IMG/VR virus record: IMGVR_UViG_3300037313_001644
Coordinates: 1 to 58,951 of that record
DNA from: a virus
Lineage: Duplodnaviria > Caudoviricetes
Length of the DNA stretch: 58,951 bases
Reading direction: 5' to 3' (one strand)
The notes under the pieces are model-generated. The model saw only the letters and a program-made list of their open reading frames with translations. It had not been told where the DNA came from and did not search any database. This document shows positions 1 to 58,951 of this stretch, piece by piece. Each line of letters begins with the position of its first letter. Position 1 is the stretch's first letter. Position numbers and translations under genes: made by a program.

Positions 1-127
1 GCAGAGGAGCGCATGGCAATCGTGCCGCTCATTGGATGCCTAGTGCCGCTGGTGCTGGTTGCGGCCCTCGCGGTCTGGCTGCTCGCGTGAAGCGACTGTC
101 GTCAGCCGATGGCGCAATTGCGCCGAA
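1..127. repeat. Exact terminal duplication (copy 1), circular-assembly overlap
   Basis: Bases 1-127 are identical to 58825-58951; 127 is a common assembler k-mer length. Confidence 0.95.
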
Positions 128-135
128 CGAATCGC

Positions 136-165
136 TTGCATTCCGGCCCGAATGTGGCAGTTTTC
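136..165 (+). promoter_or_regulatory. Candidate late promoter (pR'-like)
   Basis: TTGCAT at 136-141 followed by a GGCAGTTT -10-like element; lies between the Q-position gene and terS and is followed by a terminator. Confidence 0.35.
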
Positions 166-205
166 GCCGCGAGACGAATTGTCACCGCCGCAGGCGAAAC
201 TCTCG

Positions 206-232
206 AAAGTCGCGGAAATCCGCGGCTTTTTT
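206..232 (+). terminator. Intrinsic terminator upstream of the late operon (tR'-like)
   Basis: AAAGTCGCGG-AAAT-CCGCGGCTTT hairpin followed by a T run. Confidence 0.7.
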
Positions 233-376
233 GTTTGAGGCGAGCGACCAGTGAGCGCTTCTCCGGCAATATCGAAAATAAAATTCGGTGCGGACGCGGC
301 CTGCTCTTCGTGCCGGACGCCGGCGACGGGGTGCTTTGCCCTTTTCGCGCCCCCCCGCCGGAAGGCCTGGTGAGGA

Positions 377-1033
377 TTGGCGCGGCAGGCGCCTGACCCC
401 AGCGCACGCATCGCGGCGCTCAAGGAGCGGCGCAAGCAGTTCGTCGCGTCGAAGGTCAAGGGCCCGCTCAACGCCGAGGAGATGGCGGCCGCGATCGGCA
501 TGACGTGGCGTCAGCTCAAGACCTACGTCGAGGCTGATCCGGACTTTCCCTGCCTGCTGCGAGGCAGCGAGGGATCGCCCTACCAGTTCGACGCGAAGAA
601 GGTGTTCGATCACCTCATCCGCTTCTTCGAGAGCAAGCTCAAGGAACGCAACGACCGCAACCGCCGCATCGCCGAGATGGCGGGCTTCGAGCCCGAGATG
701 GCCGACACCGGCCTCAGCCTCGAGGAGTTGCGGCAGCTCGATTTCCTGCAGACCTCGAACCAGCGCAAGAAGATCGAGCAGCGGCAGTATGTGCCCCTCG
801 CCGAGTTCGAGGGCGTCATCGCCGATGTGTTTACCACGATCCAGTCGGAGACCCTGTCGATGGTCGGCCGGCTCGACCCCGCAGGCAAATGGCCGGCGCT
901 GGTCAGGGAACAGGTCAGGGAGGAAGGGCGCAATCTGCTTGTCAGGATCCACGACAAGCTCGGCAAGCGCCTGAACCCCGATGCTGTCACCACTGGCCGC
1001 GGTCGAAGAGGAGCTCAGGCGGCTCGGCGCTGA
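377..1033 (+). CDS. terS: Terminase small subunit (Nu1-like, wHTH plus coiled coil)
   Basis: HTH-like LNAEEMAAAIGMTWRQL, coiled coil ending RQYVPLAEF, overlaps the terL start; TTG start uncertain. Confidence 0.8.
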   Translation: MARQAPDPSARIAALKERRKQFVASKVKGPLNAEEMAAAIGMTWRQLKTYVEADPDFPCLLRGSEGSPYQFDAKKVFDHLIRFFESKLKERNDRNRRIAEMAGFEPEMADTGLSLEELRQLDFLQTSNQRKKIEQRQYVPLAEFEGVIADVFTTIQSETLSMVGRLDPAGKWPALVREQVREEGRNLLVRIHDKLGKRLNPDAVTTGRGRRGAQAARR

Positions 1034-3173
1034 CGGCTATTGCGCCGACGCGAGGGCGGTCGCCGCAAGCCACCTCGAGCTGCTGCTGCCGCCCGAGGAC
1101 ATTTCGACGAAGGAGTGTGCGGCGCAGCACCGCTATCTCCCCTCGTCCGAGGGCGGCGTCGATGCAGGCGGGCAGCAGGCGAAGCGGCTCTACGACCGCG
1201 CGCTGACGCCGTACATGGACGGTCCGCAGGATGCGCTGGACGATCCGGCGTTCATCGAGGTCGACGTCGTCGGGCCGGGCAGGACCGGCAAGTCGATCGC
1301 GGGCGAGAACCATCTGTTCAAGCGCCTTCGCAACGGGCCCTTGACGGACACGATCATCTACCTGCCGGCGGCGGAAGACGTGAACTCCTACGCCGACAAG
1401 GAATTCGCCGACTTCTTCACCCTCCATCCGGAGATCGCGGAGAAGGTCGGCAAGCGACCGACCGACAACAAGCGCAAGTTCAAGCGCGTCGCAGGCCGCG
1501 CGATCCAGCTGTTCCCCGCCAACCCCGGCACGGTGCGGCAGAAGCAGGCGCCGCTGATCATGGCGACCGAGGTCGACGGCTTCCGGCCCAAGCTGAGGGC
1601 GGCGTTCCGTGGCCTCGCCAGGGTCCGCGGCCGCGCCTTCGGGACGCAGTTCAAGCTCTACATGGAGAGTCACCCCGACGCCGGCTGGACAGCGGGCATC
1701 GCGAGCTTCTGGGCGCTGAGCAACCGCGGGCTGTGGTACTGGCCGTGCCCGCACTGCAGGCTCTGGTCGAGCCCGCACCCGCTCGCGCCCCGCGTCATCG
1801 ACCCTGCGACGGGCACGCCGACCGACATGCTGATGCGGCTCGATTACGACCGCAACGACGACCTCGACGACGACGAGCTGCTCGACCGCGTCGAGGCGAG
1901 CGCCGGCCTTGCCTGCCCGCACTGCGGGACGGTGATCGAGGACAAGCACAAGGCGGCGATGAACCGCGCGGGCAAGTGGGTGTTCGCAGGGCAGGTGATC
2001 GTCCCCGACGGGACGGTGACGGGGCAGGCGAAGCAGGGCGACACGGCCGGCTTCTGGATTCACGGCACGATGTCCCCGTTCATCACCTGGGGGCGGCTGG
2101 CGCGGGAGTGGGTCGAGGTGCTGCTGCACTACGAGCGCACCCGCAAGCCCGAGCCGCTTGCGGAATTCACGGCAAAGTCATTGGGTGAGGTCTATCAGGG
2201 ACGCGGCCCCGGATCCCGCGTCCTCGATCCCAAGGTCCTCGCCCAGCGCGCGGCGGATCAGGAATTGAACCCGGCATTCCCCAGGGGGACCTGTCCGCCG
2301 CGCGCAGATTTCATCACGGCCTCGGTCGACGTCGGCGGGCGCAAGTTCGACATCCTGATCGTCGGCTGGGACCTCGAGGGGCGCTCGTGGGTGATCCAGC
2401 GCGACACCATCCGCCGCAACCTCGACGACGAGGAACTGCGGCCAGCTGAGCGGCAGAAGGACTGGCTCGTCATCCGGGACAGGCTGCTGCGCAGCGTCGT
2501 GCCGCTCAGCGCGGACGACACGCAGGGCATGCCGATCGCGTGTGTCGCGATCGACACCGGCGGCGCCGGCAATGCCGACGGCGAGGAGCCGGGCGGCGTG
2601 ACGTGGAAGGCCCGCGAGTTCGCGCGTCAGATGGCGAAGAGCGGCGACAGCGGCCTCAAGGGCTACCGGCTGATGCTGGTCAAGGGCCGCTCGAGCAAGA
2701 CCGCGCCCGAGGTCGGGGCGCCGCGCGAGATCAACAAGGACGCGGAAGGGCGCAAGCTCATGCCGCCGGTCAAGGAATACACGCTCAACGTCGACAAGCT
2801 GAAGATGCAGTCGATCGAGCGGCTCGCGGTCGAGGACGGCGGGCCCGGCCAGGTGCACTTCGCCTCGGGCCTGCCCAAGTCGACCTACGACGAGCTGTGC
2901 GGCGAGGTGATGGTCGACGGCAAGTTCGAGCGGCGCGGCGCGAACGAGGCGCTCGACCTGCTCGGCTATGCCGAGGCGGCGCGCATCTCGCTGCAGCCGG
3001 AGCGAGCAGAGATCAGGTGGTTCGACGATGCCCGCGGGCCCGCACGGCGGCCGGTGTGGGCGCGGCCGGTGGCGATCGTCGCCGGCACGTACGAACCGCA
3101 ACCGAAGAAACAGGCACGCGGCCGCACCGCGCGCACGGGGCGAGACCAGCTCGCCGAACTCAACAGGAGGTAG
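981..3173 (+). CDS. terL: Terminase large subunit, lambda gpA family
   Basis: Walker A GPGRTGKS, Zn motifs WPCPHC and CPHCG, nuclease motifs ITASVDVG and NEALDL; Walker B variant IMATEVD. Confidence 0.95.
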   Translation: MLSPLAAVEEELRRLGADGYCADARAVAASHLELLLPPEDISTKECAAQHRYLPSSEGGVDAGGQQAKRLYDRALTPYMDGPQDALDDPAFIEVDVVGPGRTGKSIAGENHLFKRLRNGPLTDTIIYLPAAEDVNSYADKEFADFFTLHPEIAEKVGKRPTDNKRKFKRVAGRAIQLFPANPGTVRQKQAPLIMATEVDGFRPKLRAAFRGLARVRGRAFGTQFKLYMESHPDAGWTAGIASFWALSNRGLWYWPCPHCRLWSSPHPLAPRVIDPATGTPTDMLMRLDYDRNDDLDDDELLDRVEASAGLACPHCGTVIEDKHKAAMNRAGKWVFAGQVIVPDGTVTGQAKQGDTAGFWIHGTMSPFITWGRLAREWVEVLLHYERTRKPEPLAEFTAKSLGEVYQGRGPGSRVLDPKVLAQRAADQELNPAFPRGTCPPRADFITASVDVGGRKFDILIVGWDLEGRSWVIQRDTIRRNLDDEELRPAERQKDWLVIRDRLLRSVVPLSADDTQGMPIACVAIDTGGAGNADGEEPGGVTWKAREFARQMAKSGDSGLKGYRLMLVKGRSSKTAPEVGAPREINKDAEGRKLMPPVKEYTLNVDKLKMQSIERLAVEDGGPGQVHFASGLPKSTYDELCGEVMVDGKFERRGANEALDLLGYAEAARISLQPERAEIRWFDDARGPARRPVWARPVAIVAGTYEPQPKKQARGRTARTGRDQLAELNRR

Positions 3174-3174
3174 C

Positions 3175-3606
3175 ATGTCCTTCTCGAACACCGCCGAGAA
3201 CGCCATCCTGGCGTTGATCTTCAACGCGACGGCATGGGCGAACATGGCGGACAATGCGGCATCGTCGCCGCAGGCCAACATCGCCATGGCGCTGCACACC
3301 GCCGACCCAGGCGAGGGCGGGACGCAGTCGACCTCCGAGGCGGCCTACACCTCCTACGCCCGAGTCAACGTCGCCCGCTCGACCTCGGGCTTCTCCGCCC
3401 CCTCGGGCGGATCGACCTCGCCGGCGGCGAACATCGACTTCCCGACCGGAACGGGCGGTTCGGGGACGGTCACCCACTTCTCGGCGGGCAAGACCGGCGG
3501 CGGCGCCACCGACATCCATATGTCTGGCACGGTCACCCCGAACATCGTCACCGGCTCGGGCGTGCTGCCCCGCCTGACGACTGCAACGACCTTCACTCTA
3601 GACTGA
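3175..3606 (+). CDS. Putative virion structural/fibre-associated protein
   Basis: RBS AGGAGG; ALHTADPGE...SYARV pattern typical of a widespread small phage structural family. Confidence 0.7.
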   Translation: MSFSNTAENAILALIFNATAWANMADNAASSPQANIAMALHTADPGEGGTQSTSEAAYTSYARVNVARSTSGFSAPSGGSTSPAANIDFPTGTGGSGTVTHFSAGKTGGGATDIHMSGTVTPNIVTGSGVLPRLTTATTFTLD

Positions 3607-3944
3607 TGCCGCTTCCGCAGGAGCTGAAGGCCGCGACGGGTGTCATGTCGCAGCTCAGCCGGGACATGCCCGCATCGGTGCGGCAGCAGATCGCGCGTGC
3701 GATCCGGATGGCGATCGACGCATCCGCACGGGCACCTCAGATCGTCAGCCCGTCGCAGCCGGTGATGCGGCAGGCCGAGCGGTCGGTGCAGCAGGCGATC
3801 TCTGCGGCTGCGAACGCGCCGCGGCTGGTGGGCGTATCGCCCGCCGTGCGGCAGCAGGTGAGGAAGGCGGTGAGGTCGGCAGTGGCGGCATCGCGCAAGG
3901 CGCCGTCGATCCGGCATTACACGCCGGGACAGACGCCGCGCTGA
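3606..3944 (+). CDS. Basic protein with three ~27-aa tandem repeats
   Basis: TGATG coupling at both ends; repeats beginning PASVRQQIARAI, PVMRQAERSV and PAVRQQVRKAV. Confidence 0.7.
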   Translation: MPLPQELKAATGVMSQLSRDMPASVRQQIARAIRMAIDASARAPQIVSPSQPVMRQAERSVQQAISAAANAPRLVGVSPAVRQQVRKAVRSAVAASRKAPSIRHYTPGQTPR

Positions 3945-4426
3945 TGTCCGCGTCCGCCGTCGCCCGCCGTGTTTTAGCTCATGGCGACCATCGTGAGTTC
4001 CGGCGGCACTGGGGCGACATCTTCCCGCATCTCGCGGACAAGGGCCCGAGGACGGACGAGGAAGCCGAGCCGCAGTTCCACTTCGCCCGCACGCTCAGCG
4101 GCGTGGTTGAGCTGAAGCGCCGCGCCTGGTCGCACCGCTGGCTGCTCGAGCGCGGCCTTCCGAGCGGCTTGCCCGACCGCCTCCGCCCCAGCGCGGAGCA
4201 GATGTGCCCGCGCATCGCACCTGCGGTCGGCATCGCGGTGCAGGCGACCTCGCCGCTGATCGCGCCCGCGGTCGGCCTGATCCGCCGCGCCATGGAGAAT
4301 GCGGTGCTCGACGCCGCCGCCGAGGGGCGGCTCGAGGACTCGGGCTTCGTCAAGGCCCGCATGGAGGAGGCGCGCACCGCGAAGGTGCGCGAGCTCTTCG
4401 GAAACATCGGAGGAATGAAGCCATGA
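3944..4426 (+). CDS. Hypothetical protein
   Basis: Translationally coupled ORF with phage-like codon use. Confidence 0.7.
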   Translation: MSASAVARRVLAHGDHREFRRHWGDIFPHLADKGPRTDEEAEPQFHFARTLSGVVELKRRAWSHRWLLERGLPSGLPDRLRPSAEQMCPRIAPAVGIAVQATSPLIAPAVGLIRRAMENAVLDAAAEGRLEDSGFVKARMEEARTAKVRELFGNIGGMKP

Positions 4427-4656
4427 CCGAACCGACCATTGCCGCCGCCGCAGGCCATGCCGCGGGCGGGCGCAGCGAGGACGGCCGCGGCAAGGCGGTC
4501 GAGGCGGCGATGGCTGCCGCGACCGAGCAGGCGCTCGCCGAGGGCGTCACCGATCCCGACGAGATCCGCCGCCGCAAGCTCGCGGCACGCGATGCGGTTC
4601 GTGCCGGCATGAACACCAGGACCCGCGCGCCGAGCGTCGGGCGGGGCGACGAATGA
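4423..4656 (+). CDS. Small hypothetical protein
   Basis: RBS GGAGG; ATGA overlaps at both ends. Confidence 0.65.
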   Translation: MTEPTIAAAAGHAAGGRSEDGRGKAVEAAMAAATEQALAEGVTDPDEIRRRKLAARDAVRAGMNTRTRAPSVGRGDE

Positions 4657-6518
4657 CCATGCGCCGCATCCTCCTCGCCAGCTGCGCCACCGCCGCGCTG
4701 AGCTTCACGCCGGTCGCGCACGCGGACGCCGCCGCGGCGGCGGGCAAGCCGCTGGCGATCGCGCTGACGCAGGGCATCACCGTGACCGAGGGGCAGCACG
4801 CCCATCCGGTGCTGAGCGCGAGCGGTGGCAACGGCCGCGCGGTCACGGTCGCGTGGAAGACCTCGGACGGCCGCTCCGGCAGCGTCAGCCTCAGCGTCAG
4901 CAGGCCGGTCACGCTCGACATCGGAACCACCGACGACACGGTCGTGAATGGCACGCGCTCGCTCGGCCTGTCGGCGCAGGTCGTGTCTGGCTCGGTGCAT
5001 CCGAGTGCGCAAACCGTCATCGCGATCCTCGACAACGACGTCGCGCCGGTCCTGCCCGTCATCTCCGCCAACGCGGCGGCGGTGAACGAGGATGCCGGAT
5101 CGGTGACGGCGCACATCAGCCGCAGCGGCGACCTCTCGGGACAGACCTGCTTCGTCTGGGCGACCGAGGACGCGACCGCGATCCGCGGCATCAACTACGT
5201 CGCATCGTCGGGCGGGCGCTGCTTCGGTGTGGGGCAGAGCGACCTTTCGGCCACCGTGCCGGTGCTGCGCGACGGCAAGTATCAGCCGGACCTGGTGTTC
5301 AACCTGGTGCTCAAGGAAATCACCGGCGGCACGCTCGGCAAGAACGCGCCGGTGACGATCCGCAACGTGGATCCGGCGCCACCGCCGCCACAGCCGACGA
5401 CCAAGACCTGCGCCGAGGGATCGACCGTTCCTGCGGACCAGGACTGTCCGACGCAGACCCCGCCGGTGACGACGACACCGCCGCCGACCGACCCGACGGC
5501 CTCACCCGGCCTGTCCGGCGTCGCGCCCATTGTCTCCAACTTTGATGTGGCGGCCGAGATTCAGGATGCGCCCGTGCCGGGCACCGCCGCGCCCGACACG
5601 CTCGGCGCGTTCCGCTTCATCTGCAATGCTGGGCAGGTGCTCGCCGACGACCCGATCGTCTATCCGGGGCAGCCGGGCAAGTCGCACCTCCACCAGTTCT
5701 ACGGCAACACCGGCGCGAACGCCTACTCGACCTACGAGAGCCTGCGCACGACGGGAGATTCGACCTGCATGTCGCCGGTCAACCGCTCTGGCTACTGGAT
5801 GCCGGCCATGCTCGACGGGCGCGGCAACGTCGTCCGTCCGGACTATGTGACGATCTACTACAAGCGCTACCCGGCGACGTCGTGGCAGTGCACCGACGGC
5901 CGCGCGACCAAGGGCTGCGTCCCGCTGCCCAACGGCCTGCGCTACATCATGGGCCGCGACATGCTCAACCTGTCGGCGCCGCCGACCGGTAACTTCCATT
6001 TCCTCTGCGACAACAACACCGGCAACTGGCCGACGCTGCAGCAGGCGCTGAAGGTCTGCGAGCCGGGGCACCATATCGACGCCGTCGTCGATGCCCCGCC
6101 GTGCTGGAACGGCACGCAGCTCGATAGCGCCGACCACCGCAGCCACATGGCGTACATGGTCGACAGCCACATGGGCTACGTCAAATGCCCCGACACGCAC
6201 CCGTACATGATCCCGCAGTTCACGCTCGGTGCGAACTACCTGGTGGTGGCGGGCGAGGACACCTCCGGCTGGAAATTCAGCTCGGACGACATGGCCCCGA
6301 ACGAGCCCGCCGGCTCGACCTTCCACGCCGACTGGTTCGGCGCGTGGGACAACACGGTCATGGCGATGTGGACCGACAACTGCATCAACAAGCTGCTCAA
6401 CTGCTCGGCGGGCATCCTCGGTAACGGGAAGATCATCAGGATGTACTCGGGCTTCTCGTGGAGCGCGGTGCCGCGGCTGCTGCCGCTCTCCCAGGTCCCG
6501 CAGACACCGGTGCGCTGA
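4653..6518 (+). CDS. Secreted protein: signal peptide, Calx-beta-like domains, Pro/Thr linker, DUF1996 domain
   Basis: Signal peptide ending AHA; VNEDAG...ATEDATAIRGINY Calx-beta pattern; DDPIVYPGQPGKSHLHQFYGN, NRSGYWMP and FHADWF DUF1996 motifs. Confidence 0.85.
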   Translation: MTMRRILLASCATAALSFTPVAHADAAAAAGKPLAIALTQGITVTEGQHAHPVLSASGGNGRAVTVAWKTSDGRSGSVSLSVSRPVTLDIGTTDDTVVNGTRSLGLSAQVVSGSVHPSAQTVIAILDNDVAPVLPVISANAAAVNEDAGSVTAHISRSGDLSGQTCFVWATEDATAIRGINYVASSGGRCFGVGQSDLSATVPVLRDGKYQPDLVFNLVLKEITGGTLGKNAPVTIRNVDPAPPPPQPTTKTCAEGSTVPADQDCPTQTPPVTTTPPPTDPTASPGLSGVAPIVSNFDVAAEIQDAPVPGTAAPDTLGAFRFICNAGQVLADDPIVYPGQPGKSHLHQFYGNTGANAYSTYESLRTTGDSTCMSPVNRSGYWMPAMLDGRGNVVRPDYVTIYYKRYPATSWQCTDGRATKGCVPLPNGLRYIMGRDMLNLSAPPTGNFHFLCDNNTGNWPTLQQALKVCEPGHHIDAVVDAPPCWNGTQLDSADHRSHMAYMVDSHMGYVKCPDTHPYMIPQFTLGANYLVVAGEDTSGWKFSSDDMAPNEPAGSTFHADWFGAWDNTVMAMWTDNCINKLLNCSAGILGNGKIIRMYSGFSWSAVPRLLPLSQVPQTPVR

Positions 6519-6769
6519 TGGCTGAGCAGACCGTCGACGAACTCACCGCCGAACTGGCGGCGCTGCGCACCGCGCGCACCGAGCTGCTGACCAACGGCGG
6601 GGTGAAGGAGGTTTGGCGCGACGGCCGCAAGGTCGTGTACAACACCGCCTCCGTCAAAGACCTGAATGACGCGATCAAGGACACCGAGGCCCGCCTTGCT
6701 GCAGCCGAGGCCGCTGCGGCGGCATCATGCAGCAGGCCGCGCTTCCGCGCGCTGAAGGTCGGGTTCTGA
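6518..6769 (+). CDS. Head-tail adaptor, gpW-like
   Basis: Helix-hairpin-helix with DGRKVVY, immediately upstream of the portal. Confidence 0.85.
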   Translation: MAEQTVDELTAELAALRTARTELLTNGGVKEVWRDGRKVVYNTASVKDLNDAIKDTEARLAAAEAAAAASCSRPRFRALKVGF

Positions 6770-8460
6770 TGCAGTCGGTTCTGACCTCGCCGCTGCTCGG
6801 CGGCGGCACGGCGATGACGATCACGCGCGCTGCACCGCAGAAGCGCGGGGATGCGTCGAATGGCATCGTCCGCCCGCTGCAGCTGTTCACCGGCGCCTAC
6901 GAGGCCGCCTCCTCGAGCAGCCAGGAGCTCAGCGGCTGGCATCCGAAGACCATGTCGGCCGACGCCGAGATCCTGCCGTCGCGGCAGAAGATCACGAATC
7001 GCGCCCGCGACCTCTACCGCAACAGCTCATGGGTGCAGGGCGGCGTCGACAAGCGCGTCGACAGCGTCGTGGGCCCGAAAATCTGGTTCCGCTCCAAGCC
7101 GGATTTCGCGGCCATGGGGCAGACCGCCGAATGGGCGGCGGATTGGGCGCGCAAGGCCGAGTCGATCTTCCGCCTCTGGGGCAATTCGTCGCGCAAGCTC
7201 TGCGACGTCGAGCGCCACGACAATTTCGGCGGTCTCGTGCGCCTCGCCTACTATCACTGGGTCGTGGACGGCGAGGCGGCTGCAGCGCTCTACTTCAAGG
7301 AGCGCGGCGGCATCCTCGCGACCTGCGTGCAGGTGATCGATCCGGACCGCATCAGCAATCCGGACGGACGGCCCAACGACAAGAACCTGCGCGATGGCGT
7401 CGTGCTCGACGACGACGGCGCGGCGGTCGGCTACTGGGTGCGCAACGCCCATGTCGGCGATGTCGGCATTACGAACTGGGACGCGTTCAAGTGGACCTAC
7501 TTCCCGCGCGAGAGTGCGTCGGGGCGGGCGATGTTCCTCCACGTCTTCGACAAGAAGCGGGCCCACCAGCGCCGCGGCATCTCGCGGCTCGCCTCGATCA
7601 TGTCGCGGATGAAGATGCTGGAGCGCTACGACCAGTATGAAATCCAAGCGGCGATCGCGAACGCGATCTTCGGCTTCTTCGCCAAGACGCAGCGCAGTTC
7701 CGACGACGTCGCGGCATCCCTCGCGCCGGTGGGCGACGAAGACGATCCGACCGATGCGCTCGAGGGCTACCGCGCCGCGTGGTACGAGAAGGCGGACCTG
7801 AGGTTCAACGGCGTCCGCGTGCCGGTGCTGCCCGACGGCGACGACCTCGGCACGCTCAAGACGACGCGGCCGGCGACGAACTTCCAGGCCTTCCAGCGGG
7901 CAGTGCTGAACTCCGGCGCGGCATCGCTCGGCGTGTCGGGCGAGCAGCTGAGCAACGAGTGGGCGGGCATCAATTACTCGAACGCCCGCACGCTGCTGAA
8001 TGAAATCTACCGCGGCTTCCTCAGCGACCGCCACCTGTTCACGTCCGGCTTCACCGCGCCGATCTTCGCGGCGGTGATCGAGGAGGCAGTCGCCCGCGAC
8101 TTGCTCGACGTGCCCGGTGGCAAGGCCATGTTCTACGTCTTCCGCGACGCCCTGTGCCAGGGCGACTGGATCGGGCCGGGGCGCGGCTACATCGACCCCT
8201 TGAAGGAAATCAACGCCGCGCAGCTGCGCATCTCGACCAACATCTCCAACCTCCCAGACGAGGCCGCCGAGCAGGGCAACGACTGGGAGGACAATCTGTG
8301 GAACGCCAAGCGCGTGCAGCAGGAGAAGGAGAAGTACGGCCTGCTGCCGGACCAGGGCGGCGACGGCACCGGCGGCGCGGGCGGCGGGACGGACGGCAGC
8401 GAGGATCCCAATGCCGCCGACAACGCCGACCGGCAGGAAGCAGCGGGAGCGACCAGATGA
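6769..8460 (+). CDS. Portal protein, lambda family
   Basis: RARDLYRN, QRRGIS, NYSNAR and IDPLKE motifs. Confidence 0.95.
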   Translation: MQSVLTSPLLGGGTAMTITRAAPQKRGDASNGIVRPLQLFTGAYEAASSSSQELSGWHPKTMSADAEILPSRQKITNRARDLYRNSSWVQGGVDKRVDSVVGPKIWFRSKPDFAAMGQTAEWAADWARKAESIFRLWGNSSRKLCDVERHDNFGGLVRLAYYHWVVDGEAAAALYFKERGGILATCVQVIDPDRISNPDGRPNDKNLRDGVVLDDDGAAVGYWVRNAHVGDVGITNWDAFKWTYFPRESASGRAMFLHVFDKKRAHQRRGISRLASIMSRMKMLERYDQYEIQAAIANAIFGFFAKTQRSSDDVAASLAPVGDEDDPTDALEGYRAAWYEKADLRFNGVRVPVLPDGDDLGTLKTTRPATNFQAFQRAVLNSGAASLGVSGEQLSNEWAGINYSNARTLLNEIYRGFLSDRHLFTSGFTAPIFAAVIEEAVARDLLDVPGGKAMFYVFRDALCQGDWIGPGRGYIDPLKEINAAQLRISTNISNLPDEAAEQGNDWEDNLWNAKRVQQEKEKYGLLPDQGGDGTGGAGGGTDGSEDPNAADNADRQEAAGATR

Positions 8461-9362
8461 CCGATTATGCGCGCATCGCAGGGCGCCTGTTCAACAACCC
8501 GCTGATCCTCAGGCCCGAGAAGGCCGAGATGCTCGTAGCCGCCCTCGCCGACCGCCTCGGTATCGCGCGGCTCGAGCGCATGGACGCCTCGGCGATGACC
8601 GTCGTCGAGATGAACGAGCGCAAGGCGCAGGGCCTGTCGGAGCCGCGCGCCGCGGACCGCTATTACGAAGTCGTCGACGGCATCGCGATCATCCCGATCG
8701 AAGGGACGCTGGTGCACAAGTCCGGCTGGATTGGCAGCTGGTCGGGCATGACGGGCTATGACGGCATCGCCACCATGGTGCGCCAGGCGCGCATGGATGG
8801 CGAGGTAAGGGCGATCTGGCTCGACATCCACTCGCCCGGCGGCGAGGTCGCGGGCTGCTTCGACCTTGCCGACGAGATCGCGGCCGGCTCGAAGCGCTTC
8901 GGCGGCAAGCCAGTATGGGCGATGGTCAACGAGGAGGCGTGCAGCGCCGCCTACGCGCTGGCGAGCGCGGCGGACAAAATCTACGGCACGCGCACCTCGA
9001 TCAGCGGCTCGATCGGCGTGTACATGATGTACGTCGACTGGAACGACGCGCTCAGCCAGGACGGGATCAAGGTCACCTTCTTCCGCGAATACGACCTCAA
9101 GGCGCGCGGCTCGGGCCTCGAGCCGATGGACGACGAGACCGCGAAGAAGTTCCAGCAGTCGGTCGCGCAGACCGCCGACACCTTCACGCGGCTGGTCGCG
9201 GGCAACCGCCCAGGCAAGCTGACGATCGCCGGCGTGAAGGCGCTGCGCTCGCAGTGGTTCGACGGCCCGCAGGCCGCGCAGAACGGCCTGATCGACGGTG
9301 TCCTAAGCGAGGTCGAGGCCTTCGCCAAGCTGCAGCGCTCGATGAAGCGCGCCGGCGCATAA
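8457..9362 (+). CDS. S49 family head maturation protease
   Basis: LDIHSPGG, ACSAAYALASAAD and GSIGV motifs. Confidence 0.95.
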   Translation: MTDYARIAGRLFNNPLILRPEKAEMLVAALADRLGIARLERMDASAMTVVEMNERKAQGLSEPRAADRYYEVVDGIAIIPIEGTLVHKSGWIGSWSGMTGYDGIATMVRQARMDGEVRAIWLDIHSPGGEVAGCFDLADEIAAGSKRFGGKPVWAMVNEEACSAAYALASAADKIYGTRTSISGSIGVYMMYVDWNDALSQDGIKVTFFREYDLKARGSGLEPMDDETAKKFQQSVAQTADTFTRLVAGNRPGKLTIAGVKALRSQWFDGPQAAQNGLIDGVLSEVEAFAKLQRSMKRAGA

Positions 9363-9375
9363 CAGGAGGAAAGAG

Positions 9376-9672
9376 ATGGCAGTAGAGATCGCGTGCTTCG
9401 CGGCGCGCGTGCGCGACCGCATGGGTCCGATCAGCATCTTCAAGCGGCCGGGGCTCGGCGCACTCGCCGGCGTGGACATCGGCGCCAGCGCGGCGCGCTC
9501 GTCCGCGTTTCCTGCGGGCACCAAGTTCGTGCGGCTGGTCGCATCGGCGGACTGCCGCATCGAGTTCGGTGAGGGCACCGTCGACGCGACCGCCGACAGC
9601 GAGATGTTCCAGACCGGCGAGCATGTCGTCGCGGTGGACGGCGCGACGCACCTCTCGGTCATCCAGCCATGA
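9376..9672 (+). CDS. Small beta-rich structural protein, possible capsid vertex spike base
   Basis: RBS AGGAG; located in the head module; coupled to the next gene. Confidence 0.6.
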   Translation: MAVEIACFAARVRDRMGPISIFKRPGLGALAGVDIGASAARSSAFPAGTKFVRLVASADCRIEFGEGTVDATADSEMFQTGEHVVAVDGATHLSVIQP

Positions 9673-10370
9673 GCGGCAACGAGTTCAGCTTCGGTTTCGA
9701 GTTCACGGCGAGGGACGGCATGACCCCGATTGCAAGCGGCGACTTCACCAATATCGCGACGAACAATGCCGCCGATGGTGTTTACACGATCAATGGTTCT
9801 ACAGTGAGCATCGGGGACATCATTGACCTCGACAACGCTAATACTGTTTTCGATCCGGCACAGGACATCGATGAAGGTGGAATTAAAACACGTTTCAACA
9901 TCGGTCCGGGGACCTATACCGACAGAACACTCGCGATAAATACGCCGCTTCTGACGCAGCTTCTGACGGATGGTTTTACCATTACCATCGATCTTTACGC
10001 GAATGCTAACATAGCAGTTAGCATGTATGCCGCAGATGACGGATTCAATTTTCAGTCTGGCGGCGGGACAAGCAACGACGGCCCATCTCACAGGACCAAA
10101 GTCAGTGACAAGAACTTTAACGAAGTTCTGGACGACACGATTTACCCCCCACTCGGCCAGTCTAGCAGATTGGCGATAGTGGTTGCTTCTGACCATGTAA
10201 GTGCAAGCCTCAACGGGTCGCCAGCCATCACGGTCGCAGGACCCGGCCTAGACCCATCGATGGCCGAGATCATACTCAATTTGAGCGGTTCTGCTGACGA
10301 GCGGATGCGCTCCTTCGCTTTTTACGATGTCGTCGCCGACGCCGACCTGCCGGCTCTCTCTGCGCTGTAG
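9669..10370 (+). CDS. Putative head fibre / lectin-like protein
   Basis: Lower GC than neighbours; N-terminal FSFGFEF alternating motif; beta-sandwich-like C terminus (LAIVV...SASLNG). Confidence 0.55.
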   Translation: MSGNEFSFGFEFTARDGMTPIASGDFTNIATNNAADGVYTINGSTVSIGDIIDLDNANTVFDPAQDIDEGGIKTRFNIGPGTYTDRTLAINTPLLTQLLTDGFTITIDLYANANIAVSMYAADDGFNFQSGGGTSNDGPSHRTKVSDKNFNEVLDDTIYPPLGQSSRLAIVVASDHVSASLNGSPAITVAGPGLDPSMAEIILNLSGSADERMRSFAFYDVVADADLPALSAL

Positions 10371-10431
10371 CTAGCGCGCAGCACGGCCGCTCCCGAATTC
10401 TCACACCCTCCAATTACCAGAGGAGATTGAA

Positions 10432-11058
10432 ATGAAACTCAACCGCCTGTTCGGCGGCGCGTCCGCCGCTGCGCTCGCCGCGACCGCTCGCCAGGTCGCC
10501 GTCGAGGACGACGAAGGCAGTCCTGCGCCCGTCGCCCCGAACGACGACGATGAAGACGAACTGCCGGGCGAGGAGCAGAAGCCTGCAGCCGCAGCACCAG
10601 CACCGGCTCCCGCCGCAGCCGAGCCGCCCGCAGCGCCCGCGCCTGCGGCAGAAGCGCCGACGCCGCCCGCGAACGCGCAGGAGGGCGAACCGCTCAACCT
10701 CACCGCCGAGCAGCGCGAGATTTTCAATGCCGGCGCCACCGCGCGCGACATGGCCTATGCGGCGGTCTTCAGCGCCCGCGCCAAGGCTGCCGACGGCACG
10801 GAGGGCGAGCTGCTCGTCGCCGGGCGCGAGCAGGCCGCAGTCGAGCTGATGACCGACGGCCTGTCGGCCGACAAGACGATCAAGATGCTCGGCAAGCTGC
10901 CGAAGGGCAGCGCCGGCGATGCGATGCTCGCCAACCTACGCGCCGAAGCGGGGCAGGCACCAGCGCTCGCGCCGGGCGGCGGTGAGCCAGCCCCCGCGGC
11001 GAGTCCGTGGGCCAAGGCCGGCAAGAAGCTCGGCTGGGACAAGCCCGAGAACAAGTGA
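10432..11058 (+). CDS. Scaffolding protein (Nu3-like)
   Basis: Acidic Ala/Pro-rich low-complexity protein just upstream of the decoration and capsid genes; RBS GAGGAG. Confidence 0.7.
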   Translation: MKLNRLFGGASAAALAATARQVAVEDDEGSPAPVAPNDDDEDELPGEEQKPAAAAPAPAPAAAEPPAAPAPAAEAPTPPANAQEGEPLNLTAEQREIFNAGATARDMAYAAVFSARAKAADGTEGELLVAGREQAAVELMTDGLSADKTIKMLGKLPKGSAGDAMLANLRAEAGQAPALAPGGGEPAPAASPWAKAGKKLGWDKPENK

Positions 11059-11116
11059 TCCACCGGCCCTCGCGGCCCTCCAACCTCATATTCCTCGAAG
11101 CGAAGGGATTTCTGCC

Positions 11117-11782
11117 ATGACTGTCATCACTTCCAGCCACAAGCACGCCGGCTGCTACCTAGGCGAGAGCGCCGCGCTCAACCTCATCAACGAGGAAGCG
11201 GTCCTGATCAGCGGGTCGGGCGTCGTCGACGCCGGCACGGTGCTCGGCGAGATCGAGAGCGGCACGCAGACCGTCACCGCGACGGCCAAGTCGGGCAACA
11301 CCGGCAACGGCGCGATCGGCACGGTCACCGCCGATGCGGGTGCACCGAGCGGCACCTACAAGCTGACCATCATCGAGCCCGCCACGAACGGCGGCACGTT
11401 CCGCGTCGAGAACCCCGACGGCACCGAGGACGGCACCGGCACGGTGGGCGTCGCCTACAACGGCGCGATCAACTTCACGCTCGCCGACGGCGCGACTGAC
11501 TTCGTCGCCGGCGACGGCTTCAGCGTCAGCGTCAGCTACGCCTCGAGCACGAAGTATGCGCCGTGGGATCCCGCGGGCAACGACGGCCGCGAGGTCGCCG
11601 CAGCCATCCTCTACGACAAGGTCGACGCGACGGCGGCCGACAAGCCGATCGTCGTCACCAAGCGCGGCCCCGCCACGATCAGCGATCCGTACCTGACCTA
11701 CAAGACGGGTGCGACCGACAACCAGAAGGCCGCGGCGCGCGAGCAGCTCAAGGCCAAGGGGATGATCGTCCTGACGGCCTGA
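11117..11782 (+). CDS. Head decoration protein (gpD-like) with an inserted beta domain
   Basis: AGTVLG, YAPWDPAGNDG...AAAILY and C-terminal LKAKGMIV. Confidence 0.9.
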   Translation: MTVITSSHKHAGCYLGESAALNLINEEAVLISGSGVVDAGTVLGEIESGTQTVTATAKSGNTGNGAIGTVTADAGAPSGTYKLTIIEPATNGGTFRVENPDGTEDGTGTVGVAYNGAINFTLADGATDFVAGDGFSVSVSYASSTKYAPWDPAGNDGREVAAAILYDKVDATAADKPIVVTKRGPATISDPYLTYKTGATDNQKAAAREQLKAKGMIVLTA

Positions 11783-11848
11783 CCGTCACCAACCTCGAAC
11801 TCGCCAAAGCCGGGCGATCCTCACTCCCACAGAAGGGACAGCACTACC

Positions 11849-12880
11849 ATGATCACCCTCGACATCTTCAACAATGACGCGTTCGCCGTCACGACCATGC
11901 TCGAGCCGGTCAACAAAATGCCTACTCTGCCAGGCGTCCTCGGCTCGCTCGGCATCTTCGAAGCCCGCGGCGTCAGCACCACCTCCGTCGGCATCGGGCT
12001 GAAGGAAGGCCGCCTCGACCTCATCGAGACGACCCCCCGCGGCGCGCCGATCAAGATGGCCGAGCCGCGCGACCGCAACGTCCGCAACTTCAACATCCCG
12101 CGCATCGCCAAGGGCGACAAGCTCTTCGCGGCCGAGCTGCAGAACGTCGTGCCGGATCCCGGCGAGACCGACGTCGACCTCGCGGTCCGCATCGTCGCGG
12201 AGAAGCAGCAGCAGCTGAAGCAGGACGTCACCTACACCGACGAGTTCTTCATGCTCGGCGCCATCCAGGGCCTGCTGCTCGATGCCGACGGCTCGACCAT
12301 CTACGATTTCTACGACGAGTGGGACATCTCCACGCCCGCAGAGATCGACATGGACCTCACCACGCTTGCCGACGGCGACCTGCGAACGCGCATTGTCAGC
12401 CAGATCAGCCGCCCGCTGATCCGCGCGGCGGGTGCGGGAACGGCGATCCGCCGCGTCATCGGCCTCGCCGGCGACACGTTCTTCGACTCGCTCGTCGCCA
12501 ACCCCGAGGTCCGCGAGACCTATCTGCAGTGGAACGCCGCGCAGGAGCTGCGCGGCAACAACGGCGAAGGCGCGGCCTTCTCGACGTTCCGCTACGGCGG
12601 CGTCGACTGGCTCAACTACCAGGGGTCGGACGACAACGACACTATCGCGATCGACACCGACGACGCGGTGATCTTCCCCGTCGGCGTGCCGGGGATGTTC
12701 CGCAAGGTCATGGGCCCCGGCGAGGCGTTCGGGCAGGTCAACCGCATCGGCGTCGACGTCTATCCGCTGATCGTCCGCGACGAGCAGCGCGATATGTGGG
12801 TGCAGCCCGAAATCTACGCCTACCACCTGTTCCTGAACACGCGGCCGGACCTGGTCCTCAGGGCCACCGTCGGCGCGTAA
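11849..12880 (+). CDS. Major capsid protein, lambda gpE family
   Basis: LDIFNNDAF, TTPRGAP, GAIQGLLLDADG and LNTRP motifs. Confidence 0.95.
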   Translation: MITLDIFNNDAFAVTTMLEPVNKMPTLPGVLGSLGIFEARGVSTTSVGIGLKEGRLDLIETTPRGAPIKMAEPRDRNVRNFNIPRIAKGDKLFAAELQNVVPDPGETDVDLAVRIVAEKQQQLKQDVTYTDEFFMLGAIQGLLLDADGSTIYDFYDEWDISTPAEIDMDLTTLADGDLRTRIVSQISRPLIRAAGAGTAIRRVIGLAGDTFFDSLVANPEVRETYLQWNAAQELRGNNGEGAAFSTFRYGGVDWLNYQGSDDNDTIAIDTDDAVIFPVGVPGMFRKVMGPGEAFGQVNRIGVDVYPLIVRDEQRDMWVQPEIYAYHLFLNTRPDLVLRATVGA

Positions 12881-12902
12881 GCGCGCGTCAGGCAACGCAT
12901 CC

Positions 12903-12941
12903 GCGGCCCGCCCAGCCCAGCGCCGGGCGGGCCGTTTTCTT
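12903..12941 (+). terminator. Intrinsic terminator after the major capsid gene
   Basis: GCGGCCCGCCC...GGGCGGGCCGT stem followed by TTTCTT. Confidence 0.75.
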
Positions 12942-12965
12942 CATCAGCCTTCAGGACAAAAAGCC

Positions 12966-13526
12966 ATGGTCGCTTGCAAGGTTCTCAGCCCCTTCACCGA
13001 ATATGTGCCCGGCACCGGCATGGTCGTCGGCAACTTGAATGCCGTGGTCGAGCTCCCCCTGCGCTACGCCAGGGTGCGCCGTGAACGCGGCTTCGTCGAC
13101 TACAAGGACGGCGATGCCGCCGAGGAAGAGGGCATGGACGCCGCACGGCCGAAGAGCCGCATCGAGAAGCGCCTCATGGCGCGCGCCCAGCGCCGCGCCG
13201 AGCGCGCCGCGCGCCCCGCGGCCGCAGCGGCTCCGCCGCGCGAGACGACCCCGCCATCGCGCATCGGTGAGGCGAGCACGAAGGCCGCAGCGAAGCCCAA
13301 GGCCAAGGGCCGCTCCAAGGCGAGGACCCCCGCCAACCCCGCGCTCGCGGCCGCCCGCGCCGATTACAAGGCCGTGGTCGGCAAGAACCCGTCGCCGCGG
13401 CTCGACGCGGCCGGCATCCGTGAGAAGCTGGCCGAGATCAAGGCATCCGGCTCCGCGCCAGCGCCGGCGAAGCGCCCGAGCCGCGCGAAGAAGCCCGCGA
13501 TCCAGAGCGACGCGCCGGTTGAATGA
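12966..13526 (+). CDS. Basic Lys/Ala/Arg-rich protein in the gpFI position
   Basis: Follows the capsid gene; overlaps the next gene. Confidence 0.65.
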   Translation: MVACKVLSPFTEYVPGTGMVVGNLNAVVELPLRYARVRRERGFVDYKDGDAAEEEGMDAARPKSRIEKRLMARAQRRAERAARPAAAAAPPRETTPPSRIGEASTKAAAKPKAKGRSKARTPANPALAAARADYKAVVGKNPSPRLDAAGIREKLAEIKASGSAPAPAKRPSRAKKPAIQSDAPVE

Positions 13527-13858
13527 CGCGCCTTCGCGACGCGACGGCCGCGCTCGAGACGGTCGTCAATGACACGCTCGGCGACGAGATCACCTACACG
13601 CCCGCCGGCGGGGAGCCGCTGACGTTCAACGCGTGGGTGGAGTTCGAGAACGCGCTTCTGCACGCCTCCGGCTCGGCCGGACGCGCGCGGCGCCGCGTCG
13701 TCGAGGTGCCCAAGGCGAAGGTCGCGGCCGTGAACAAGGAAGACGACCGCATCTCCATTGCGATCGTTGCCGGCGTGACGTTCAAGCCCGCCGACGTCGA
13801 GGAAGGCGAGGGCGGCAACACCTGGCGGGTCACGCTGTCGCAGGTGCGCGATGCCTGA
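13523..13858 (+). CDS. Head-tail joining protein (gpFII-like)
   Basis: Synteny; LGDEITYTP...WRVTL beta-barrel pattern. Confidence 0.75.
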   Translation: MTRLRDATAALETVVNDTLGDEITYTPAGGEPLTFNAWVEFENALLHASGSAGRARRRVVEVPKAKVAAVNKEDDRISIAIVAGVTFKPADVEEGEGGNTWRVTLSQVRDA

Positions 13859-14309
13859 CGCCGCGCTCATCCAGATCACCAGTGCGATCAAGGCGCAGCT
13901 CGAGGCCGCGGAAGACGCCAACATCTTCGCCGACCGCGACGATGCCGAGCCGATCCAGGAGAGCGAGCGGCCGGCGAAGGTCATCCGCTGCACCGACGTC
14001 GTGCTCGACGAATATATGGAGCAGGGCCTCAGCAGCCAGCTGCACGAGGCGACGTTCGACATCGACCATTACGCCGACGCCGACAGCAGCGACAATCTGA
14101 ACACCCAGCTCAGCAACATGATCGCCGCCACGGTGCCGCTGCTGGCGGAGGACAACTGGTCGCTCGGCGGCAAGGTGTTCGAGTTCGTCTTCCTCAGCGT
14201 CACCGCCAACGCCGACGACGTCCCCGATGCCGGGGTCGCGATCCTGACCTTCAAGGTCAAGTTCCTGACTCCGCTCGGCGACTGGACGACCATCATCCCG
14301 TTCGCCTGA
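13851..14309 (+). CDS. Tail terminator protein (gpU-like)
   Basis: Synteny; acidic; DNWSLGGKV pattern. Confidence 0.7.
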   Translation: MPDAALIQITSAIKAQLEAAEDANIFADRDDAEPIQESERPAKVIRCTDVVLDEYMEQGLSSQLHEATFDIDHYADADSSDNLNTQLSNMIAATVPLLAEDNWSLGGKVFEFVFLSVTANADDVPDAGVAILTFKVKFLTPLGDWTTIIPFA

Positions 14310-14331
14310 CTTTCAAACCAGAGAGGTTCAC

Positions 14332-14544
14332 ATGACCAAGCACACCGAGAAGGTCGGCAAGCTGCCGAACGCGTCGATCGATTTCTCCAAGGTCCATGCC
14401 AACGCCAGGGCGGGCAAGGACGACGTCTTCGACAAGGCGCTGAGCCACCAGCGCAAGGCCGCCGAGCCCGACGCCGGCGAAGCCGCTGTGGACAAGGTCG
14501 CGCTCGCCGCGCCGGTCGTACCCGCTGCCGACGACGACAAATAG
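14332..14544 (+). CDS. Small hypothetical protein
   Basis: RBS GAGAGG; fills the gap between terminator and tube genes. Confidence 0.6.
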   Translation: MTKHTEKVGKLPNASIDFSKVHANARAGKDDVFDKALSHQRKAAEPDAGEAAVDKVALAAPVVPAADDDK

Positions 14545-14588
14545 CCGCTGCCGCCAGCACGCCAGATTAACCAGAAAGGATCCTCGCG

Positions 14589-15788
14589 ATGCCCGACCGT
14601 TCCGCCAATACCGTCCTCGGCCTTGCGCTCGAGGTCACGCCCGGCACCTTCGTGGCGCCGTCGGCGCCCGACGACCTCCTCACCGTCGCCGATCTGAGGC
14701 CCAACATCGCCGGCCTGACGAGCGACGTGAATGAGTTCACCGGCTCGATTCACAAGCCCGGCGCAAAGGTCGGCGGCGCGACCTTCGAGGTCAGCGGCCG
14801 CTGTCTCCTGCGCGGCCCCGGCGGTTCATCGCCGCCGACAGCCGATGCGTATGTCGCGGGCCGCATCCTGCGCGCCGCAGGCTTCGCAGAGACGATCCTC
14901 GACGCGTCCGTTCCTTCGGGCGGCGCCGAGGCGCTCGGTGGGTCGGGCAACACCACGAGCATCGCCGCACTCGGCACGGGCGCTACCGCGACGGACGACC
15001 TCTACACCGGCCTCGCCATCGAGCTCGCGAGCCTCGGCACGATCGGGCAGGCCGCGAGCCTCGCGATGATCAAGGACTATGTCGGCACCGGCAAGCTCGC
15101 CTCGATCGCGCAGACCGCCGGCGCGGCCTACACCGGCAATTACCTGATCCCGCCGCAGCTCGCTTATATCCTGTCCTCGGACGAGCCGCCCTCGCTGTCG
15201 GCGTCGTGCTGGATCGGTTCGAAGCGCTATGACGGTGTCGGCCTGTCGATCTCGTCGTTCCGCATCAACCTGCCGACGTTCAGCCGCGACAACACCGAGT
15301 ATCCGAGCCTCGAGTTCACGCTCACCGGCGACCTCTACCAGGACGCCGACGACACCTGCCCGACGCCGGACACCTCGATCGCGGTGCCGCCGTTCAAGAA
15401 CGGCAAGCTGTGGATCGGCAACACCGCGCTCGGCGGCACGTCGGTGAACATCGACTTCGGGGCCCAGGTCGCCTACGCGCCCAACCCGAACAAGGTCACC
15501 GGCAACGAAGCTGCCGTGCTGGTCGAGACGACCCGTCGCGCCGAGTTCAACCTCAACCATGTCAGCAAGGCGACCTTCGACTTCATCGGCAAGGCGAACG
15601 CGCAGGAATATCACTCGATCATGGCGATGTACGGCCTTGCATCGGGCAATTACATCGGCGCCCTGGTGCCGAACGCGCGCTTCAACTTCCCGTCGCCCGA
15701 CAACGGCGGGCCGCTGGTCAACATGACCGGCGAGATGCTGATCGACGATTCCGACTACGGCATCGCGCTCACCTTCCCGTACTACTGA
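14589..15788 (+). CDS. Major tail (tube) protein
   Basis: Synteny, size, N-terminal LEVTPGT pattern, RBS AAAGGA. Confidence 0.8.
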   Translation: MPDRSANTVLGLALEVTPGTFVAPSAPDDLLTVADLRPNIAGLTSDVNEFTGSIHKPGAKVGGATFEVSGRCLLRGPGGSSPPTADAYVAGRILRAAGFAETILDASVPSGGAEALGGSGNTTSIAALGTGATATDDLYTGLAIELASLGTIGQAASLAMIKDYVGTGKLASIAQTAGAAYTGNYLIPPQLAYILSSDEPPSLSASCWIGSKRYDGVGLSISSFRINLPTFSRDNTEYPSLEFTLTGDLYQDADDTCPTPDTSIAVPPFKNGKLWIGNTALGGTSVNIDFGAQVAYAPNPNKVTGNEAAVLVETTRRAEFNLNHVSKATFDFIGKANAQEYHSIMAMYGLASGNYIGALVPNARFNFPSPDNGGPLVNMTGEMLIDDSDYGIALTFPYY

Positions 15789-15859
15789 TCGTCCTAGCTA
15801 GGGCGGCGGTGCAACGCCGCCGCCCTTCGTTCCCCACCGAAGCAAAGGCAAAGCCGGCC

Positions 15860-16654
15860 ATGACTTCAACCGTCCCCTTCTCGGGCGACGAGGTGCACGA
15901 GTTCACCCCGCCGACCCTCGAGAACATCGTCCCCACGCCGAGATTCCGCTTCCGCGCCGCAACCGAGCGCGATCGCAAGCGCTACGGCCACCTCCTCACA
16001 TCCGAAGGCCTCAGGCAGTTCCCCGACGAGATCATTCGTGCGGAAATCCTTGCGACTCTGCAGCGCGAATGGTCGGAGGAAACCTTCAAGACCGAGAGCG
16101 CGCGCCTGCTCGATATCTTCGAGCGCATCGACCAGAAGCTCGACGTCAGCGACGATGAGCGCGAGGCCGCGGCTGAGCTGACCATGCGCTGCATGGACGT
16201 GTCGCCGATGCTGCGCCGCATGGACGCAGACAACCGCCGCTTTGCCGAAGAGGCTCCGATGGTGGCGCTCGGCATGTTCCTGGTCGGCTGGACGAACATG
16301 CCGACGCAGTTCCGCCGCGAGGCCGGCATCGTGCCGACGGCAACGCTCGACCTGCTCGGCCGCGACCTGCTCAAGATCGAGCAGCAGGCGGTCGAGGACA
16401 ATGTCGAGGGCGTGACCGCGGGCCTCGGCTTCATCCAGCTCTGCACCCACGCCTTCCACCTGATGCTGCTCGACGAGGATGCGGAAAAAAACTCGTCTGC
16501 GCCGTCCCGATCGTCCGCCACCCGGAATGGTTCGAAGGCGAGCAACCGTCGGGATGGCGCATCGAAGCGGAGATCAGGGGGCAGCCGCGGACGTTCGAGT
16601 TCGCGGAAGACCAAAACCCCAGAGACGCCGTCCCCGAGCATTTCCGCGAGCTAG
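15860..16654 (+). CDS. Tail assembly chaperone (gpG-like)
   Basis: Follows the tube gene; contains slippery site A AAA AAC at 16486-16492 (EKN). Confidence 0.8.
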   Translation: MTSTVPFSGDEVHEFTPPTLENIVPTPRFRFRAATERDRKRYGHLLTSEGLRQFPDEIIRAEILATLQREWSEETFKTESARLLDIFERIDQKLDVSDDEREAAAELTMRCMDVSPMLRRMDADNRRFAEEAPMVALGMFLVGWTNMPTQFRREAGIVPTATLDLLGRDLLKIEQQAVEDNVEGVTAGLGFIQLCTHAFHLMLLDEDAEKNSSAPSRSSATRNGSKASNRRDGASKRRSGGSRGRSSSRKTKTPETPSPSISAS

Positions 16655-16809
16655 TCGTCCTCTGGTATCAGTGCCGCGACGGGCTCGGCAAGGTGCAATG
16701 GCCGGACGGCGGTCCTTACCTTGATCAGCCCGTGCGGCTGGTGAGGGCATTCGGTCTCATCGGCGCCGAGGTGCGCCGCTGGGACAAGCTGGAGGAGCCG
16801 AAACGATGA
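15860..16809 (+). CDS. Frameshifted tail assembly chaperone (gpGT-like), -1 shift at 16486-16492
   Basis: The -1 frame stays open for about 105 codons (…WPDGGPYLDQP…) to TGA 16807-16809, overlapping the next ATG; missing from the ORF track. Confidence 0.8.
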
Positions 16810-17504
16810 TGCCGCGCCTGAGCCTCAGCTACGGCACCGGCATCTCGCTCGGGCCGTTCCGCCGCGACATGCTGGCGCGGATGGCGAAGGGCGCGCAGGT
16901 CGCGACCGACCGCGCATCCATCGGTGCCCAGGCCGACATCCGCTCGGCGATGCGCGGGCAGCGGCTCGGCGGCCTTGCGAACGCGATCAAGCAGACGTCG
17001 GACCTGAAGAAGGGCAGGGTGAAGATCACCGGCAACGGCGGCTTCAGCGTCAGCGGCATCGTTTATGCCCATGTCAGGAGCGAGCGCACCAAGGGAGCGC
17101 TGGACGCCTACACCGAGGGCGCGCAGATCGTGCCGAAGAACGGCCGCTGGCTCGCGATTGCCACGAACGAGATCCCGCGGCTGGTCGGACGCTACCGCAT
17201 GACGCCGCAGCGCTACGTCGAGGCCGGCTACGAGAACCGCATCGGGCCGCTGCGCTTCGTGCAGACCCACCGCGCCAACGTCGCCTACCTGATCGCGGAA
17301 AGCGTCACGACCTCGCCCTACCGTTCCGGCTCGGCACGGCGGTTGCCCAAGAGCGGCAAGGTCCGTGCTGGCCGCCAGCATGTCGGCATCGTCGCCTTCG
17401 TGCTGATCCGGCAGACGAAGCGGACGAAGCGGATCGACCCGCTGCAGATCGCGCAGCGGTGGCAGGGCAGGATCCCGCGCTTGTGGGAGCAGGCGCTCAG
17501 GTGA
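16806..17504 (+). CDS. Minor tail / tail completion protein (gpZ-like)
   Basis: Basic; GAQIVPKNGRWLAI and FVLIRQ patterns. Confidence 0.7.
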   Translation: MMPRLSLSYGTGISLGPFRRDMLARMAKGAQVATDRASIGAQADIRSAMRGQRLGGLANAIKQTSDLKKGRVKITGNGGFSVSGIVYAHVRSERTKGALDAYTEGAQIVPKNGRWLAIATNEIPRLVGRYRMTPQRYVEAGYENRIGPLRFVQTHRANVAYLIAESVTTSPYRSGSARRLPKSGKVRAGRQHVGIVAFVLIRQTKRTKRIDPLQIAQRWQGRIPRLWEQALR

Positions 17505-17516
17505 TATGAACGCGGT

Positions 17517-17975
17517 ATGCGCTGGGTTAACGCAGTCGCGCTGACGCTGTTCGTTTCCACGCCGGCCCTTGGCGGCTGGCAGTGGGCGCAATGGGGCATG
17601 ACGCCGGAGCAGGTGCAGGCCGCCGCGCCGGTGCGCACCGCCGCCTATGCAGACGCGCGACTGGACACGGCGGCGCTGCAATCGCGGCTGGTGACGACGC
17701 ACCGTGCAATGGGCTTCGACTTCTCGGTTGCGATGCTGTTCGACCGTCGCAGCAACGGCCTCGCCGAGGTCAGGCTGCTGCTCAAGGACGAGGGCAAGTG
17801 CCCCGCGCTCGAGGGCGAGCTCCGGCGGGTCTATGGCGCGCCCGAGGCGATCGCACCGATGGGCGTCCGGCGCTGGCGCGACGGCGGTGCAGGGAACATG
17901 GTGACGTTGCAGCCGATCGGCGGCTGCTGGCTCGTCTATGAGCCGATACCGACGCAGGAGAGCAGCGGCCTCTAG
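17517..17975 (+). CDS. Secreted/periplasmic accessory protein
   Basis: Signal peptide ending PALG; WGMTPEQV motif; inserted before the tape measure gene. Confidence 0.7.
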   Translation: MRWVNAVALTLFVSTPALGGWQWAQWGMTPEQVQAAAPVRTAAYADARLDTAALQSRLVTTHRAMGFDFSVAMLFDRRSNGLAEVRLLLKDEGKCPALEGELRRVYGAPEAIAPMGVRRWRDGGAGNMVTLQPIGGCWLVYEPIPTQESSGL

Positions 17976-17978
17976 TGG

Positions 17979-18059
17979 CCGATTTCCTCTGTCGGCGATT
18001 CACGGCCTAAGTATCTGACAAGGTGAAGAAATAGTCCGATTTCCTCGGAAGTGATTCAC
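17979..18059. repeat. Two imperfect direct repeats CCGATTTCCTC-N6/7-GATTCAC
   Basis: Copies at 17979-18003 and 18036-18059. Confidence 0.7.
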
Positions 18060-18074
18060 ACCGTCTAGGCAACC

Positions 18075-18105
18075 GCCGCTCGGGCAACCGGGCGGCTTTT
18101 TCTTT
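18075..18105 (+). terminator. Intrinsic terminator
   Basis: GCCGCTCGG-GCAA-CCGGGCGGC followed by TTTTTCTTT. Confidence 0.8.
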
Positions 18106-18122
18106 GGGAGGAAGGGGAGGCA

Positions 18123-21100
18123 GTGGGTTACGGCAATCCGAACCAGTTCCCGGTCTTCCTGAAGGCGCAGGTCGATGGGACCGTCACTGCCGAGGTCCGC
18201 AAGTTCGAGGACTTCCTTACATCATCGGCGCAGCGCATCGGGCGCTCATTCAACCAGGCCGCGGAGCAGGCGGACCAGGGCTTCGACTTCTCCAAGACGC
18301 GCAAGGCGATCGACGACCTTGAGCGCGAGATGGGTCGCATCGGCAAGCTGCAGTCGCAGCGCGTCACCGACCCGCTCGGCATTGCCGGCGGGCTGACGAA
18401 CCTCAAGAGCTCGCCGCTGCAGCGGATGATCAACGAGCAGGCGTCGTCCGAGGCTTCGCTCGATGCGCAGCGGCAGCGCTCGCATACGCAGCGCATGCAG
18501 GCGATCCAGCAGGAGTTCGATGCTTCGCTCGCCGCGATCCGCGCGCGCCGTGCCGCCGAGACGCAGGCCATCGCGGACATCATCGCGAAGGAGAATAGCC
18601 TAGTCGCGCTTGAGGAGCAGCGCGCCGCTGCACAGGCCAAGATGGTCGCTGGCCGCACCTTCATCCAGGCCCCGAGCTTCGATCCAACTTCCACGCTTCA
18701 GTCCGCCGCGGCGGCGCGCACGCACGCCACGGCGCTCAACACGCTCGCGCTCGCGGCCGAGAAGGTCGCCGCCGCCGAGACCGGCGCGACGGCGACGGAC
18801 CGCGCCTATGCGGCGCAGCTGCGCGCGAGCGCCACCGCGGCCGACCAGGAAGCAACCCGCCTCGCCGAGCTCGCCGCGACCCAGGGCCGTGTCGCCGGCG
18901 CCGTGTCTGGACTCAACAAGGATCAGCTCAACCTTCAGTCCTCGATGCGCGCAACGCGCTTCGCCACGTTGCAGGCAGGGCAACAAGTACAAGATTTCTT
19001 CATCCAAATCGGCGCCGGCACCAGCCCCCTGGTAGCCTTCAGTCAGCAGGCGTCACAGCTGGCGTTCGTCATGTCCGCCGCTGGCGGTCAAGCCGGCAAG
19101 CTGGCGCGGTTCATGTCGGGCGGCGGCGGCACTGTGCTGTTCGCCGTACTCGCGCTCATCCCGGTCATCGGCACGCTCGTCGGCAAGCTCTTCGACCAGA
19201 ACGATGCGGTCGACAAAGCGGTCGAGAAGATGCGCAAGGAGGCGGAGCAGGCGAAGGTCAATGCACAGGCGCAGGATCAGTGGAAGGCATCGATCGAAGG
19301 CGTGATCGACGCCGTGCGGCGGCAGCATGAGGAGCTCGACCGCCTGCTCAAGTCCGAGGCAGCGGCGCAGGTGCAGGCCGTCGCCAACGCGCAGGCGAAC
19401 GTCGCCAGATTGCAGGGCGAACTCGACAAGGCGACGAAGCAGTTCGCCGATCTCGGCGGAACCGACCGCATTGGTGAGCTTCAGAAGAGCATCTCGACGA
19501 AGAAGCTGCTCGTCGGGGATACCAAGAACACGACAGCCGCGCATGACATCGGCGTGTTGCAGGATCAGCTTGATCAGCTCCAGGCGGCCAAGAAGCGGAT
19601 GGACGATCTGCAAACGGACATCGCCGCTGCCCAGAAGAACGTCACCGACTCCCAAATCGTGCTCGGCCGAGCGCAAGGCAAGGCGATGGCGGACCTGGCG
19701 CAGCAGGCGACGCGTTGGGCGGACCTCTACTCAGATGCCCTGAAGGGCGTGGTGCAGCGCAATCCGACCCTGTCGCCGTTCGCGGCGAGCATGAGCGCGG
19801 CGGTCGAGAAGCTGAGCGCGGCGATGCAGCATGCGGCGTCGGCTGAGACACCGTTTGGCAGCTTCGCGACCGACGCCAAGAAACTGGGCAACGAACTCGA
19901 CCTCGGTAAGATCAAGGTCGACGATTACATCGCGGCGATGGAAAAGCTGGCGCAACGGCTCGAGGCCGTCGCCCAGGCGGCGCAGGACGCGAAGAAGAAC
20001 ACGGGCAAGCTGGCGGAATTCAATCTGCCGGTGCAGGGGCGCATCACGTCAGGCTTCGGCGCGAGGACACCGCCGAAGGAAGGCGCGAGCAGCTTCCACC
20101 AGGGTATCGACATCGCCGTTCCCGTCGGCACGCCCGTGCGCGCGCCGCAGGTCGGCACGGTCGAGAGCGTCGGCTACGACCCAAAGCTCGGCAAGTTCGT
20201 CATCATTTCCCATGGGGCGGGGACGACGACGCGCTACGGCCACCTCAGCACGGTTTCGGTCAAGCGCGGCGACGAACTGCAGCAGGGGCAGGTCTTCGCC
20301 GAGACAGGCGCGACCGGTAACGTGACGGGTCCGCATCTCCATTACGGGGTGTACCAGGGGTCAAAGGCCGTCAATCCGCTGACCGGCAAGTTTCCTGCCG
20401 ATGAGTTCGCCGTCGCCGCGGCTGGCAACAAGGCCGCCGAGCAGTCTGCGGCGGCGGCCGAGCGCGCGGCGCAGCAGGCGGCGAATGCGCAGGAACGGCT
20501 GGGCAACAGCAGCGACAGCCTCGCCGAGCGCGTGGCGCGCATCAACGAGCAGTGGAACGAGCAGCCCAAGCTGATCGACCAGGCGGCGCAGGCGCACCGC
20601 GAGCTCGAAGCGACGGTCAAGGACGCGGTGCAGTTGCAGGGCGATTACAACGCCCTCATCGCCAAGCTGCAGAAGGAGAAGCCGCCGGGCTACGAAGACC
20701 AGGTGCACCAGCTCGAGCAGAGCCGTGATGCGCTGAACGGCGTGATCGCGGCCGCAAAGGCGGCTGGCCCGGTGATCGATCAGGGCCTGCTGCGCCCGCT
20801 CACCGAGTACAACAAGCAGGCCCAGCAGCAGCGGCAGATCGACGAGGCGCTGCTCAGCGGCGATCAGGACCGCGCCGACGCGCTGCGCACGATCTTCGAC
20901 CTCGAGAACCGCATCGGCCCGCTCACCGCCGGGCAGAAGCAGGACGTGCTCGACACTGTCGCCGCCGAGCGCAAGCGCACGGCCGAGCTGCAGCGCCAGG
21001 ACCAGCTGATCAGCCGCGCGGTGCGCAGCGCGAGCACGGTGCAGGATGCGCTCACCGGCGGGATCGAGGCGTTCCTCAAGAACCCGACCGACATCAAGGG

Positions 21101-23228
21101 CATCCTCGCGCCGTTCAAGGCGGTCTTCGACGACTTCCGCCAGAACTTCGCGCGATCGATCTCGGAGGCGCTGCTCGGCGGCGACCTCGGCTCCAACATG
21201 GAGCAGGCGCTGCGCGCCAAGTCGGATCCGCTCGGTGCGGCCGGCTCGGACCTCACTTCGGCGGCTGGCGACCTCACGTCCGCGGCATCGTCGCTGACGC
21301 AGGCCGCATCGTCGCTGTCCGGCGCGGGCGGACCATCCCCGGCCTCGGTCGCCGCGACCCCGACCGCCTACCTGCCCGCGAACGGCCTCGGCGGCGTTCC
21401 GACCTACTTCTCTCAAATCTTCGGGCAGATCGCAGGCAACACCAGCACGGCGGCCACGTCGAGCACTAATCTTGCCGACATCCAGCAGCACCAGAGCGAC
21501 ATGCTCAAGCGCTCGGCGCTGCTCAGCAGTCCGGAGCAATATTACAACCTGCTTGGATCCAACATCGGCAAGAGCCTCGACAAGGCTCTCGGCAGCGGCC
21601 AGCTCTTCGAGAAGATCGGCGGCAAGCTCGGCACCGTGCTCGAGGGCGTGTCGATCGGGCAGACGGCTGGCGGATTCGTCAGCCTGCTCGGCGGCAAGTA
21701 TCAGGGCAAGGGAACTCAGATCGGCTCGGCGCTTGGCGGCGGCATCGGCATGCTGGTCGGCGGACCGCTCGGTGCATTCGTCGGCGGGCTGCTCGGCGGT
21801 CTGGTGGGCGGCCTGATCGGGCCGGGCAAGAAGAACTACAAGGGTGCTGTCTCGCTCGGCAGTGACCAGTTCGGCAATGCCACCGTCGGCAAGTACAGCG
21901 GCGACGATACCCCGACGCGCAAGCAGAATGCGACGAAGGACATCAACAGCGTCATCGACGCACTTGAGGGCCTCGCCGACCAGCTCGGCGTGTTCGTCGA
22001 TGCGAGCAAGGGCGCGGTGTCGATCGGCGTCAACGGCGACGACTATCGTGTCGACCCCACGGGCCGCGGCCGCACGAACAAGGACCTGCCGGGCGTGCTC
22101 AACTTCGGCAGCGACGAGCAGGGCGCCATCGAAGCGGCGGTCAAGAACCTCATCGAGGACGGTGTGCTCGGCCCGATCAGGGAAGGGACGAAGAAGCTGC
22201 TGCTCAACAGCCGCGACCTTCAGGCCGGCATCACCAAGGCGATGAAGTTCGAGGACGTCTTCAAGCAGTTGAAGCAGTACACCGACCCCGTCGGTGCGGC
22301 GATCGACGACCTCGACCACGAGTTCGACGGGCTGCGCCGCATTTTCGCCGAGGCAGGGGCGAGCACCGAGGAATATTCGCAGCTCGAGCAGCTCTACGCC
22401 TTCAAGCGCGCCGACGCGATCAAGCAGGCGACGCAGGAGGTCAACTCGACCCTCCAGCAGCTGCTCAAGGACCTGACCTACCGCGGCGACACCGGCCTGT
22501 CGCTCCGCACCCGCCAGCAGCGCGCCCTTGCGGACCTGGCCCCGTTCGAGCAGCAGATCAGGGCGGGGCAGCAGGTCGACCAGGAAGCCTTCGCCAACGT
22601 CGTGCAGTCGCTGCTCGATATCGAGCGCCAGATGTTCGGCTCGACCAAGCCCTATTTCGACATGCTGTCGCGCCTGACGTCGCTGACTCAGCAGGCGATC
22701 AGTAACACCGGACAGCAGGTGCAGGTGCCCGGCGTGACGCCGCTGCCGCCGTCGGTGCCGGTGGCGACCCCATCGGTCGTCTATCCGGCGACGGGCACGC
22801 CGGGCGCGCCCGGCACGGTGCAGACTCCCGCCGTGCCGCCGGCGGTGGCAGCGGCGAACGACAATTACACGCTCGCGCTCCAGATCACGGCCGCCATCAA
22901 CAAGCAGACCACGGACCTGATCGCGGCCGGCATCAAGCCCGACGACGTCACCCAGGCCATCGTCAATGCGTTCCAGCGCGTCGGCTCGATCGACGGCGGC
23001 GGCGGGCCCGGCGGCGGCGCGAGCATGAACTCCCTCACCAGCGCCATCGTCGCGGGCAACACCACGCTCGAGCGGCGCCTGCTCGACATCCTCGAGGCGG
23101 CGAAGAACGGGAACGCGATCGCCGAGCGCGGCCTCAGCATGGCCGGCACGAACGCCATCCGCTACGGCTCCGACAACTGGTGGCAGCAGGCCGGCGCGGG
23201 CATGTACTTCTCTGCTCCGAGCTTCTGA
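18123..23228 (+). CDS. Tape measure protein with an internal M23 peptidase domain
   Basis: 1701 aa, Ala-rich and helical; QQVQDFFIQ...QQASQL TMP motif; HQGID, YGHL and GPHLHY M23 motifs. Confidence 0.92.
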   Translation: MGYGNPNQFPVFLKAQVDGTVTAEVRKFEDFLTSSAQRIGRSFNQAAEQADQGFDFSKTRKAIDDLEREMGRIGKLQSQRVTDPLGIAGGLTNLKSSPLQRMINEQASSEASLDAQRQRSHTQRMQAIQQEFDASLAAIRARRAAETQAIADIIAKENSLVALEEQRAAAQAKMVAGRTFIQAPSFDPTSTLQSAAAARTHATALNTLALAAEKVAAAETGATATDRAYAAQLRASATAADQEATRLAELAATQGRVAGAVSGLNKDQLNLQSSMRATRFATLQAGQQVQDFFIQIGAGTSPLVAFSQQASQLAFVMSAAGGQAGKLARFMSGGGGTVLFAVLALIPVIGTLVGKLFDQNDAVDKAVEKMRKEAEQAKVNAQAQDQWKASIEGVIDAVRRQHEELDRLLKSEAAAQVQAVANAQANVARLQGELDKATKQFADLGGTDRIGELQKSISTKKLLVGDTKNTTAAHDIGVLQDQLDQLQAAKKRMDDLQTDIAAAQKNVTDSQIVLGRAQGKAMADLAQQATRWADLYSDALKGVVQRNPTLSPFAASMSAAVEKLSAAMQHAASAETPFGSFATDAKKLGNELDLGKIKVDDYIAAMEKLAQRLEAVAQAAQDAKKNTGKLAEFNLPVQGRITSGFGARTPPKEGASSFHQGIDIAVPVGTPVRAPQVGTVESVGYDPKLGKFVIISHGAGTTTRYGHLSTVSVKRGDELQQGQVFAETGATGNVTGPHLHYGVYQGSKAVNPLTGKFPADEFAVAAAGNKAAEQSAAAAERAAQQAANAQERLGNSSDSLAERVARINEQWNEQPKLIDQAAQAHRELEATVKDAVQLQGDYNALIAKLQKEKPPGYEDQVHQLEQSRDALNGVIAAAKAAGPVIDQGLLRPLTEYNKQAQQQRQIDEALLSGDQDRADALRTIFDLENRIGPLTAGQKQDVLDTVAAERKRTAELQRQDQLISRAVRSASTVQDALTGGIEAFLKNPTDIKGILAPFKAVFDDFRQNFARSISEALLGGDLGSNMEQALRAKSDPLGAAGSDLTSAAGDLTSAASSLTQAASSLSGAGGPSPASVAATPTAYLPANGLGGVPTYFSQIFGQIAGNTSTAATSSTNLADIQQHQSDMLKRSALLSSPEQYYNLLGSNIGKSLDKALGSGQLFEKIGGKLGTVLEGVSIGQTAGGFVSLLGGKYQGKGTQIGSALGGGIGMLVGGPLGAFVGGLLGGLVGGLIGPGKKNYKGAVSLGSDQFGNATVGKYSGDDTPTRKQNATKDINSVIDALEGLADQLGVFVDASKGAVSIGVNGDDYRVDPTGRGRTNKDLPGVLNFGSDEQGAIEAAVKNLIEDGVLGPIREGTKKLLLNSRDLQAGITKAMKFEDVFKQLKQYTDPVGAAIDDLDHEFDGLRRIFAEAGASTEEYSQLEQLYAFKRADAIKQATQEVNSTLQQLLKDLTYRGDTGLSLRTRQQRALADLAPFEQQIRAGQQVDQEAFANVVQSLLDIERQMFGSTKPYFDMLSRLTSLTQQAISNTGQQVQVPGVTPLPPSVPVATPSVVYPATGTPGAPGTVQTPAVPPAVAAANDNYTLALQITAAINKQTTDLIAAGIKPDDVTQAIVNAFQRVGSIDGGGGPGGGASMNSLTSAIVAGNTTLERRLLDILEAAKNGNAIAERGLSMAGTNAIRYGSDNWWQQAGAGMYFSAPSF

Positions 23229-26149
23229 TGCCGGTGCTCTTCGCGGTCGCGCCGATCAATCCCGACGACGCGATGCGGGTCCCGCTGCGCTTCTGCAACA
23301 TCGACGATCCGGCAGTCACCGGGCTGAACGACACCCGCTGGTGGCCGGGCATCGGCCGTGCGCCGGCGCTCAACCGCGAGGCGTTCAACGGCAGCTTCTC
23401 GGATTCGGTCGCGATCCCGAACGGCGTGATGACGCTGTTCCTCAATGCCCTCGTCAAGGTCGACCCGCAGGCGCCTTACTACCGCTACGCCGGCGCGCCC
23501 GTGAACGTCTGGTACGGCCCGCACGGCGGGGCATGGGAAGACTACCAGAAAATCTTCACCGGCCTGGTCACCGATTACTCGCTCGAGGCGTCGCAGCTGC
23601 GCATGACCTGCACGGTCGATTCCGAGCCGTTCGAGGCGGACGTGCTCAGCCTCAAATATGGTGGCGGCGGCGATGCCGACGGCACCGAGGACCTGAAGGA
23701 CAAGCCCAAGCCGATGTGCTTCGGCTATGCGCGCAATGTCGAGCCGGTGATGATCAACACCGTCGACAACGTCTTCCAGGTGCACGCCTATGGGCCCGTC
23801 GAGGACATCGTCATGGTGTACGAGCGGGCGCTCGCGTTCGACGCGTCCGTCGGCGACTTCCCGAGCTATGCGGCGCTGGTCGCGGCCGACATTGCCGAAG
23901 GGGAGTGGGGCACCTGCCTCGCCGAGGGCATGTTCCGCCTCGGCGCCCCGCCGTTCGGGCTGATCACCGCCGACGTCAAGGGCGACAACAGCGGCGGCTG
24001 GCACAGGACGACGGCGGCCATCATCCGTCGGCTATGCGAGATCGCCGAGGTGGATCCGGCGCGGATCGACGATGCGAGCCTCGACGCCTTCGAAGCCGAC
24101 TGCCCCGAGCCGATCAACCTGTACCTGGTCGTTTCCACGACCCTGTTCGACCTGCTTCAGGAGCTCGCCCTGCCGTGCAACGCCCAGGCGTCGCTGTCAT
24201 GGACCGGGCTGCTGCAGGTGACGCGCTTCGGCGCGATGCCCGACACGCCGGCGCTGACGCTTGACGCGCAGGGCCGGCAGTTGCCGCCGGTGATCGACAA
24301 CAGCGAGCAGAACGTCTCGCCGCCGTACTGGCGGCTGGAGATGAACGCCGAGCCGTGCTGGCGGGTGCAGAGCAAGGACGAGATCGTCTTCGAGGACGAG
24401 TTCGGCCAGGTGACGGTCTATCGCCGCTATCCGACCAAGCCCCCCAAGCCGACCGGCGACGGCGTGCCCGAGGGCTGGTCCGGAACGCCGCCGACGGGCT
24501 ATGCCGCGCCGGAGAATATCGACGGCTTCGACCAGTTCGGGCCGGTGTGGCAGAGCATCTCGTTCCAGGCGCTGCACGGCAAGCTCGACGACAACGGCTG
24601 GTCGGACCCGGTGCTGTTCGACGTCGGCTACCAGGGCTGGAATCTCGCCTCGCAGAACACCGGCGCGAAGGTGCTGGGTAACGTCAACGGCCTGAAGGCC
24701 ACGAGCGACTTCGACCCCGAGCTGGACGTCTGGCCGTACTGCTTCATCAAGCAACCGATCACCGGCCCGTTCCGGCTGAAGGCCAAGGTCAAGGGTGTCG
24801 GCGACCGCGTCGCCATCGGCGTCATCCCCTATACGCCCGAGGTCGTCGACGGCGGCTTCGGCTGGACGCCCGACCCGATCCATCTGTTCGGTGACATCAA
24901 GGACGGCTTCTGGGTCGCGCAGAACGATCCCTATGCGGTCTTCGAGGGTTCCCCGCCGACCTACACGCCCGTGACGGGGGTATTCATCTTCCAGGAATAC
25001 GACCCGACGCTCGGCCTGGTGCCGAAGACGGCGTCACGCCTGCTCACCACCCCGCCCGCGGACTGCATCTACGAGATGGTCTTCAACGGCGCGACGATCG
25101 ACCATTACATCAACAACGAGCTTGTCCGGACGCACTTCATCAATACAGCCTTCGAGGCGCTGAACACCTATTGGCCGGTGTTCATTCCCGCGAGCCCGGA
25201 TGCCGAAATCTACGAGATCGAATGGTCGCGGGCCTCGCAGGGCAGCAACCTCGAGTTCCCCGTCGACGACGAGCGCGGGCCGCTGCGGCAGATGAAGGAC
25301 GAGAAGGGCTGGGAGGTTTATGCGCCGGAGATCCCGAGCGGCATCAGCATCGCCGAGCTGGACTCCAAGCTGTTCTATGGTGCGGCGACCGCCAAGGCCC
25401 GCATCCAGGGGCTGACCGGCTCGGGCAGCCAGAGCTCCTTCGGCCTCGGTGGCATCGGCCATATCACCTTCTACGGCAGCGGGCTGTTCCAGTGCTACCG
25501 CGAGATCGACGCCTCGCCGTCGGCAACGGGCACATGGGCGCTTGGCGACGAGTTCACGATCGACTGCGACGGGGAGAAGACGACGTTCCTCCAGAACGGG
25601 GCGAGCCTGCGCCGGCGCTATGCCAAGCTCACCTCGCGGCTGACCGGCTTCTTCCTCACCTTCGGCGCGGGCGGGGCGTTCTCCGACATCAGCGTCATCC
25701 CGACCCGCGACGGGCAGCTTCAGGTGCTCGGCCAGGCCACGAACACCGCATTGCTCACGCCGATCGACGACACGACAACGACGATCACCGGCGGCTGGAT
25801 CGTACTCGGCACGACACCCGACATCGTCTTCACCAACGCGAGCAGCGACGGCGACGAGGTCGCGGTCGCCGCGAACGTCACCTACACCAAGACGGCTGGG
25901 GCGGCTGCTAACGTCAAACTCACCATCCAGCTTCAGAAATCGGTCGACCAGGGCGCGAACTGGACCGACCTCGGCACCGGCGCAACGGGCGGCTTGAGCA
26001 CCGGCACGACGTCATCGGTGCAGGACAGCGAGACCGATACCATCAGCGGCGACGGCACCGTCCGCTACCGCCTGCTCGCGAAGAACGCGACGGCCGGCAC
26101 CTACACCGCCACCATCGGCGGCACGCTTGCGGCGAAGTGGAACGGATGA
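23228..26149 (+). CDS. Tail tip / baseplate hub protein with C-terminal extension
   Basis: Follows the TMP; KPKPMCFGYARNVEPV motif typical of tail hub proteins. Confidence 0.75.
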   Translation: MPVLFAVAPINPDDAMRVPLRFCNIDDPAVTGLNDTRWWPGIGRAPALNREAFNGSFSDSVAIPNGVMTLFLNALVKVDPQAPYYRYAGAPVNVWYGPHGGAWEDYQKIFTGLVTDYSLEASQLRMTCTVDSEPFEADVLSLKYGGGGDADGTEDLKDKPKPMCFGYARNVEPVMINTVDNVFQVHAYGPVEDIVMVYERALAFDASVGDFPSYAALVAADIAEGEWGTCLAEGMFRLGAPPFGLITADVKGDNSGGWHRTTAAIIRRLCEIAEVDPARIDDASLDAFEADCPEPINLYLVVSTTLFDLLQELALPCNAQASLSWTGLLQVTRFGAMPDTPALTLDAQGRQLPPVIDNSEQNVSPPYWRLEMNAEPCWRVQSKDEIVFEDEFGQVTVYRRYPTKPPKPTGDGVPEGWSGTPPTGYAAPENIDGFDQFGPVWQSISFQALHGKLDDNGWSDPVLFDVGYQGWNLASQNTGAKVLGNVNGLKATSDFDPELDVWPYCFIKQPITGPFRLKAKVKGVGDRVAIGVIPYTPEVVDGGFGWTPDPIHLFGDIKDGFWVAQNDPYAVFEGSPPTYTPVTGVFIFQEYDPTLGLVPKTASRLLTTPPADCIYEMVFNGATIDHYINNELVRTHFINTAFEALNTYWPVFIPASPDAEIYEIEWSRASQGSNLEFPVDDERGPLRQMKDEKGWEVYAPEIPSGISIAELDSKLFYGAATAKARIQGLTGSGSQSSFGLGGIGHITFYGSGLFQCYREIDASPSATGTWALGDEFTIDCDGEKTTFLQNGASLRRRYAKLTSRLTGFFLTFGAGGAFSDISVIPTRDGQLQVLGQATNTALLTPIDDTTTTITGGWIVLGTTPDIVFTNASSDGDEVAVAANVTYTKTAGAAANVKLTIQLQKSVDQGANWTDLGTGATGGLSTGTTSSVQDSETDTISGDGTVRYRLLAKNATAGTYTATIGGTLAAKWNG

Positions 26150-26358
26150 TGGGGCGCCGGTTCGAGGTCGACGGCATCAAGCCGACGGCCGCGATGAAAC
26201 GCGCATTCAGGGCTCGCCGCCACGGGCAGAAGCTCGCGCCGGCGACGCGCGACGCGATGCTGCGCGACGGCCTGATCCAGCAGCAGCCGAGCGGACACTG
26301 GCGCTGGACCGCCAAGGGCCGCGCGGTGCTGCGCATGTTTCGGCAGAGTGAGGAGTAG
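26146..26358 (+). CDS. Small wHTH-like protein
   Basis: LRDGLI...WRWTAKG wing pattern; ATGA coupling. Confidence 0.55.
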   Translation: MMGRRFEVDGIKPTAAMKRAFRARRHGQKLAPATRDAMLRDGLIQQQPSGHWRWTAKGRAVLRMFRQSEE

Positions 26359-26363
26359 CGGGC

Positions 26364-26975
26364 ATGGAAGCGTGGGTGCCGGTCCTTGTTGCGTTGGTCG
26401 CCGGCCTGACGTCCGCGCCGGTATGGAACTATTTTGCGAGGCGCATCGGCTGGGGTCAGACCGAGATGGACCGCCTGCGCCGCCAGCACGAGACATGCGA
26501 ACAGCAATTGCGGGACCTCAGCAAGCGGCTGGCGATCGTCGAGCAGCATCATGGTTCGGCGTTCGCCCGCTGGATCCTTGATACGCACAAGCGGGTCAGC
26601 TGGCTGAACTCGAAGGCGCTCGTGTCGATCTTCGGCCCCATGGGGCTGACCAGGGCCGAGGTCGAGGGCAAGAATTTCCACGAACTGATCGACAGGGCAG
26701 CGGCAGACGAGCTCGATAGGCTGACCCACGGCGCGCTGGCGCACGACGGCACGGCGATCAGCAACCTCATCCGGCTTCATCCGGATCTGCCGGTCATGCA
26801 CATCGTCGTGATCGCGACCGACGGCCGGGATGGCGAGCTGATCTATGAGGCCGTCGCCTTCCGGATGAACGACCCGGATGTCGTGATCGGTCTCGGCATC
26901 GGCCGGCTGCGCGAGCAGCGGGCACGCTCGATCGACAGCCTCACCAAACCGTCTGGCGACAGTCAGTCCGGCTAG
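26364..26975 (+). CDS. Single-TM, coiled-coil, PAS-like protein in the holin position
   Basis: RBS GAGGAG; hydrophobic N terminus; WILD..KRVSWLNSKA...FG...TRAEVEGKNFHELI PAS-like signature. Confidence 0.75.
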   Translation: MEAWVPVLVALVAGLTSAPVWNYFARRIGWGQTEMDRLRRQHETCEQQLRDLSKRLAIVEQHHGSAFARWILDTHKRVSWLNSKALVSIFGPMGLTRAEVEGKNFHELIDRAAADELDRLTHGALAHDGTAISNLIRLHPDLPVMHIVVIATDGRDGELIYEAVAFRMNDPDVVIGLGIGRLREQRARSIDSLTKPSGDSQSG

Positions 26976-26992
26976 GCACCAAGGAGACAGCA

Positions 26993-27526
26993 ATGACCGA
27001 ACTTCCGGCGGGCTACCGCTGGCTGACGACGCTCGGCCAGCTTCCGCGCATGGTCGAGGAAGCCCTGAAGCTCTACGGCACGATCGAGACGCCGGGGCAG
27101 GGCAACAACCCGACGATCCTCGCCTGGGCGCGCGAGGTCGGCCTCGAGCGCGTCTATACCGCCGATTCTATTCCGTGGTGCGGCCTCTTCATGGCCGTCG
27201 TCGCCCAGCGTGCTGGCAAGCCGCTGCCGACGTCGCCGCTGTGGGCGCTGTCGTGGGCGAAGTTCGGCGTCGACGGCGGGCAGCCGCAGCTTGGTGACGT
27301 CCTGACATTCGTGCGGCCGGGCGGCGGGCATGTGATGCTGTACGTCGGCGAGGACGAGATTGCCTATCACGGCATCGGCGGAAACCAGCACGACTGCGTC
27401 TGCTTCACCCGTGTCGCCAAGGAACGCCTCTACCGCGTCCGCAGGCCTGCCTACGTCAACATGCCCGCGACGGCGCAGCCGCACATCCTCGCCGCCTCTG
27501 GCGCGCTCTCGACGAACGAGGCCTGA
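26993..27526 (+). CDS. Endolysin, TIGR02594 / NlpC-CHAP-like cysteine peptidase
   Basis: PWCGLF, GHV and GGNQ motifs. Confidence 0.9.
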   Translation: MTELPAGYRWLTTLGQLPRMVEEALKLYGTIETPGQGNNPTILAWAREVGLERVYTADSIPWCGLFMAVVAQRAGKPLPTSPLWALSWAKFGVDGGQPQLGDVLTFVRPGGGHVMLYVGEDEIAYHGIGGNQHDCVCFTRVAKERLYRVRRPAYVNMPATAQPHILAASGALSTNEA

Positions 27527-27529
27527 GCG

Positions 27530-28075
27530 ATGGGCCTGAAGCTCACCCGCCCGAGCGGGCACGGCATCCTGCTCGCGTTCGCGCTGCTCTGCGTCGCCGT
27601 GACGTCGGCCTTCATCATGGTGATGGCGTGGCGCATCAACGACATCCTGGCGCGGCCGGACTGGTGCGCGCGGGCGCTCGGCGCGGGCAAGTCGGTGGCG
27701 GAGGGCAAGGCGCCGATCGCCGGGCTTCAGGGCTGCATCAACCTGCTGACGATCCAGCTGCGCAGCCTCGCCACGAACTCGCACATCTTCGCCGGCGTGA
27801 TCGCCATGTGCCTGCTCGTGCTGATCGTCATCGTCATCGCCGGCGGCAAGCTGTCGTTCAAGGGCGGCAGCTCGGGCGTGGAAGGCAGCATCAGCGGCAA
27901 GGACGACCCATTGCCGGTGGAGGTCACCAATCCGCCCACGGCCCCTGTGCCGACGGCCCCGGTGCCGACCACCGTGCCGCCGCCATCTCAGCCACCGCCG
28001 CAGGTGCAATGGCCCGCGCCAGCGCCGGAGCAGCCGCAATGGCCCGTGCCGCCCGCAGCGCCGCCGCCAGAATAA
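27530..28075 (+). CDS. Holin candidate, two TM segments and a Pro-rich tail
   Basis: Two hydrophobic segments; located directly after the endolysin. Confidence 0.6.
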   Translation: MGLKLTRPSGHGILLAFALLCVAVTSAFIMVMAWRINDILARPDWCARALGAGKSVAEGKAPIAGLQGCINLLTIQLRSLATNSHIFAGVIAMCLLVLIVIVIAGGKLSFKGGSSGVEGSISGKDDPLPVEVTNPPTAPVPTAPVPTTVPPPSQPPPQVQWPAPAPEQPQWPVPPAAPPPE

Positions 28076-28095
28076 TCCGAGGGAGGGGGGAAGAC

Positions 28096-28323
28096 ATGCT
28101 CAGGACTGCATTGCTGTTCGTCGCCGTTGCCATGATCGCGACCTTCGCCCTCGCGCGCACGCACGAGGATCCGCGCCCGCTGCTGGTCGATGCGCACTCG
28201 CCGGGGCGGTGGGCGTTCGAGAAGACGCAGGCGCCGCCGCAGTTGCAGCCGCACTACCTGCTGACGCCGTGCCCGATCACGCCGCAGAACTTCCCCAAGA
28301 GACCGCCGGAGAACGACACATGA
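28096..28323 (+). CDS. Small secreted or membrane-anchored protein
   Basis: Signal peptide MLRTALLFVAVAMIATFALA; purine-rich RBS. Confidence 0.6.
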   Translation: MLRTALLFVAVAMIATFALARTHEDPRPLLVDAHSPGRWAFEKTQAPPQLQPHYLLTPCPITPQNFPKRPPENDT

Positions 28324-28697
28324 TCACCGCCCTCATCGGGCTTGCGACAGGCATGGGCATTGCCCCGAAGTTCGCGAAGCCGGTCGTCTTCACCGCCCTC
28401 GCCGTGCTCATCGGTCTGGCGCTGTGGGGCGGCAAGTGCGCCTACGACAGCCACGTCATCAGCGCGCACGAGACGAGGCAGGAACTGAAGCAGGCACGCC
28501 GCGAGCGCAAAGCCGACCAGAACCTGCAGGCCAACACCGACCGTGACGACGCAGCGGCTCAACAGCGTCGGGAGGAGATGGAAAATGCGACACGCGGTAT
28601 TCCGGATCAGCGCCCTAGTGCTCGTCAGCACGCTATTGCCTGCAGCGAGCTGCGGCGAGAGGCCAAGCAGCGCGGGAAACCTGAACCCGCCTGCTAA
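28320..28697 (+). CDS. Inner-membrane spanin (Rz-like)
   Basis: N-terminal TM plus coiled coil; overlapped by a lipoprotein ORF. Confidence 0.75.
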   Translation: MITALIGLATGMGIAPKFAKPVVFTALAVLIGLALWGGKCAYDSHVISAHETRQELKQARRERKADQNLQANTDRDDAAAQQRREEMENATRGIPDQRPSARQHAIACSELRREAKQRGKPEPAC

Positions 28698-28887
28698 TCT
28701 GCTCAGTCATCCGGACGAACCGGAGATGACCGCCGAGGCGCTTACGTCGGAACAGGCTTACGAGGACCAGCGCAACGCCAAGATCGAATGGGGTCGCGGC
28801 AACGCGTCGATTATCGACCGCGCGTGCTGGTGGTTTCAGGATGCCGGCGTCAAGTCGCTGAGCTGCCCAAAGCGCCCCGCGAACTAA
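28585..28887 (+). CDS. Outer-membrane spanin lipoprotein (Rz1-like)
   Basis: Lipobox-like AASC, then PPANLL..P..P; overlaps the i-spanin in another frame. Confidence 0.75.
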   Translation: MRHAVFRISALVLVSTLLPAASCGERPSSAGNLNPPANLLSHPDEPEMTAEALTSEQAYEDQRNAKIEWGRGNASIIDRACWWFQDAGVKSLSCPKRPAN

Positions 28888-28903
28888 GCGAAGGCAAAGC
28901 CGG

Positions 28904-30424
28904 ATGCCCGCCACCCCTGAACGCATCGCGTTCGTCGAGCAGCCGTTCCGCTCGGCCGTGTGGGAATCGCCGACCGTGCGCGACTGGTACGGCAAGGTCG
29001 CGCGCGATACGAAGGACCAGCCCTTCAACTCGTTCTTCGACAGCGTCACCGATGCACAGCGCTACATCAACGAGCGCGGGTTCCTGCTCGGCACGCACGC
29101 GCGGCGCTTCCGCACGACGATCGATGGGATCCTGAGCGAGGCCGAAATCGACCTCAGCCAGGCCGTGCCCGCGGTCACGCTGATCGACGACGAGCTGGTC
29201 GCCGACATGACGGTTGCGGTCGTGGCGATCGAGGCAGTCGACTTCGACAACGAGCGCACCATCCTCAACACCTGGGGCGTGATCGGGCAAACGCCGGCGG
29301 CCATCTCCTCGGCGGCAGGAGCGGCGGCTGGCTCGGGCGATACCGAGGCAACTCCTGACGCGGCGCGCATTCACACTGGCATGGGCTCAGCGGCCGGGCA
29401 TGGCGGGGTCGGTGCACAAGGGCAGACGCCAACGACCGAATCCGGTGCGGGATCATCCTCTGGCAGCGGGGAAGGCGCGGCTGTCGGCGCGAGCGAAACC
29501 ATTGCGGCTGGTGCTGGGTCGGCCGATGGGAGTGGCACGGCCGCAGGCGATGGAACGGGCCTTGGCGACGGTGCTGGAGCAGGCGAAGGGGATGGCGCGG
29601 GCGCAGCATCCGGAGCGGGCGGATCAATCGCGGCGGCGGCAGGCACAGCGGCCGGCAGCGGCGCAGATAGCGGTGATGGATCGTCCACCTCTGTGCAGAG
29701 TGCCGCCGGATCCGCTGCGGGTGCAGGTGCGGCGAGTGCAAACAGCTCGACCGAACCGGCTTGGACGGGTGCTCCCGGCTACATCGGTCATGGAACGCAG
29801 GTCGTCGTCGACGGTGTTACTTCCCTCGACGTACCTTACCCCTCCGGCATCCAGTACCACGACATTCTGATCCTACAGGTCTATGGCAGCCGCAACACCG
29901 GAACGCCGACCATTAGCACCCCATCCGGATGGAACCTTATCAGCAGCGGAAATGCGCGCACCGACGGAGTCCAGCAGGGTGGCACCTATTGGAAGCGGGC
30001 GGACGGCACCGAGAGCGGAACAGTCCATGTGACTGTGAACGTAAGCAGCCCCTCTAGCCACTATCAAGGCGGTATGATGTCGATCGTTCGTGGGTGCGTG
30101 GCAACGGGAACACCTTACGAAGCTCTCGCATCGAACTTCGGAACCAGCACGACGCCTACCGGCTCGGCAGTGACCACCACAGGATCGGACAGACTGGTAA
30201 CGAATCTGATCGGGCGCGGCGGTGGCTTCGCAACGGCGACGGTTGCCCCTGCCGCGGGATGGACAGAGGAATTTGAGGTCGCTGGAACAGTGCTGGGACA
30301 GTTCGTCGATTTCATCTGGCATGATCGCGTCGCAGCGAGTGCTGCAACGATTGCAGCCGAAGCGACCACCTCATCGGACAACGCAAACTGGCGTGTAGAC
30401 TCGCTCGCGTTCCTACCGCGCTAA
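28904..30424 (+). CDS. Tail protein with a Gly/Ala/Ser-rich stalk and C-terminal putative receptor-binding domain
   Basis: N-terminal tail-like domain; AGSA.GSG repeats; lower-GC C terminus with a TPSGW...WKRA pattern. Confidence 0.7.
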   Translation: MPATPERIAFVEQPFRSAVWESPTVRDWYGKVARDTKDQPFNSFFDSVTDAQRYINERGFLLGTHARRFRTTIDGILSEAEIDLSQAVPAVTLIDDELVADMTVAVVAIEAVDFDNERTILNTWGVIGQTPAAISSAAGAAAGSGDTEATPDAARIHTGMGSAAGHGGVGAQGQTPTTESGAGSSSGSGEGAAVGASETIAAGAGSADGSGTAAGDGTGLGDGAGAGEGDGAGAASGAGGSIAAAAGTAAGSGADSGDGSSTSVQSAAGSAAGAGAASANSSTEPAWTGAPGYIGHGTQVVVDGVTSLDVPYPSGIQYHDILILQVYGSRNTGTPTISTPSGWNLISSGNARTDGVQQGGTYWKRADGTESGTVHVTVNVSSPSSHYQGGMMSIVRGCVATGTPYEALASNFGTSTTPTGSAVTTTGSDRLVTNLIGRGGGFATATVAPAAGWTEEFEVAGTVLGQFVDFIWHDRVAASAATIAAEATTSSDNANWRVDSLAFLPR

Positions 30425-30641
30425 AGTCCTGAAACCGTCGTAAGGCCGATCCACAGCAGTACCGCGCCGATCACGAGCGCGGCACCGATCTCGGTTTTCG
30501 AGGAGCCTTCCCATGCGGGGAACAGGACTTTCAGCAAGTCGTGCATGGCCGCCTAGATAACGTAAATTCAACACCGGCGCAAAAGCGGAACCTTGATCCC
30601 GCCCGTGCAACGGCATCTGAGAGATTGGAGCTTTAAAGCCT

Positions 30642-31430
30642 GTGGCAAAGAAACCATTCTTCGTCATTCCCACGCCGCTGGAGACCGTGACGGCCGGCAA
30701 CGAGCTCGCCGCGCGTCCCGCCTCGCACCTCGGTGAGTTCTTCTACCGCGGCATGGTGTGGGAGACGTCCGATAACACGAACCTCTGGGCGCGCTGCGAC
30801 CTCGGCGCGGCGCAGGACATCGATTTCGTCGGCGTCCTGGCCGCGAACGCCACGCCCTCGACCACCATCCGCATCCGCCTCGGCGACAGCCAGGCCGCGG
30901 TCGACGGCACGGCGGACTATGACAGCGGTGCGCTGCCGTTCATCGATCCCGCCATCACCCGCAAGGACGGCCTCTATCACTCGCACCACGAACTGCCGTC
31001 GGTGCAGACGAACAGCTGGCTGAGGATCGACATCGGCAGCCACAGCGGCACCTTCTCCGCATCGATGCTGGTCGCCGGCAAGAAGCTCGAGCCGACCCAG
31101 TATTACGAGACGCAGTGGGAGCGCTCGGTGCGCGACCTGGGCGCGATCACATTCTCACGGAACGGGGTGCCGGGCCTCAGCATCGGCAGCAAGCTGCGCG
31201 CGATCCAGTACACGCTTGCCTGGATCACCGAAGCGGAGATGGAGGAGATGTTCTCGCCCATGGACGAGGAGGTCGGCCGGACGTCGCCGCTGTTCCTCGC
31301 CTTCGACCCCGAGGCGACCGAGTACCGGCAGCGCCGCACCTTCTTCGGCTTCAACGAGGATCAGCCGAGCCTGACCAAGCGCGGCTACAACCGCTTCGAG
31401 CGCAGCTTCCAGTTCCTCAGCCTGTTCTAG
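30642..31430 (+). CDS. Distal-tail-like protein
   Basis: CDLGAAQDIDFVGV and WLRIDI beta-sandwich patterns; last gene of the late operon. Confidence 0.65.
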   Translation: MAKKPFFVIPTPLETVTAGNELAARPASHLGEFFYRGMVWETSDNTNLWARCDLGAAQDIDFVGVLAANATPSTTIRIRLGDSQAAVDGTADYDSGALPFIDPAITRKDGLYHSHHELPSVQTNSWLRIDIGSHSGTFSASMLVAGKKLEPTQYYETQWERSVRDLGAITFSRNGVPGLSIGSKLRAIQYTLAWITEAEMEEMFSPMDEEVGRTSPLFLAFDPEATEYRQRRTFFGFNEDQPSLTKRGYNRFERSFQFLSLF

Positions 31431-31621
31431 GAGAGAGGGGCAACGGGAGGACCGCGAGTCAGCGCTCTCCGGGGGGAGCTTACGCTTGCTCGCCTGAACG
31501 GTCCTCCCGGCCCGAGCAGCCGACCCGATCCGGCGGGGGGAAGTCGGCCCTGACCGCAACTAACGGCAGTCCATCGCAGAGGTCAAATCAACGAGCTCGC
31601 CCCTGAGACGGTGGCGGAGCG

Positions 31622-31667
31622 GCGTCGCCGGCGGTTTCCGGCTTTTCCGTCGGCGGCGCTTGCATTT
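31622..31667. terminator. Hairpin between convergent operons
   Basis: GCGTCGCCGGCGG...CCGTCGGCGGCGC stem. Confidence 0.55.
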
Positions 31668-31684
31668 CCACGGTCGAGGGTTGG

Positions 31685-31828
31685 TCATCGCCGCCCTTTA
31701 AACCTTGGGAACAAACCCCTCTTGCGGCGCCGATGGTCGATAATGCGTCCGACCACTCCGTGCAGAATGTGGATGAGAATCGCACCGAGGATTGCCCCAT
31801 AGATGAGGCCTATCCAAAAGTGGTTCAT
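31685..31828 (-). CDS. Small single-TM protein
   Basis: MNHFWIGLIYGAILGAILIHIL with a basic tail; ATGA overlap. Confidence 0.6.
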   Translation of the reverse strand: MNHFWIGLIYGAILGAILIHILHGVVGRIIDHRRRKRGLFPRFKGRR

Positions 31829-32214
31829 TCGCCGATCACCTCCACGACATCCCAGCCCATGCGCTCCGCGAGCTTCTTCGCGAGCCACGACCATTGCCAG
31901 AACTCCATCGCCTCATGCCATGGAGCGACACCATTGACGGTCGTAAGCGGGATTCTGAGCACATCCCCGATGTCGACCTCGCCCTCGCGATCGCTGCAGC
32001 CGATCGTCGCTGCGAGCCAAGCGCCGTCCTTCAACTCCCACAACTGCAGGCGCGTCCAGCGGGCGCTATTCCTGTGTCCGCCGTCCCGGCGTTCGCGGTC
32101 GCTATCGACTTCCGCGATCAGGCGGCCGGTCCAGCGCACGTCCGGCTTATCCTTGCGCGCTAGGGTGACCTCATGGAGGTTGCGCGCCATATCCACCGGC
32201 TTGCTCTTGGTCAT
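31825..32214 (-). CDS. Hypothetical early protein
   Basis: Starts at the conserved leader GGAAAGGAACGGAC-ATG. Confidence 0.8.
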   Translation of the reverse strand: MTKSKPVDMARNLHEVTLARKDKPDVRWTGRLIAEVDSDRERRDGGHRNSARWTRLQLWELKDGAWLAATIGCSDREGEVDIGDVLRIPLTTVNGVAPWHEAMEFWQWSWLAKKLAERMGWDVVEVIGE

Positions 32215-32228
32215 GTCCGTTCCTTTCC
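32212..32228 (-). promoter_or_regulatory. Start-associated leader repeat, copy 1 (17 nt)
   Basis: GGAAAGGAACGGACATG on the minus strand. Confidence 0.9.
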
Positions 32229-32231
32229 CTT

Positions 32232-32345
32232 TCAGTGCCGCCATCCGGCGACGATGAGCGCGACCACGATAATGCCGCGGATTTCATTCAGCACCAGTAT
32301 CGCGATCGCGATACGCGTGAACTTGCGAGGAAGGTGCAGCCTCAT
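32232..32345 (-). CDS. Small hydrophobic protein
   Basis: 37 aa; ATGA overlap with the ligase stop. Confidence 0.55.
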   Translation of the reverse strand: MRLHLPRKFTRIAIAILVLNEIRGIIVVALIVAGWRH

Positions 32346-33184
32346 CTGAGGTGCCCCTGCCTGAGCTGCCCGGTGTCGGTCCATTCCATCGCCTCGACCT
32401 CGACCGCCTGCCCCGCGACGTAGCAATTGCCACGAAGCGGGGGCGGCACGGCGACGCGCAGCTTGCGGCCCTGATACTCTACCCGCGCCGCGGCGCCATC
32501 CTTCAGCCGCTCGAGATAGGTGCATGTCAGCCGCAGCGTCTGCTTCACCTTGAGCCAGGTCGGCCGCCGCCCACGCACATAAGGCGCGGACGCGTCCTTC
32601 AGCACCATGCCTTCGCCGCCGCGATCCCAGAACCATTGCGCCAGGCGCATCAGGTCTTCGTTTTCCACGATGGAGCGTTGCGGGCTCAGCACGATGCTCT
32701 TGGGCGTCCAGTCGTCGAGCGCCATCTCCATCAGGCCCCGGCGCTCGCTGAGCGGCCGGCTCCACGATCCAGCGCGCCAGTGCTGGAGCGGCACGGCGTC
32801 GAAGAGATGGAAGCGGCCGCACCCCTCGCCTTCGCGGAAGGCCTTCAGGGTCGCGAGGAACCCGCCTGCCTCCTGATACTCGCCGTCGAAGACCATCGGC
32901 ACGCCGAAGCGGTGCTGCAGCCGTTCGAGTTCGGACCTCAGATGCTCGGCGCAGGCGAGCGGCTCGCCTTTGCGGGTGACGATCGCGCCGTCGATCCACA
33001 GCATGCGGATGCCGTCGATCTTCTCTTCCACGACCCAGGGTCCGCCCCTGAGGCCCCGCCCGTTCCACACGCCGGCGAGCTGGCAAAGCTCGGCTGGGCC
33101 ATGAACGAAGCGCGGATCCCGCGGCGGCGGAACGGCCGGACCCAGCGGCGGTGCGTTTGCCATGCCGGAGTAGAGGCCCGTCAT
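32342..33184 (-). CDS. Minimal ATP-dependent DNA ligase
   Basis: Motif I EKIDGIR, III FDGE, IIIa FHLFD, IV EGMVLK, V WLKVK. Confidence 0.9.
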   Translation of the reverse strand: MTGLYSGMANAPPLGPAVPPPRDPRFVHGPAELCQLAGVWNGRGLRGGPWVVEEKIDGIRMLWIDGAIVTRKGEPLACAEHLRSELERLQHRFGVPMVFDGEYQEAGGFLATLKAFREGEGCGRFHLFDAVPLQHWRAGSWSRPLSERRGLMEMALDDWTPKSIVLSPQRSIVENEDLMRLAQWFWDRGGEGMVLKDASAPYVRGRRPTWLKVKQTLRLTCTYLERLKDGAAARVEYQGRKLRVAVPPPLRGNCYVAGQAVEVEAMEWTDTGQLRQGHLR

Positions 33185-33399
33185 TGCACGACCTCAGCGA
33201 TCTTTCGTGGCAATACCCGCGTCCAGTGAGTGATCGCATTGGGCCCGTCGCGCAGCCTCCAATCAAGGTGCTCTGCTGCGTCCGTGCAATCGAGAACACT
33301 ACCGTCGGCGAGCAAGACGACGTTCGCCTCCGTCGCTGCTATGCCGTAGGCGTTCTCCCGCCACGTTGAGCCGAAGGGGAGGCGTGGCAGAACCGTCAT
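33181..33399 (-). CDS. Hypothetical protein
   Basis: ATGA coupling at both ends; ITHW motif. Confidence 0.6.
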   Translation of the reverse strand: MTVLPRLPFGSTWRENAYGIAATEANVVLLADGSVLDCTDAAEHLDWRLRDGPNAITHWTRVLPRKIAEVVQ

Positions 33400-36032
33400 T
33401 GCAGCCTTTCCGTGCCGCCCTGAAGCGACCATACAGGCTGTGCATTCGCACGAAGGGGAGGGGTGAGCTTGATCCGCCCGCCGCTGCGCAGCTCGATCAG
33501 TTCGTTCTCGAGCGCCACGATGCGCGCCTGCTTATCGTCGAGCACGATATTCCAGCGCACGTCGGCGCTGTCCGCCCGTGCGGTCTCCTCAGCAAGCCGC
33601 GCCTGTGCAGCGTCCAGCTGCCGCGCCAGGTCCGCCGCCTTGAACTCCGCATCCTCCGCGCGCCGCGCTTCCGATGCTGCCCGAGAGGCGGCTTTGGCAT
33701 TCTCACGACTGAGGGCGCGCATCCTCAGCGCATGGCGAATTGCCGCCCGCCGCTTGCGCCGTTCGCGGTCCGCCCGATCGTTCGCCGCACGCTGAGCCAG
33801 AAGGTTGTTGCGGTTCATGTCGTGCGCCAGTTCCGTCGCCCGCCGCGCGCCGTCCCGCTGCCGCCTGAGGCGCAGATATGCCCGCACTATCCTCAGCCGC
33901 CGTTCCCGCGTGAAATTGTTGTTGTCAGGCAAATAAGCGGCTGGCGGGGCGACGATTTCTGTTTCCGGTTGCGTTCTACTACTGTTCACAACGGCCTCGA
34001 GCGCCGCGATCCGCGCCGCCATCGCCGCAAGCACCGCGCCGATGTCCTCGCCTGCGGCCTCGAAACCGCCCGCATCGGGCCGCTGAGCCGCCTCAGGCGC
34101 GTTTTCCGCGATGGAGGGCTGTGGGGCAGCCGTTTCCTCGTCCTGCGCTTCTACGGCCATATTTTCGGCCTCAGCGGCGATTTGTGCCGCACGCTGCTCG
34201 GCTGGGAACGGGATTATCGCGGCGGAGGGTTCGTCATCCGCCTCCCCATGCCATCCGCTCAGCCGCATCGCGATATCGGCAATCGCCTCGACCGCCATGC
34301 TTGCCTCGACCGTCGGCCTGGGCTGCAGCGCCGCAATCACGGCGGCCGGATCGGCGGTGTAGGCGTCCATCACCTCGCGGTCCGTCATCCTGCGCCGCTT
34401 GTTCTTCCCGCCGCGTTCCCTTGCCGCAATCGTCATCATCGGTTCGGGCAGCCGCCAGCCTTCGGGCAGGATGCGGCCGTGATGGAAGGTGAGCGGCTTG
34501 ATCTCCACGCGCTCCCAGTCGGCCGGATCGCCGGCGAGGCGCGCAACCGCCGCCGCATCCAGCAGGATCGCGCCGTTCTTCGTCGCCAGCGCGCGTTCGT
34601 CGACGCCGGGTGTTCCTACGGTGACGGCCGCCGCCATGCCAGCGCGCTCGCGCGGCATCGCGACCGAATAGGATCCTTCCTGATAGACATCGCCGCCGAC
34701 GTACCGCGCGACCGTGCGCGTCGTGAACGTCTCGTAATCCGCCTCTTCGACCATCGTATAGCCACAGCGCCCGAACGTCGCGCCGATGACTAGGCCCTCA
34801 CGGATGATAAGGCTTGAGTCGACGATAGTCTCGACGCGCCTAATGCCTTCGGCGCGCTTGCTTGGCCGGTATGTACGCCGCCGCGAATCCCAGATTTGTG
34901 CCTCTTCTGGATATTCAACGCGATCGATCTCGTGCGTGAATTGTGGCAGGCCCGCATCCGTCGCGAGGCCGGTGAGATATTCCAGCGCCTTTTTATGGCC
35001 GTCGTGCGCCATCTCATAGGCATATCCCTTGGGCAGCGCATCCGGCTTCAGCAGCATCGCAAGCGCGCCGAATTCGGGCGCGGCCGGCACGGTGAGATAA
35101 ACGCGGTCTTCCGTCATCTCCACGACGGGGACCGAGCCGAAGGCCTTGCGAACCATTTCCACGGCGGAGACCGGCAGACGTGGCTCGGCCTCCGGCAAGC
35201 CGACGATCTGCATCTCGGCATCATCGGCCGGGATGAGCGACCGCCAGTCAGGGAACGTCCCGTCGATCAGCTTCGCGACCAGGCGCACGGCACCCGCCTC
35301 GATCACCGCACGGTAACCCGTCGTGGCAATCGCGGCCGGACCGTCAAAGCCCTTCAGCGAGCGCCGCAGGATATCGCCGGCCTTGCGGGGCAGGATGGAG
35401 TCCGGCAGCGCTTCCGCACCGGCTGGGATGTCGCGCGTTACCCAGGCGCAGTTGTGACCGTCCAGCGCGGCCAGATAAAACGCGCCGTCGCGCACCTGCA
35501 GCGCCGTTCCCATGAGATAGTAGCGGGTTTCCTCGCGCCCTTCCGCCCATGCGACGTGCGCAAGGTCGGCGAGCAGCTGCGCGGCCGGAAGCGCGAATTC
35601 GGCCGCTTCCTCGCCTTCCTTCGGCTTGATCAGCGGGAAATCGTCGGCAGGCTTGTAAGCGATCTTGCCGCGCGTGCGGCCGGCGACCATTTCCACGGCT
35701 CCGGCGCCGCAGTCGCGCAATTCGAGTTGTGCGCCCTTGTCCGCCTTCTTCACCATGTCCGCGAACGTCGCGGCCGGCAGGCAGAAATGGGCGGGCTGTT
35801 CCCATGTGCACGGCACCTGCAGCGTGAGCTGGACGTCCAGGTCCGTCGCCGTGATTGCCACGGCGGAGGCGTCGGCAGTCGGCTCGAAAAGCAGATACGA
35901 CAGAATCGGGATGGTGTTGCGCCGCTCGACGACGCGGCACAGCAATGCGAGCGCTTCGTGGAGCGCGTTGCGATCGATGGTGAGGCCCAGCGCCGCCTCA
36001 GCGGCGGGAGCCTCGATAGTCTCTTGCTTCAT
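33396..36032 (-). CDS. Beta-clamp-derived protein with a ~600-aa C-terminal extension
   Basis: VVERRNTIPILS, ATDLD, EETRYYLMG, ALDGH and KLIDGTFPDW in the first ~265 aa; remainder unrelated and ends in a coiled coil. Confidence 0.85.
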   Translation of the reverse strand: MKQETIEAPAAEAALGLTIDRNALHEALALLCRVVERRNTIPILSYLLFEPTADASAVAITATDLDVQLTLQVPCTWEQPAHFCLPAATFADMVKKADKGAQLELRDCGAGAVEMVAGRTRGKIAYKPADDFPLIKPKEGEEAAEFALPAAQLLADLAHVAWAEGREETRYYLMGTALQVRDGAFYLAALDGHNCAWVTRDIPAGAEALPDSILPRKAGDILRRSLKGFDGPAAIATTGYRAVIEAGAVRLVAKLIDGTFPDWRSLIPADDAEMQIVGLPEAEPRLPVSAVEMVRKAFGSVPVVEMTEDRVYLTVPAAPEFGALAMLLKPDALPKGYAYEMAHDGHKKALEYLTGLATDAGLPQFTHEIDRVEYPEEAQIWDSRRRTYRPSKRAEGIRRVETIVDSSLIIREGLVIGATFGRCGYTMVEEADYETFTTRTVARYVGGDVYQEGSYSVAMPRERAGMAAAVTVGTPGVDERALATKNGAILLDAAAVARLAGDPADWERVEIKPLTFHHGRILPEGWRLPEPMMTIAARERGGKNKRRRMTDREVMDAYTADPAAVIAALQPRPTVEASMAVEAIADIAMRLSGWHGEADDEPSAAIIPFPAEQRAAQIAAEAENMAVEAQDEETAAPQPSIAENAPEAAQRPDAGGFEAAGEDIGAVLAAMAARIAALEAVVNSSRTQPETEIVAPPAAYLPDNNNFTRERRLRIVRAYLRLRRQRDGARRATELAHDMNRNNLLAQRAANDRADRERRKRRAAIRHALRMRALSRENAKAASRAASEARRAEDAEFKAADLARQLDAAQARLAEETARADSADVRWNIVLDDKQARIVALENELIELRSGGRIKLTPPLRANAQPVWSLQGGTERLQ

Positions 36033-36049
36033 GTCCGTTCCTTTCCGTT
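36030..36049 (-). promoter_or_regulatory. Start-associated leader repeat, copy 2
   Basis: AACGGAAAGGAACGGACATG. Confidence 0.9.
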
Positions 36050-36146
36050 CGGGGCTGCCTCTTCAGTGCCGCCGAGCCCAACGGCGGCAGACGCACGGCC
36101 GGTGCTATCCCGTGGAAGAGGGACAGCATCGGCCGGCGTTTCGGCT

Positions 36147-36302
36147 TTAGGTACGCCGCGTCTCCGCGCCCTCGATCAGCATCCACAGCGCCAGCACAAG
36201 CGCGGGTGCGGCGAGCATGGGCAGCGGCTGCAGCCAGTCTGGGGCGGATCCGCAGCCGAGCGAAACGGCAACGGCAATGCCGATGCAAAGCGCGCGGCGC
36301 AT
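36147..36302 (-). CDS. Small membrane protein
   Basis: Two hydrophobic segments; starts right after the upstream stop. Confidence 0.55.
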   Translation of the reverse strand: MRRALCIGIAVAVSLGCGSAPDWLQPLPMLAAPALVLALWMLIEGAETRRT

Positions 36303-36303
36303 C

Positions 36304-36915
36304 TCAGGCCGCCTCGCTCGCTTTGTGCGCTTTGAGCATCGCCGCCGCGCTCGACTCATAAGGACCTATGATCCTGAGCAAGCCAGCGAGCGCTGCCTCT
36401 TCACACAGGTCACCTTTATCGAGGCGAGAGAAGAGTTGTTCTACGCGGCGCGTCTGTTCCCGCGCCAAAAGCCATTCAGCCTTCGCCGCTTCGTCGCGGT
36501 TCTTAAACGTGGGCTGCTTGTCGAAAGGCCGGAGATCGCAAGCGATGCGCCACTTGCGGTCCTCATAGTTGTTTGAGACGCATCCGCAGGCACCCGTTGG
36601 ATAGGTTACATTGTGAACATACCAACCGCCGTGCCGCCAGCGTGAATAATCAAACCGCTCTGGTGGCTGCTCAGGATCTTGCAAGGCTTCGTCGCAAATC
36701 TCCTCGCCATCGGCGCTGTCTAAGAACAGGTGGGGGTCCAGTGGCTCGGTATCGGCGAATCCGGCGCCGTTCTGGATAGTTACGATCTCCGCATCAATCG
36801 CGCGCCAGGCATCAGCTTTGGCAATGCGCTCTGCCTCTTCCGCTGTGTCGGCTTCGATCTCGCGTTTGATGAAGCGGCGCACGTTGAACGAATAGGTAGC
36901 CTCGTATTTTGCCAT
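36304..36915 (-). CDS. Hypothetical early protein
   Basis: RBS GGAGG; IEADTAEEAERIA motif; GACGCVSNNY segment. Confidence 0.75.
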   Translation of the reverse strand: MAKYEATYSFNVRRFIKREIEADTAEEAERIAKADAWRAIDAEIVTIQNGAGFADTEPLDPHLFLDSADGEEICDEALQDPEQPPERFDYSRWRHGGWYVHNVTYPTGACGCVSNNYEDRKWRIACDLRPFDKQPTFKNRDEAAKAEWLLAREQTRRVEQLFSRLDKGDLCEEAALAGLLRIIGPYESSAAAMLKAHKASEAA

Positions 36916-36918
36916 GGC

Positions 36919-37641
36919 TCAGGCCTCCACTTCGTCGACAAGGTGGCAAAGCGCGCCGCACTCGGGGCATTCACCCGCGGGCATGATCTCGCCAGGTGCA
37001 ACGCGCTGTGGCAGACTCACGATCTCGCCGCAGTCGCGCTCGCGGCCGGTCCAGGCGCAGTCGGCGCACGCGACGCGCGGCGACTCTTCCTCTTGGGCCC
37101 TCAGCTCGCGATCCTTTGCCGCGATAGAGGCCGCCTTGGCGCGTGCATATTCAATCGCCAGATGATCGATCAGCGATGAAGGCCGCGCCGTGTGCCGTTG
37201 CGGGCGCTTCGGCCGGTCGCGCTCAGCGTAGAGAGTTAGCAGCGTGATTAGCTCAGACGTTTCAGGCGTCGCCGAGCCGAGCACCTTTAGCACGCCGCGC
37301 ACGGCTTCCAGGCTTCCCGTTGCAGCGTCCAGCGCTTCGCCTAGAGCACTTTCGAGCGCGAAGAGCCGCAGCGTTTCCGCTGATAGAGGCTCAGCATCGG
37401 CCGGGATCAGATGATGCGCCGGCCAATCGTCGCCATCGCGGTCCGTAAAAAGCGGAGCGGCAACGATCATCTGAGTCGTCGAGGTATCCCAAAAGACCTC
37501 CGACTCACCGTTATGAACATAAGCATTTGTTGCCGTGGGATCCGACGCGATGAACGTGCAGCTGGCGGCGCTCGCGATAAGCTCCGACGTGCCCTGCAGT
37601 TCGGCGCCAGTTGGCGCGATAAAGTCGAATTGCTCTTTCAT
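36919..37641 (-). CDS. Hypothetical early protein with a C-terminal Zn-finger
   Basis: Starts at the leader repeat; CADC...CPECG. Confidence 0.75.
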   Translation of the reverse strand: MKEQFDFIAPTGAELQGTSELIASAASCTFIASDPTATNAYVHNGESEVFWDTSTTQMIVAAPLFTDRDGDDWPAHHLIPADAEPLSAETLRLFALESALGEALDAATGSLEAVRGVLKVLGSATPETSELITLLTLYAERDRPKRPQRHTARPSSLIDHLAIEYARAKAASIAAKDRELRAQEEESPRVACADCAWTGRERDCGEIVSLPQRVAPGEIMPAGECPECGALCHLVDEVEA

Positions 37642-37658
37642 GTCCGTTCCTTTCCGTT
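37639..37658 (-). promoter_or_regulatory. Start-associated leader repeat, copy 3
   Basis: AACGGAAAGGAACGGACATG. Confidence 0.9.
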
Positions 37659-37742
37659 TCGTTCGTTGATTGCTACGGCTCAGGCTTCCGCCGCTATTGC
37701 GGCAAAGGGTACGCGGGAGAGTCGGAATTGGTCGCACCAGGT

Positions 37743-38006
37743 CTAGGCCAGCCGGATTGTCGGCGCGTTGAGGCGCGCCGATGCTTCGCGAACTCGCTCC
37801 TCATAGCGCGCTTGCGATAGCTTGCCGGCATTGAACGCGACGGCGCGACTAACGGCCGTAGGATCGAAATAAGGCGCGCCATCCATGCGCGCGACAGGCG
37901 CAAGCGCGCTAATGATCGATTGCGCCAGGCGAGTCCCTTCCTCGCCCCAGCCTAGAGACTGGCGCGCCATGTGGAGCGCCATCGTTTCACTAACTGCCAT
38001 ATCCAT
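37743..38006 (-). CDS. Hypothetical early protein
   Basis: RBS AAGGGAG before the ATG at 38006. Confidence 0.6.
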   Translation of the reverse strand: MDMAVSETMALHMARQSLGWGEEGTRLAQSIISALAPVARMDGAPYFDPTAVSRAVAFNAGKLSQARYEERVREASARLNAPTIRLA

Positions 38007-38019
38007 GAGAGAGACTCCC

Positions 38020-38385
38020 TTAGAATTCATCGTTTGGGGTGAGGCGATGCGCCAAGCGCGCGCGGAATCGCCAATCGACGGACGACTCCCGCACAATCAC
38101 GCGCGGATTGCCGTTAACCTTGGCGGCCGTCTGGATTGCGGCGAGCTGATAATCAGCGCCCCATTTGCGGCCGAGTCCATAGTGCGGCGCATGGCGCATG
38201 ATGCGCCGATCCAACGCGCGGCCGAATTGTTGCCGTATCTCAGCGCCAGTTGTCGGCCACCAGGATTCTAGGCCTTCGCGGAATGTCGCTTCCGGCTGCG
38301 CCTTGGCGCGCTTCACGGCCGCGACATAAGCGGGAATCGAGATGCGACGATCCAGCGCCGGCAGCGTGATGCAACGGCGCGTCAT
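38020..38385 (-). CDS. Hypothetical early protein
   Basis: ATGA overlap with the upstream gene. Confidence 0.7.
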   Translation of the reverse strand: MTRRCITLPALDRRISIPAYVAAVKRAKAQPEATFREGLESWWPTTGAEIRQQFGRALDRRIMRHAPHYGLGRKWGADYQLAAIQTAAKVNGNPRVIVRESSVDWRFRARLAHRLTPNDEF

Positions 38386-39080
38386 TTCGCCAGCCTTTCG
38401 CCTCGCATGAAGGCGACATAACGCCGCGCGGACTCTTCCGTTTTGAAGCGCGCGTGAATCTTGCCGTCATGGGTTACGGCAGCGCCATATTCCGGCATGT
38501 CGGAGTCCACCGTCTGCCAGTCGCCGACATTGAAAGCCGGATGGCGATAGAGCCAACGGCCCGGCGCCGTCATGATTCCGACTACGCACGAGTCCAGGAT
38601 GGCAAACCCGCCGTGCGAGCGCGCGTTCGCTATCAGCAACGGCACGCGCATTGGGCCCATGCTACGGCTAATCGTACCGGCAACGTCGAATTCTTCGGGC
38701 CATGCGCGGCCGGTCTTAGTGTCTCCACAGAATAGGCGGACTCGCCATCCGTTAAGGCGCGCATTCTCCAGCGCGCGCCGTACCGCTTCCGGAGTCTTGG
38801 GATCGAACCATGTTTCCGTCATTGCCGGCGCGCGCGCAAAGGCGGCCGCTGTTGCCTCATACTGTTGAAACCGTTCAGCTGTACCGATTGGCGCCGGATG
38901 ATCGAACGGTAACGCAATGCCGTGCCGCTGCAGGTGCGCGGCATAGCCGGCAATGCGCGACTCTAGAACGTCGAACCCTAGGCACGAATAGCCGTTGCCT
39001 TCCTTCAGCGAATAAAGGCGCGTTTCGGCATTGATGCTATGCAAGCGCGTTGCCCGTTCGATTGTCTCAGTGTTTGGCAT
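38382..39080 (-). CDS. Hypothetical early protein
   Basis: Starts at the leader repeat; RVRLFCGDTKTGRAWPEE...GTISRSMG segment. Confidence 0.8.
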   Translation of the reverse strand: MPNTETIERATRLHSINAETRLYSLKEGNGYSCLGFDVLESRIAGYAAHLQRHGIALPFDHPAPIGTAERFQQYEATAAAFARAPAMTETWFDPKTPEAVRRALENARLNGWRVRLFCGDTKTGRAWPEEFDVAGTISRSMGPMRVPLLIANARSHGGFAILDSCVVGIMTAPGRWLYRHPAFNVGDWQTVDSDMPEYGAAVTHDGKIHARFKTEESARRYVAFMRGERLAK

Positions 39081-39097
39081 GTCCGTTCCTTTCCGTT
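39078..39097 (-). promoter_or_regulatory. Start-associated leader repeat, copy 4
   Basis: AACGGAAAGGAACGGACATG. Confidence 0.9.
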
Positions 39098-39167
39098 GTT
39101 GGCCTGTTGCCATCATCGGCGCCGCGCGCTTGGGAGCTGGAGCGCGCGGCGCTCTTGGGGCGACAGT

Positions 39168-39404
39168 CTAGCGGCGCCGTGCACCCCCCTTCTGTGACCG
39201 CTTGGCAGCGCCTGCGCAGGCAATGAGAAGCGTACCGACAATCACCCCGCAGACGGCCATCCATGCCAGCATGAGGAGACCGACGGTTGAGGCTTCAGCT
39301 GGAAGCTCAGCCGCACGCGCCAGGACAACGGGAATAGAGGAAGCCACTAGCACCGATAGGACAAAGCAAACGGCGCCATAGGCGAAGAGGAAAGCGCGCC
39401 CCAT
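39168..39404 (-). CDS. Two-TM small membrane protein
   Basis: Two hydrophobic helices; TAATG coupling. Confidence 0.7.
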   Translation of the reverse strand: MGRAFLFAYGAVCFVLSVLVASSIPVVLARAAELPAEASTVGLLMLAWMAVCGVIVGTLLIACAGAAKRSQKGGARRR

Positions 39405-39583
39405 TAGCGGCGCTCCTCTGCCATGTGCGGGAAATGCAAGCGGTGAAGCTCAGCCGTCGCGCTATCCAGCTCTAGCAATGCGTCGAGCGAAGCGGTTTCA
39501 TTGAGGACCATCCGCGCCTTGCGCGCTCTGCGCTGCGCAATGCGGACCCGCTCTGAATGAGGGATACCAAACCTAGTCGCCAT
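39404..39583 (-). CDS. First gene of the early block, small basic helical protein
   Basis: Starts at leader repeat copy 5. Confidence 0.75.
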   Translation of the reverse strand: MATRFGIPHSERVRIAQRRARKARMVLNETASLDALLELDSATAELHRLHFPHMAEERR

Positions 39584-39600
39584 GTCCGTTCCTTTCCGTT
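39581..39600 (-). promoter_or_regulatory. Start-associated leader repeat, copy 5
   Basis: AACGGAAAGGAACGGACATG. Confidence 0.9.
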
Positions 39601-39659
39601 CCAGCCGACTCGCTGTTTCCCGAGTCGCTAGCAGCGCATACCAAAAAACGCACAACAGC

Positions 39660-39676
39660 AAAACGAAAATCGTTAG
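39660..39676. promoter_or_regulatory. Putative repressor operator at the early-block promoter
   Basis: AAAACGAAAATCGTTAG, 16/17 identical to 49914-49930. Confidence 0.75.
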
Positions 39677-39794
39677 TTAATGCGCTCCAGCTCGCCGGCT
39701 ACCCGAGCGCCAGGCGCCGGCAACGGCTGGCTGCTGCTGTTGATGAGCCGGCGAACGCGTTGGCGGGCAGCCGCGCACCGGCCTCGAGCACAGC

Positions 39795-39855
39795 GGGTCC
39801 TTCCCAGCGGCCGCGGCCCGGCAAAGCGGTCCACGACCGCAGAAAAAATTTCAGC
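39795..39855 (+). other. Lambda-like cos site candidate (cosQ-cosN)
   Basis: GGGTCCT (lambda cosQ sequence) at 39795-39801, dyad GCGG-N7-CCGC at 39826-39840, then AGAAAAAATTT. Confidence 0.65.
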
Positions 39856-39895
39856 GCGACCAGTTGTCGGGTGCGATTGTTTTTGGTTGGCGTAT

Positions 39896-39912
39896 GGTGC
39901 GAAAAGCGTTAG
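39896..39912. promoter_or_regulatory. Degenerate operator upstream of the tRNA
   Basis: GGTGCGAAAAGCGTTAG next to a TATGGT -10-like hexamer. Confidence 0.55.
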
Positions 39913-39975
39913 TGATCTCGCATCCGAGTACCGCCGTCAGCGCCAGATGGCGGCGGGAAAAAGGATTAGCGGTGA

Positions 39976-40052
39976 CGCGGGGTGGACCAGCCTGGTAGGT
40001 CGCCTGGCTCATAACCAGGAAGTCGCCGGTTCGAATCCGGCCCCCGCCACCA
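39976..40052 (+). tRNA. tRNA-fMet-like (CAT) with encoded CCA
   Basis: 77-nt cloverleaf; anticodon arm CCTGG-CTCATAA-CCAGG; TTCGAAT T-loop; C1xC72 mismatch and A11-U24 initiator features. Confidence 0.95.
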
Positions 40053-40178
40053 CCGAGACGAGATGCCGAGCGAAAGCCGGTCCGCTGCCTGATGATGTCA
40101 GGATCGGAGTCGCGGGGATGGTAGCGATAGATCATCCCAGCTGCCGGTGAGTAGGCTACCCCTGGGCGCACAGGGGCT

Positions 40179-40217
40179 CGAGGCGGCGGTGGGCAATCAC
40201 CGTCGCCTCGTTCGTTT
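40179..40217 (+). terminator. Terminator between the tRNA transcript and the convergent operon
   Basis: CGAGGCGGCGGTG...CACCGTCGCCTCG followed by TTCGTTT. Confidence 0.7.
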
Positions 40218-40228
40218 CGAAGGAGTGA

Positions 40229-40420
40229 TCAGCTAGCTTGCCGCGCTCTGCGCTTCGGCTTATCCGGCGCAGGGGCAACAGGGGCAGGGGCGTCGTTCGC
40301 GGCGCCCCTCGTCTCTTCGAAGAGCGCGTACTGGTAGGTATCGGGGATGCCTTGCCGCCACCATGGCAGCGCATCGAGGATCCGGCATTCGCGACAGTAG
40401 CAGCGCTCGGCGTGGGGCAT
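40229..40420 (-). CDS. Small Cys-containing protein
   Basis: HxxxCxCxxC; TGATG coupling. Confidence 0.55.
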   Translation of the reverse strand: MPHAERCYCRECRILDALPWWRQGIPDTYQYALFEETRGAANDAPAPVAPAPDKPKRRARQAS

Positions 40421-40968
40421 CAGAAGCCGCGGCCGCTGAGCTCGCGATAGCGGTCTTCCCACACGACCCACGCCATCGACGGCAGCCAGCACTCGAGCTT
40501 CACCTCGAGGCGCGGCGGCTCAACGCCGTCGAGGCATTCGAACACCGTGCGGTTCGTGACGAGCTGGTCGCGCTCAATCGCGAGCATCTGCATGTCGGCC
40601 TTCTTCACGACCGGCGTGTGCCAGTCCGGCCATTTGAAATGCTGGCGAAGCGCCTCCTCGAAGCGCTGCTCGAACGCCTTGTAATCGGGCAGCAGCGCCT
40701 TGAGCGGCGAGACAACGTCGCCGATGATCGCCTCGGCGGCATCGTGCACCAGCGCGGCGAGGCGCTGGCCGGGATAGTCGACCAGGTAGCTCGCCCAGAT
40801 GCAGTGTTCGGCGACGGAGTAGAAATCCTTGCGCTGCGTGAACTGGCCGTTGAAGCGAGCCTGCCTGGCGAGGCCGAGCGAGATGTCGCGCAGCTTCACC
40901 TGACTGACGTCGATCGGATCGAGGAAGCATCGGCGACCGGTGGCGGTCGGCACCCAGTTGTCAGCCAT
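40420..40968 (-). CDS. HD-domain phosphohydrolase (YfbR-like)
   Basis: RFNGQ, YSVAEH and HDAAEAIIGDVVSPLK motifs. Confidence 0.9.
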   Translation of the reverse strand: MADNWVPTATGRRCFLDPIDVSQVKLRDISLGLARQARFNGQFTQRKDFYSVAEHCIWASYLVDYPGQRLAALVHDAAEAIIGDVVSPLKALLPDYKAFEQRFEEALRQHFKWPDWHTPVVKKADMQMLAIERDQLVTNRTVFECLDGVEPPRLEVKLECWLPSMAWVVWEDRYRELSGRGF

Positions 40969-41327
40969 CAGAAGATCAGGCGCTCGATGCCGCCGGCGCG
41001 GATCGTGGCCCACTCGTCGCCGCGGGCGGCCTTCCAGATGACGAACACGCGGCTCCAGTCGGGCATCGGCTTGTTGTGCTCGCCCAGTATGGCCTCGATC
41101 TTCTCTTTCGCCGTCTGCGGGACGAAATGGTCGATCGAGAAGCGCGGCTGACATCCCATGCACGCAGCCTTGGGCACCTCGATGCGGTAGGCGAGCGCCT
41201 GCCCCGGCAGCCGTGAGTGCGTGCCGAACGTGATCACCGGATAATGGGTGCCGGGATTGCGGCAGGTCGGGTTGAAGCAGATGACGCTGTGCTCGACGCC
41301 ATTTGCCGCGGGGATACTCTGGGTCAT
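40968..41327 (-). CDS. Hypothetical Zn-binding protein
   Basis: CFNPTC...CMGC; coupled at both ends. Confidence 0.65.
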   Translation of the reverse strand: MTQSIPAANGVEHSVICFNPTCRNPGTHYPVITFGTHSRLPGQALAYRIEVPKAACMGCQPRFSIDHFVPQTAKEKIEAILGEHNKPMPDWSRVFVIWKAARGDEWATIRAGGIERLIF

Positions 41328-42424
41328 CAGTGCCTCACGAAGGTGATGGTGCGGTTGGTCTGCATGCAAAGGCCGCAGTTGGCGCAGCAGCGCGTTGCGT
41401 CGGTCTCGGCGGGGCAGCGGATCCCCGTCGCCTGCTCGGGCGCGTCGACGACCTCGGCGCAGTCGGTCGGGTAGCCGCCGCCGCTGATCCGCATGGCGAC
41501 GCGGTCGTAGAAGTCGCGCATCAGCTCGAGCACCGCGCGGCCGATCGGGTCGGAGGGGAGGCGTGCGGTGAAGCCGAAGATGCGCAGGTTGGGGAAGCGC
41601 TCGAGCATCTCGCGCCAGAACCCGACATAGGCGACGGAGTAGAAGTCGCCGAGGACGTGCAGGCGAACGATGAAGCCCTTGGGGTGGATGAAGGCGAGAT
41701 GCAGCAGCTCGCTCGTCAGCCTGAGCGTCAGCGTCCCGTCATCATGGATGCGGTGCGCCATGTGCATGTTGTTGCCGTAGCAGGTCGCCCATTGGAGGCA
41801 CGTCCTGGGGCAGGTCTCGCGCTCTTCGAGCGTGAGGGTGTAGAGCGGCATTCCGGACCAGCGGCCCTTCACCATCTGCTTGCCGATCTTGCGGCTATTC
41901 TCGCCGGACTTGAGCAGACGCTCGACGTGCGCCGCCGGCACGACGGTCGAGGGGAAGATCGTCGCGCCTTCGCGCAGGGCGGGATGGTGAGGCGGCAGGT
42001 CGACGCGTGGACCGTCGTGATTGACGATGCCGGTGAAGCGCCTTTGCTTCGCTTCGCGGTCGGATGGCGGCCGCTGCCAGCGCTTACGTCCGGTGCCGCC
42101 GCCGCGGCGCGGCGGAAGGCCCATCTGGTGCACCTTGCCGTAGATCGAGCTGGGGCCCTTCTTGCCCAGCACATCGGCAATCGCGTCGGCCGACATGCCG
42201 GCATTCCACATCTTCTCGAGCTCAACGCGCTCCTCCGGCGACCAGCGTTCGCGGGTGCGGCGCGGCGCACGGAAGTGCGAGACGTTCTCCGTCATCGGCC
42301 AGTCGGCGTTCACCGCGCCGGTCCTCTGCGCAGCGATCCTCGCCTTGGCGCGCTCGCTCGCCGCTCGTCGACGCTCTTCCGACCAGGGCGTATAGCGGTA
42401 CTCGGGGTGACCCATGGAGCGCAT
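41327..42424 (-). CDS. GcrA-like HTH fused to a Gp88-like Cys-rich domain
   Basis: WSPEERVELEKMWNAGMSADAIADVLG...GKVHQMGL; TCPRTC...CY, RLHVLGDF and CPAE...CANCGLC. Confidence 0.8.
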   Translation of the reverse strand: MRSMGHPEYRYTPWSEERRRAASERAKARIAAQRTGAVNADWPMTENVSHFRAPRRTRERWSPEERVELEKMWNAGMSADAIADVLGKKGPSSIYGKVHQMGLPPRRGGGTGRKRWQRPPSDREAKQRRFTGIVNHDGPRVDLPPHHPALREGATIFPSTVVPAAHVERLLKSGENSRKIGKQMVKGRWSGMPLYTLTLEERETCPRTCLQWATCYGNNMHMAHRIHDDGTLTLRLTSELLHLAFIHPKGFIVRLHVLGDFYSVAYVGFWREMLERFPNLRIFGFTARLPSDPIGRAVLELMRDFYDRVAMRISGGGYPTDCAEVVDAPEQATGIRCPAETDATRCCANCGLCMQTNRTITFVRH

Positions 42425-42431
42425 GCGGTCC

Positions 42432-43376
42432 TCACGCCGGATAGCCGTTGTGTTCGACGCCATCGAGGAGGCGTCCAGCGGCCTTCTTGCCGATGCGCCT
42501 CATGGGTATTGAGCCGGATGCCCATTCGATGCCGCTCTCGATCGGCACCATCCGCCCGTCGGGTTCGACGAAGTGCGTCGGTCCGTCCCGATCAGGTGAG
42601 TAGTTGGCGCGCCAGTCACCCCATTGCTTGAACAGGAATGGCACCCCCGCGGCGGCGCATTGGTCGCGCAACGAGCGCGCCCAAGCTGGATGCATCGGCC
42701 GTGCGCCCGGCCCACTCTCACCACCGACCACGACCCAGTCGACTTGCTTTAACCAGCGCGAAATGTCGACATGGCCCAACAGGGGTTCACAACTCAGCCA
42801 GCGCACCGCCGGCGTCGTCTCGAGCAGGATCGGGATGCGCTCGTCGGCGCGCTTCTGGTCCTCGACGCTCGTCCCGAGCCAGACGTTAGGCAGCGGCCAG
42901 GGCCCCTCCATGATCCGGTCGAAGGATGTCGTGCCCGCCTTCTCCCATATGACCTCGAGGGCGGTGCCGCGGCCATCGCTCCGTTCGCGCGACTGGTCGG
43001 TGAGGTACTTCCGCGCCCGCTCTGGGCGTTTCGTCAGCACTTGGAACGTGTGCTGCGGTGCCATCTTCATCACGGCGAAGACGAGGTCGATCCAACCGCT
43101 CGGCACGTTCTCATGGAACAGGTCGCCGTCGGCGCAGACGAAAATCTTGCGCGGTCGTTTGAGACGGATCGGCTCGAGCAGGACCTTCTCGTTGAACCGC
43201 ACCTCGCCAGTCCACACCATGCCGCCCGCGGTGCGTGTCGTGAGGCCCTGGCGAACTGGGAAGCGGTGCGCCTGCTTCATCGCGTAGCAGTGCTTGCAGC
43301 CCGGCGAGACGACCGTGCAGCCGTTCACGACGTTCCACGTCATGTCGGTCCATTCGATCTTCGTGCCGTCAGCCAT
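42432..43376 (-). CDS. DUF5131 / Gp37-Gp68 family protein
   Basis: TKIEWTD.TWN...GCTVVSPGCKHCYA, LTKRPER, SCEPLLG, VGGESG and FKQWG motifs. Confidence 0.95.
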   Translation of the reverse strand: MADGTKIEWTDMTWNVVNGCTVVSPGCKHCYAMKQAHRFPVRQGLTTRTAGGMVWTGEVRFNEKVLLEPIRLKRPRKIFVCADGDLFHENVPSGWIDLVFAVMKMAPQHTFQVLTKRPERARKYLTDQSRERSDGRGTALEVIWEKAGTTSFDRIMEGPWPLPNVWLGTSVEDQKRADERIPILLETTPAVRWLSCEPLLGHVDISRWLKQVDWVVVGGESGPGARPMHPAWARSLRDQCAAAGVPFLFKQWGDWRANYSPDRDGPTHFVEPDGRMVPIESGIEWASGSIPMRRIGKKAAGRLLDGVEHNGYPA

Positions 43377-43572
43377 GGCGGAATTTCCCTGTGAGGCGGA
43401 GGATGACGACGACGGCCGCGAACACGGGCCAGAACAGCGCGAGCAGGAAGACGATGCCGGCAGCGTAGGTCTGCATCGGCTTCGGCACCTGCGCGAAGCG
43501 GCGGTTGTCGATCAGCTCGGTGCTGACCGTGAGCGCACCGATGACGTAGATCGCCCAGCCCCAGAGGTTCAC
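43369..43572 (-). CDS. Small two-TM protein
   Basis: GTGA coupling; hydrophobic with LFWP. Confidence 0.55.
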   Translation of the reverse strand: MNLWGWAIYVIGALTVSTELIDNRRFAQVPKPMQTYAAGIVFLLALFWPVFAAVVVILRLTGKFRHG

Positions 43573-43769
43573 TGGCCGTCCTGCTCGTCGGGCTTGTGGA
43601 GCACCTCGATGACCGCCGCGCAGGCAACGAGCCTCCGGACGCGGTCGACCGCCTTGTGGCACTCGCTGCGCTTGCGGTAGCCCTCGCCGCTGTCGGCGAT
43701 GACCTTCTTGTTGTTGGCAAGCAGCCGCCACCGCCAGTCGCCGTTGCCGTCCTTGTAGAGCTCGAACAT
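43569..43769 (-). CDS. YegP / DUF1508 family protein
   Basis: FELYKDGNGDWRWRL.A.N.KVIADSGEGY; RBS AAAGGAG. Confidence 0.85.
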   Translation of the reverse strand: MFELYKDGNGDWRWRLLANNKKVIADSGEGYRKRSECHKAVDRVRRLVACAAVIEVLHKPDEQDGQ

Positions 43770-43831
43770 CGCAGTGCTCCTTTCTTCGGGGGAGTAGTCG
43801 GCCAGGATGCTGGCGAGATATGCGCGGAGGC

Positions 43832-44935
43832 TCATGCTGCGGACCTCACAGCAGCTGCCCCTGCTCGCTCGGCTTCTGCGAGACGAGCTGATAGACGAAG
43901 GAAGGCATAAGCAGCCACCACCGGGTCCACGCCGTTTCCTGTCGCTCGAAGCCGCTCAACCCTGTAGGCCAGCGCATCAATGCCTCGACGAAGATGGGAT
44001 TCAGCTTCCTCTTGACTGAGGGCTGGTTGGAGTTCGGGCCAGAGGTCGAGGACGTCGATCCACCGGCTATCGGTCGGTCCTGGGATGACGGCGGGCTGCT
44101 CCAATGCTCGGCCTGATCCTCCAGATTGACCGAGTGGCCGCCCGCTGCCCGCTTCTCCGCTGGCTGCGATCCGCCTCTCTTCGATACGTCGCTGGGCGCA
44201 CGCCACGTCGCCGCCTCGTCGTTGAGGTTCCGCATTCCGTGGCCCTCGGCCTTCATCGCTGCAATCCGCTCCGGTGAGTGCGGCGGGAAGTGATCGCGGG
44301 CTTGCGGTGCCGCCCATTCGCTCACTTGAAGCGACAGCGCCGTTCCGCCCTGCCCATACTTCTTCGTTCGCGTCCCCGTGTCGTCCGCGACCGCCGCAAT
44401 CCATTCCGTCCGCTCGTTCGGCCATGATGAACAGTCGCTCGCGCCGCATGGTGTTTCCGGTTTCGGCCGAGCTGAAAATTCCTGCCGCAACGCGGTAGCC
44501 CAGTCGCTCCAGTGGCGGCTGGAGGGCTGCAAGCTGCTCCGCTGCGTTCCCCGGCACGTTCTCTCGGAAGATAAGATCAGGCCGGCACTCGTCGGCAATG
44601 CGGACGACCTCGGGAGCAAGGAACCGCTCTCCGTCTGCTCCTGCCCGCTTTCCGGCGACGCTGTTATCCTGGCAGGGGTCGCCCGAAGCGAGGATATGAA
44701 TGAGGCCACGCCATGCTCGAGCGTCGAAGGTGAGCAGGTTACTCCAGACAGGAGCCGGATGTAGCCACCCCGCTTCCATTGACGCGACCAGGCTTGCGGC
44801 CGCAGGTGCTTCCCTCTCGACGTAGCAGACGCCTCGGCCAGCCTCTCCCCGACAGTGGAGAGCAAGGAGGATTCCGAGCTCGAGTCCGCCGACTCCGGCG
44901 CAGAGGGAGAGGATGTTTCGGGTACATACAGCCAT
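43832..44935 (-). CDS. C5-cytosine DNA methyltransferase, catalytic chain
   Basis: Motif I LSLCAGVGG, IV GDPCQ, VI ENV, VIII RERLF, X RLRATGNGV. Confidence 0.9.
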   Translation of the reverse strand: MAVCTRNILSLCAGVGGLELGILLALHCRGEAGRGVCYVEREAPAAASLVASMEAGWLHPAPVWSNLLTFDARAWRGLIHILASGDPCQDNSVAGKRAGADGERFLAPEVVRIADECRPDLIFRENVPGNAAEQLAALQPPLERLGYRVAAGIFSSAETGNTMRRERLFIMAERADGMDCGGRGRHGDANEEVWAGRNGAVASSERMGGTASPRSLPAALTGADCSDEGRGPRNAEPQRRGGDVACAQRRIEERRIAASGEAGSGRPLGQSGGSGRALEQPAVIPGPTDSRWIDVLDLWPELQPALSQEEAESHLRRGIDALAYRVERLRATGNGVDPVVAAYAFLRLSARLAEAERAGAAAVRSAA

Positions 44936-44940
44936 GTCAC
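43846..44940 (-). CDS. Overlapping alternate-frame methyltransferase subunit (TRD-like repeats and motif IX)
   Basis: GTG start coupled to the upstream stop; repeats WIAAVADD, WAAPQARD and WRAPSDV; RKLNPIFVEALMRWP. Confidence 0.7.
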   Translation of the reverse strand: MTWLYVPETSSPSAPESADSSSESSLLSTVGERLAEASATSRGKHLRPQAWSRQWKRGGYIRLLSGVTCSPSTLEHGVASFISSLRATPARITASPESGQEQTESGSLLPRSSALPTSAGLILSSERTCRGTQRSSLQPSSRHWSDWATALRQEFSARPKPETPCGASDCSSWPNERTEWIAAVADDTGTRTKKYGQGGTALSLQVSEWAAPQARDHFPPHSPERIAAMKAEGHGMRNLNDEAATWRAPSDVSKRGGSQPAEKRAAGGHSVNLEDQAEHWSSPPSSQDRPIAGGSTSSTSGPNSNQPSVKRKLNPIFVEALMRWPTGLSGFERQETAWTRWWLLMPSFVYQLVSQKPSEQGQLL

Positions 44941-45503
44941 GCGGCGCTCTTCCACAGGAGGGGTTGCTGATCGCGCGGGATCCGATGATGGCCGCGCGCC
45001 ATGGGATGCTTGGGCTGCCCGCTGTCCGTGGTGCCGAGGCAGACGAGATCGACGCCGCGATGGCCGCATTCGCGCACGAACCACTCGTCCATGCCGAAGC
45101 AGCCGCCGTGATTGCCCCAGGCGGCGAGGATCGAGCGGCCGTGCTGCTTCGCGTAGCCGATGGCGTCGATAAGGAAGCCCTTGTTGCTGTCGCCGATCGC
45201 CAGCTGCGGGCCGCTGCGCATCATTTCCGCTGGCGAGGGGGTCCTCAGACCGTGGAGGTTGACGACGTAGAGGCCGCCGAAGCCCCACAGCTTCGCGAAG
45301 TGGATGAGGGTCAGGATCGTCGGGTCGTTCTTCTCGTGGTCCGCCGTGCTCGGGTTGAGCATGCAGACGACGAGCAGCGGCAGGCTCTCGTCCCAGATGC
45401 GCCTGAGCTCGTAGCGGCAGTCGCCGATGATGACGGCCGTCATCTGCATCGGCGGCTGTGCCGGCGGGGGCATGTCGAAGAAGGCGAGCTGCTCCTCAGC
45501 CAT
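44937..45503 (-). CDS. DUF1643 family protein
   Basis: RYELRRIW, MLNPSTAD...DPT, AAWG and PKHP motifs. Confidence 0.9.
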   Translation of the reverse strand: MAEEQLAFFDMPPPAQPPMQMTAVIIGDCRYELRRIWDESLPLLVVCMLNPSTADHEKNDPTILTLIHFAKLWGFGGLYVVNLHGLRTPSPAEMMRSGPQLAIGDSNKGFLIDAIGYAKQHGRSILAAWGNHGGCFGMDEWFVRECGHRGVDLVCLGTTDSGQPKHPMARGHHRIPRDQQPLLWKSAA

Positions 45504-45675
45504 GGCGACGCTGCCTGATCGCGCGGGTGTAGTCGAGGTCGCGGATGACGCGCTCGAAGCGGACGGACTGCTCAGTCGTCAGCGCCTGGCGCTTGCTGAG
45601 CTCGTCCCAATAGGTGAATTGCTCCTCGAGCGGAGCATTCCTGGGCGGGCCGAGGAGCGGCTCTCCGCTCCCCAT
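45496..45675 (-). CDS. Small hypothetical protein (59 aa, below the ORF-track cutoff)
   Basis: TGATG overlap with the integrase stop; MGSGEPLLGPPRNAPLEEQF... Confidence 0.55.
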   Translation of the reverse strand: MGSGEPLLGPPRNAPLEEQFTYWDELSKRQALTTEQSVRFERVIRDLDYTRAIRQRRHG

Positions 45676-47336
45676 CAGACGACGATCCGCGTCAGCCTAT
45701 GATTATGGGTAAATCCGTCCAGTGATTTACCCATTATCATAGGTGCGTTGACGGCAGCGGCCATCACCATCGGCTCGATCTCCATCGGCTTGCCCGTCGC
45801 CATCGCGATGATGCTCGCGAGGCGGCCGTCGATCGTGACATCGAGGCCGCTACCGCTCTGCCGCGGCGTCAGCGTGATCGCCTCGATCAGCGAGCGCAGC
45901 GCCGGCATGGCGGTCATGCGCGCCTCGGGCGGACCCATCAGCGCCTCGGACAGGTGCTCGACCGCGCGGGCATACTCGTCCGCGATGTTGGGCAGGAACG
46001 GGATGACCTTCACCGCGTCCAGTTCGGCGAGCTCGCGCTCGAGGCTCGCTCGCTCGGCCTTTGCCGCGGTGAGGATGTCGCGGATCTCGTCGAACTCGCG
46101 CCCGCCGTTGGCGAAGGCGGTGACGAGACGGTCGACCTTGGCCGTCGTCTCGGCGAGCTTGCGCTCGAGCCGTGCACGCGCCGCGTTCTGTTCGGCATGG
46201 TCGCGGGCGAGATGCTTGTGGACGCGCTTGATGAACAGCCGCACCAGCTCGGGGTCCATCAGCCGCTTCTGCAGACCCTGGAGCACCCGCGCCTCGAGGC
46301 GGGCGTTGCTGATCGAGCGGCCGTTGCTGCATGCGGCATTGTTGCGGAACCGCGAGCAGGCCCACAGCGCGTCCGCCGTGCCGATCTGGATGATGTTGCC
46401 GCCGCAGACGCCGCAGCGCAGCAGCCCCGACAGCAGGCGCTTGGCGCGGCGGTGCTGGTGCGGCTTCCAGCCTTCCCTCACCGCGCGGCCCGCATGGACG
46501 CGGTCCCACAGGTCCTGGTCGACGATCCGGAGCTCCGGCATCTCCATCCGCACCCACTCGGCTCTGGGATTGACGCGCGCGACCTTGCGGCGCGTCGACG
46601 GGTCCATGACGAAGCGGCTGCGGTTATAGACGAAGACGCCGATGTAGATTTCGTTGTTGAGGATGCCGAGGCCCCGCGCCGCATCGCCGTTGATCTGCGA
46701 CGTCGACCACAGCCCGCCGCGCGGACCCTTGATCCCCTCGGCGTTGAGCCGCGATGCGATCGAGCGGGCGGACTGCCCCGCGGCGTGCTCGCGGAAGATG
46801 CGGCGGACGATCTCGGCCTGCTCGTCGTCGACCTCGCGCAGCCCGCGGTCGACCTCGCCCGCGCTGTTGAGGCGCACGACCTTGCGATAGCCGTAGCACA
46901 GGCCGCCGGGGATGCGGCCAGCAGCGACGCGGCCCTTCTGCCCGCGGCGGATCTTGTCGGCGAGGTTCGAGCGGAACAGCGCGGCCATCGTGCCGGTGAA
47001 GCCGATGTGGATTTCGCTCACCAGGCCATCGGAAAGGGTGACGAGCTGGCAGTCGCGGAACTTCAGGTGCTTGTGGATGAAGGAGATGTCCTCCTGGTCG
47101 CGGCTGATGCGGTCTATCGCCTCGGCAAGAACGACATCAAAATCCCCGGCGCGTGCGAGGAGAGCGTTGAGGCCAGGCCGCTCCCTGACTGCACCGCTGA
47201 TCGCATAATCAGCAAAAACATCGACGACTTCCCATCCCTCGCGATCCGCCCGCTCACGGCAGATACGAACCTGGTCATCGACCGACCTCTGGTCCTGCAG
47301 GGTCGAGGAGAATCGTGCATAGATCGCTGCCTTCAC
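45675..47336 (-). CDS. Large serine recombinase (integrase)
   Basis: YARFSS catalytic Ser, DRISR, recombinase domain, LLSGLLRCGVCG Zn ribbon, coiled coil. Confidence 0.95.
   Translation of the reverse strand: MKAAIYARFSSTLQDQRSVDDQVRICRERADREGWEVVDVFADYAISGAVRERPGLNALLARAGDFDVVLAEAIDRISRDQEDISFIHKHLKFRDCQLVTLSDGLVSEIHIGFTGTMAALFRSNLADKIRRGQKGRVAAGRIPGGLCYGYRKVVRLNSAGEVDRGLREVDDEQAEIVRRIFREHAAGQSARSIASRLNAEGIKGPRGGLWSTSQINGDAARGLGILNNEIYIGVFVYNRSRFVMDPSTRRKVARVNPRAEWVRMEMPELRIVDQDLWDRVHAGRAVREGWKPHQHRRAKRLLSGLLRCGVCGGNIIQIGTADALWACSRFRNNAACSNGRSISNARLEARVLQGLQKRLMDPELVRLFIKRVHKHLARDHAEQNAARARLERKLAETTAKVDRLVTAFANGGREFDEIRDILTAAKAERASLERELAELDAVKVIPFLPNIADEYARAVEHLSEALMGPPEARMTAMPALRSLIEAITLTPRQSGSGLDVTIDGRLASIIAMATGKPMEIEPMVMAAAVNAPMIMGKSLDGFTHNHRLTRIVV
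45696..45743. other. attP candidate
   Basis: AT-rich 48-bp inverted repeat CCTATGATTATGGGTAAATC-cgtccagt-GATTTACCCATTATCATAGG (19/20 arm match) in the integrase 3' end. Confidence 0.75.
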
Positions 47337-47458
47337 CGCCGTTGTTCCTTCGCCGAGTCGCCGCCTGTCTGGCGATGGCGGGCAACGGCGGCACGGGCAA
47401 GCGCATCGACGATCGCCTCGAGCGCAGGATCGATCTGGCGGGGAGCGGCGCTAGCCAC
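47333..47458 (-). CDS. Small protein upstream of the integrase, possible recombination directionality factor
   Basis: IDPALEAIVDALARAAVAR; overlaps the integrase start. Confidence 0.45.
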   Translation of the reverse strand: MASAAPRQIDPALEAIVDALARAAVARHRQTGGDSAKEQRR

Positions 47459-47678
47459 GACTGCTCTCCGTCGGCTCTGTGGGCTTACCGCAGCCGGGGC
47501 AATCAGACTGGATGTACTCGTGGGCGTGGCAGGGCTGCGCGTAGCATCCATTGCCGTACACCGCCCAGTCGCCGTTCTCGTAATAGGACACCAGCACGCG
47601 CTCTCCATTTGGAGACGCCTTGCGGATGGCGTCGATGAAGTGCCGCACGCCGACGCTGACGACCTCGAAGTCGCTCAT
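47451..47678 (-). CDS. Small Zn-finger-like protein
   Basis: ATGA coupling; CHAH...CPGCG. Confidence 0.55.
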   Translation of the reverse strand: MSDFEVVSVGVRHFIDAIRKASPNGERVLVSYYENGDWAVYGNGCYAQPCHAHEYIQSDCPGCGKPTEPTESSRG

Positions 47679-48256
47679 GCGACTGCTGCCTTTGCCTCGG
47701 CGCGGGCGCGGTTGAGATCGGCCATCGCGTCCTGCGACCCGCCGGCATCGGGGTGAGCGGCGGGCGCGAGCTCCCGATAGCGGCGGTCGATGTCCTGCAC
47801 GGTCGGCATCTCTCCAGCACGGAAGCGCAGCACCTCGCGCCATGACTTCCTCCCATCAGGCGCGGGGAGTGCGGTGAAGCCCTTGAAAGTCTGCCGCACG
47901 ATATGCAGGCCGCCGTGGCGCATCTCGGTACGGCGCGCCTCGATGATGTGGTGGATCGCCTGAAGATTGTCCTCGACCTTGGGGTAGCGGTCGACCGCGA
48001 TGCAGCGCTGCTGCCCATCCCATTCGAACCAGGCGGCAACGCCCGTGTCGGCCGGCTGCCCGACATCGAGTCCGCCGACGTTGGATGAGAGGACGATCTC
48101 CGTCACCTGCTTGCCGCTGTCCTTGGCGAACAGCTCGAGCGACGACTTCACATTCTTCAGCGCCGCCGACAGGCTCGAGCGGAATTGCGACGAGGCCTTG
48201 CGCTCCGTTCGCGGCAGTCCGTCGGGCCATTGCAGCGGGTAGGCCGGGATCGTCAT
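47675..48256 (-). CDS. Phage J-domain protein
   Basis: YPLQWP N terminus; C-terminal YRELA...HPDAGGS...LNRA. Confidence 0.85.
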   Translation of the reverse strand: MTIPAYPLQWPDGLPRTERKASSQFRSSLSAALKNVKSSLELFAKDSGKQVTEIVLSSNVGGLDVGQPADTGVAAWFEWDGQQRCIAVDRYPKVEDNLQAIHHIIEARRTEMRHGGLHIVRQTFKGFTALPAPDGRKSWREVLRFRAGEMPTVQDIDRRYRELAPAAHPDAGGSQDAMADLNRARAEAKAAVA

Positions 48257-48492
48257 GCGAACACCAGCATGCGGCTGATCTTGCCACCGCCCAGGCCGAA
48301 GGCGCGGATGCGCGGCGTGTCGCCTCGCGTCGCGTTCTCGAGTGGCAGCGCCGTGCCGCAGAAGGCGCATTCGGCCGTGATGCGGCCGATGAGCCAGTGC
48401 GTGCGCCCGCAGCCTGGGCAGTGGTTCGCTTCACCCTCACGATAGAGGGTGTGAAGGCCGCGGGCGTGCGGGTTGAACCGCCGCGCGCTCAC
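48253..48492 (-). CDS. Small Zn-ribbon protein
   Basis: NHCPGCGRTHWLIGR.TAECAFC. Confidence 0.7.
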   Translation of the reverse strand: MSARRFNPHARGLHTLYREGEANHCPGCGRTHWLIGRITAECAFCGTALPLENATRGDTPRIRAFGLGGGKISRMLVFA

Positions 48493-48716
48493 GACGCATT
48501 CTCCGCGCTGCGCTCGACCATCTGCTTCAGCCAGTCGCGCTCGGCTTCCGTGGTGGAGAGCCGCTGGCGCAGGATCCGGTTGTCCTCACGCTCCTTGCGG
48601 AGGAAGGCGCGGCTCAGCCAGTGCGCATGCTGCTCGCGGCGGATGACCACCGCGAACGCCGCTGTCGAAAACAGCATCACCAGCGAGATGACCAAGGCAA
48701 AGGCGGTGTCGGTCAT
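48489..48716 (-). CDS. TM plus coiled-coil small protein
   Basis: Hydrophobic N terminus; coupled at both ends. Confidence 0.65.
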   Translation of the reverse strand: MTDTAFALVISLVMLFSTAAFAVVIRREQHAHWLSRAFLRKEREDNRILRQRLSTTEAERDWLKQMVERSAENAS

Positions 48717-49858
48717 CAGACGCGCATCGGCATCAGGACGGCGAGGAAATCATCATCGCCATCGAAGGTTATCTTGATCGGCGAAGCTGCGGTCGCGTCC
48801 GAGAAGTGGAAATGCACGGTCGCTCCGACGTGCGTTGCAAGAATCTCGGCGAGATAGGCGGCGTTCACACCGAACATTTCGGGCGCTTCGCCCTCAACCT
48901 GGACCGAGAGCTTGCGCTCGAACTTCAGGCCTTCGGGGTTGGTGAAGCTCAGACCTTCGGACAGTTTGATGGCTGCGGGATTGACTGAGGAGGTGCCGAG
49001 CCGGGCGATGGTCTTCAGTCCCGCCGCCAGATCGCCGCTCGACAGCGCGGCGGAGCCAACGAACTTGTCGGGGATGACACGGCTATAGTCAGGATAAGTC
49101 CCATCGATGCACTTCGCCTCCAGCGTCCAATTCTCGACGGCGAAGCTTGCGCGGAGACGTGAGACCTCCATGATAATTGGCGCATCCATGCGATCGAGCA
49201 ATTCGATCAGGCAGCGGATGCCCTGCCTCGAAATGATGACCTCGGGCATTTCGCCGTCCGCGACGGCCGGGCTAATCACCTTCTGATGGAGCCGGTGACC
49301 ATCCGTCGCCGTGAATGCGATACGGCCGCCCCTGTGGGTGAGGCAGATGCCGTTCAGATAATAGCGCGTCTCTTCGCGGGATATTGCGGGGCGCACCGTC
49401 GAAACGGCCTGCAGAAGCGCCCGCCGATCGAACTCGAAAGTCGCCTCGGGCGAAGGACGTGTAATGGTTGGATATTCGCAGGCCTGAAATGCGGAGATGG
49501 CGAACTCACCAGCAGTGCTTCGCAGGATCAGCTGCTTGGGAGACGAGAAGAAGGCGATCCGCTCGCCGCCGATTGACTCGGCCGCGGCGCGCAGCGTGTG
49601 GCACGGAACGCAGGTTTCGAACGCAATGCCATCGAACGGCAACTTGCAGGTGAGCTGCTGATCGAGGTCGGTGCCGCTGATCACAAGGTTGCCCGGCGCG
49701 GCGACAAGCCGCACGCATTGGAGAATGGACACCGTCGAGCGACGGTCGATCACGAAATTGAACACGCTGAGCGCCTCGGCGAGCTGGGTGCCGGTGAGCG
49801 GCGACTCGGCGACGGTGGCGGGCTTCTCTTCGACAAGAGTGGCGGACGTCTTGGGCAT
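48716..49858 (-). CDS. dnaN: DNA polymerase III beta sliding clamp homolog (three domains)
   Basis: GTDLD, EETRYYLNG, ATDGHRL, IDGTYPDYSRVIP and VLMPMRV motifs. Confidence 0.92.
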   Translation of the reverse strand: MPKTSATLVEEKPATVAESPLTGTQLAEALSVFNFVIDRRSTVSILQCVRLVAAPGNLVISGTDLDQQLTCKLPFDGIAFETCVPCHTLRAAAESIGGERIAFFSSPKQLILRSTAGEFAISAFQACEYPTITRPSPEATFEFDRRALLQAVSTVRPAISREETRYYLNGICLTHRGGRIAFTATDGHRLHQKVISPAVADGEMPEVIISRQGIRCLIELLDRMDAPIIMEVSRLRASFAVENWTLEAKCIDGTYPDYSRVIPDKFVGSAALSSGDLAAGLKTIARLGTSSVNPAAIKLSEGLSFTNPEGLKFERKLSVQVEGEAPEMFGVNAAYLAEILATHVGATVHFHFSDATAASPIKITFDGDDDFLAVLMPMRV

Positions 49859-49884
49859 CGATCTCTCCCCGGCTGGAGTCGGGG

Positions 49885-49930
49885 CTTTGAGTGCCGAAAA
49901 GCGTTTGGTCTGTCAAACGAAAATCGTTAG
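49885..49930 (-). promoter_or_regulatory. pL-like promoter with two operators
   Basis: Minus-strand TTGACA at 49911-49916, overlapped by CAAACGAAAATCGTTAG (49914-49930), with GTGCCGAAAAGCGTTTG (49891-49907) in the spacer. Confidence 0.75.
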
Positions 49931-50202
49931 CGACTCGCGACTCGCGACGCGTGCGCGTGGTGCCTTAACTACAGATGACCGTTCAATCGGCGGGTCGAAA
50001 ATAAAGAGCTTGATTTGGATTACATTTGGTTAATCGTTCGCGGCTGGGTCCGCGATGGCCGCGACTCGCCAGCTCGGGGCGAGTCGCCGCGTTGCCGCGG
50101 CGCCCGTGTGCGCGTCACGAGCCTGTCTAGGGGGTAAGATGCAGACGTTGATTAGTGTTGTAACGACCGCCGAGTGCACATGCATCGGCGCAACCTTTGT
50201 CG

Positions 50203-50643
50203 CTAGGAGGCTGCTGGCTGAGCCTCCTGCTCCATCTCCTTGCGAGCCAGAAAAAACCCTGCCGCCATATCGATATTATCACGAACCGGAGGACGAGCGG
50301 CGTATCGCAAGAATGCTCGCAAGTCTTTCGCGATGTCCTCGATGCGGCTCTGCTCCGGGACAACACCAGGGCACAGCTCCTGAAGGACGTAGCGCACGCC
50401 CATCATTAAGACTGGTGTCGTCGCAATAGCGCTCACCATCTCAGCCGGATCCTCGAAGCCGAAGACCTCGACGAGGCGCTGACCCTCGTCGAGCTTCAGC
50501 TTGCGCTTGCCCGTGAACAGGTCCGCAATGCGCTGCGGCGCGATCCCGATCGCCTCGGCGATATCCTTTTTCTGGATTTCGCCCGCCTCGAGCAACGCTT
50601 CGAGCCGCGTGAGGATGTCGTCAGTACCCATCATCGGACGCAT
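50203..50643 (-). CDS. CI-like XRE repressor without an S24 domain
   Basis: QKKDIAEAIGIAPQRIADLFTGKRKLK HTH; divergent from the Cro-like gene. Confidence 0.85.
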   Translation of the reverse strand: MRPMMGTDDILTRLEALLEAGEIQKKDIAEAIGIAPQRIADLFTGKRKLKLDEGQRLVEVFGFEDPAEMVSAIATTPVLMMGVRYVLQELCPGVVPEQSRIEDIAKDLRAFLRYAARPPVRDNIDMAAGFFLARKEMEQEAQPAAS

Positions 50644-50703
50644 ATATGATTGAAACTCCGAACAGACGCTAAAACTAATTCCGTAAATTCAGCTTGCGCG
50701 TGG

Positions 50704-50720
50704 CTAACGCTTTTCGTTAG
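50704..50720. promoter_or_regulatory. Symmetric operator at pR
   Basis: CTAACG-CTTTT-CGTTAG palindrome just upstream of the Cro-like gene. Confidence 0.8.
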
Positions 50721-50728
50721 GTAGCGCA

Positions 50729-50953
50729 ATGCGAACAGTCCGCGACATCATCGAAGACCTGGGCGGCTCGAGCGCCGTCGCCAAGGCCCACAATCCCCCC
50801 TTGGCACAGTCGACGGTGCACGGCTGGGTGACCTCCAACTTCGTCCCCAGGTGGCGCGTGCCGGCGCTTCTCGAAATCGCCAAGTCGCTCGGCAAGTCAT
50901 TGGCAGAGAACGATTTTCCGCCAAAGGACCAGCGCCTGAAGGCGGTCGGCTGA
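50729..50953 (+). CDS. Cro-like HTH regulator
   Basis: DIIEDLGG..AVAKA...STVHGW...VP pattern. Confidence 0.85.
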   Translation: MRTVRDIIEDLGGSSAVAKAHNPPLAQSTVHGWVTSNFVPRWRVPALLEIAKSLGKSLAENDFPPKDQRLKAVG

Positions 50954-51152
50954 TGGAGCGCAGCAACGCCGCCGCACGCGCCGCCGCGGCGCTGCCCTGT
51001 CCCGGATCGGCACGGCCCGCTGGGGCTGTTCCGAAGCGGGAAACGGCCAACAAAAAAAATGTTGGAAATGCGGGGAATTTGGGCAGTCCGCGAACCCAAT
51101 CGGGCGCGGATTGCGGGCCGCGACTCGGGCGCCGCTCTCCCGAGTCGCGGCC

Positions 51153-52526
51153 GTGAGCGTCGAGGTCGTCCACGGCGACTGCCGGCAGGTGCTCGCATCC
51201 CGCAGCGGCGAACTCTTCGACAGCTGCGTCACCGATCCGCCCTACCATCTGACGAGCATCATAAAGCGCTTCGGCGCTGAGAATGCGAAGCCGGCACTAT
51301 CGGCGAGCCAGCGGCGCTTCGCCAAGACAGGAGGCGCTGACCGCAAGCCTGGGCCTGACCAATACGGTCGGCTTTCGCGCGGCTTCATGGGGCAGACGTG
51401 GGATGGCGGCACGGTCGCGTTCGAGCCCGAGACATGGCGCGCCGTCTATGACCATCTCAAGCCCGGCGCGCATCTCGTCGCGTTCGGGGGATCGCGCAAC
51501 TTCCATCGCCTGATCTGCGCGATCGAGGATGCGGGATTCGAGATCCGCGACACGCTGTTCTGGCTGTACGGCTCGGGCTTTCCCAAGTCGCACAACGTCG
51601 AGAAGGCCATCGACAGGCTTCTCGGTGCCGAGCGACCGGTCGTCGGCACCGAGAAGCTCTCCAACGACATCCGCGGCGGCGGCTTCCTCGACGTCGTCAA
51701 TGGCGACAAGCCGGCGTTTGAGCGCGACGTGACGGTCGCTGGCTCCGCGGAAGCGGCGCAATGGAGCGGCTGGGGAACGGCGCTGAAGCCGGCCTTCGAG
51801 CCGATCTGCCTCGCCCGCAAGCCAGTCGAAGGGTCCGTCGCCCAGAACGTGCTCAAGTACGGCACCGGCGCGCTCAACATCGATGCGTGCCGCGTTGCCG
51901 TCGAGGATGAACAATATGCCCGCAACTGTTCGGGCGATCGCGGCCACGCGGACAATCGGTCGCGCGACATGGACTTCGCCATGGGTTGCGGCACGGCAAG
52001 CGACAAAGGCCGCTGGCCGGCGAACATCCTCACGGACGGCAGCAAGGCCGTAGAGGCGCTGTTTCCGGAGCAGAGCGGCGGCGGAACGCCCGCTCGCCGC
52101 GATTCCGATAAGTTCCGCAACGTCTATGGCGACTTCAAGGGCGGTGAAGCCGAGCAGGGCATCGCCGGATCGTCGGGCAATGCCGCCCGCTTCTTCTTCT
52201 CCGCCAAGGCTGGCGATCTCGACCGTCTCGGCAGCCAGCACGCCACCATCAAGCCCGTCGACCTGATGCGCTGGCTCTGCAGCCTCGTCACGCCGCCGGG
52301 CGGGCGCGTGCTCGACCCGTTCGCCGGATCGGGGACGACGGCCATCGCCGCACAGGCCGAAGGCTTCGACTGCACGCTCATCGAACTCGAAGCGAAGCAC
52401 GTCGAGGACATCAACCGCCGCCTCGCCATCGTCAGCGGCGAAGGCCGGCACCGGCTGGTCGAGATCAACGCCAACAAGAAGCGCGCGGGCAAGCCGCTGC
52501 CTCTGTTCGGCGAGGACGCGGCATGA
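51153..52526 (+). CDS. Amino (N6A/N4C) DNA methyltransferase, beta class
   Basis: TDPPY and HATIKP...DPFAGSGTT motifs. Confidence 0.92.
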   Translation: MSVEVVHGDCRQVLASRSGELFDSCVTDPPYHLTSIIKRFGAENAKPALSASQRRFAKTGGADRKPGPDQYGRLSRGFMGQTWDGGTVAFEPETWRAVYDHLKPGAHLVAFGGSRNFHRLICAIEDAGFEIRDTLFWLYGSGFPKSHNVEKAIDRLLGAERPVVGTEKLSNDIRGGGFLDVVNGDKPAFERDVTVAGSAEAAQWSGWGTALKPAFEPICLARKPVEGSVAQNVLKYGTGALNIDACRVAVEDEQYARNCSGDRGHADNRSRDMDFAMGCGTASDKGRWPANILTDGSKAVEALFPEQSGGGTPARRDSDKFRNVYGDFKGGEAEQGIAGSSGNAARFFFSAKAGDLDRLGSQHATIKPVDLMRWLCSLVTPPGGRVLDPFAGSGTTAIAAQAEGFDCTLIELEAKHVEDINRRLAIVSGEGRHRLVEINANKKRAGKPLPLFGEDAA

Positions 52527-52858
52527 TCGTCAGCCATTTCGACTTCCGCCGCGCGCCCGAGCGCTTCGCCTGGACGCCGGCGCGCATCTCCAAGCTGTGC
52601 GAGCGCTACGGCGACAGCGAGACCTTCGCCCATATCGCGAGCGAGCTCGGCTGCACGCGCTCCGCCGCGATCGGGCGCTTCAACCGCTTGCGCGGCGAGG
52701 CCGACATGCTGCTCATGGGGCGCCACGACGATCTCGTCCTGATGCTCGAGGACGACCGCGATCTCGACGGCATCGCCGCCGCGCTGCGCGTGCCGATCGC
52801 CGCCGTCGAGGTGCGCTTTGCCGAAATCCGCCGCGGGCTGGGTCCGCAGGCGCGCTGA
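52523..52858 (+). CDS. GcrA N-terminal-like HTH protein
   Basis: WTPARISKL...IASELGCTRSAAIGRFNRL. Confidence 0.75.
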   Translation: MIVSHFDFRRAPERFAWTPARISKLCERYGDSETFAHIASELGCTRSAAIGRFNRLRGEADMLLMGRHDDLVLMLEDDRDLDGIAAALRVPIAAVEVRFAEIRRGLGPQAR

Positions 52859-52872
52859 GGAAGGAGAGGGAC

Positions 52873-53421
52873 ATGGCCGTCAATGGTGTCTTCGACAGGG
52901 AGCAGCTGAAGCTGTTCTTCGACCGCATCGACAACATCGAAGAGGAGATCGCGGGGCTCAAGGACGACCTCAAGGACGTCTGGAAGGAGGCGAAGGCCGC
53001 CGGCTTCGACGCCAACACCATGAAGCGCGTCCGCGTCCTGATGAAGATGGACAAGGACGTGCGCGAGGAGAAGGAGTCGCTCTACGAGGCCTACAAGGAA
53101 GCGCTCGGCCTCCGCTTCGAGTCCACGCCGCTCGGTGCAACGGTCACGGGCGACGGTTCCGGAAAGGCGCTGCCGCCTGCATCCGACGAAGTGCGGACAG
53201 CGCCTGGCGTCACCGACGAAGAGTGGGAGAACGCGCCCCCCAAAGGCCCGATCAGCAACAGCATGTCATCCATTCCGGGGGTTGAGGATTCGGGCTTGTC
53301 TCCAGCGCCTGAGCCGAAGAAGCGCGGGCGGCCGAAGAAGGTGCGCGATCCGTCGAACGGCGCGCTCGTCACGGTGCCCGCGAACGGCGCGGACACCATC
53401 ACGGACAGCGCGGCAGGCTGA
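52873..53421 (+). CDS. gapR: GapR / DUF2312 family nucleoid protein with a C-terminal extension
   Basis: QLKLFFDRIDNIEEE...KDVWKEAKAAGFD...YKEALG; AT-hook-like KKRGRPKK. Confidence 0.85.
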   Translation: MAVNGVFDREQLKLFFDRIDNIEEEIAGLKDDLKDVWKEAKAAGFDANTMKRVRVLMKMDKDVREEKESLYEAYKEALGLRFESTPLGATVTGDGSGKALPPASDEVRTAPGVTDEEWENAPPKGPISNSMSSIPGVEDSGLSPAPEPKKRGRPKKVRDPSNGALVTVPANGADTITDSAAG

Positions 53422-53972
53422 TGTACCTCGCGCTCAAGCCGGGAGCGCGGTGCGGGTGGGCCGCATGGTCGCCGGGCGATCCTCGGCCGGCCTGCGGCTC
53501 ATTCGACATGCCTTCCGAGCTGGGGCGCGCCGGCTGCAGGATGCACGCCTGGCTGGTCGAATTGAGGCAGGTGCATCCCTTCGACCTCCTCGCCTACGAG
53601 CAGCCGAGCGGTCCGACCGAGGCGACCGGCGACCGGCATCTCGCCGACATCGCCATGACCTTCGGCATCGCCGCCCACATCGAGAGCTATTGCTGCCACA
53701 CCGGCGTGCACTGCCGCCGCGTCGGCCTCGGCGCATGGCGGCGCACGTTCCTCGGCAAGGGCGTCGGCGAGAAGACGAAGACGATGGACGGCTGGCTGAA
53801 CAGCCGTATCGGCGAGCTCGGGCTGTGGCGCGCGCGCAAGCGCGAGGAGAAGGCCGCGGTCGGGCTGCTCGATCACCTGATCATCCTCGAGATGAAGCAC
53901 ACGCCGCCATGGCGCACCCATGACTTCGTCGACCTCCAGGCGCCGGTTGCTGCGGCCGGAGGTTTGCGATGA
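53421..53972 (+). CDS. RuvC-like protein, possibly inactive
   Basis: LALKPG..CGWA, LAYEQP and WRRTFLGKG patterns. Confidence 0.65.
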   Translation: MYLALKPGARCGWAAWSPGDPRPACGSFDMPSELGRAGCRMHAWLVELRQVHPFDLLAYEQPSGPTEATGDRHLADIAMTFGIAAHIESYCCHTGVHCRRVGLGAWRRTFLGKGVGEKTKTMDGWLNSRIGELGLWRARKREEKAAVGLLDHLIILEMKHTPPWRTHDFVDLQAPVAAAGGLR

Positions 53973-54259
53973 GCGAATGGCAGGTCGGTGATCTGGCCCT
54001 GTGCATCAAGTCCGGCACGGTGACCCGCGAGGGAGCGATCTACACCGTCACGGAGATTTGGCCGGTCGGTGCGCTCAGGTTTGGGTTCGTGCGCAACGTT
54101 GCAGATGTTCCGCTGCTGATCTTCGCCGAAGTTATCTGCGAGGATGGCGACGGATCCCACCCGAGCCGCTTCCGCAGAATCAGGCGCGACAGGCACGAGT
54201 CCTGCGAGCCTGAGTTCGTTGCCCTCCTGAAGAGCAGCAAGCCGAAGGTGAGCACATGA
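53969..54259 (+). CDS. Hypothetical protein
   Basis: WQVGDLALCI...G.IYTV...RFRRI. Confidence 0.7.
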   Translation: MSEWQVGDLALCIKSGTVTREGAIYTVTEIWPVGALRFGFVRNVADVPLLIFAEVICEDGDGSHPSRFRRIRRDRHESCEPEFVALLKSSKPKVST

Positions 54260-54750
54260 CAGCCTTCGAGCGAATGACAGCCGACCAGTATCGGCAATCG
54301 CAAGGCCTGCCACCGCGCGGCTCCAATCCGACGGTGTCGTTCCGCCGCGGCGAGCAGCTCGACCGTCATGGCGCGCTCGTCGCCGGCCCAGCGGGCAAGG
54401 CGCAGCATATGCTCGGGCGGCTGGGCGTCGGAATCATGAACAAGACCGAGGCCCGCTTCGAGCGCGAGGTCCTCGCCCCGGCGAAGGAGCGCGGCGAGAT
54501 CGCCTGGTATGGATTCGAGGCGGTCAAGTTCCGCATCGCCGCGAACCGCTGCTGGCTGACCATCGATTTCCTCGTCCTCTACGCCGACGGCCACTTCGAG
54601 GCGATCGACGTCAAGGGCGCCCGCGCCATCGTCGAGGAAGACGCCAAGGTGAAGATGAAGGTCGCCGCCGCGTCCTTCCCGATCCGCTTCCGATACGCCT
54701 TTCCCAGACCGCGCAAGCTCGGCGGCGGCTGGCTGATGCAGGAGGTTTGA
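54256..54750 (+). CDS. PD-(D/E)XK nuclease (DUF1064-like)
   Basis: MNKTEARF, IDF and IDVKG motifs. Confidence 0.75.
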   Translation: MTAFERMTADQYRQSQGLPPRGSNPTVSFRRGEQLDRHGALVAGPAGKAQHMLGRLGVGIMNKTEARFEREVLAPAKERGEIAWYGFEAVKFRIAANRCWLTIDFLVLYADGHFEAIDVKGARAIVEEDAKVKMKVAAASFPIRFRYAFPRPRKLGGGWLMQEV

Positions 54751-54751
54751 G

Positions 54752-55741
54752 ATGAACAGACTGGATCTTGCCCTCAATGGACTTGTCGTCGACGGCAGCA
54801 ACGCCGCGACCTTCAATGCCGCGATGCTGCTCAGCGGCCGCGAGCCGCCGCCCTTCTCCGCGCTGCTGGTCGACGCCGGCACGGGCGCGGGCAAGTCGGC
54901 GCTGCTGCAGATCGCCGAAGCCCATTACGAGGCCGAGTTCCCGTGCAGCCAGGCGCGCCGCATCCGCGCCAACGACCTCGCCTTCGTCCATCCCTCCGCC
55001 GACCCGTTCGGCGAGGACCTGGTGGGCGTGTCGCTGCTCCTGATCGACGACATCGATGTGCTCGTCGCCCGCCGCCGCATCGACTGCCTCTACGAGGTGC
55101 TCGACTACATGAGCCGCGACGGGCGGCGCGTCATCATGTCCACGACCGTGCCGGTCGGCGAGCTGCCCCTGACGGACTGGCGGGTGATGTCGCGGCTGTC
55201 GGCTGCGACCACCATGACGCTGCGCCCGCCGCCGCTCGAGACGCGCATCGCCATCATCCGCCGCAAGATGGAAGTCTGGCCGCTGCTCAGGCTCAGCGAT
55301 GCCTGCGTCCACGGCCTCGCCGAGCGCTTCGGCGGCAACGGCCATCACCTCGCCGCCGCCGTCAACCGCCTCGCCTGCGCCGCCGCGCACGACCGCGCCA
55401 TCACCCTAGACTTCATCAACAACGAGCTCGCCGACCTGATGCGCATGGCGCCGCGCGTGTCAATCACCCGCATCCAGGAGACCGTCGCCAAGTGCTTCCG
55501 CATCCCCGTGAGGGAGATGACCTCGGCGCGGCGCGCCCGCGAGGTCGCGCGGCCGCGGCAGGCGGCGATGTACCTGAGCAAGCAGCTGACGCCCAAGTCC
55601 CTGCCCGACATCGGGCGGCGGTTCGGCAATCGCGACCACACCACCGTCATCCACGCCATACGGCAGATCGAGAAAGTCCGCCTCGTCGATCCCGACTTCG
55701 AAGCACAGCTGACGGCGTGCGTACGCGAGCTGACGCATTGA
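54752..55741 (+). CDS. DnaA-like protein, domains III-IV only
   Basis: SNAAT, GTGAGKS, LLLIDDID, MSRL, PPLETRIAI, RPRQAAMYL and IGRRFGNRDHTTVIHA motifs. Confidence 0.9.
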   Translation: MNRLDLALNGLVVDGSNAATFNAAMLLSGREPPPFSALLVDAGTGAGKSALLQIAEAHYEAEFPCSQARRIRANDLAFVHPSADPFGEDLVGVSLLLIDDIDVLVARRRIDCLYEVLDYMSRDGRRVIMSTTVPVGELPLTDWRVMSRLSAATTMTLRPPPLETRIAIIRRKMEVWPLLRLSDACVHGLAERFGGNGHHLAAAVNRLACAAAHDRAITLDFINNELADLMRMAPRVSITRIQETVAKCFRIPVREMTSARRAREVARPRQAAMYLSKQLTPKSLPDIGRRFGNRDHTTVIHAIRQIEKVRLVDPDFEAQLTACVRELTH

Positions 55742-56697
55742 GCGTCAACATCCTCATAGGTGACTGCCGCGAACGGCTCCGCGAGCTGCCTGACGCGAGC
55801 GTGCATTGCTGCGTCACGAGCCCGCCCTACTTCGGCCTTCGCGACTATGGCGTGGATGGGCAGATGGGCCTTGAGCCGACGCCCGACGACTTCGTGGCTG
55901 GCATGGTCGAAGTGTTCCGCGAAGTGCGGCGCGTGCTGCGGGATGACGGAACACTATGGCTAAACCTTGGAGATAGCTACGCCCGTAACCCATCCAAGGG
56001 TGTGCGGTTCGCAGGCAAGAACGGCGCCGTCAATGACAGACAAACGGTGGAAGGCAATCGTGGGCCGCCGATTGCGCCAGGCTTCAAGGAAAAGGACAGG
56101 CTGATGATTCCGGCGCGAACCGCGCTGGCTCTTCAGGCTGATGGATGGTGGCTGCGTGACGAGATCATCTGGCACAAGCCGCGCACGACGCCACACCCCG
56201 TTATGGACCGCACCGTCTCCGCTCACGAGATGATTTACCTGCTCGCCAAGAGCAAACGCTACTATTTCGATTACCTCGCAATCGAGGAGCCATCCCAATA
56301 CGCCGGCGAGACGCGGCAGAAAAGCAAGGTGTTCCGACGGCTCACTGAGGCGCGGCTGAATACGAAGAACAGCGGTCAGACATTCGCGGCCGAGCGCGAC
56401 TTCACCGTCCGCGACACGCGCAGAAAACGCTCCGTGTGGTCGGTTAACCCATCGCCATACAAGGATGCTCATTTTGCCACTTATCCGCCAGACCTGATCG
56501 AGCCATGCATCCTGGCGGGATGCCCGAAAGGTGGCACGGTGCTCGACCCCTTTGGTGGCGCGGGGACGACAGGCCTCGTTTGCGAACGGCTCCAGCGCGA
56601 TGCCGTGATCATCGAACTCAATCCAGAATATGCTGCCATCGCCGAGAAGCGAATGCGCAGTGAATGCTCTCTGCTTGCGCAGGTGCGCGTCGCTTGA
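55738..56697 (+). CDS. Amino (N4C/N6A) DNA methyltransferase
   Basis: TSPPY, HFATYP and DPFGGAGTT motifs; TTG start coupled to the upstream stop. Confidence 0.92.
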   Translation: MSVNILIGDCRERLRELPDASVHCCVTSPPYFGLRDYGVDGQMGLEPTPDDFVAGMVEVFREVRRVLRDDGTLWLNLGDSYARNPSKGVRFAGKNGAVNDRQTVEGNRGPPIAPGFKEKDRLMIPARTALALQADGWWLRDEIIWHKPRTTPHPVMDRTVSAHEMIYLLAKSKRYYFDYLAIEEPSQYAGETRQKSKVFRRLTEARLNTKNSGQTFAAERDFTVRDTRRKRSVWSVNPSPYKDAHFATYPPDLIEPCILAGCPKGGTVLDPFGGAGTTGLVCERLQRDAVIIELNPEYAAIAEKRMRSECSLLAQVRVA

Positions 56698-57758
56698 GCA
56701 ACCATCTCACCTCGCTCGTGTACAAGCTCGACGTCGGCTCGCTGATGCGCAAGTCGACTCTCGTCCTGCTGGCGGACAAGGCGAGCGACGACGGCACAGG
56801 CATCTGGGCCAGCAAGCAGACCATGGCCGACGAACTGTGCTGCTCCAAGCAGGCCGTCATCAACACCCTCGAGGCGTTCGTGAACGAAGGCATCCTGATC
56901 AAGGAGGGCCAGCGCGACCACCTCAACGGCTACACGATCATGTACGCCCTCGACCTCGCCAAGCTGGAGGCGCTGCCGCGGGTGAAGCGCTGGGCCGGAG
57001 ACCAGTCAACGATGTTGACCAGTCAACGTGGTGGACCGGTCAAGCGGGATGACTCGGGGGGTCAACGCCGTTTACCCAAACCTTCCTCAACCCCATCTCC
57101 CCCTGCTGAAGCTGACGCTTCAGCGCCCCCCCAGGGTGGCCTGCCGCTCGATCTCAATGAGGAAAAACCGGAGGCAGAGACGCCGAAGCGCGGCTCCCGC
57201 ATCCCCGACGGCTGGACGCCGCCGCCGATCGAGACCCTGCCGGAACCGACGCAGGCCGTCGTCCGCCAGTGGCCGGCGGGGGCATATGCGTTCGTCGCGG
57301 TCGGCTTCGTCTCGCACTGGACGGCCGAGAGCGGGGCGCGGGCCTCGAAGAAGGACTGGGGCAAGGCATGGGTGAAATGGCTGCACGGCGAGGGCGCGAG
57401 GGTGATGTCCATGGCGCGCAGCGGCCTGAGGTTCGCCGATGCCACGGCCGCCGCCGCCGACCCCGCCGCGGTCGCCGAGATCGAACGGCTGCAGCGGAGC
57501 GAGAATGCCGATGTCGCGGCACTGCGCGGCCGGCTGCGGGCGGACCTCGGCGAGGCGGCGTATGACGGCTGGCTGAAGACGACGGCCATCGGCATCGATC
57601 ACGATGGCATCGCCCATTACGTCACCATCATCTGCCGCGACGCCTTCATCTGCGACTGGGTGCGGCAGCACTTCTTCCCGACGATCCGCGCCATGGCGTG
57701 CAAGGTGCTCGAGACCGCCGACGTCACCGTGCACTGCGAACCCGTGGGGGACCGCTGA
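56694..57758 (+). CDS. Replication initiator: N-terminal wHTH and C-terminal DnaA domain I
   Basis: LVLLADKASDDG...WAS..TMA; C-terminal LRADLGEAAYDGWL...AFICDWVRQHF. Confidence 0.85.
   Translation: MSNHLTSLVYKLDVGSLMRKSTLVLLADKASDDGTGIWASKQTMADELCCSKQAVINTLEAFVNEGILIKEGQRDHLNGYTIMYALDLAKLEALPRVKRWAGDQSTMLTSQRGGPVKRDDSGGQRRLPKPSSTPSPPAEADASAPPQGGLPLDLNEEKPEAETPKRGSRIPDGWTPPPIETLPEPTQAVVRQWPAGAYAFVAVGFVSHWTAESGARASKKDWGKAWVKWLHGEGARVMSMARSGLRFADATAAAADPAAVAEIERLQRSENADVAALRGRLRADLGEAAYDGWLKTTAIGIDHDGIAHYVTIICRDAFICDWVRQHFFPTIRAMACKVLETADVTVHCEPVGDR
57001..57075. repeat. Iterons, putative phage replication origin
   Basis: 17-bp periodic ACC(A/G)GTCAA(C/G) units at 57001, 57018 and 57035, plus a degenerate fourth. 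Confidence 0.7.
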
Positions 57759-57946
57759 TGTCCTCGCTGGCCCGCTTCGCGCATCTCGGCCACGAGCCCG
57801 ACCCCGGCGACGGCCGCAAGCTCGCGCGCGACGCCTGGCGCAACCACGGCCTGATCCTGCTCCGTCCCGAGTGGCTGCCCGGCTGGGCGGACCGGCAGCA
57901 GGCCGAGCTGCTCGCGGAGAAGGTCCATGGAAAACGGAGGGTGTAG
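57758..57946 (+). CDS. Small hypothetical protein
   Basis: TGATG coupling. Confidence 0.65.
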   Translation: MSSLARFAHLGHEPDPGDGRKLARDAWRNHGLILLRPEWLPGWADRQQAELLAEKVHGKRRV

Positions 57947-57948
57947 GC

Positions 57949-58797
57949 GTGCCTGGGGAGGGAAAGAAGCGCGAGCGCGTCAAGCGACCGGCGGGCTGGT
58001 ACAGCAAGGCCCAGCGCGAGGAGCGGCGGCGGGCGCGCCACGAGCGGCGGCAGGAACGCCTCGCCGAGCTCGCCGAGCGCAAGCAGCGCGCGGAGGCTGA
58101 GCGGGTGCGCCTCGAGCAGCAGCGCGAGCAATATGCCGGCGTCATCGCCAAAGCGGCGGCGGACAAGGTCGCCAACGCCCCGCGGCTGGTGCAGGGCATC
58201 GCCGCGCTGCCGGGCGAGAGCAACGCCCAGTACCAGGCGCGCGTCGATAGCCTGCGTCTCGCCGTGGGCCGCCACCGGATGCTCAAGCGCTGGGATCACA
58301 AGCACGAGGGCACGCCCGAGACGCATCGTCATGCTCGCAAGAGCGAGCTGGTTGCGAAACGAACCGGCCTGACGGGCATGTTCATGGCGGGGCAGCTGAC
58401 GGCGGACCAGCTCTACTGGGCAGCGGAGATCGCGGCCGTGGCAGAGTCGATCGAGCGCGATGTCGCGATCCGCTCTCCATCCTACGAGATGCCCGTCGAT
58501 TTTCCCGGCAGCGGGCGCGACAACATCATCGAGGGCATCATGCGGGTCCGCCGCGAGGTCGCCTACGGCTGGTGGCGGCAGCGGATCCCCGAGCCCAGGC
58601 GGGCGGTCCTCGACATGCTCGTCGGCGAGGCGATCAGCTTCTCCGCAGCGGCGCTGCGCTACCGCATGGGCAAGGCCCGCGCGCGCCGCCTGCTGCTCGA
58701 CGCGATCGACCTCTGGCCGGACGCGATGCGCCATGCGGAGGGCGAGGTCGACGATGCGAGCCTCGCTGCGGCGAGCGCCGGCATTCTTGGAGGGTGA
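57949..58797 (+). CDS. Putative late-gene activator/antiterminator (Q position)
   Basis: RBS GGAGG with GTG start; C-terminal HTH-like ISFSAAALRYRMGKARARRLL; last large gene before the late promoter. Confidence 0.6.
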   Translation: MPGEGKKRERVKRPAGWYSKAQREERRRARHERRQERLAELAERKQRAEAERVRLEQQREQYAGVIAKAAADKVANAPRLVQGIAALPGESNAQYQARVDSLRLAVGRHRMLKRWDHKHEGTPETHRHARKSELVAKRTGLTGMFMAGQLTADQLYWAAEIAAVAESIERDVAIRSPSYEMPVDFPGSGRDNIIEGIMRVRREVAYGWWRQRIPEPRRAVLDMLVGEAISFSAAALRYRMGKARARRLLLDAIDLWPDAMRHAEGEVDDASLAAASAGILGG

Positions 58798-58800
58798 ACC

Positions 58801-58914
58801 ATGAGCCTCCTTCATCCCCAAGGTGCAGAGGAGCGCATGGCAATCGTGCCGCTCATTGGATGCCTAGTGCCGCTGGTGCTGGTTGCGGCCCTCGCGGTCT
58901 GGCTGCTCGCGTGA
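58801..58914 (+). CDS. Small hydrophobic peptide with two in-frame starts (37 aa and 25 aa)
   Basis: ATG 58801 (RBS GGAGG) and ATG 58837 (RBS GAGGAG); MAIVPLIGCLVPLVLVAALAVWLLA; same sequence as 13-90. Confidence 0.55.
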   Translation: MSLLHPQGAEERMAIVPLIGCLVPLVLVAALAVWLLA

Positions 58915-58951
58915 AGCGACTGTCGTCAGCCGATGGCGCAATTGCGCCGAA
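58825..58951. repeat. Exact terminal duplication (copy 2)
   Basis: Identical to 1-127. Confidence 0.95.

Follow-up and report, generated by a model that had tools for sequence, protein, structure and literature searches.

The window, which is the whole stretch of DNA analysed here (58,951 bp, record IMGVR_UViG_3300037313_001644), is a complete temperate phage from soil that bears alphaproteobacterial traits. Its structural genes form a lambda-like head and tail block at 1–31.4 kb, which is free of the leader described below. The leader-bearing genes are non-structural, are transcribed leftward, and form one contiguous block downstream of a tRNA. Within each leader-headed group, the genes overlap stop-to-start, and the gaps 5′ of the group heads amount to about 392 nt for g1, 87 nt for g3, 101 nt for g6, 114 nt for g9, and 17 nt for g13.

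The leader itself is the 17-mer AACGGAAAGGAACGGAC. Scanning the whole record for it on both strands, at up to three mismatches and with the reversed pattern as a control, gave no match on the forward strand, five on the reverse strand, and none for the control; shuffled sequence leads to an expectation of 0.09 matches, and 0 of 100 shuffles reached five. All five copies are minus-strand and fall within 32.2–39.6 kb—four of them exact (36033–36049, 37642–37658, 39081–39097, and 39584–39600) and one with a single mismatch, AAGGG for AACGG (32215–32231)—and each abuts an ATG, at 39583, 39080, 37641, 36032, and 32214. The sequence-only reading had placed the leader directly before these five genes and nowhere else in the genome, and it holds on both counts. 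Likewise, its description of the 17-mer—AACGGA twice, 10 nt apart, and three ANGGA pentamers—is borne out by direct reading, with the first AACGGA imperfect in the fifth copy.

Counted together with its ATG, the first exact copy (39581–39600, minus strand) precedes g1 (59 aa, 39404–39583), the first gene after the divergent tRNA region. The product of g1, itself the first leader-bearing gene, is small and arginine-rich. The second exact copy (39078–39097, minus) precedes g3 (232 aa, 38382–39080), and the third (37639–37658, minus) precedes g6 (240 aa, 36919–37641), a group head without counterpart in the relative discussed below. Copy 4, again exact (36030–36049, minus), stands before g9 (878 aa, 33396–36032), whose N-terminal half is β-clamp-like. 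Copy 5, matching at 16 of 17 positions (32212–32231, minus), stands before g13 (129 aa, 31825–32214), only 17 nt past the stop of g12, which overlaps the 5′ end of the motif. The supposition that these genes are anti-defence cassettes found no sign in its favor, as NCBIfam and PADLOC gave no match, and hence no defence or anti-defence label, for the unnamed genes.

A stable hairpin is present in the gap before four of the five copies, where the gaps measure 87–392 nt. A 7-bp hairpin with a GGAAACAG loop (39606–39627, minus strand) lies 5 nt upstream of copy 1, and its stem and GGAAA are kept in the relative. For copy 2, fold prediction gives a GC hairpin of 12 bp, capped by a 10-nt loop and situated 21 nt upstream (39119–39152, minus); all 12 pairs are kept in the relative, eight of them changed on both sides, one as U-G on the sense strand. 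Two hairpins (~36093–36139 and 36067–36089; together 36067–36139, minus) are predicted upstream of copy 4, the latter with a TTGGGCT loop that is kept in the relative, while its stem, in our reading of the aligned sequences, seems to differ and still to pair, in a register shifted by an indel. Beyond the motif, no shared family was found among the upstream hairpins, which differ from site to site. Terminator-like sites at 31400–40400 number seven against 7.1 expected, and none of the four gaps holds a U-tract terminator on the gene strand.

Conservation in a diverged relative

The comparison covers two phages, the window phage and a single relative of about 70% identity. The region had no megablast match among isolated phages, tblastn of a 399-aa protein of the structural block (14589–15788) gave none either, tblastn of g9 gave distant clamp matches alone (all below 60% identity), and protein and profile scans of viral contigs returned the same relative alone.

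In this relative, the 13-nt core GAAAGGAACGGAC is present at four sites, all on the gene strand. The homologue of g1 is preceded by the identical 17-mer and ATG, that of g9 by the core and one extra A before the ATG, and that of g13 by AGCA, the core, and ATG. Since the g1, g9, and g13 homologues begin at the same ATG, the alignment indicates that the ATGs at the leaders are the true start codons; as for g3, the in-frame ATG that lies 36 nt further upstream loses its frame in the relative.

Across the four orthologous junctions, core and ATG are identical at 64 of 64 positions, with one inserted base, whereas the flanks are only 53–58% identical (95/165 over 40 nt upstream and 85/160 over 40 nt downstream). 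Taking both phages together, core and ATG are invariant at nine of nine sites, one with the 1-nt insertion, so that the ATG follows the motif at a distance of 0 nt at eight sites and 1 nt at one. The spacer ACGGAC is invariant at all nine. On the other side, two of the relative's four sites lack the 5′ AACG, and at one of the four the spacer measures 7 nt; this variation in the 5′ bases and in spacer length indicates that the leader requirement is not absolute. The leader is longer than a Shine–Dalgarno site requires, as had been noted from the window alone, and also more conserved, though the copies could stay identical through exchange between copies or between phages instead of through selection.

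Ribosome pairing and a possible reader

GGAAAGGA within the leader can pair with the 3′ tail of 16S rRNA, here taken from the 16S gene of a proxy genome that may not be the host's. With this proxy tail, the duplex reaches −10.9 to −11.0 kcal/mol, which ranks 9–13 among 54 starts, and other group-head genes of the window phage use different sites that are equally strong or stronger. The leader duplex is hence strong but not the strongest of the genome, and Shine–Dalgarno strength alone does not account for the identity of the copies. Since neither ACGGAC nor the core as a whole varies, though they are unable to pair with rRNA, the leader is probably also read by something specific.

Could the leader nevertheless be a plain good ribosome-binding site, which was duplicated or carried along with gene groups, has no reader, and owes its identity to recent copying or exchange? 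Apart from the strong duplex with the proxy tail and the variable 5′ four bases and spacer length, its occurrence elsewhere speaks for this. Among the matches listed by exact-pattern scans are at least 120 genome loci, 13 metagenome loci, and four unrelated viral records (G002–G005), all with single copies, and core plus ATG is followed by an open reading frame of at least 50 aa at 98 of the 120 genome matches listed. Core and ATG hence look like a single ordinary start in many unrelated genomes, and can function simply as a ribosome site. The search for a reader among phage ORFs and for CsrA, described below, also came up empty. Against this speak the full identity of core and ATG between diverged flanks—both of which are unalignable at the g13 junction—and the sharp bounds of the copies, whose flanks bear no residual similarity from duplication. 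The equally strong or stronger sites of other group heads point in the same direction, and we regard this explanation as unlikely. Repeated copies are scarce outside the phage: among 401 sampled alphaproteobacterial genomes, which may not include the host, 11 carry one match at up to one mismatch and none carries two, against five copies in the phage.

We favor, at a probability of roughly 0.6, that the leader is a start-associated sequence, i.e., a cis-acting stretch of the mRNA that serves ribosome loading at the first gene of each translationally coupled group within one operon. GGAAAGGA would form 8 bp, one of them G-U, with a 16S 3′ tail that ends in CCUCCUUUCU, 6 nt before the AUG. The purine-rich leader would tend to remain unpaired. 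Fold prediction gives a mean unpaired probability of the motif of 0.64–0.75 at four of the five window sites; predicted accessibility is lower at g6 (0.38) and at three of the four sites of the relative (0.32–0.51). Ribosomes that are unable to couple across an upstream hairpin might then start afresh at the leader. The core would probably have a specific reader in addition—a protein, an RNA, or the initiation complex itself through some strict requirement—and specific reading would bring the gene groups under joint translational control.

A more far-reaching and tentative version, which we hold to be possible rather than likely, sees the core as an operator at which a dedicated translational regulator acts in trans, and the groups as a phage regulon; swapping members at the operator would leave their control intact. 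Candidate regulators are the g1 product, a host CsrA-like protein, or a small RNA. Such arrangements have precedents: translational operators of phage T4 are subject to RegA repression and to RegB cleavage at GGAG, CsrA/RsmA proteins bind A(N)GGA, and each of these systems has a single reader that targets many mRNAs in the region of their ribosome sites. With its three ANGGA pentamers, the leader resembles CsrA sites, but one of the pentamers is not conserved throughout the nine sites. The regulon under an RNA-binding protein that the sequence-only reading had envisaged found no backing in the phage: Pfam scans revealed no RNA-binding protein family among its 79 ORFs, a six-frame search detected no CsrA, the RegA and RegB families gave no match, and g1 had no match in a protein atlas. 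Of 81 sampled alphaproteobacterial genomes, a set that may not include the host, 16 encode CsrA. For an antisense RNA to the leader, the sole candidate was an 11-nt complementary stretch on the late-gene strand (14906–14916), which was dropped because chance expects about 0.28 such stretches and because the relative lacks it.

Gene exchange, DNA-level sites, and the initiator tRNA

The repeat might instead mainly provide short homology for cassette swaps between co-infecting phages—a recombination joint, as proposed for the PeSL cassettes of T4-type phages. The replacement of g3–g5 by X1–X2 fits this. Here, the relative keeps the g3 upstream region and the motif, but an unrelated gene, X1, follows: identity is 86% over 86 nt upstream, and homology stops exactly at the ATG. 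The unrelated flanks of the g13 junction and the lower G+C content of the 36–40 kb segment (0.62) also agree with gene exchange. The opposite ends of the same rearrangements, however, are not at the motif. The right boundary of the g3–g5 replacement falls at an ordinary gene start, and the other mapped boundaries (g2′/g7′ and X2/g8′) are ordinary gene boundaries that lack the motif. The earlier suggestion of recombination joints at which gene content changes hence finds support in the g3/X1 break at the ATG, along with the unalignable flanks of g13, and none in the remaining mapped boundaries. Furthermore, 17–20 nt is a short homology, Pfam scans detected no Erf, RecT, or Redβ recombinase, and the exact placement at ATG and the single orientation are unneeded for a pure joint. 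Contigs built from four DNA runs (soil and rhizosphere) revealed no new gene arrangement; the joints listed from them reflect the gene order of the relative or repeat misplacement, and none connects two motif copies of one phage, which is a weak point against the joint as contigs drop rare forms. Altogether, a role mainly as a joint appears improbable. If the leader serves ribosome loading, as we favor, gene replacement at the joint would be a consequence of the shared sequence and not its purpose.

The 10-bp periodicity of the direct repeat invites a reading on the DNA level, in which AACGGA-N4-AACGGA, with its halves one helical turn apart, binds a transcription factor or forms part of a phage-specific promoter. 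Upstream regions of the extended start-associated sequences (SAS) of cluster K mycobacteriophages carry SigA-like promoters, according to the part of the literature available to us, which would fit as well. It is the first AACGGA, however, that is missing at two of the four sites of the relative, while the ATG-proximal part is invariant, and all sites abut an ATG on the coding strand. Sigma-70-like promoters at 31400–40400 number 0 against 1.3 expected, and if a promoter extended up to the ATG, its mRNA would be leaderless and devoid of the very sequence that is conserved. We therefore consider a DNA-level site highly improbable.

Least credible of all is a dedicated initiation system, in which an initiator tRNA of the phage acts specifically on leader-bearing genes. 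The tRNA that had been noted about 400 bp away does exist: it is a tRNA-Met at 39976–40052, 376 nt off, of initiator type and in the same place in the relative, and it bears a non-standard 1:72 mismatch (C-C here, C-U in the relative). It lies, however, on the opposite strand. It has the anticodon CAU and an A11:U24 pair, and its anticodon stem—a non-G-C 29:41 pair followed by two G-C pairs—is like that of the initiators of five alphaproteobacterial genomes. An initiator tRNA contacts the start codon alone. Nothing ties this tRNA to the leader, and as it would read AUG whatever the leader, a dedicated initiation system is left without support.

Relation to known start-associated sequences

In our reading, the leader is a new example of start-associated sequences, a kind already known. 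These were described in cluster K mycobacteriophages by Pope et al. 2011 (PMC3203893), who, in the text available, judged their conservation to exceed that of a favorable ribosome site. The parallel drawn by the sequence-only reading fits feature by feature. In the published description (PMC3203893), as in our phage, the repeats are short and asymmetric, occur in a single orientation a few nucleotides from the start, and prefer ATG. According to the same account, and again as in our phage, they are restricted to non-structural regions, where most stand before genes set more than 50 bp apart from the preceding gene, and they combine a Shine–Dalgarno core with conserved bases unable to pair with rRNA; related phages share them, even ahead of genes from different families, and genomes outside the phage group seldom contain them. 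The differences, so far as that account goes, lie in the sequence—GGGATAGGAGCCC in cluster K, unlike the leader—in the host phylum, and in the copy number, which is 11–19 in cluster K against five in the window phage and four in the relative. The extended SAS are further described as sharing a 17-bp imperfect inverted repeat that does not covary, along with the SigA-like promoters. At the leader sites, in contrast, the hairpin is different at each, one clearly covaries as RNA, and no promoter is seen. Later papers, in their available portions, still call the role of SAS unknown or in need of experiments.

Start-linked repeats are found in other phages as well. In the Gram-negative host range, Citrobacter phage Mordin carries a 26-bp repeat upstream of eight genes that is reminiscent of SAS (PMC4611695); its sequence and length are unrelated to the leader, Mordin itself is lytic (a Felix O1-like myovirus), and the available text of that report holds no comparative analysis. 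Closer in sequence are the Microbacterium cluster EF phages, for which ten copies of GGGAAAGGACCCC at ribosome-site positions are described (PMC7302621), sharing with the leader the GGAAAGGA centre, which is able to pair with a 16S tail. As far as that description reaches, their motif differs by its GGG...CCCC flanks, its actinobacterial hosts, and a weakly conserved GTAGAG element upstream. The PeSL cassettes of T4-type phages (Arbiol et al. 2010, PMC2839356) resemble the leader, in the sections available, as repeated stem-loop modules between accessory genes whose content differs between relatives. They are presented there as early promoters and terminators, which act in transcription and recombination. 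At our locus, by contrast, the repeat is the ribosome site itself, and neither a promoter consensus nor, in the four gaps, a U-tract terminator was found. Comeau et al. reportedly also dealt with the PeSL cassettes of T4-type phages in 2014 (PMC4122927).

The diverged relative separates three layers from each other: an invariant core, covarying hairpins, and swappable genes. The case is small—five sites in one operon—and belongs to a host group that is genetically tractable; together with the relative, this makes it a convenient system for asking about a specific reader of the leader. If such leaders have a reader, they would represent a general means for phages to give newly acquired genes a ready-made and jointly controlled translation; if they have none, the leader would be an ordinary strong ribosome site, reused. 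Both types of phage are represented in the contigs of the four soil and rhizosphere DNA runs, where the window phage occurs at low depth and the type of the relative at a higher one.

Leader copies and the block they divide

With up to three mismatches allowed on either strand, the 17-mer AACGGAAAGGAACGGAC has exactly five matches in the window, all on the minus strand: exact copies at 36033-36049, 37642-37658, 39081-39097 and 39584-39600, and one with a single mismatch (AAGGG) at 32215-32231. An ATG directly adjoins all five. The sequence-only reading had placed them correctly, and was also right that AACGGA occurs twice at a distance of 10 nt and that there are three ANGGA pentamers. Only 0.09 matches are expected, and five were reached in 0 of 100 dinucleotide-preserving shuffles; the repeat is real and far beyond chance. 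In a repeat-finder search of the region, this leader forms the largest family of direct repeats, and no sequence common to the sites was detected beyond it. A site acting at the DNA level, which the 10-nt spacing of AACGGA might suit, is very improbable: the copies share one strand and all abut a start codon.

The copies head five groups in a leftward, minus-strand block of genes, g1 to g13. The first group runs hairpin, leader, g1 (59 aa), g2; the second follows an 87-nt gap with a 12-bp hairpin (leader, g3, g4, g5), the third a 101-nt gap (leader, g6, g7, g8), and the fourth a 114-nt gap with two hairpins (leader, g9, g10, the ATP-dependent ligase g11, g12). The fifth leader lies 17 nt past the g12 stop, before g13. 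Within groups, stop and start overlap or nearly touch (ATGA, TAATG), and hence the leader sits where a coupled ribosome cannot arrive in four of the five cases. It is limited to the block downstream of a tRNA gene; cluster heads upstream of that gene carry other ribosome sites. The block is probably one transcription unit. Neither a sigma-70-like promoter (0 promoter-like sites, 1.3 expected) nor a U-tract terminator (seven terminator-like sites against 7.1 expected) stands out in it.

The hairpin before copy 2 keeps 12 of 12 pairs in the sole related phage found, which is ~70% identical. In eight pairs both partners differ, where shuffles give 4.0 (3 of 500 as high), and one of the eight is a U-G, possible only on the sense strand—a comparison of two sequences that points to an RNA structure. 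At the second g9 hairpin, the loop is kept and the stem seems altered yet paired, which is our reading only, as an indel shifts the register. The g1 hairpin shows sequence conservation. Its loop contains GGAAA, and it lies immediately upstream of g1, the first gene past the divergent intergenic region (39404-39627, minus strand), whose arginine-rich 59-aa product has no family match; this layout is reminiscent of lambda N and nutL.

Conservation of the core and exchange of genes

Eight exact copies of the 17-mer occur in viral contigs, two of them 800 bp apart in G001, a contig of the relative that runs collinear with the window, with patches of 66-90% identity. G001 continues in contig G411 (locus L022), and a single contig from another run spans both parts. 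The relative bears the exact 17-mer and ATG before its g1 homologue and before an unrelated gene, X1; the 13-nt core GAAAGGAACGGAC with one extra A before its g9 homologue; and AGCA, core and ATG before its g13 homologue. These sites show that the 5' AACG of the leader is dispensable. Core plus ATG match in 64 of 64 positions across the four orthologous junctions, where a single base is inserted. Agreement in the flanks is 95 of 165 aligned columns for the upstream 40 nt and 85 of 160 for the downstream 40 nt. At the g13 junction, the core is intact between flanks that are essentially unalignable on either side. This junction conservation is the strongest evidence we have for maintenance of the core through selection or repeated homogenisation.

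We favor, at a probability of about 0.6, a mechanism in which ribosomes would load afresh at the heads of translationally coupled gene groups, while the core would be under a further, sequence-specific constraint besides ribosome loading.

Recombination joints, as also proposed from the sequence, fit part of the gene order. By protein comparison, the relative reads g1', g2', g7', hairpin and leader, X1, X2, g8', X3, hairpins and leader, g9', where g2' is without similarity and identities are 61% (g7', N-terminal domain), 61% (g8') and 55% (g9'). At junction 2, homology covers hairpin, linker and motif (86% over 86 nt) and stops at the ATG. On the right, the gene differences end at the starts of g7 and g8, which are ordinary boundaries between genes and lack the motif. 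Thus, the motif matches some mosaic boundaries but not all, and recombination as its main purpose appears improbable. The promoter/stem-loop cassettes (PeSLs) of T4-type phages are described as promoter-terminator cassettes mediating shuffling (PMC2839356); the promoter part named in that description was not found in the leader-bearing block. The segment differing in gene content from the relative is also low in G+C (0.62 at 36000-40000 versus 0.65-0.71 in most of the genome).

Predicted ribosome pairing and the tRNA

In one alphaproteobacterial genome, the 16S gene reads ...GATCACCTCCTTT, then CT. With this proxy tail, which may not be the host's, GGAAAGGA of the leader forms a predicted duplex of -10.9 to -11.0 kcal/mol, ranking 9-13 among 54 partly heuristic gene starts; several other genes pair more strongly. 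The mean unpaired probability of the motif is 0.64-0.75 at four window sites and 0.38 at g6, and 0.32, 0.73, 0.51 and 0.49 at the relative's sites. On modeling, the leader is a good and mostly open ribosome site. Pairing strength and openness do not account for the fixed six-base spacer, and we consider the simpler account, a plain ribosome site that was copied, unlikely. At g10, a coupled gene inside its group, the ribosome site (33400-33413, minus strand) has the leader 5' half in common: ACGGAAAGG, with 5 nt between it and the ATG. An 11-nt complement of the leader 3' part within a late structural gene (14906-14916, plus strand) was discarded, being expected ~0.28 times by chance and not kept in the relative.

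As for a protein reader, no RNA-binding family was found among 23 + 56 phage ORFs and no CsrA in six frames of the phage; CsrA is present in 16 of the 81 alphaproteobacterial genomes sampled. The tRNA-Met (39976-40052, plus strand) has anticodon CAU, A11:U24 and the anticodon stem CCUGG/CCAGG, with an unusual mismatch at 1:72: the window has C-C there, the relative C-U. In five alphaproteobacterial genomes, the initiator tRNAs show C-A at 1:72 and the stem UCAGG/CCUGA. Position 29:41 is U-A in the phage versus A-U in these genomes; the shared non-G-C pair is therefore a host-class pattern, and the tRNA is of initiator type. It holds the same position in both phages, divergent from g1 (relative: L020, ~3884-3960, plus strand). 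A dedicated initiation system built on it had been suggested, but the gene lies on the strand opposite to the leader-bearing genes and its link to the leader is proximity alone, which makes this the least probable explanation. A 14-bp hairpin followed by a T-rich run (40179-40210, plus strand), 127 nt past the tRNA, is likely the terminator of its transcript and the edge of the upstream leftward block.

Related elements, other occurrences and host

In the description by Pope et al. 2011 (PMC3203893), the start-associated sequences (SAS) of cluster K mycobacteriophages are asymmetric 13-bp repeats confined to the non-structural half, 3-7 bp from starts (ATG at 80 of 93 sites) and preceded by gaps >50 bp. 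They combine an AGGAG core with conserved bases unable to pair with rRNA, are absent from the host and are conserved before genes of different families. The leader displays the features of repeat form, position, core and conservation described there, bearing out the initial analogy; it behaves like a start-associated sequence and, by this likeness, is counted as a member of that kind. Extended elements upstream of SAS are placed at SigA-like promoters in the cluster K accounts, and passages of later papers still call the SAS role unknown or untested. The upstream partners differ: individual, putative RNA hairpins for the leader versus a shared inverted repeat for SAS. Reports on other phages describe GGGAAAGGACCCC, with the same GGAAAGGA centre, in Microbacterium cluster EF (PMC7302621) and a start-linked repeat of 26 bp in a Citrobacter phage (PMC4611695).

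Single copies are widespread. GGAAAGGAACGGACATG occurs once each in at least 120 genome loci of many phyla; among the matches listed, an ORF of at least 50 aa is next in 98 of 120, bases at the three positions before the string are random and none of these loci contains another near copy. The 20-mer appears once each in 13 metagenome stretches without real similarity to the phage, and the 16-mer GAAAGGAACGGACATG in at least 118 viral stretches; ~80 of the 118 listed belong to a single unrelated family whose contigs are mostly small. In that family (among L157-L274), GAAAGGAACGGACATG is conserved ahead of one gene whose product starts MPAIVTASQLR, and third-codon positions near it vary. Among 401 alphaproteobacterial genomes sampled, 11 have one match at ≤1 mismatch (4 for the reversed pattern) and none has two. 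Single copies before ORFs across nature thus make the string a start site usable anywhere; the window stands out by using it repeatedly and without variation within one operon.

At 58,951 bp and with 127-bp direct terminal repeats, the record represents a whole virus. Its plus strand carries lambda-like genes for head and tail (gpA terminase, gpW, lambda-type portal, S49 protease, gpD, gpE) from 1 to ~31.4 kb, and an N6 methylase with GcrA-like, GapR-like and DnaA-like proteins at 50.7-58.9 kb. The interval 31.6-50.6 kb, on the minus strand, holds a CI-like repressor, beta clamp, large serine recombinase, C5 methylase, DUF5131, the opposite-strand tRNA-Met and the leader-bearing block. This gene content indicates a temperate phage. 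From the GcrA and GapR domains, distant clamp matches (Rhizobium, Sinorhizobium, Aurantimonas, Paracoccus and Caulobacter phages) and the tRNA form, we infer an alphaproteobacterial host; public runs containing the sequence are soil and rhizosphere DNA metagenomes.

Two genes are clamp-like, both on the minus strand: one (48716-49858) encodes a full three-domain beta clamp of 380 aa, the other (33396-36032) the 878-aa g9 protein, which has N-terminal and central clamp domains only, fused to a tail of ~600 aa that belongs to no known family. Homologues of alphaproteobacterial cell-cycle and chromosome proteins lie at 50729-57758 (plus strand) and 41327-42463 (minus strand), comprising GcrA-like domains in two genes, a GapR-like DNA-binding domain, N6 and C5 DNA methylases and a DnaA-like ATPase, helix-turn-helix and N-terminal domains.
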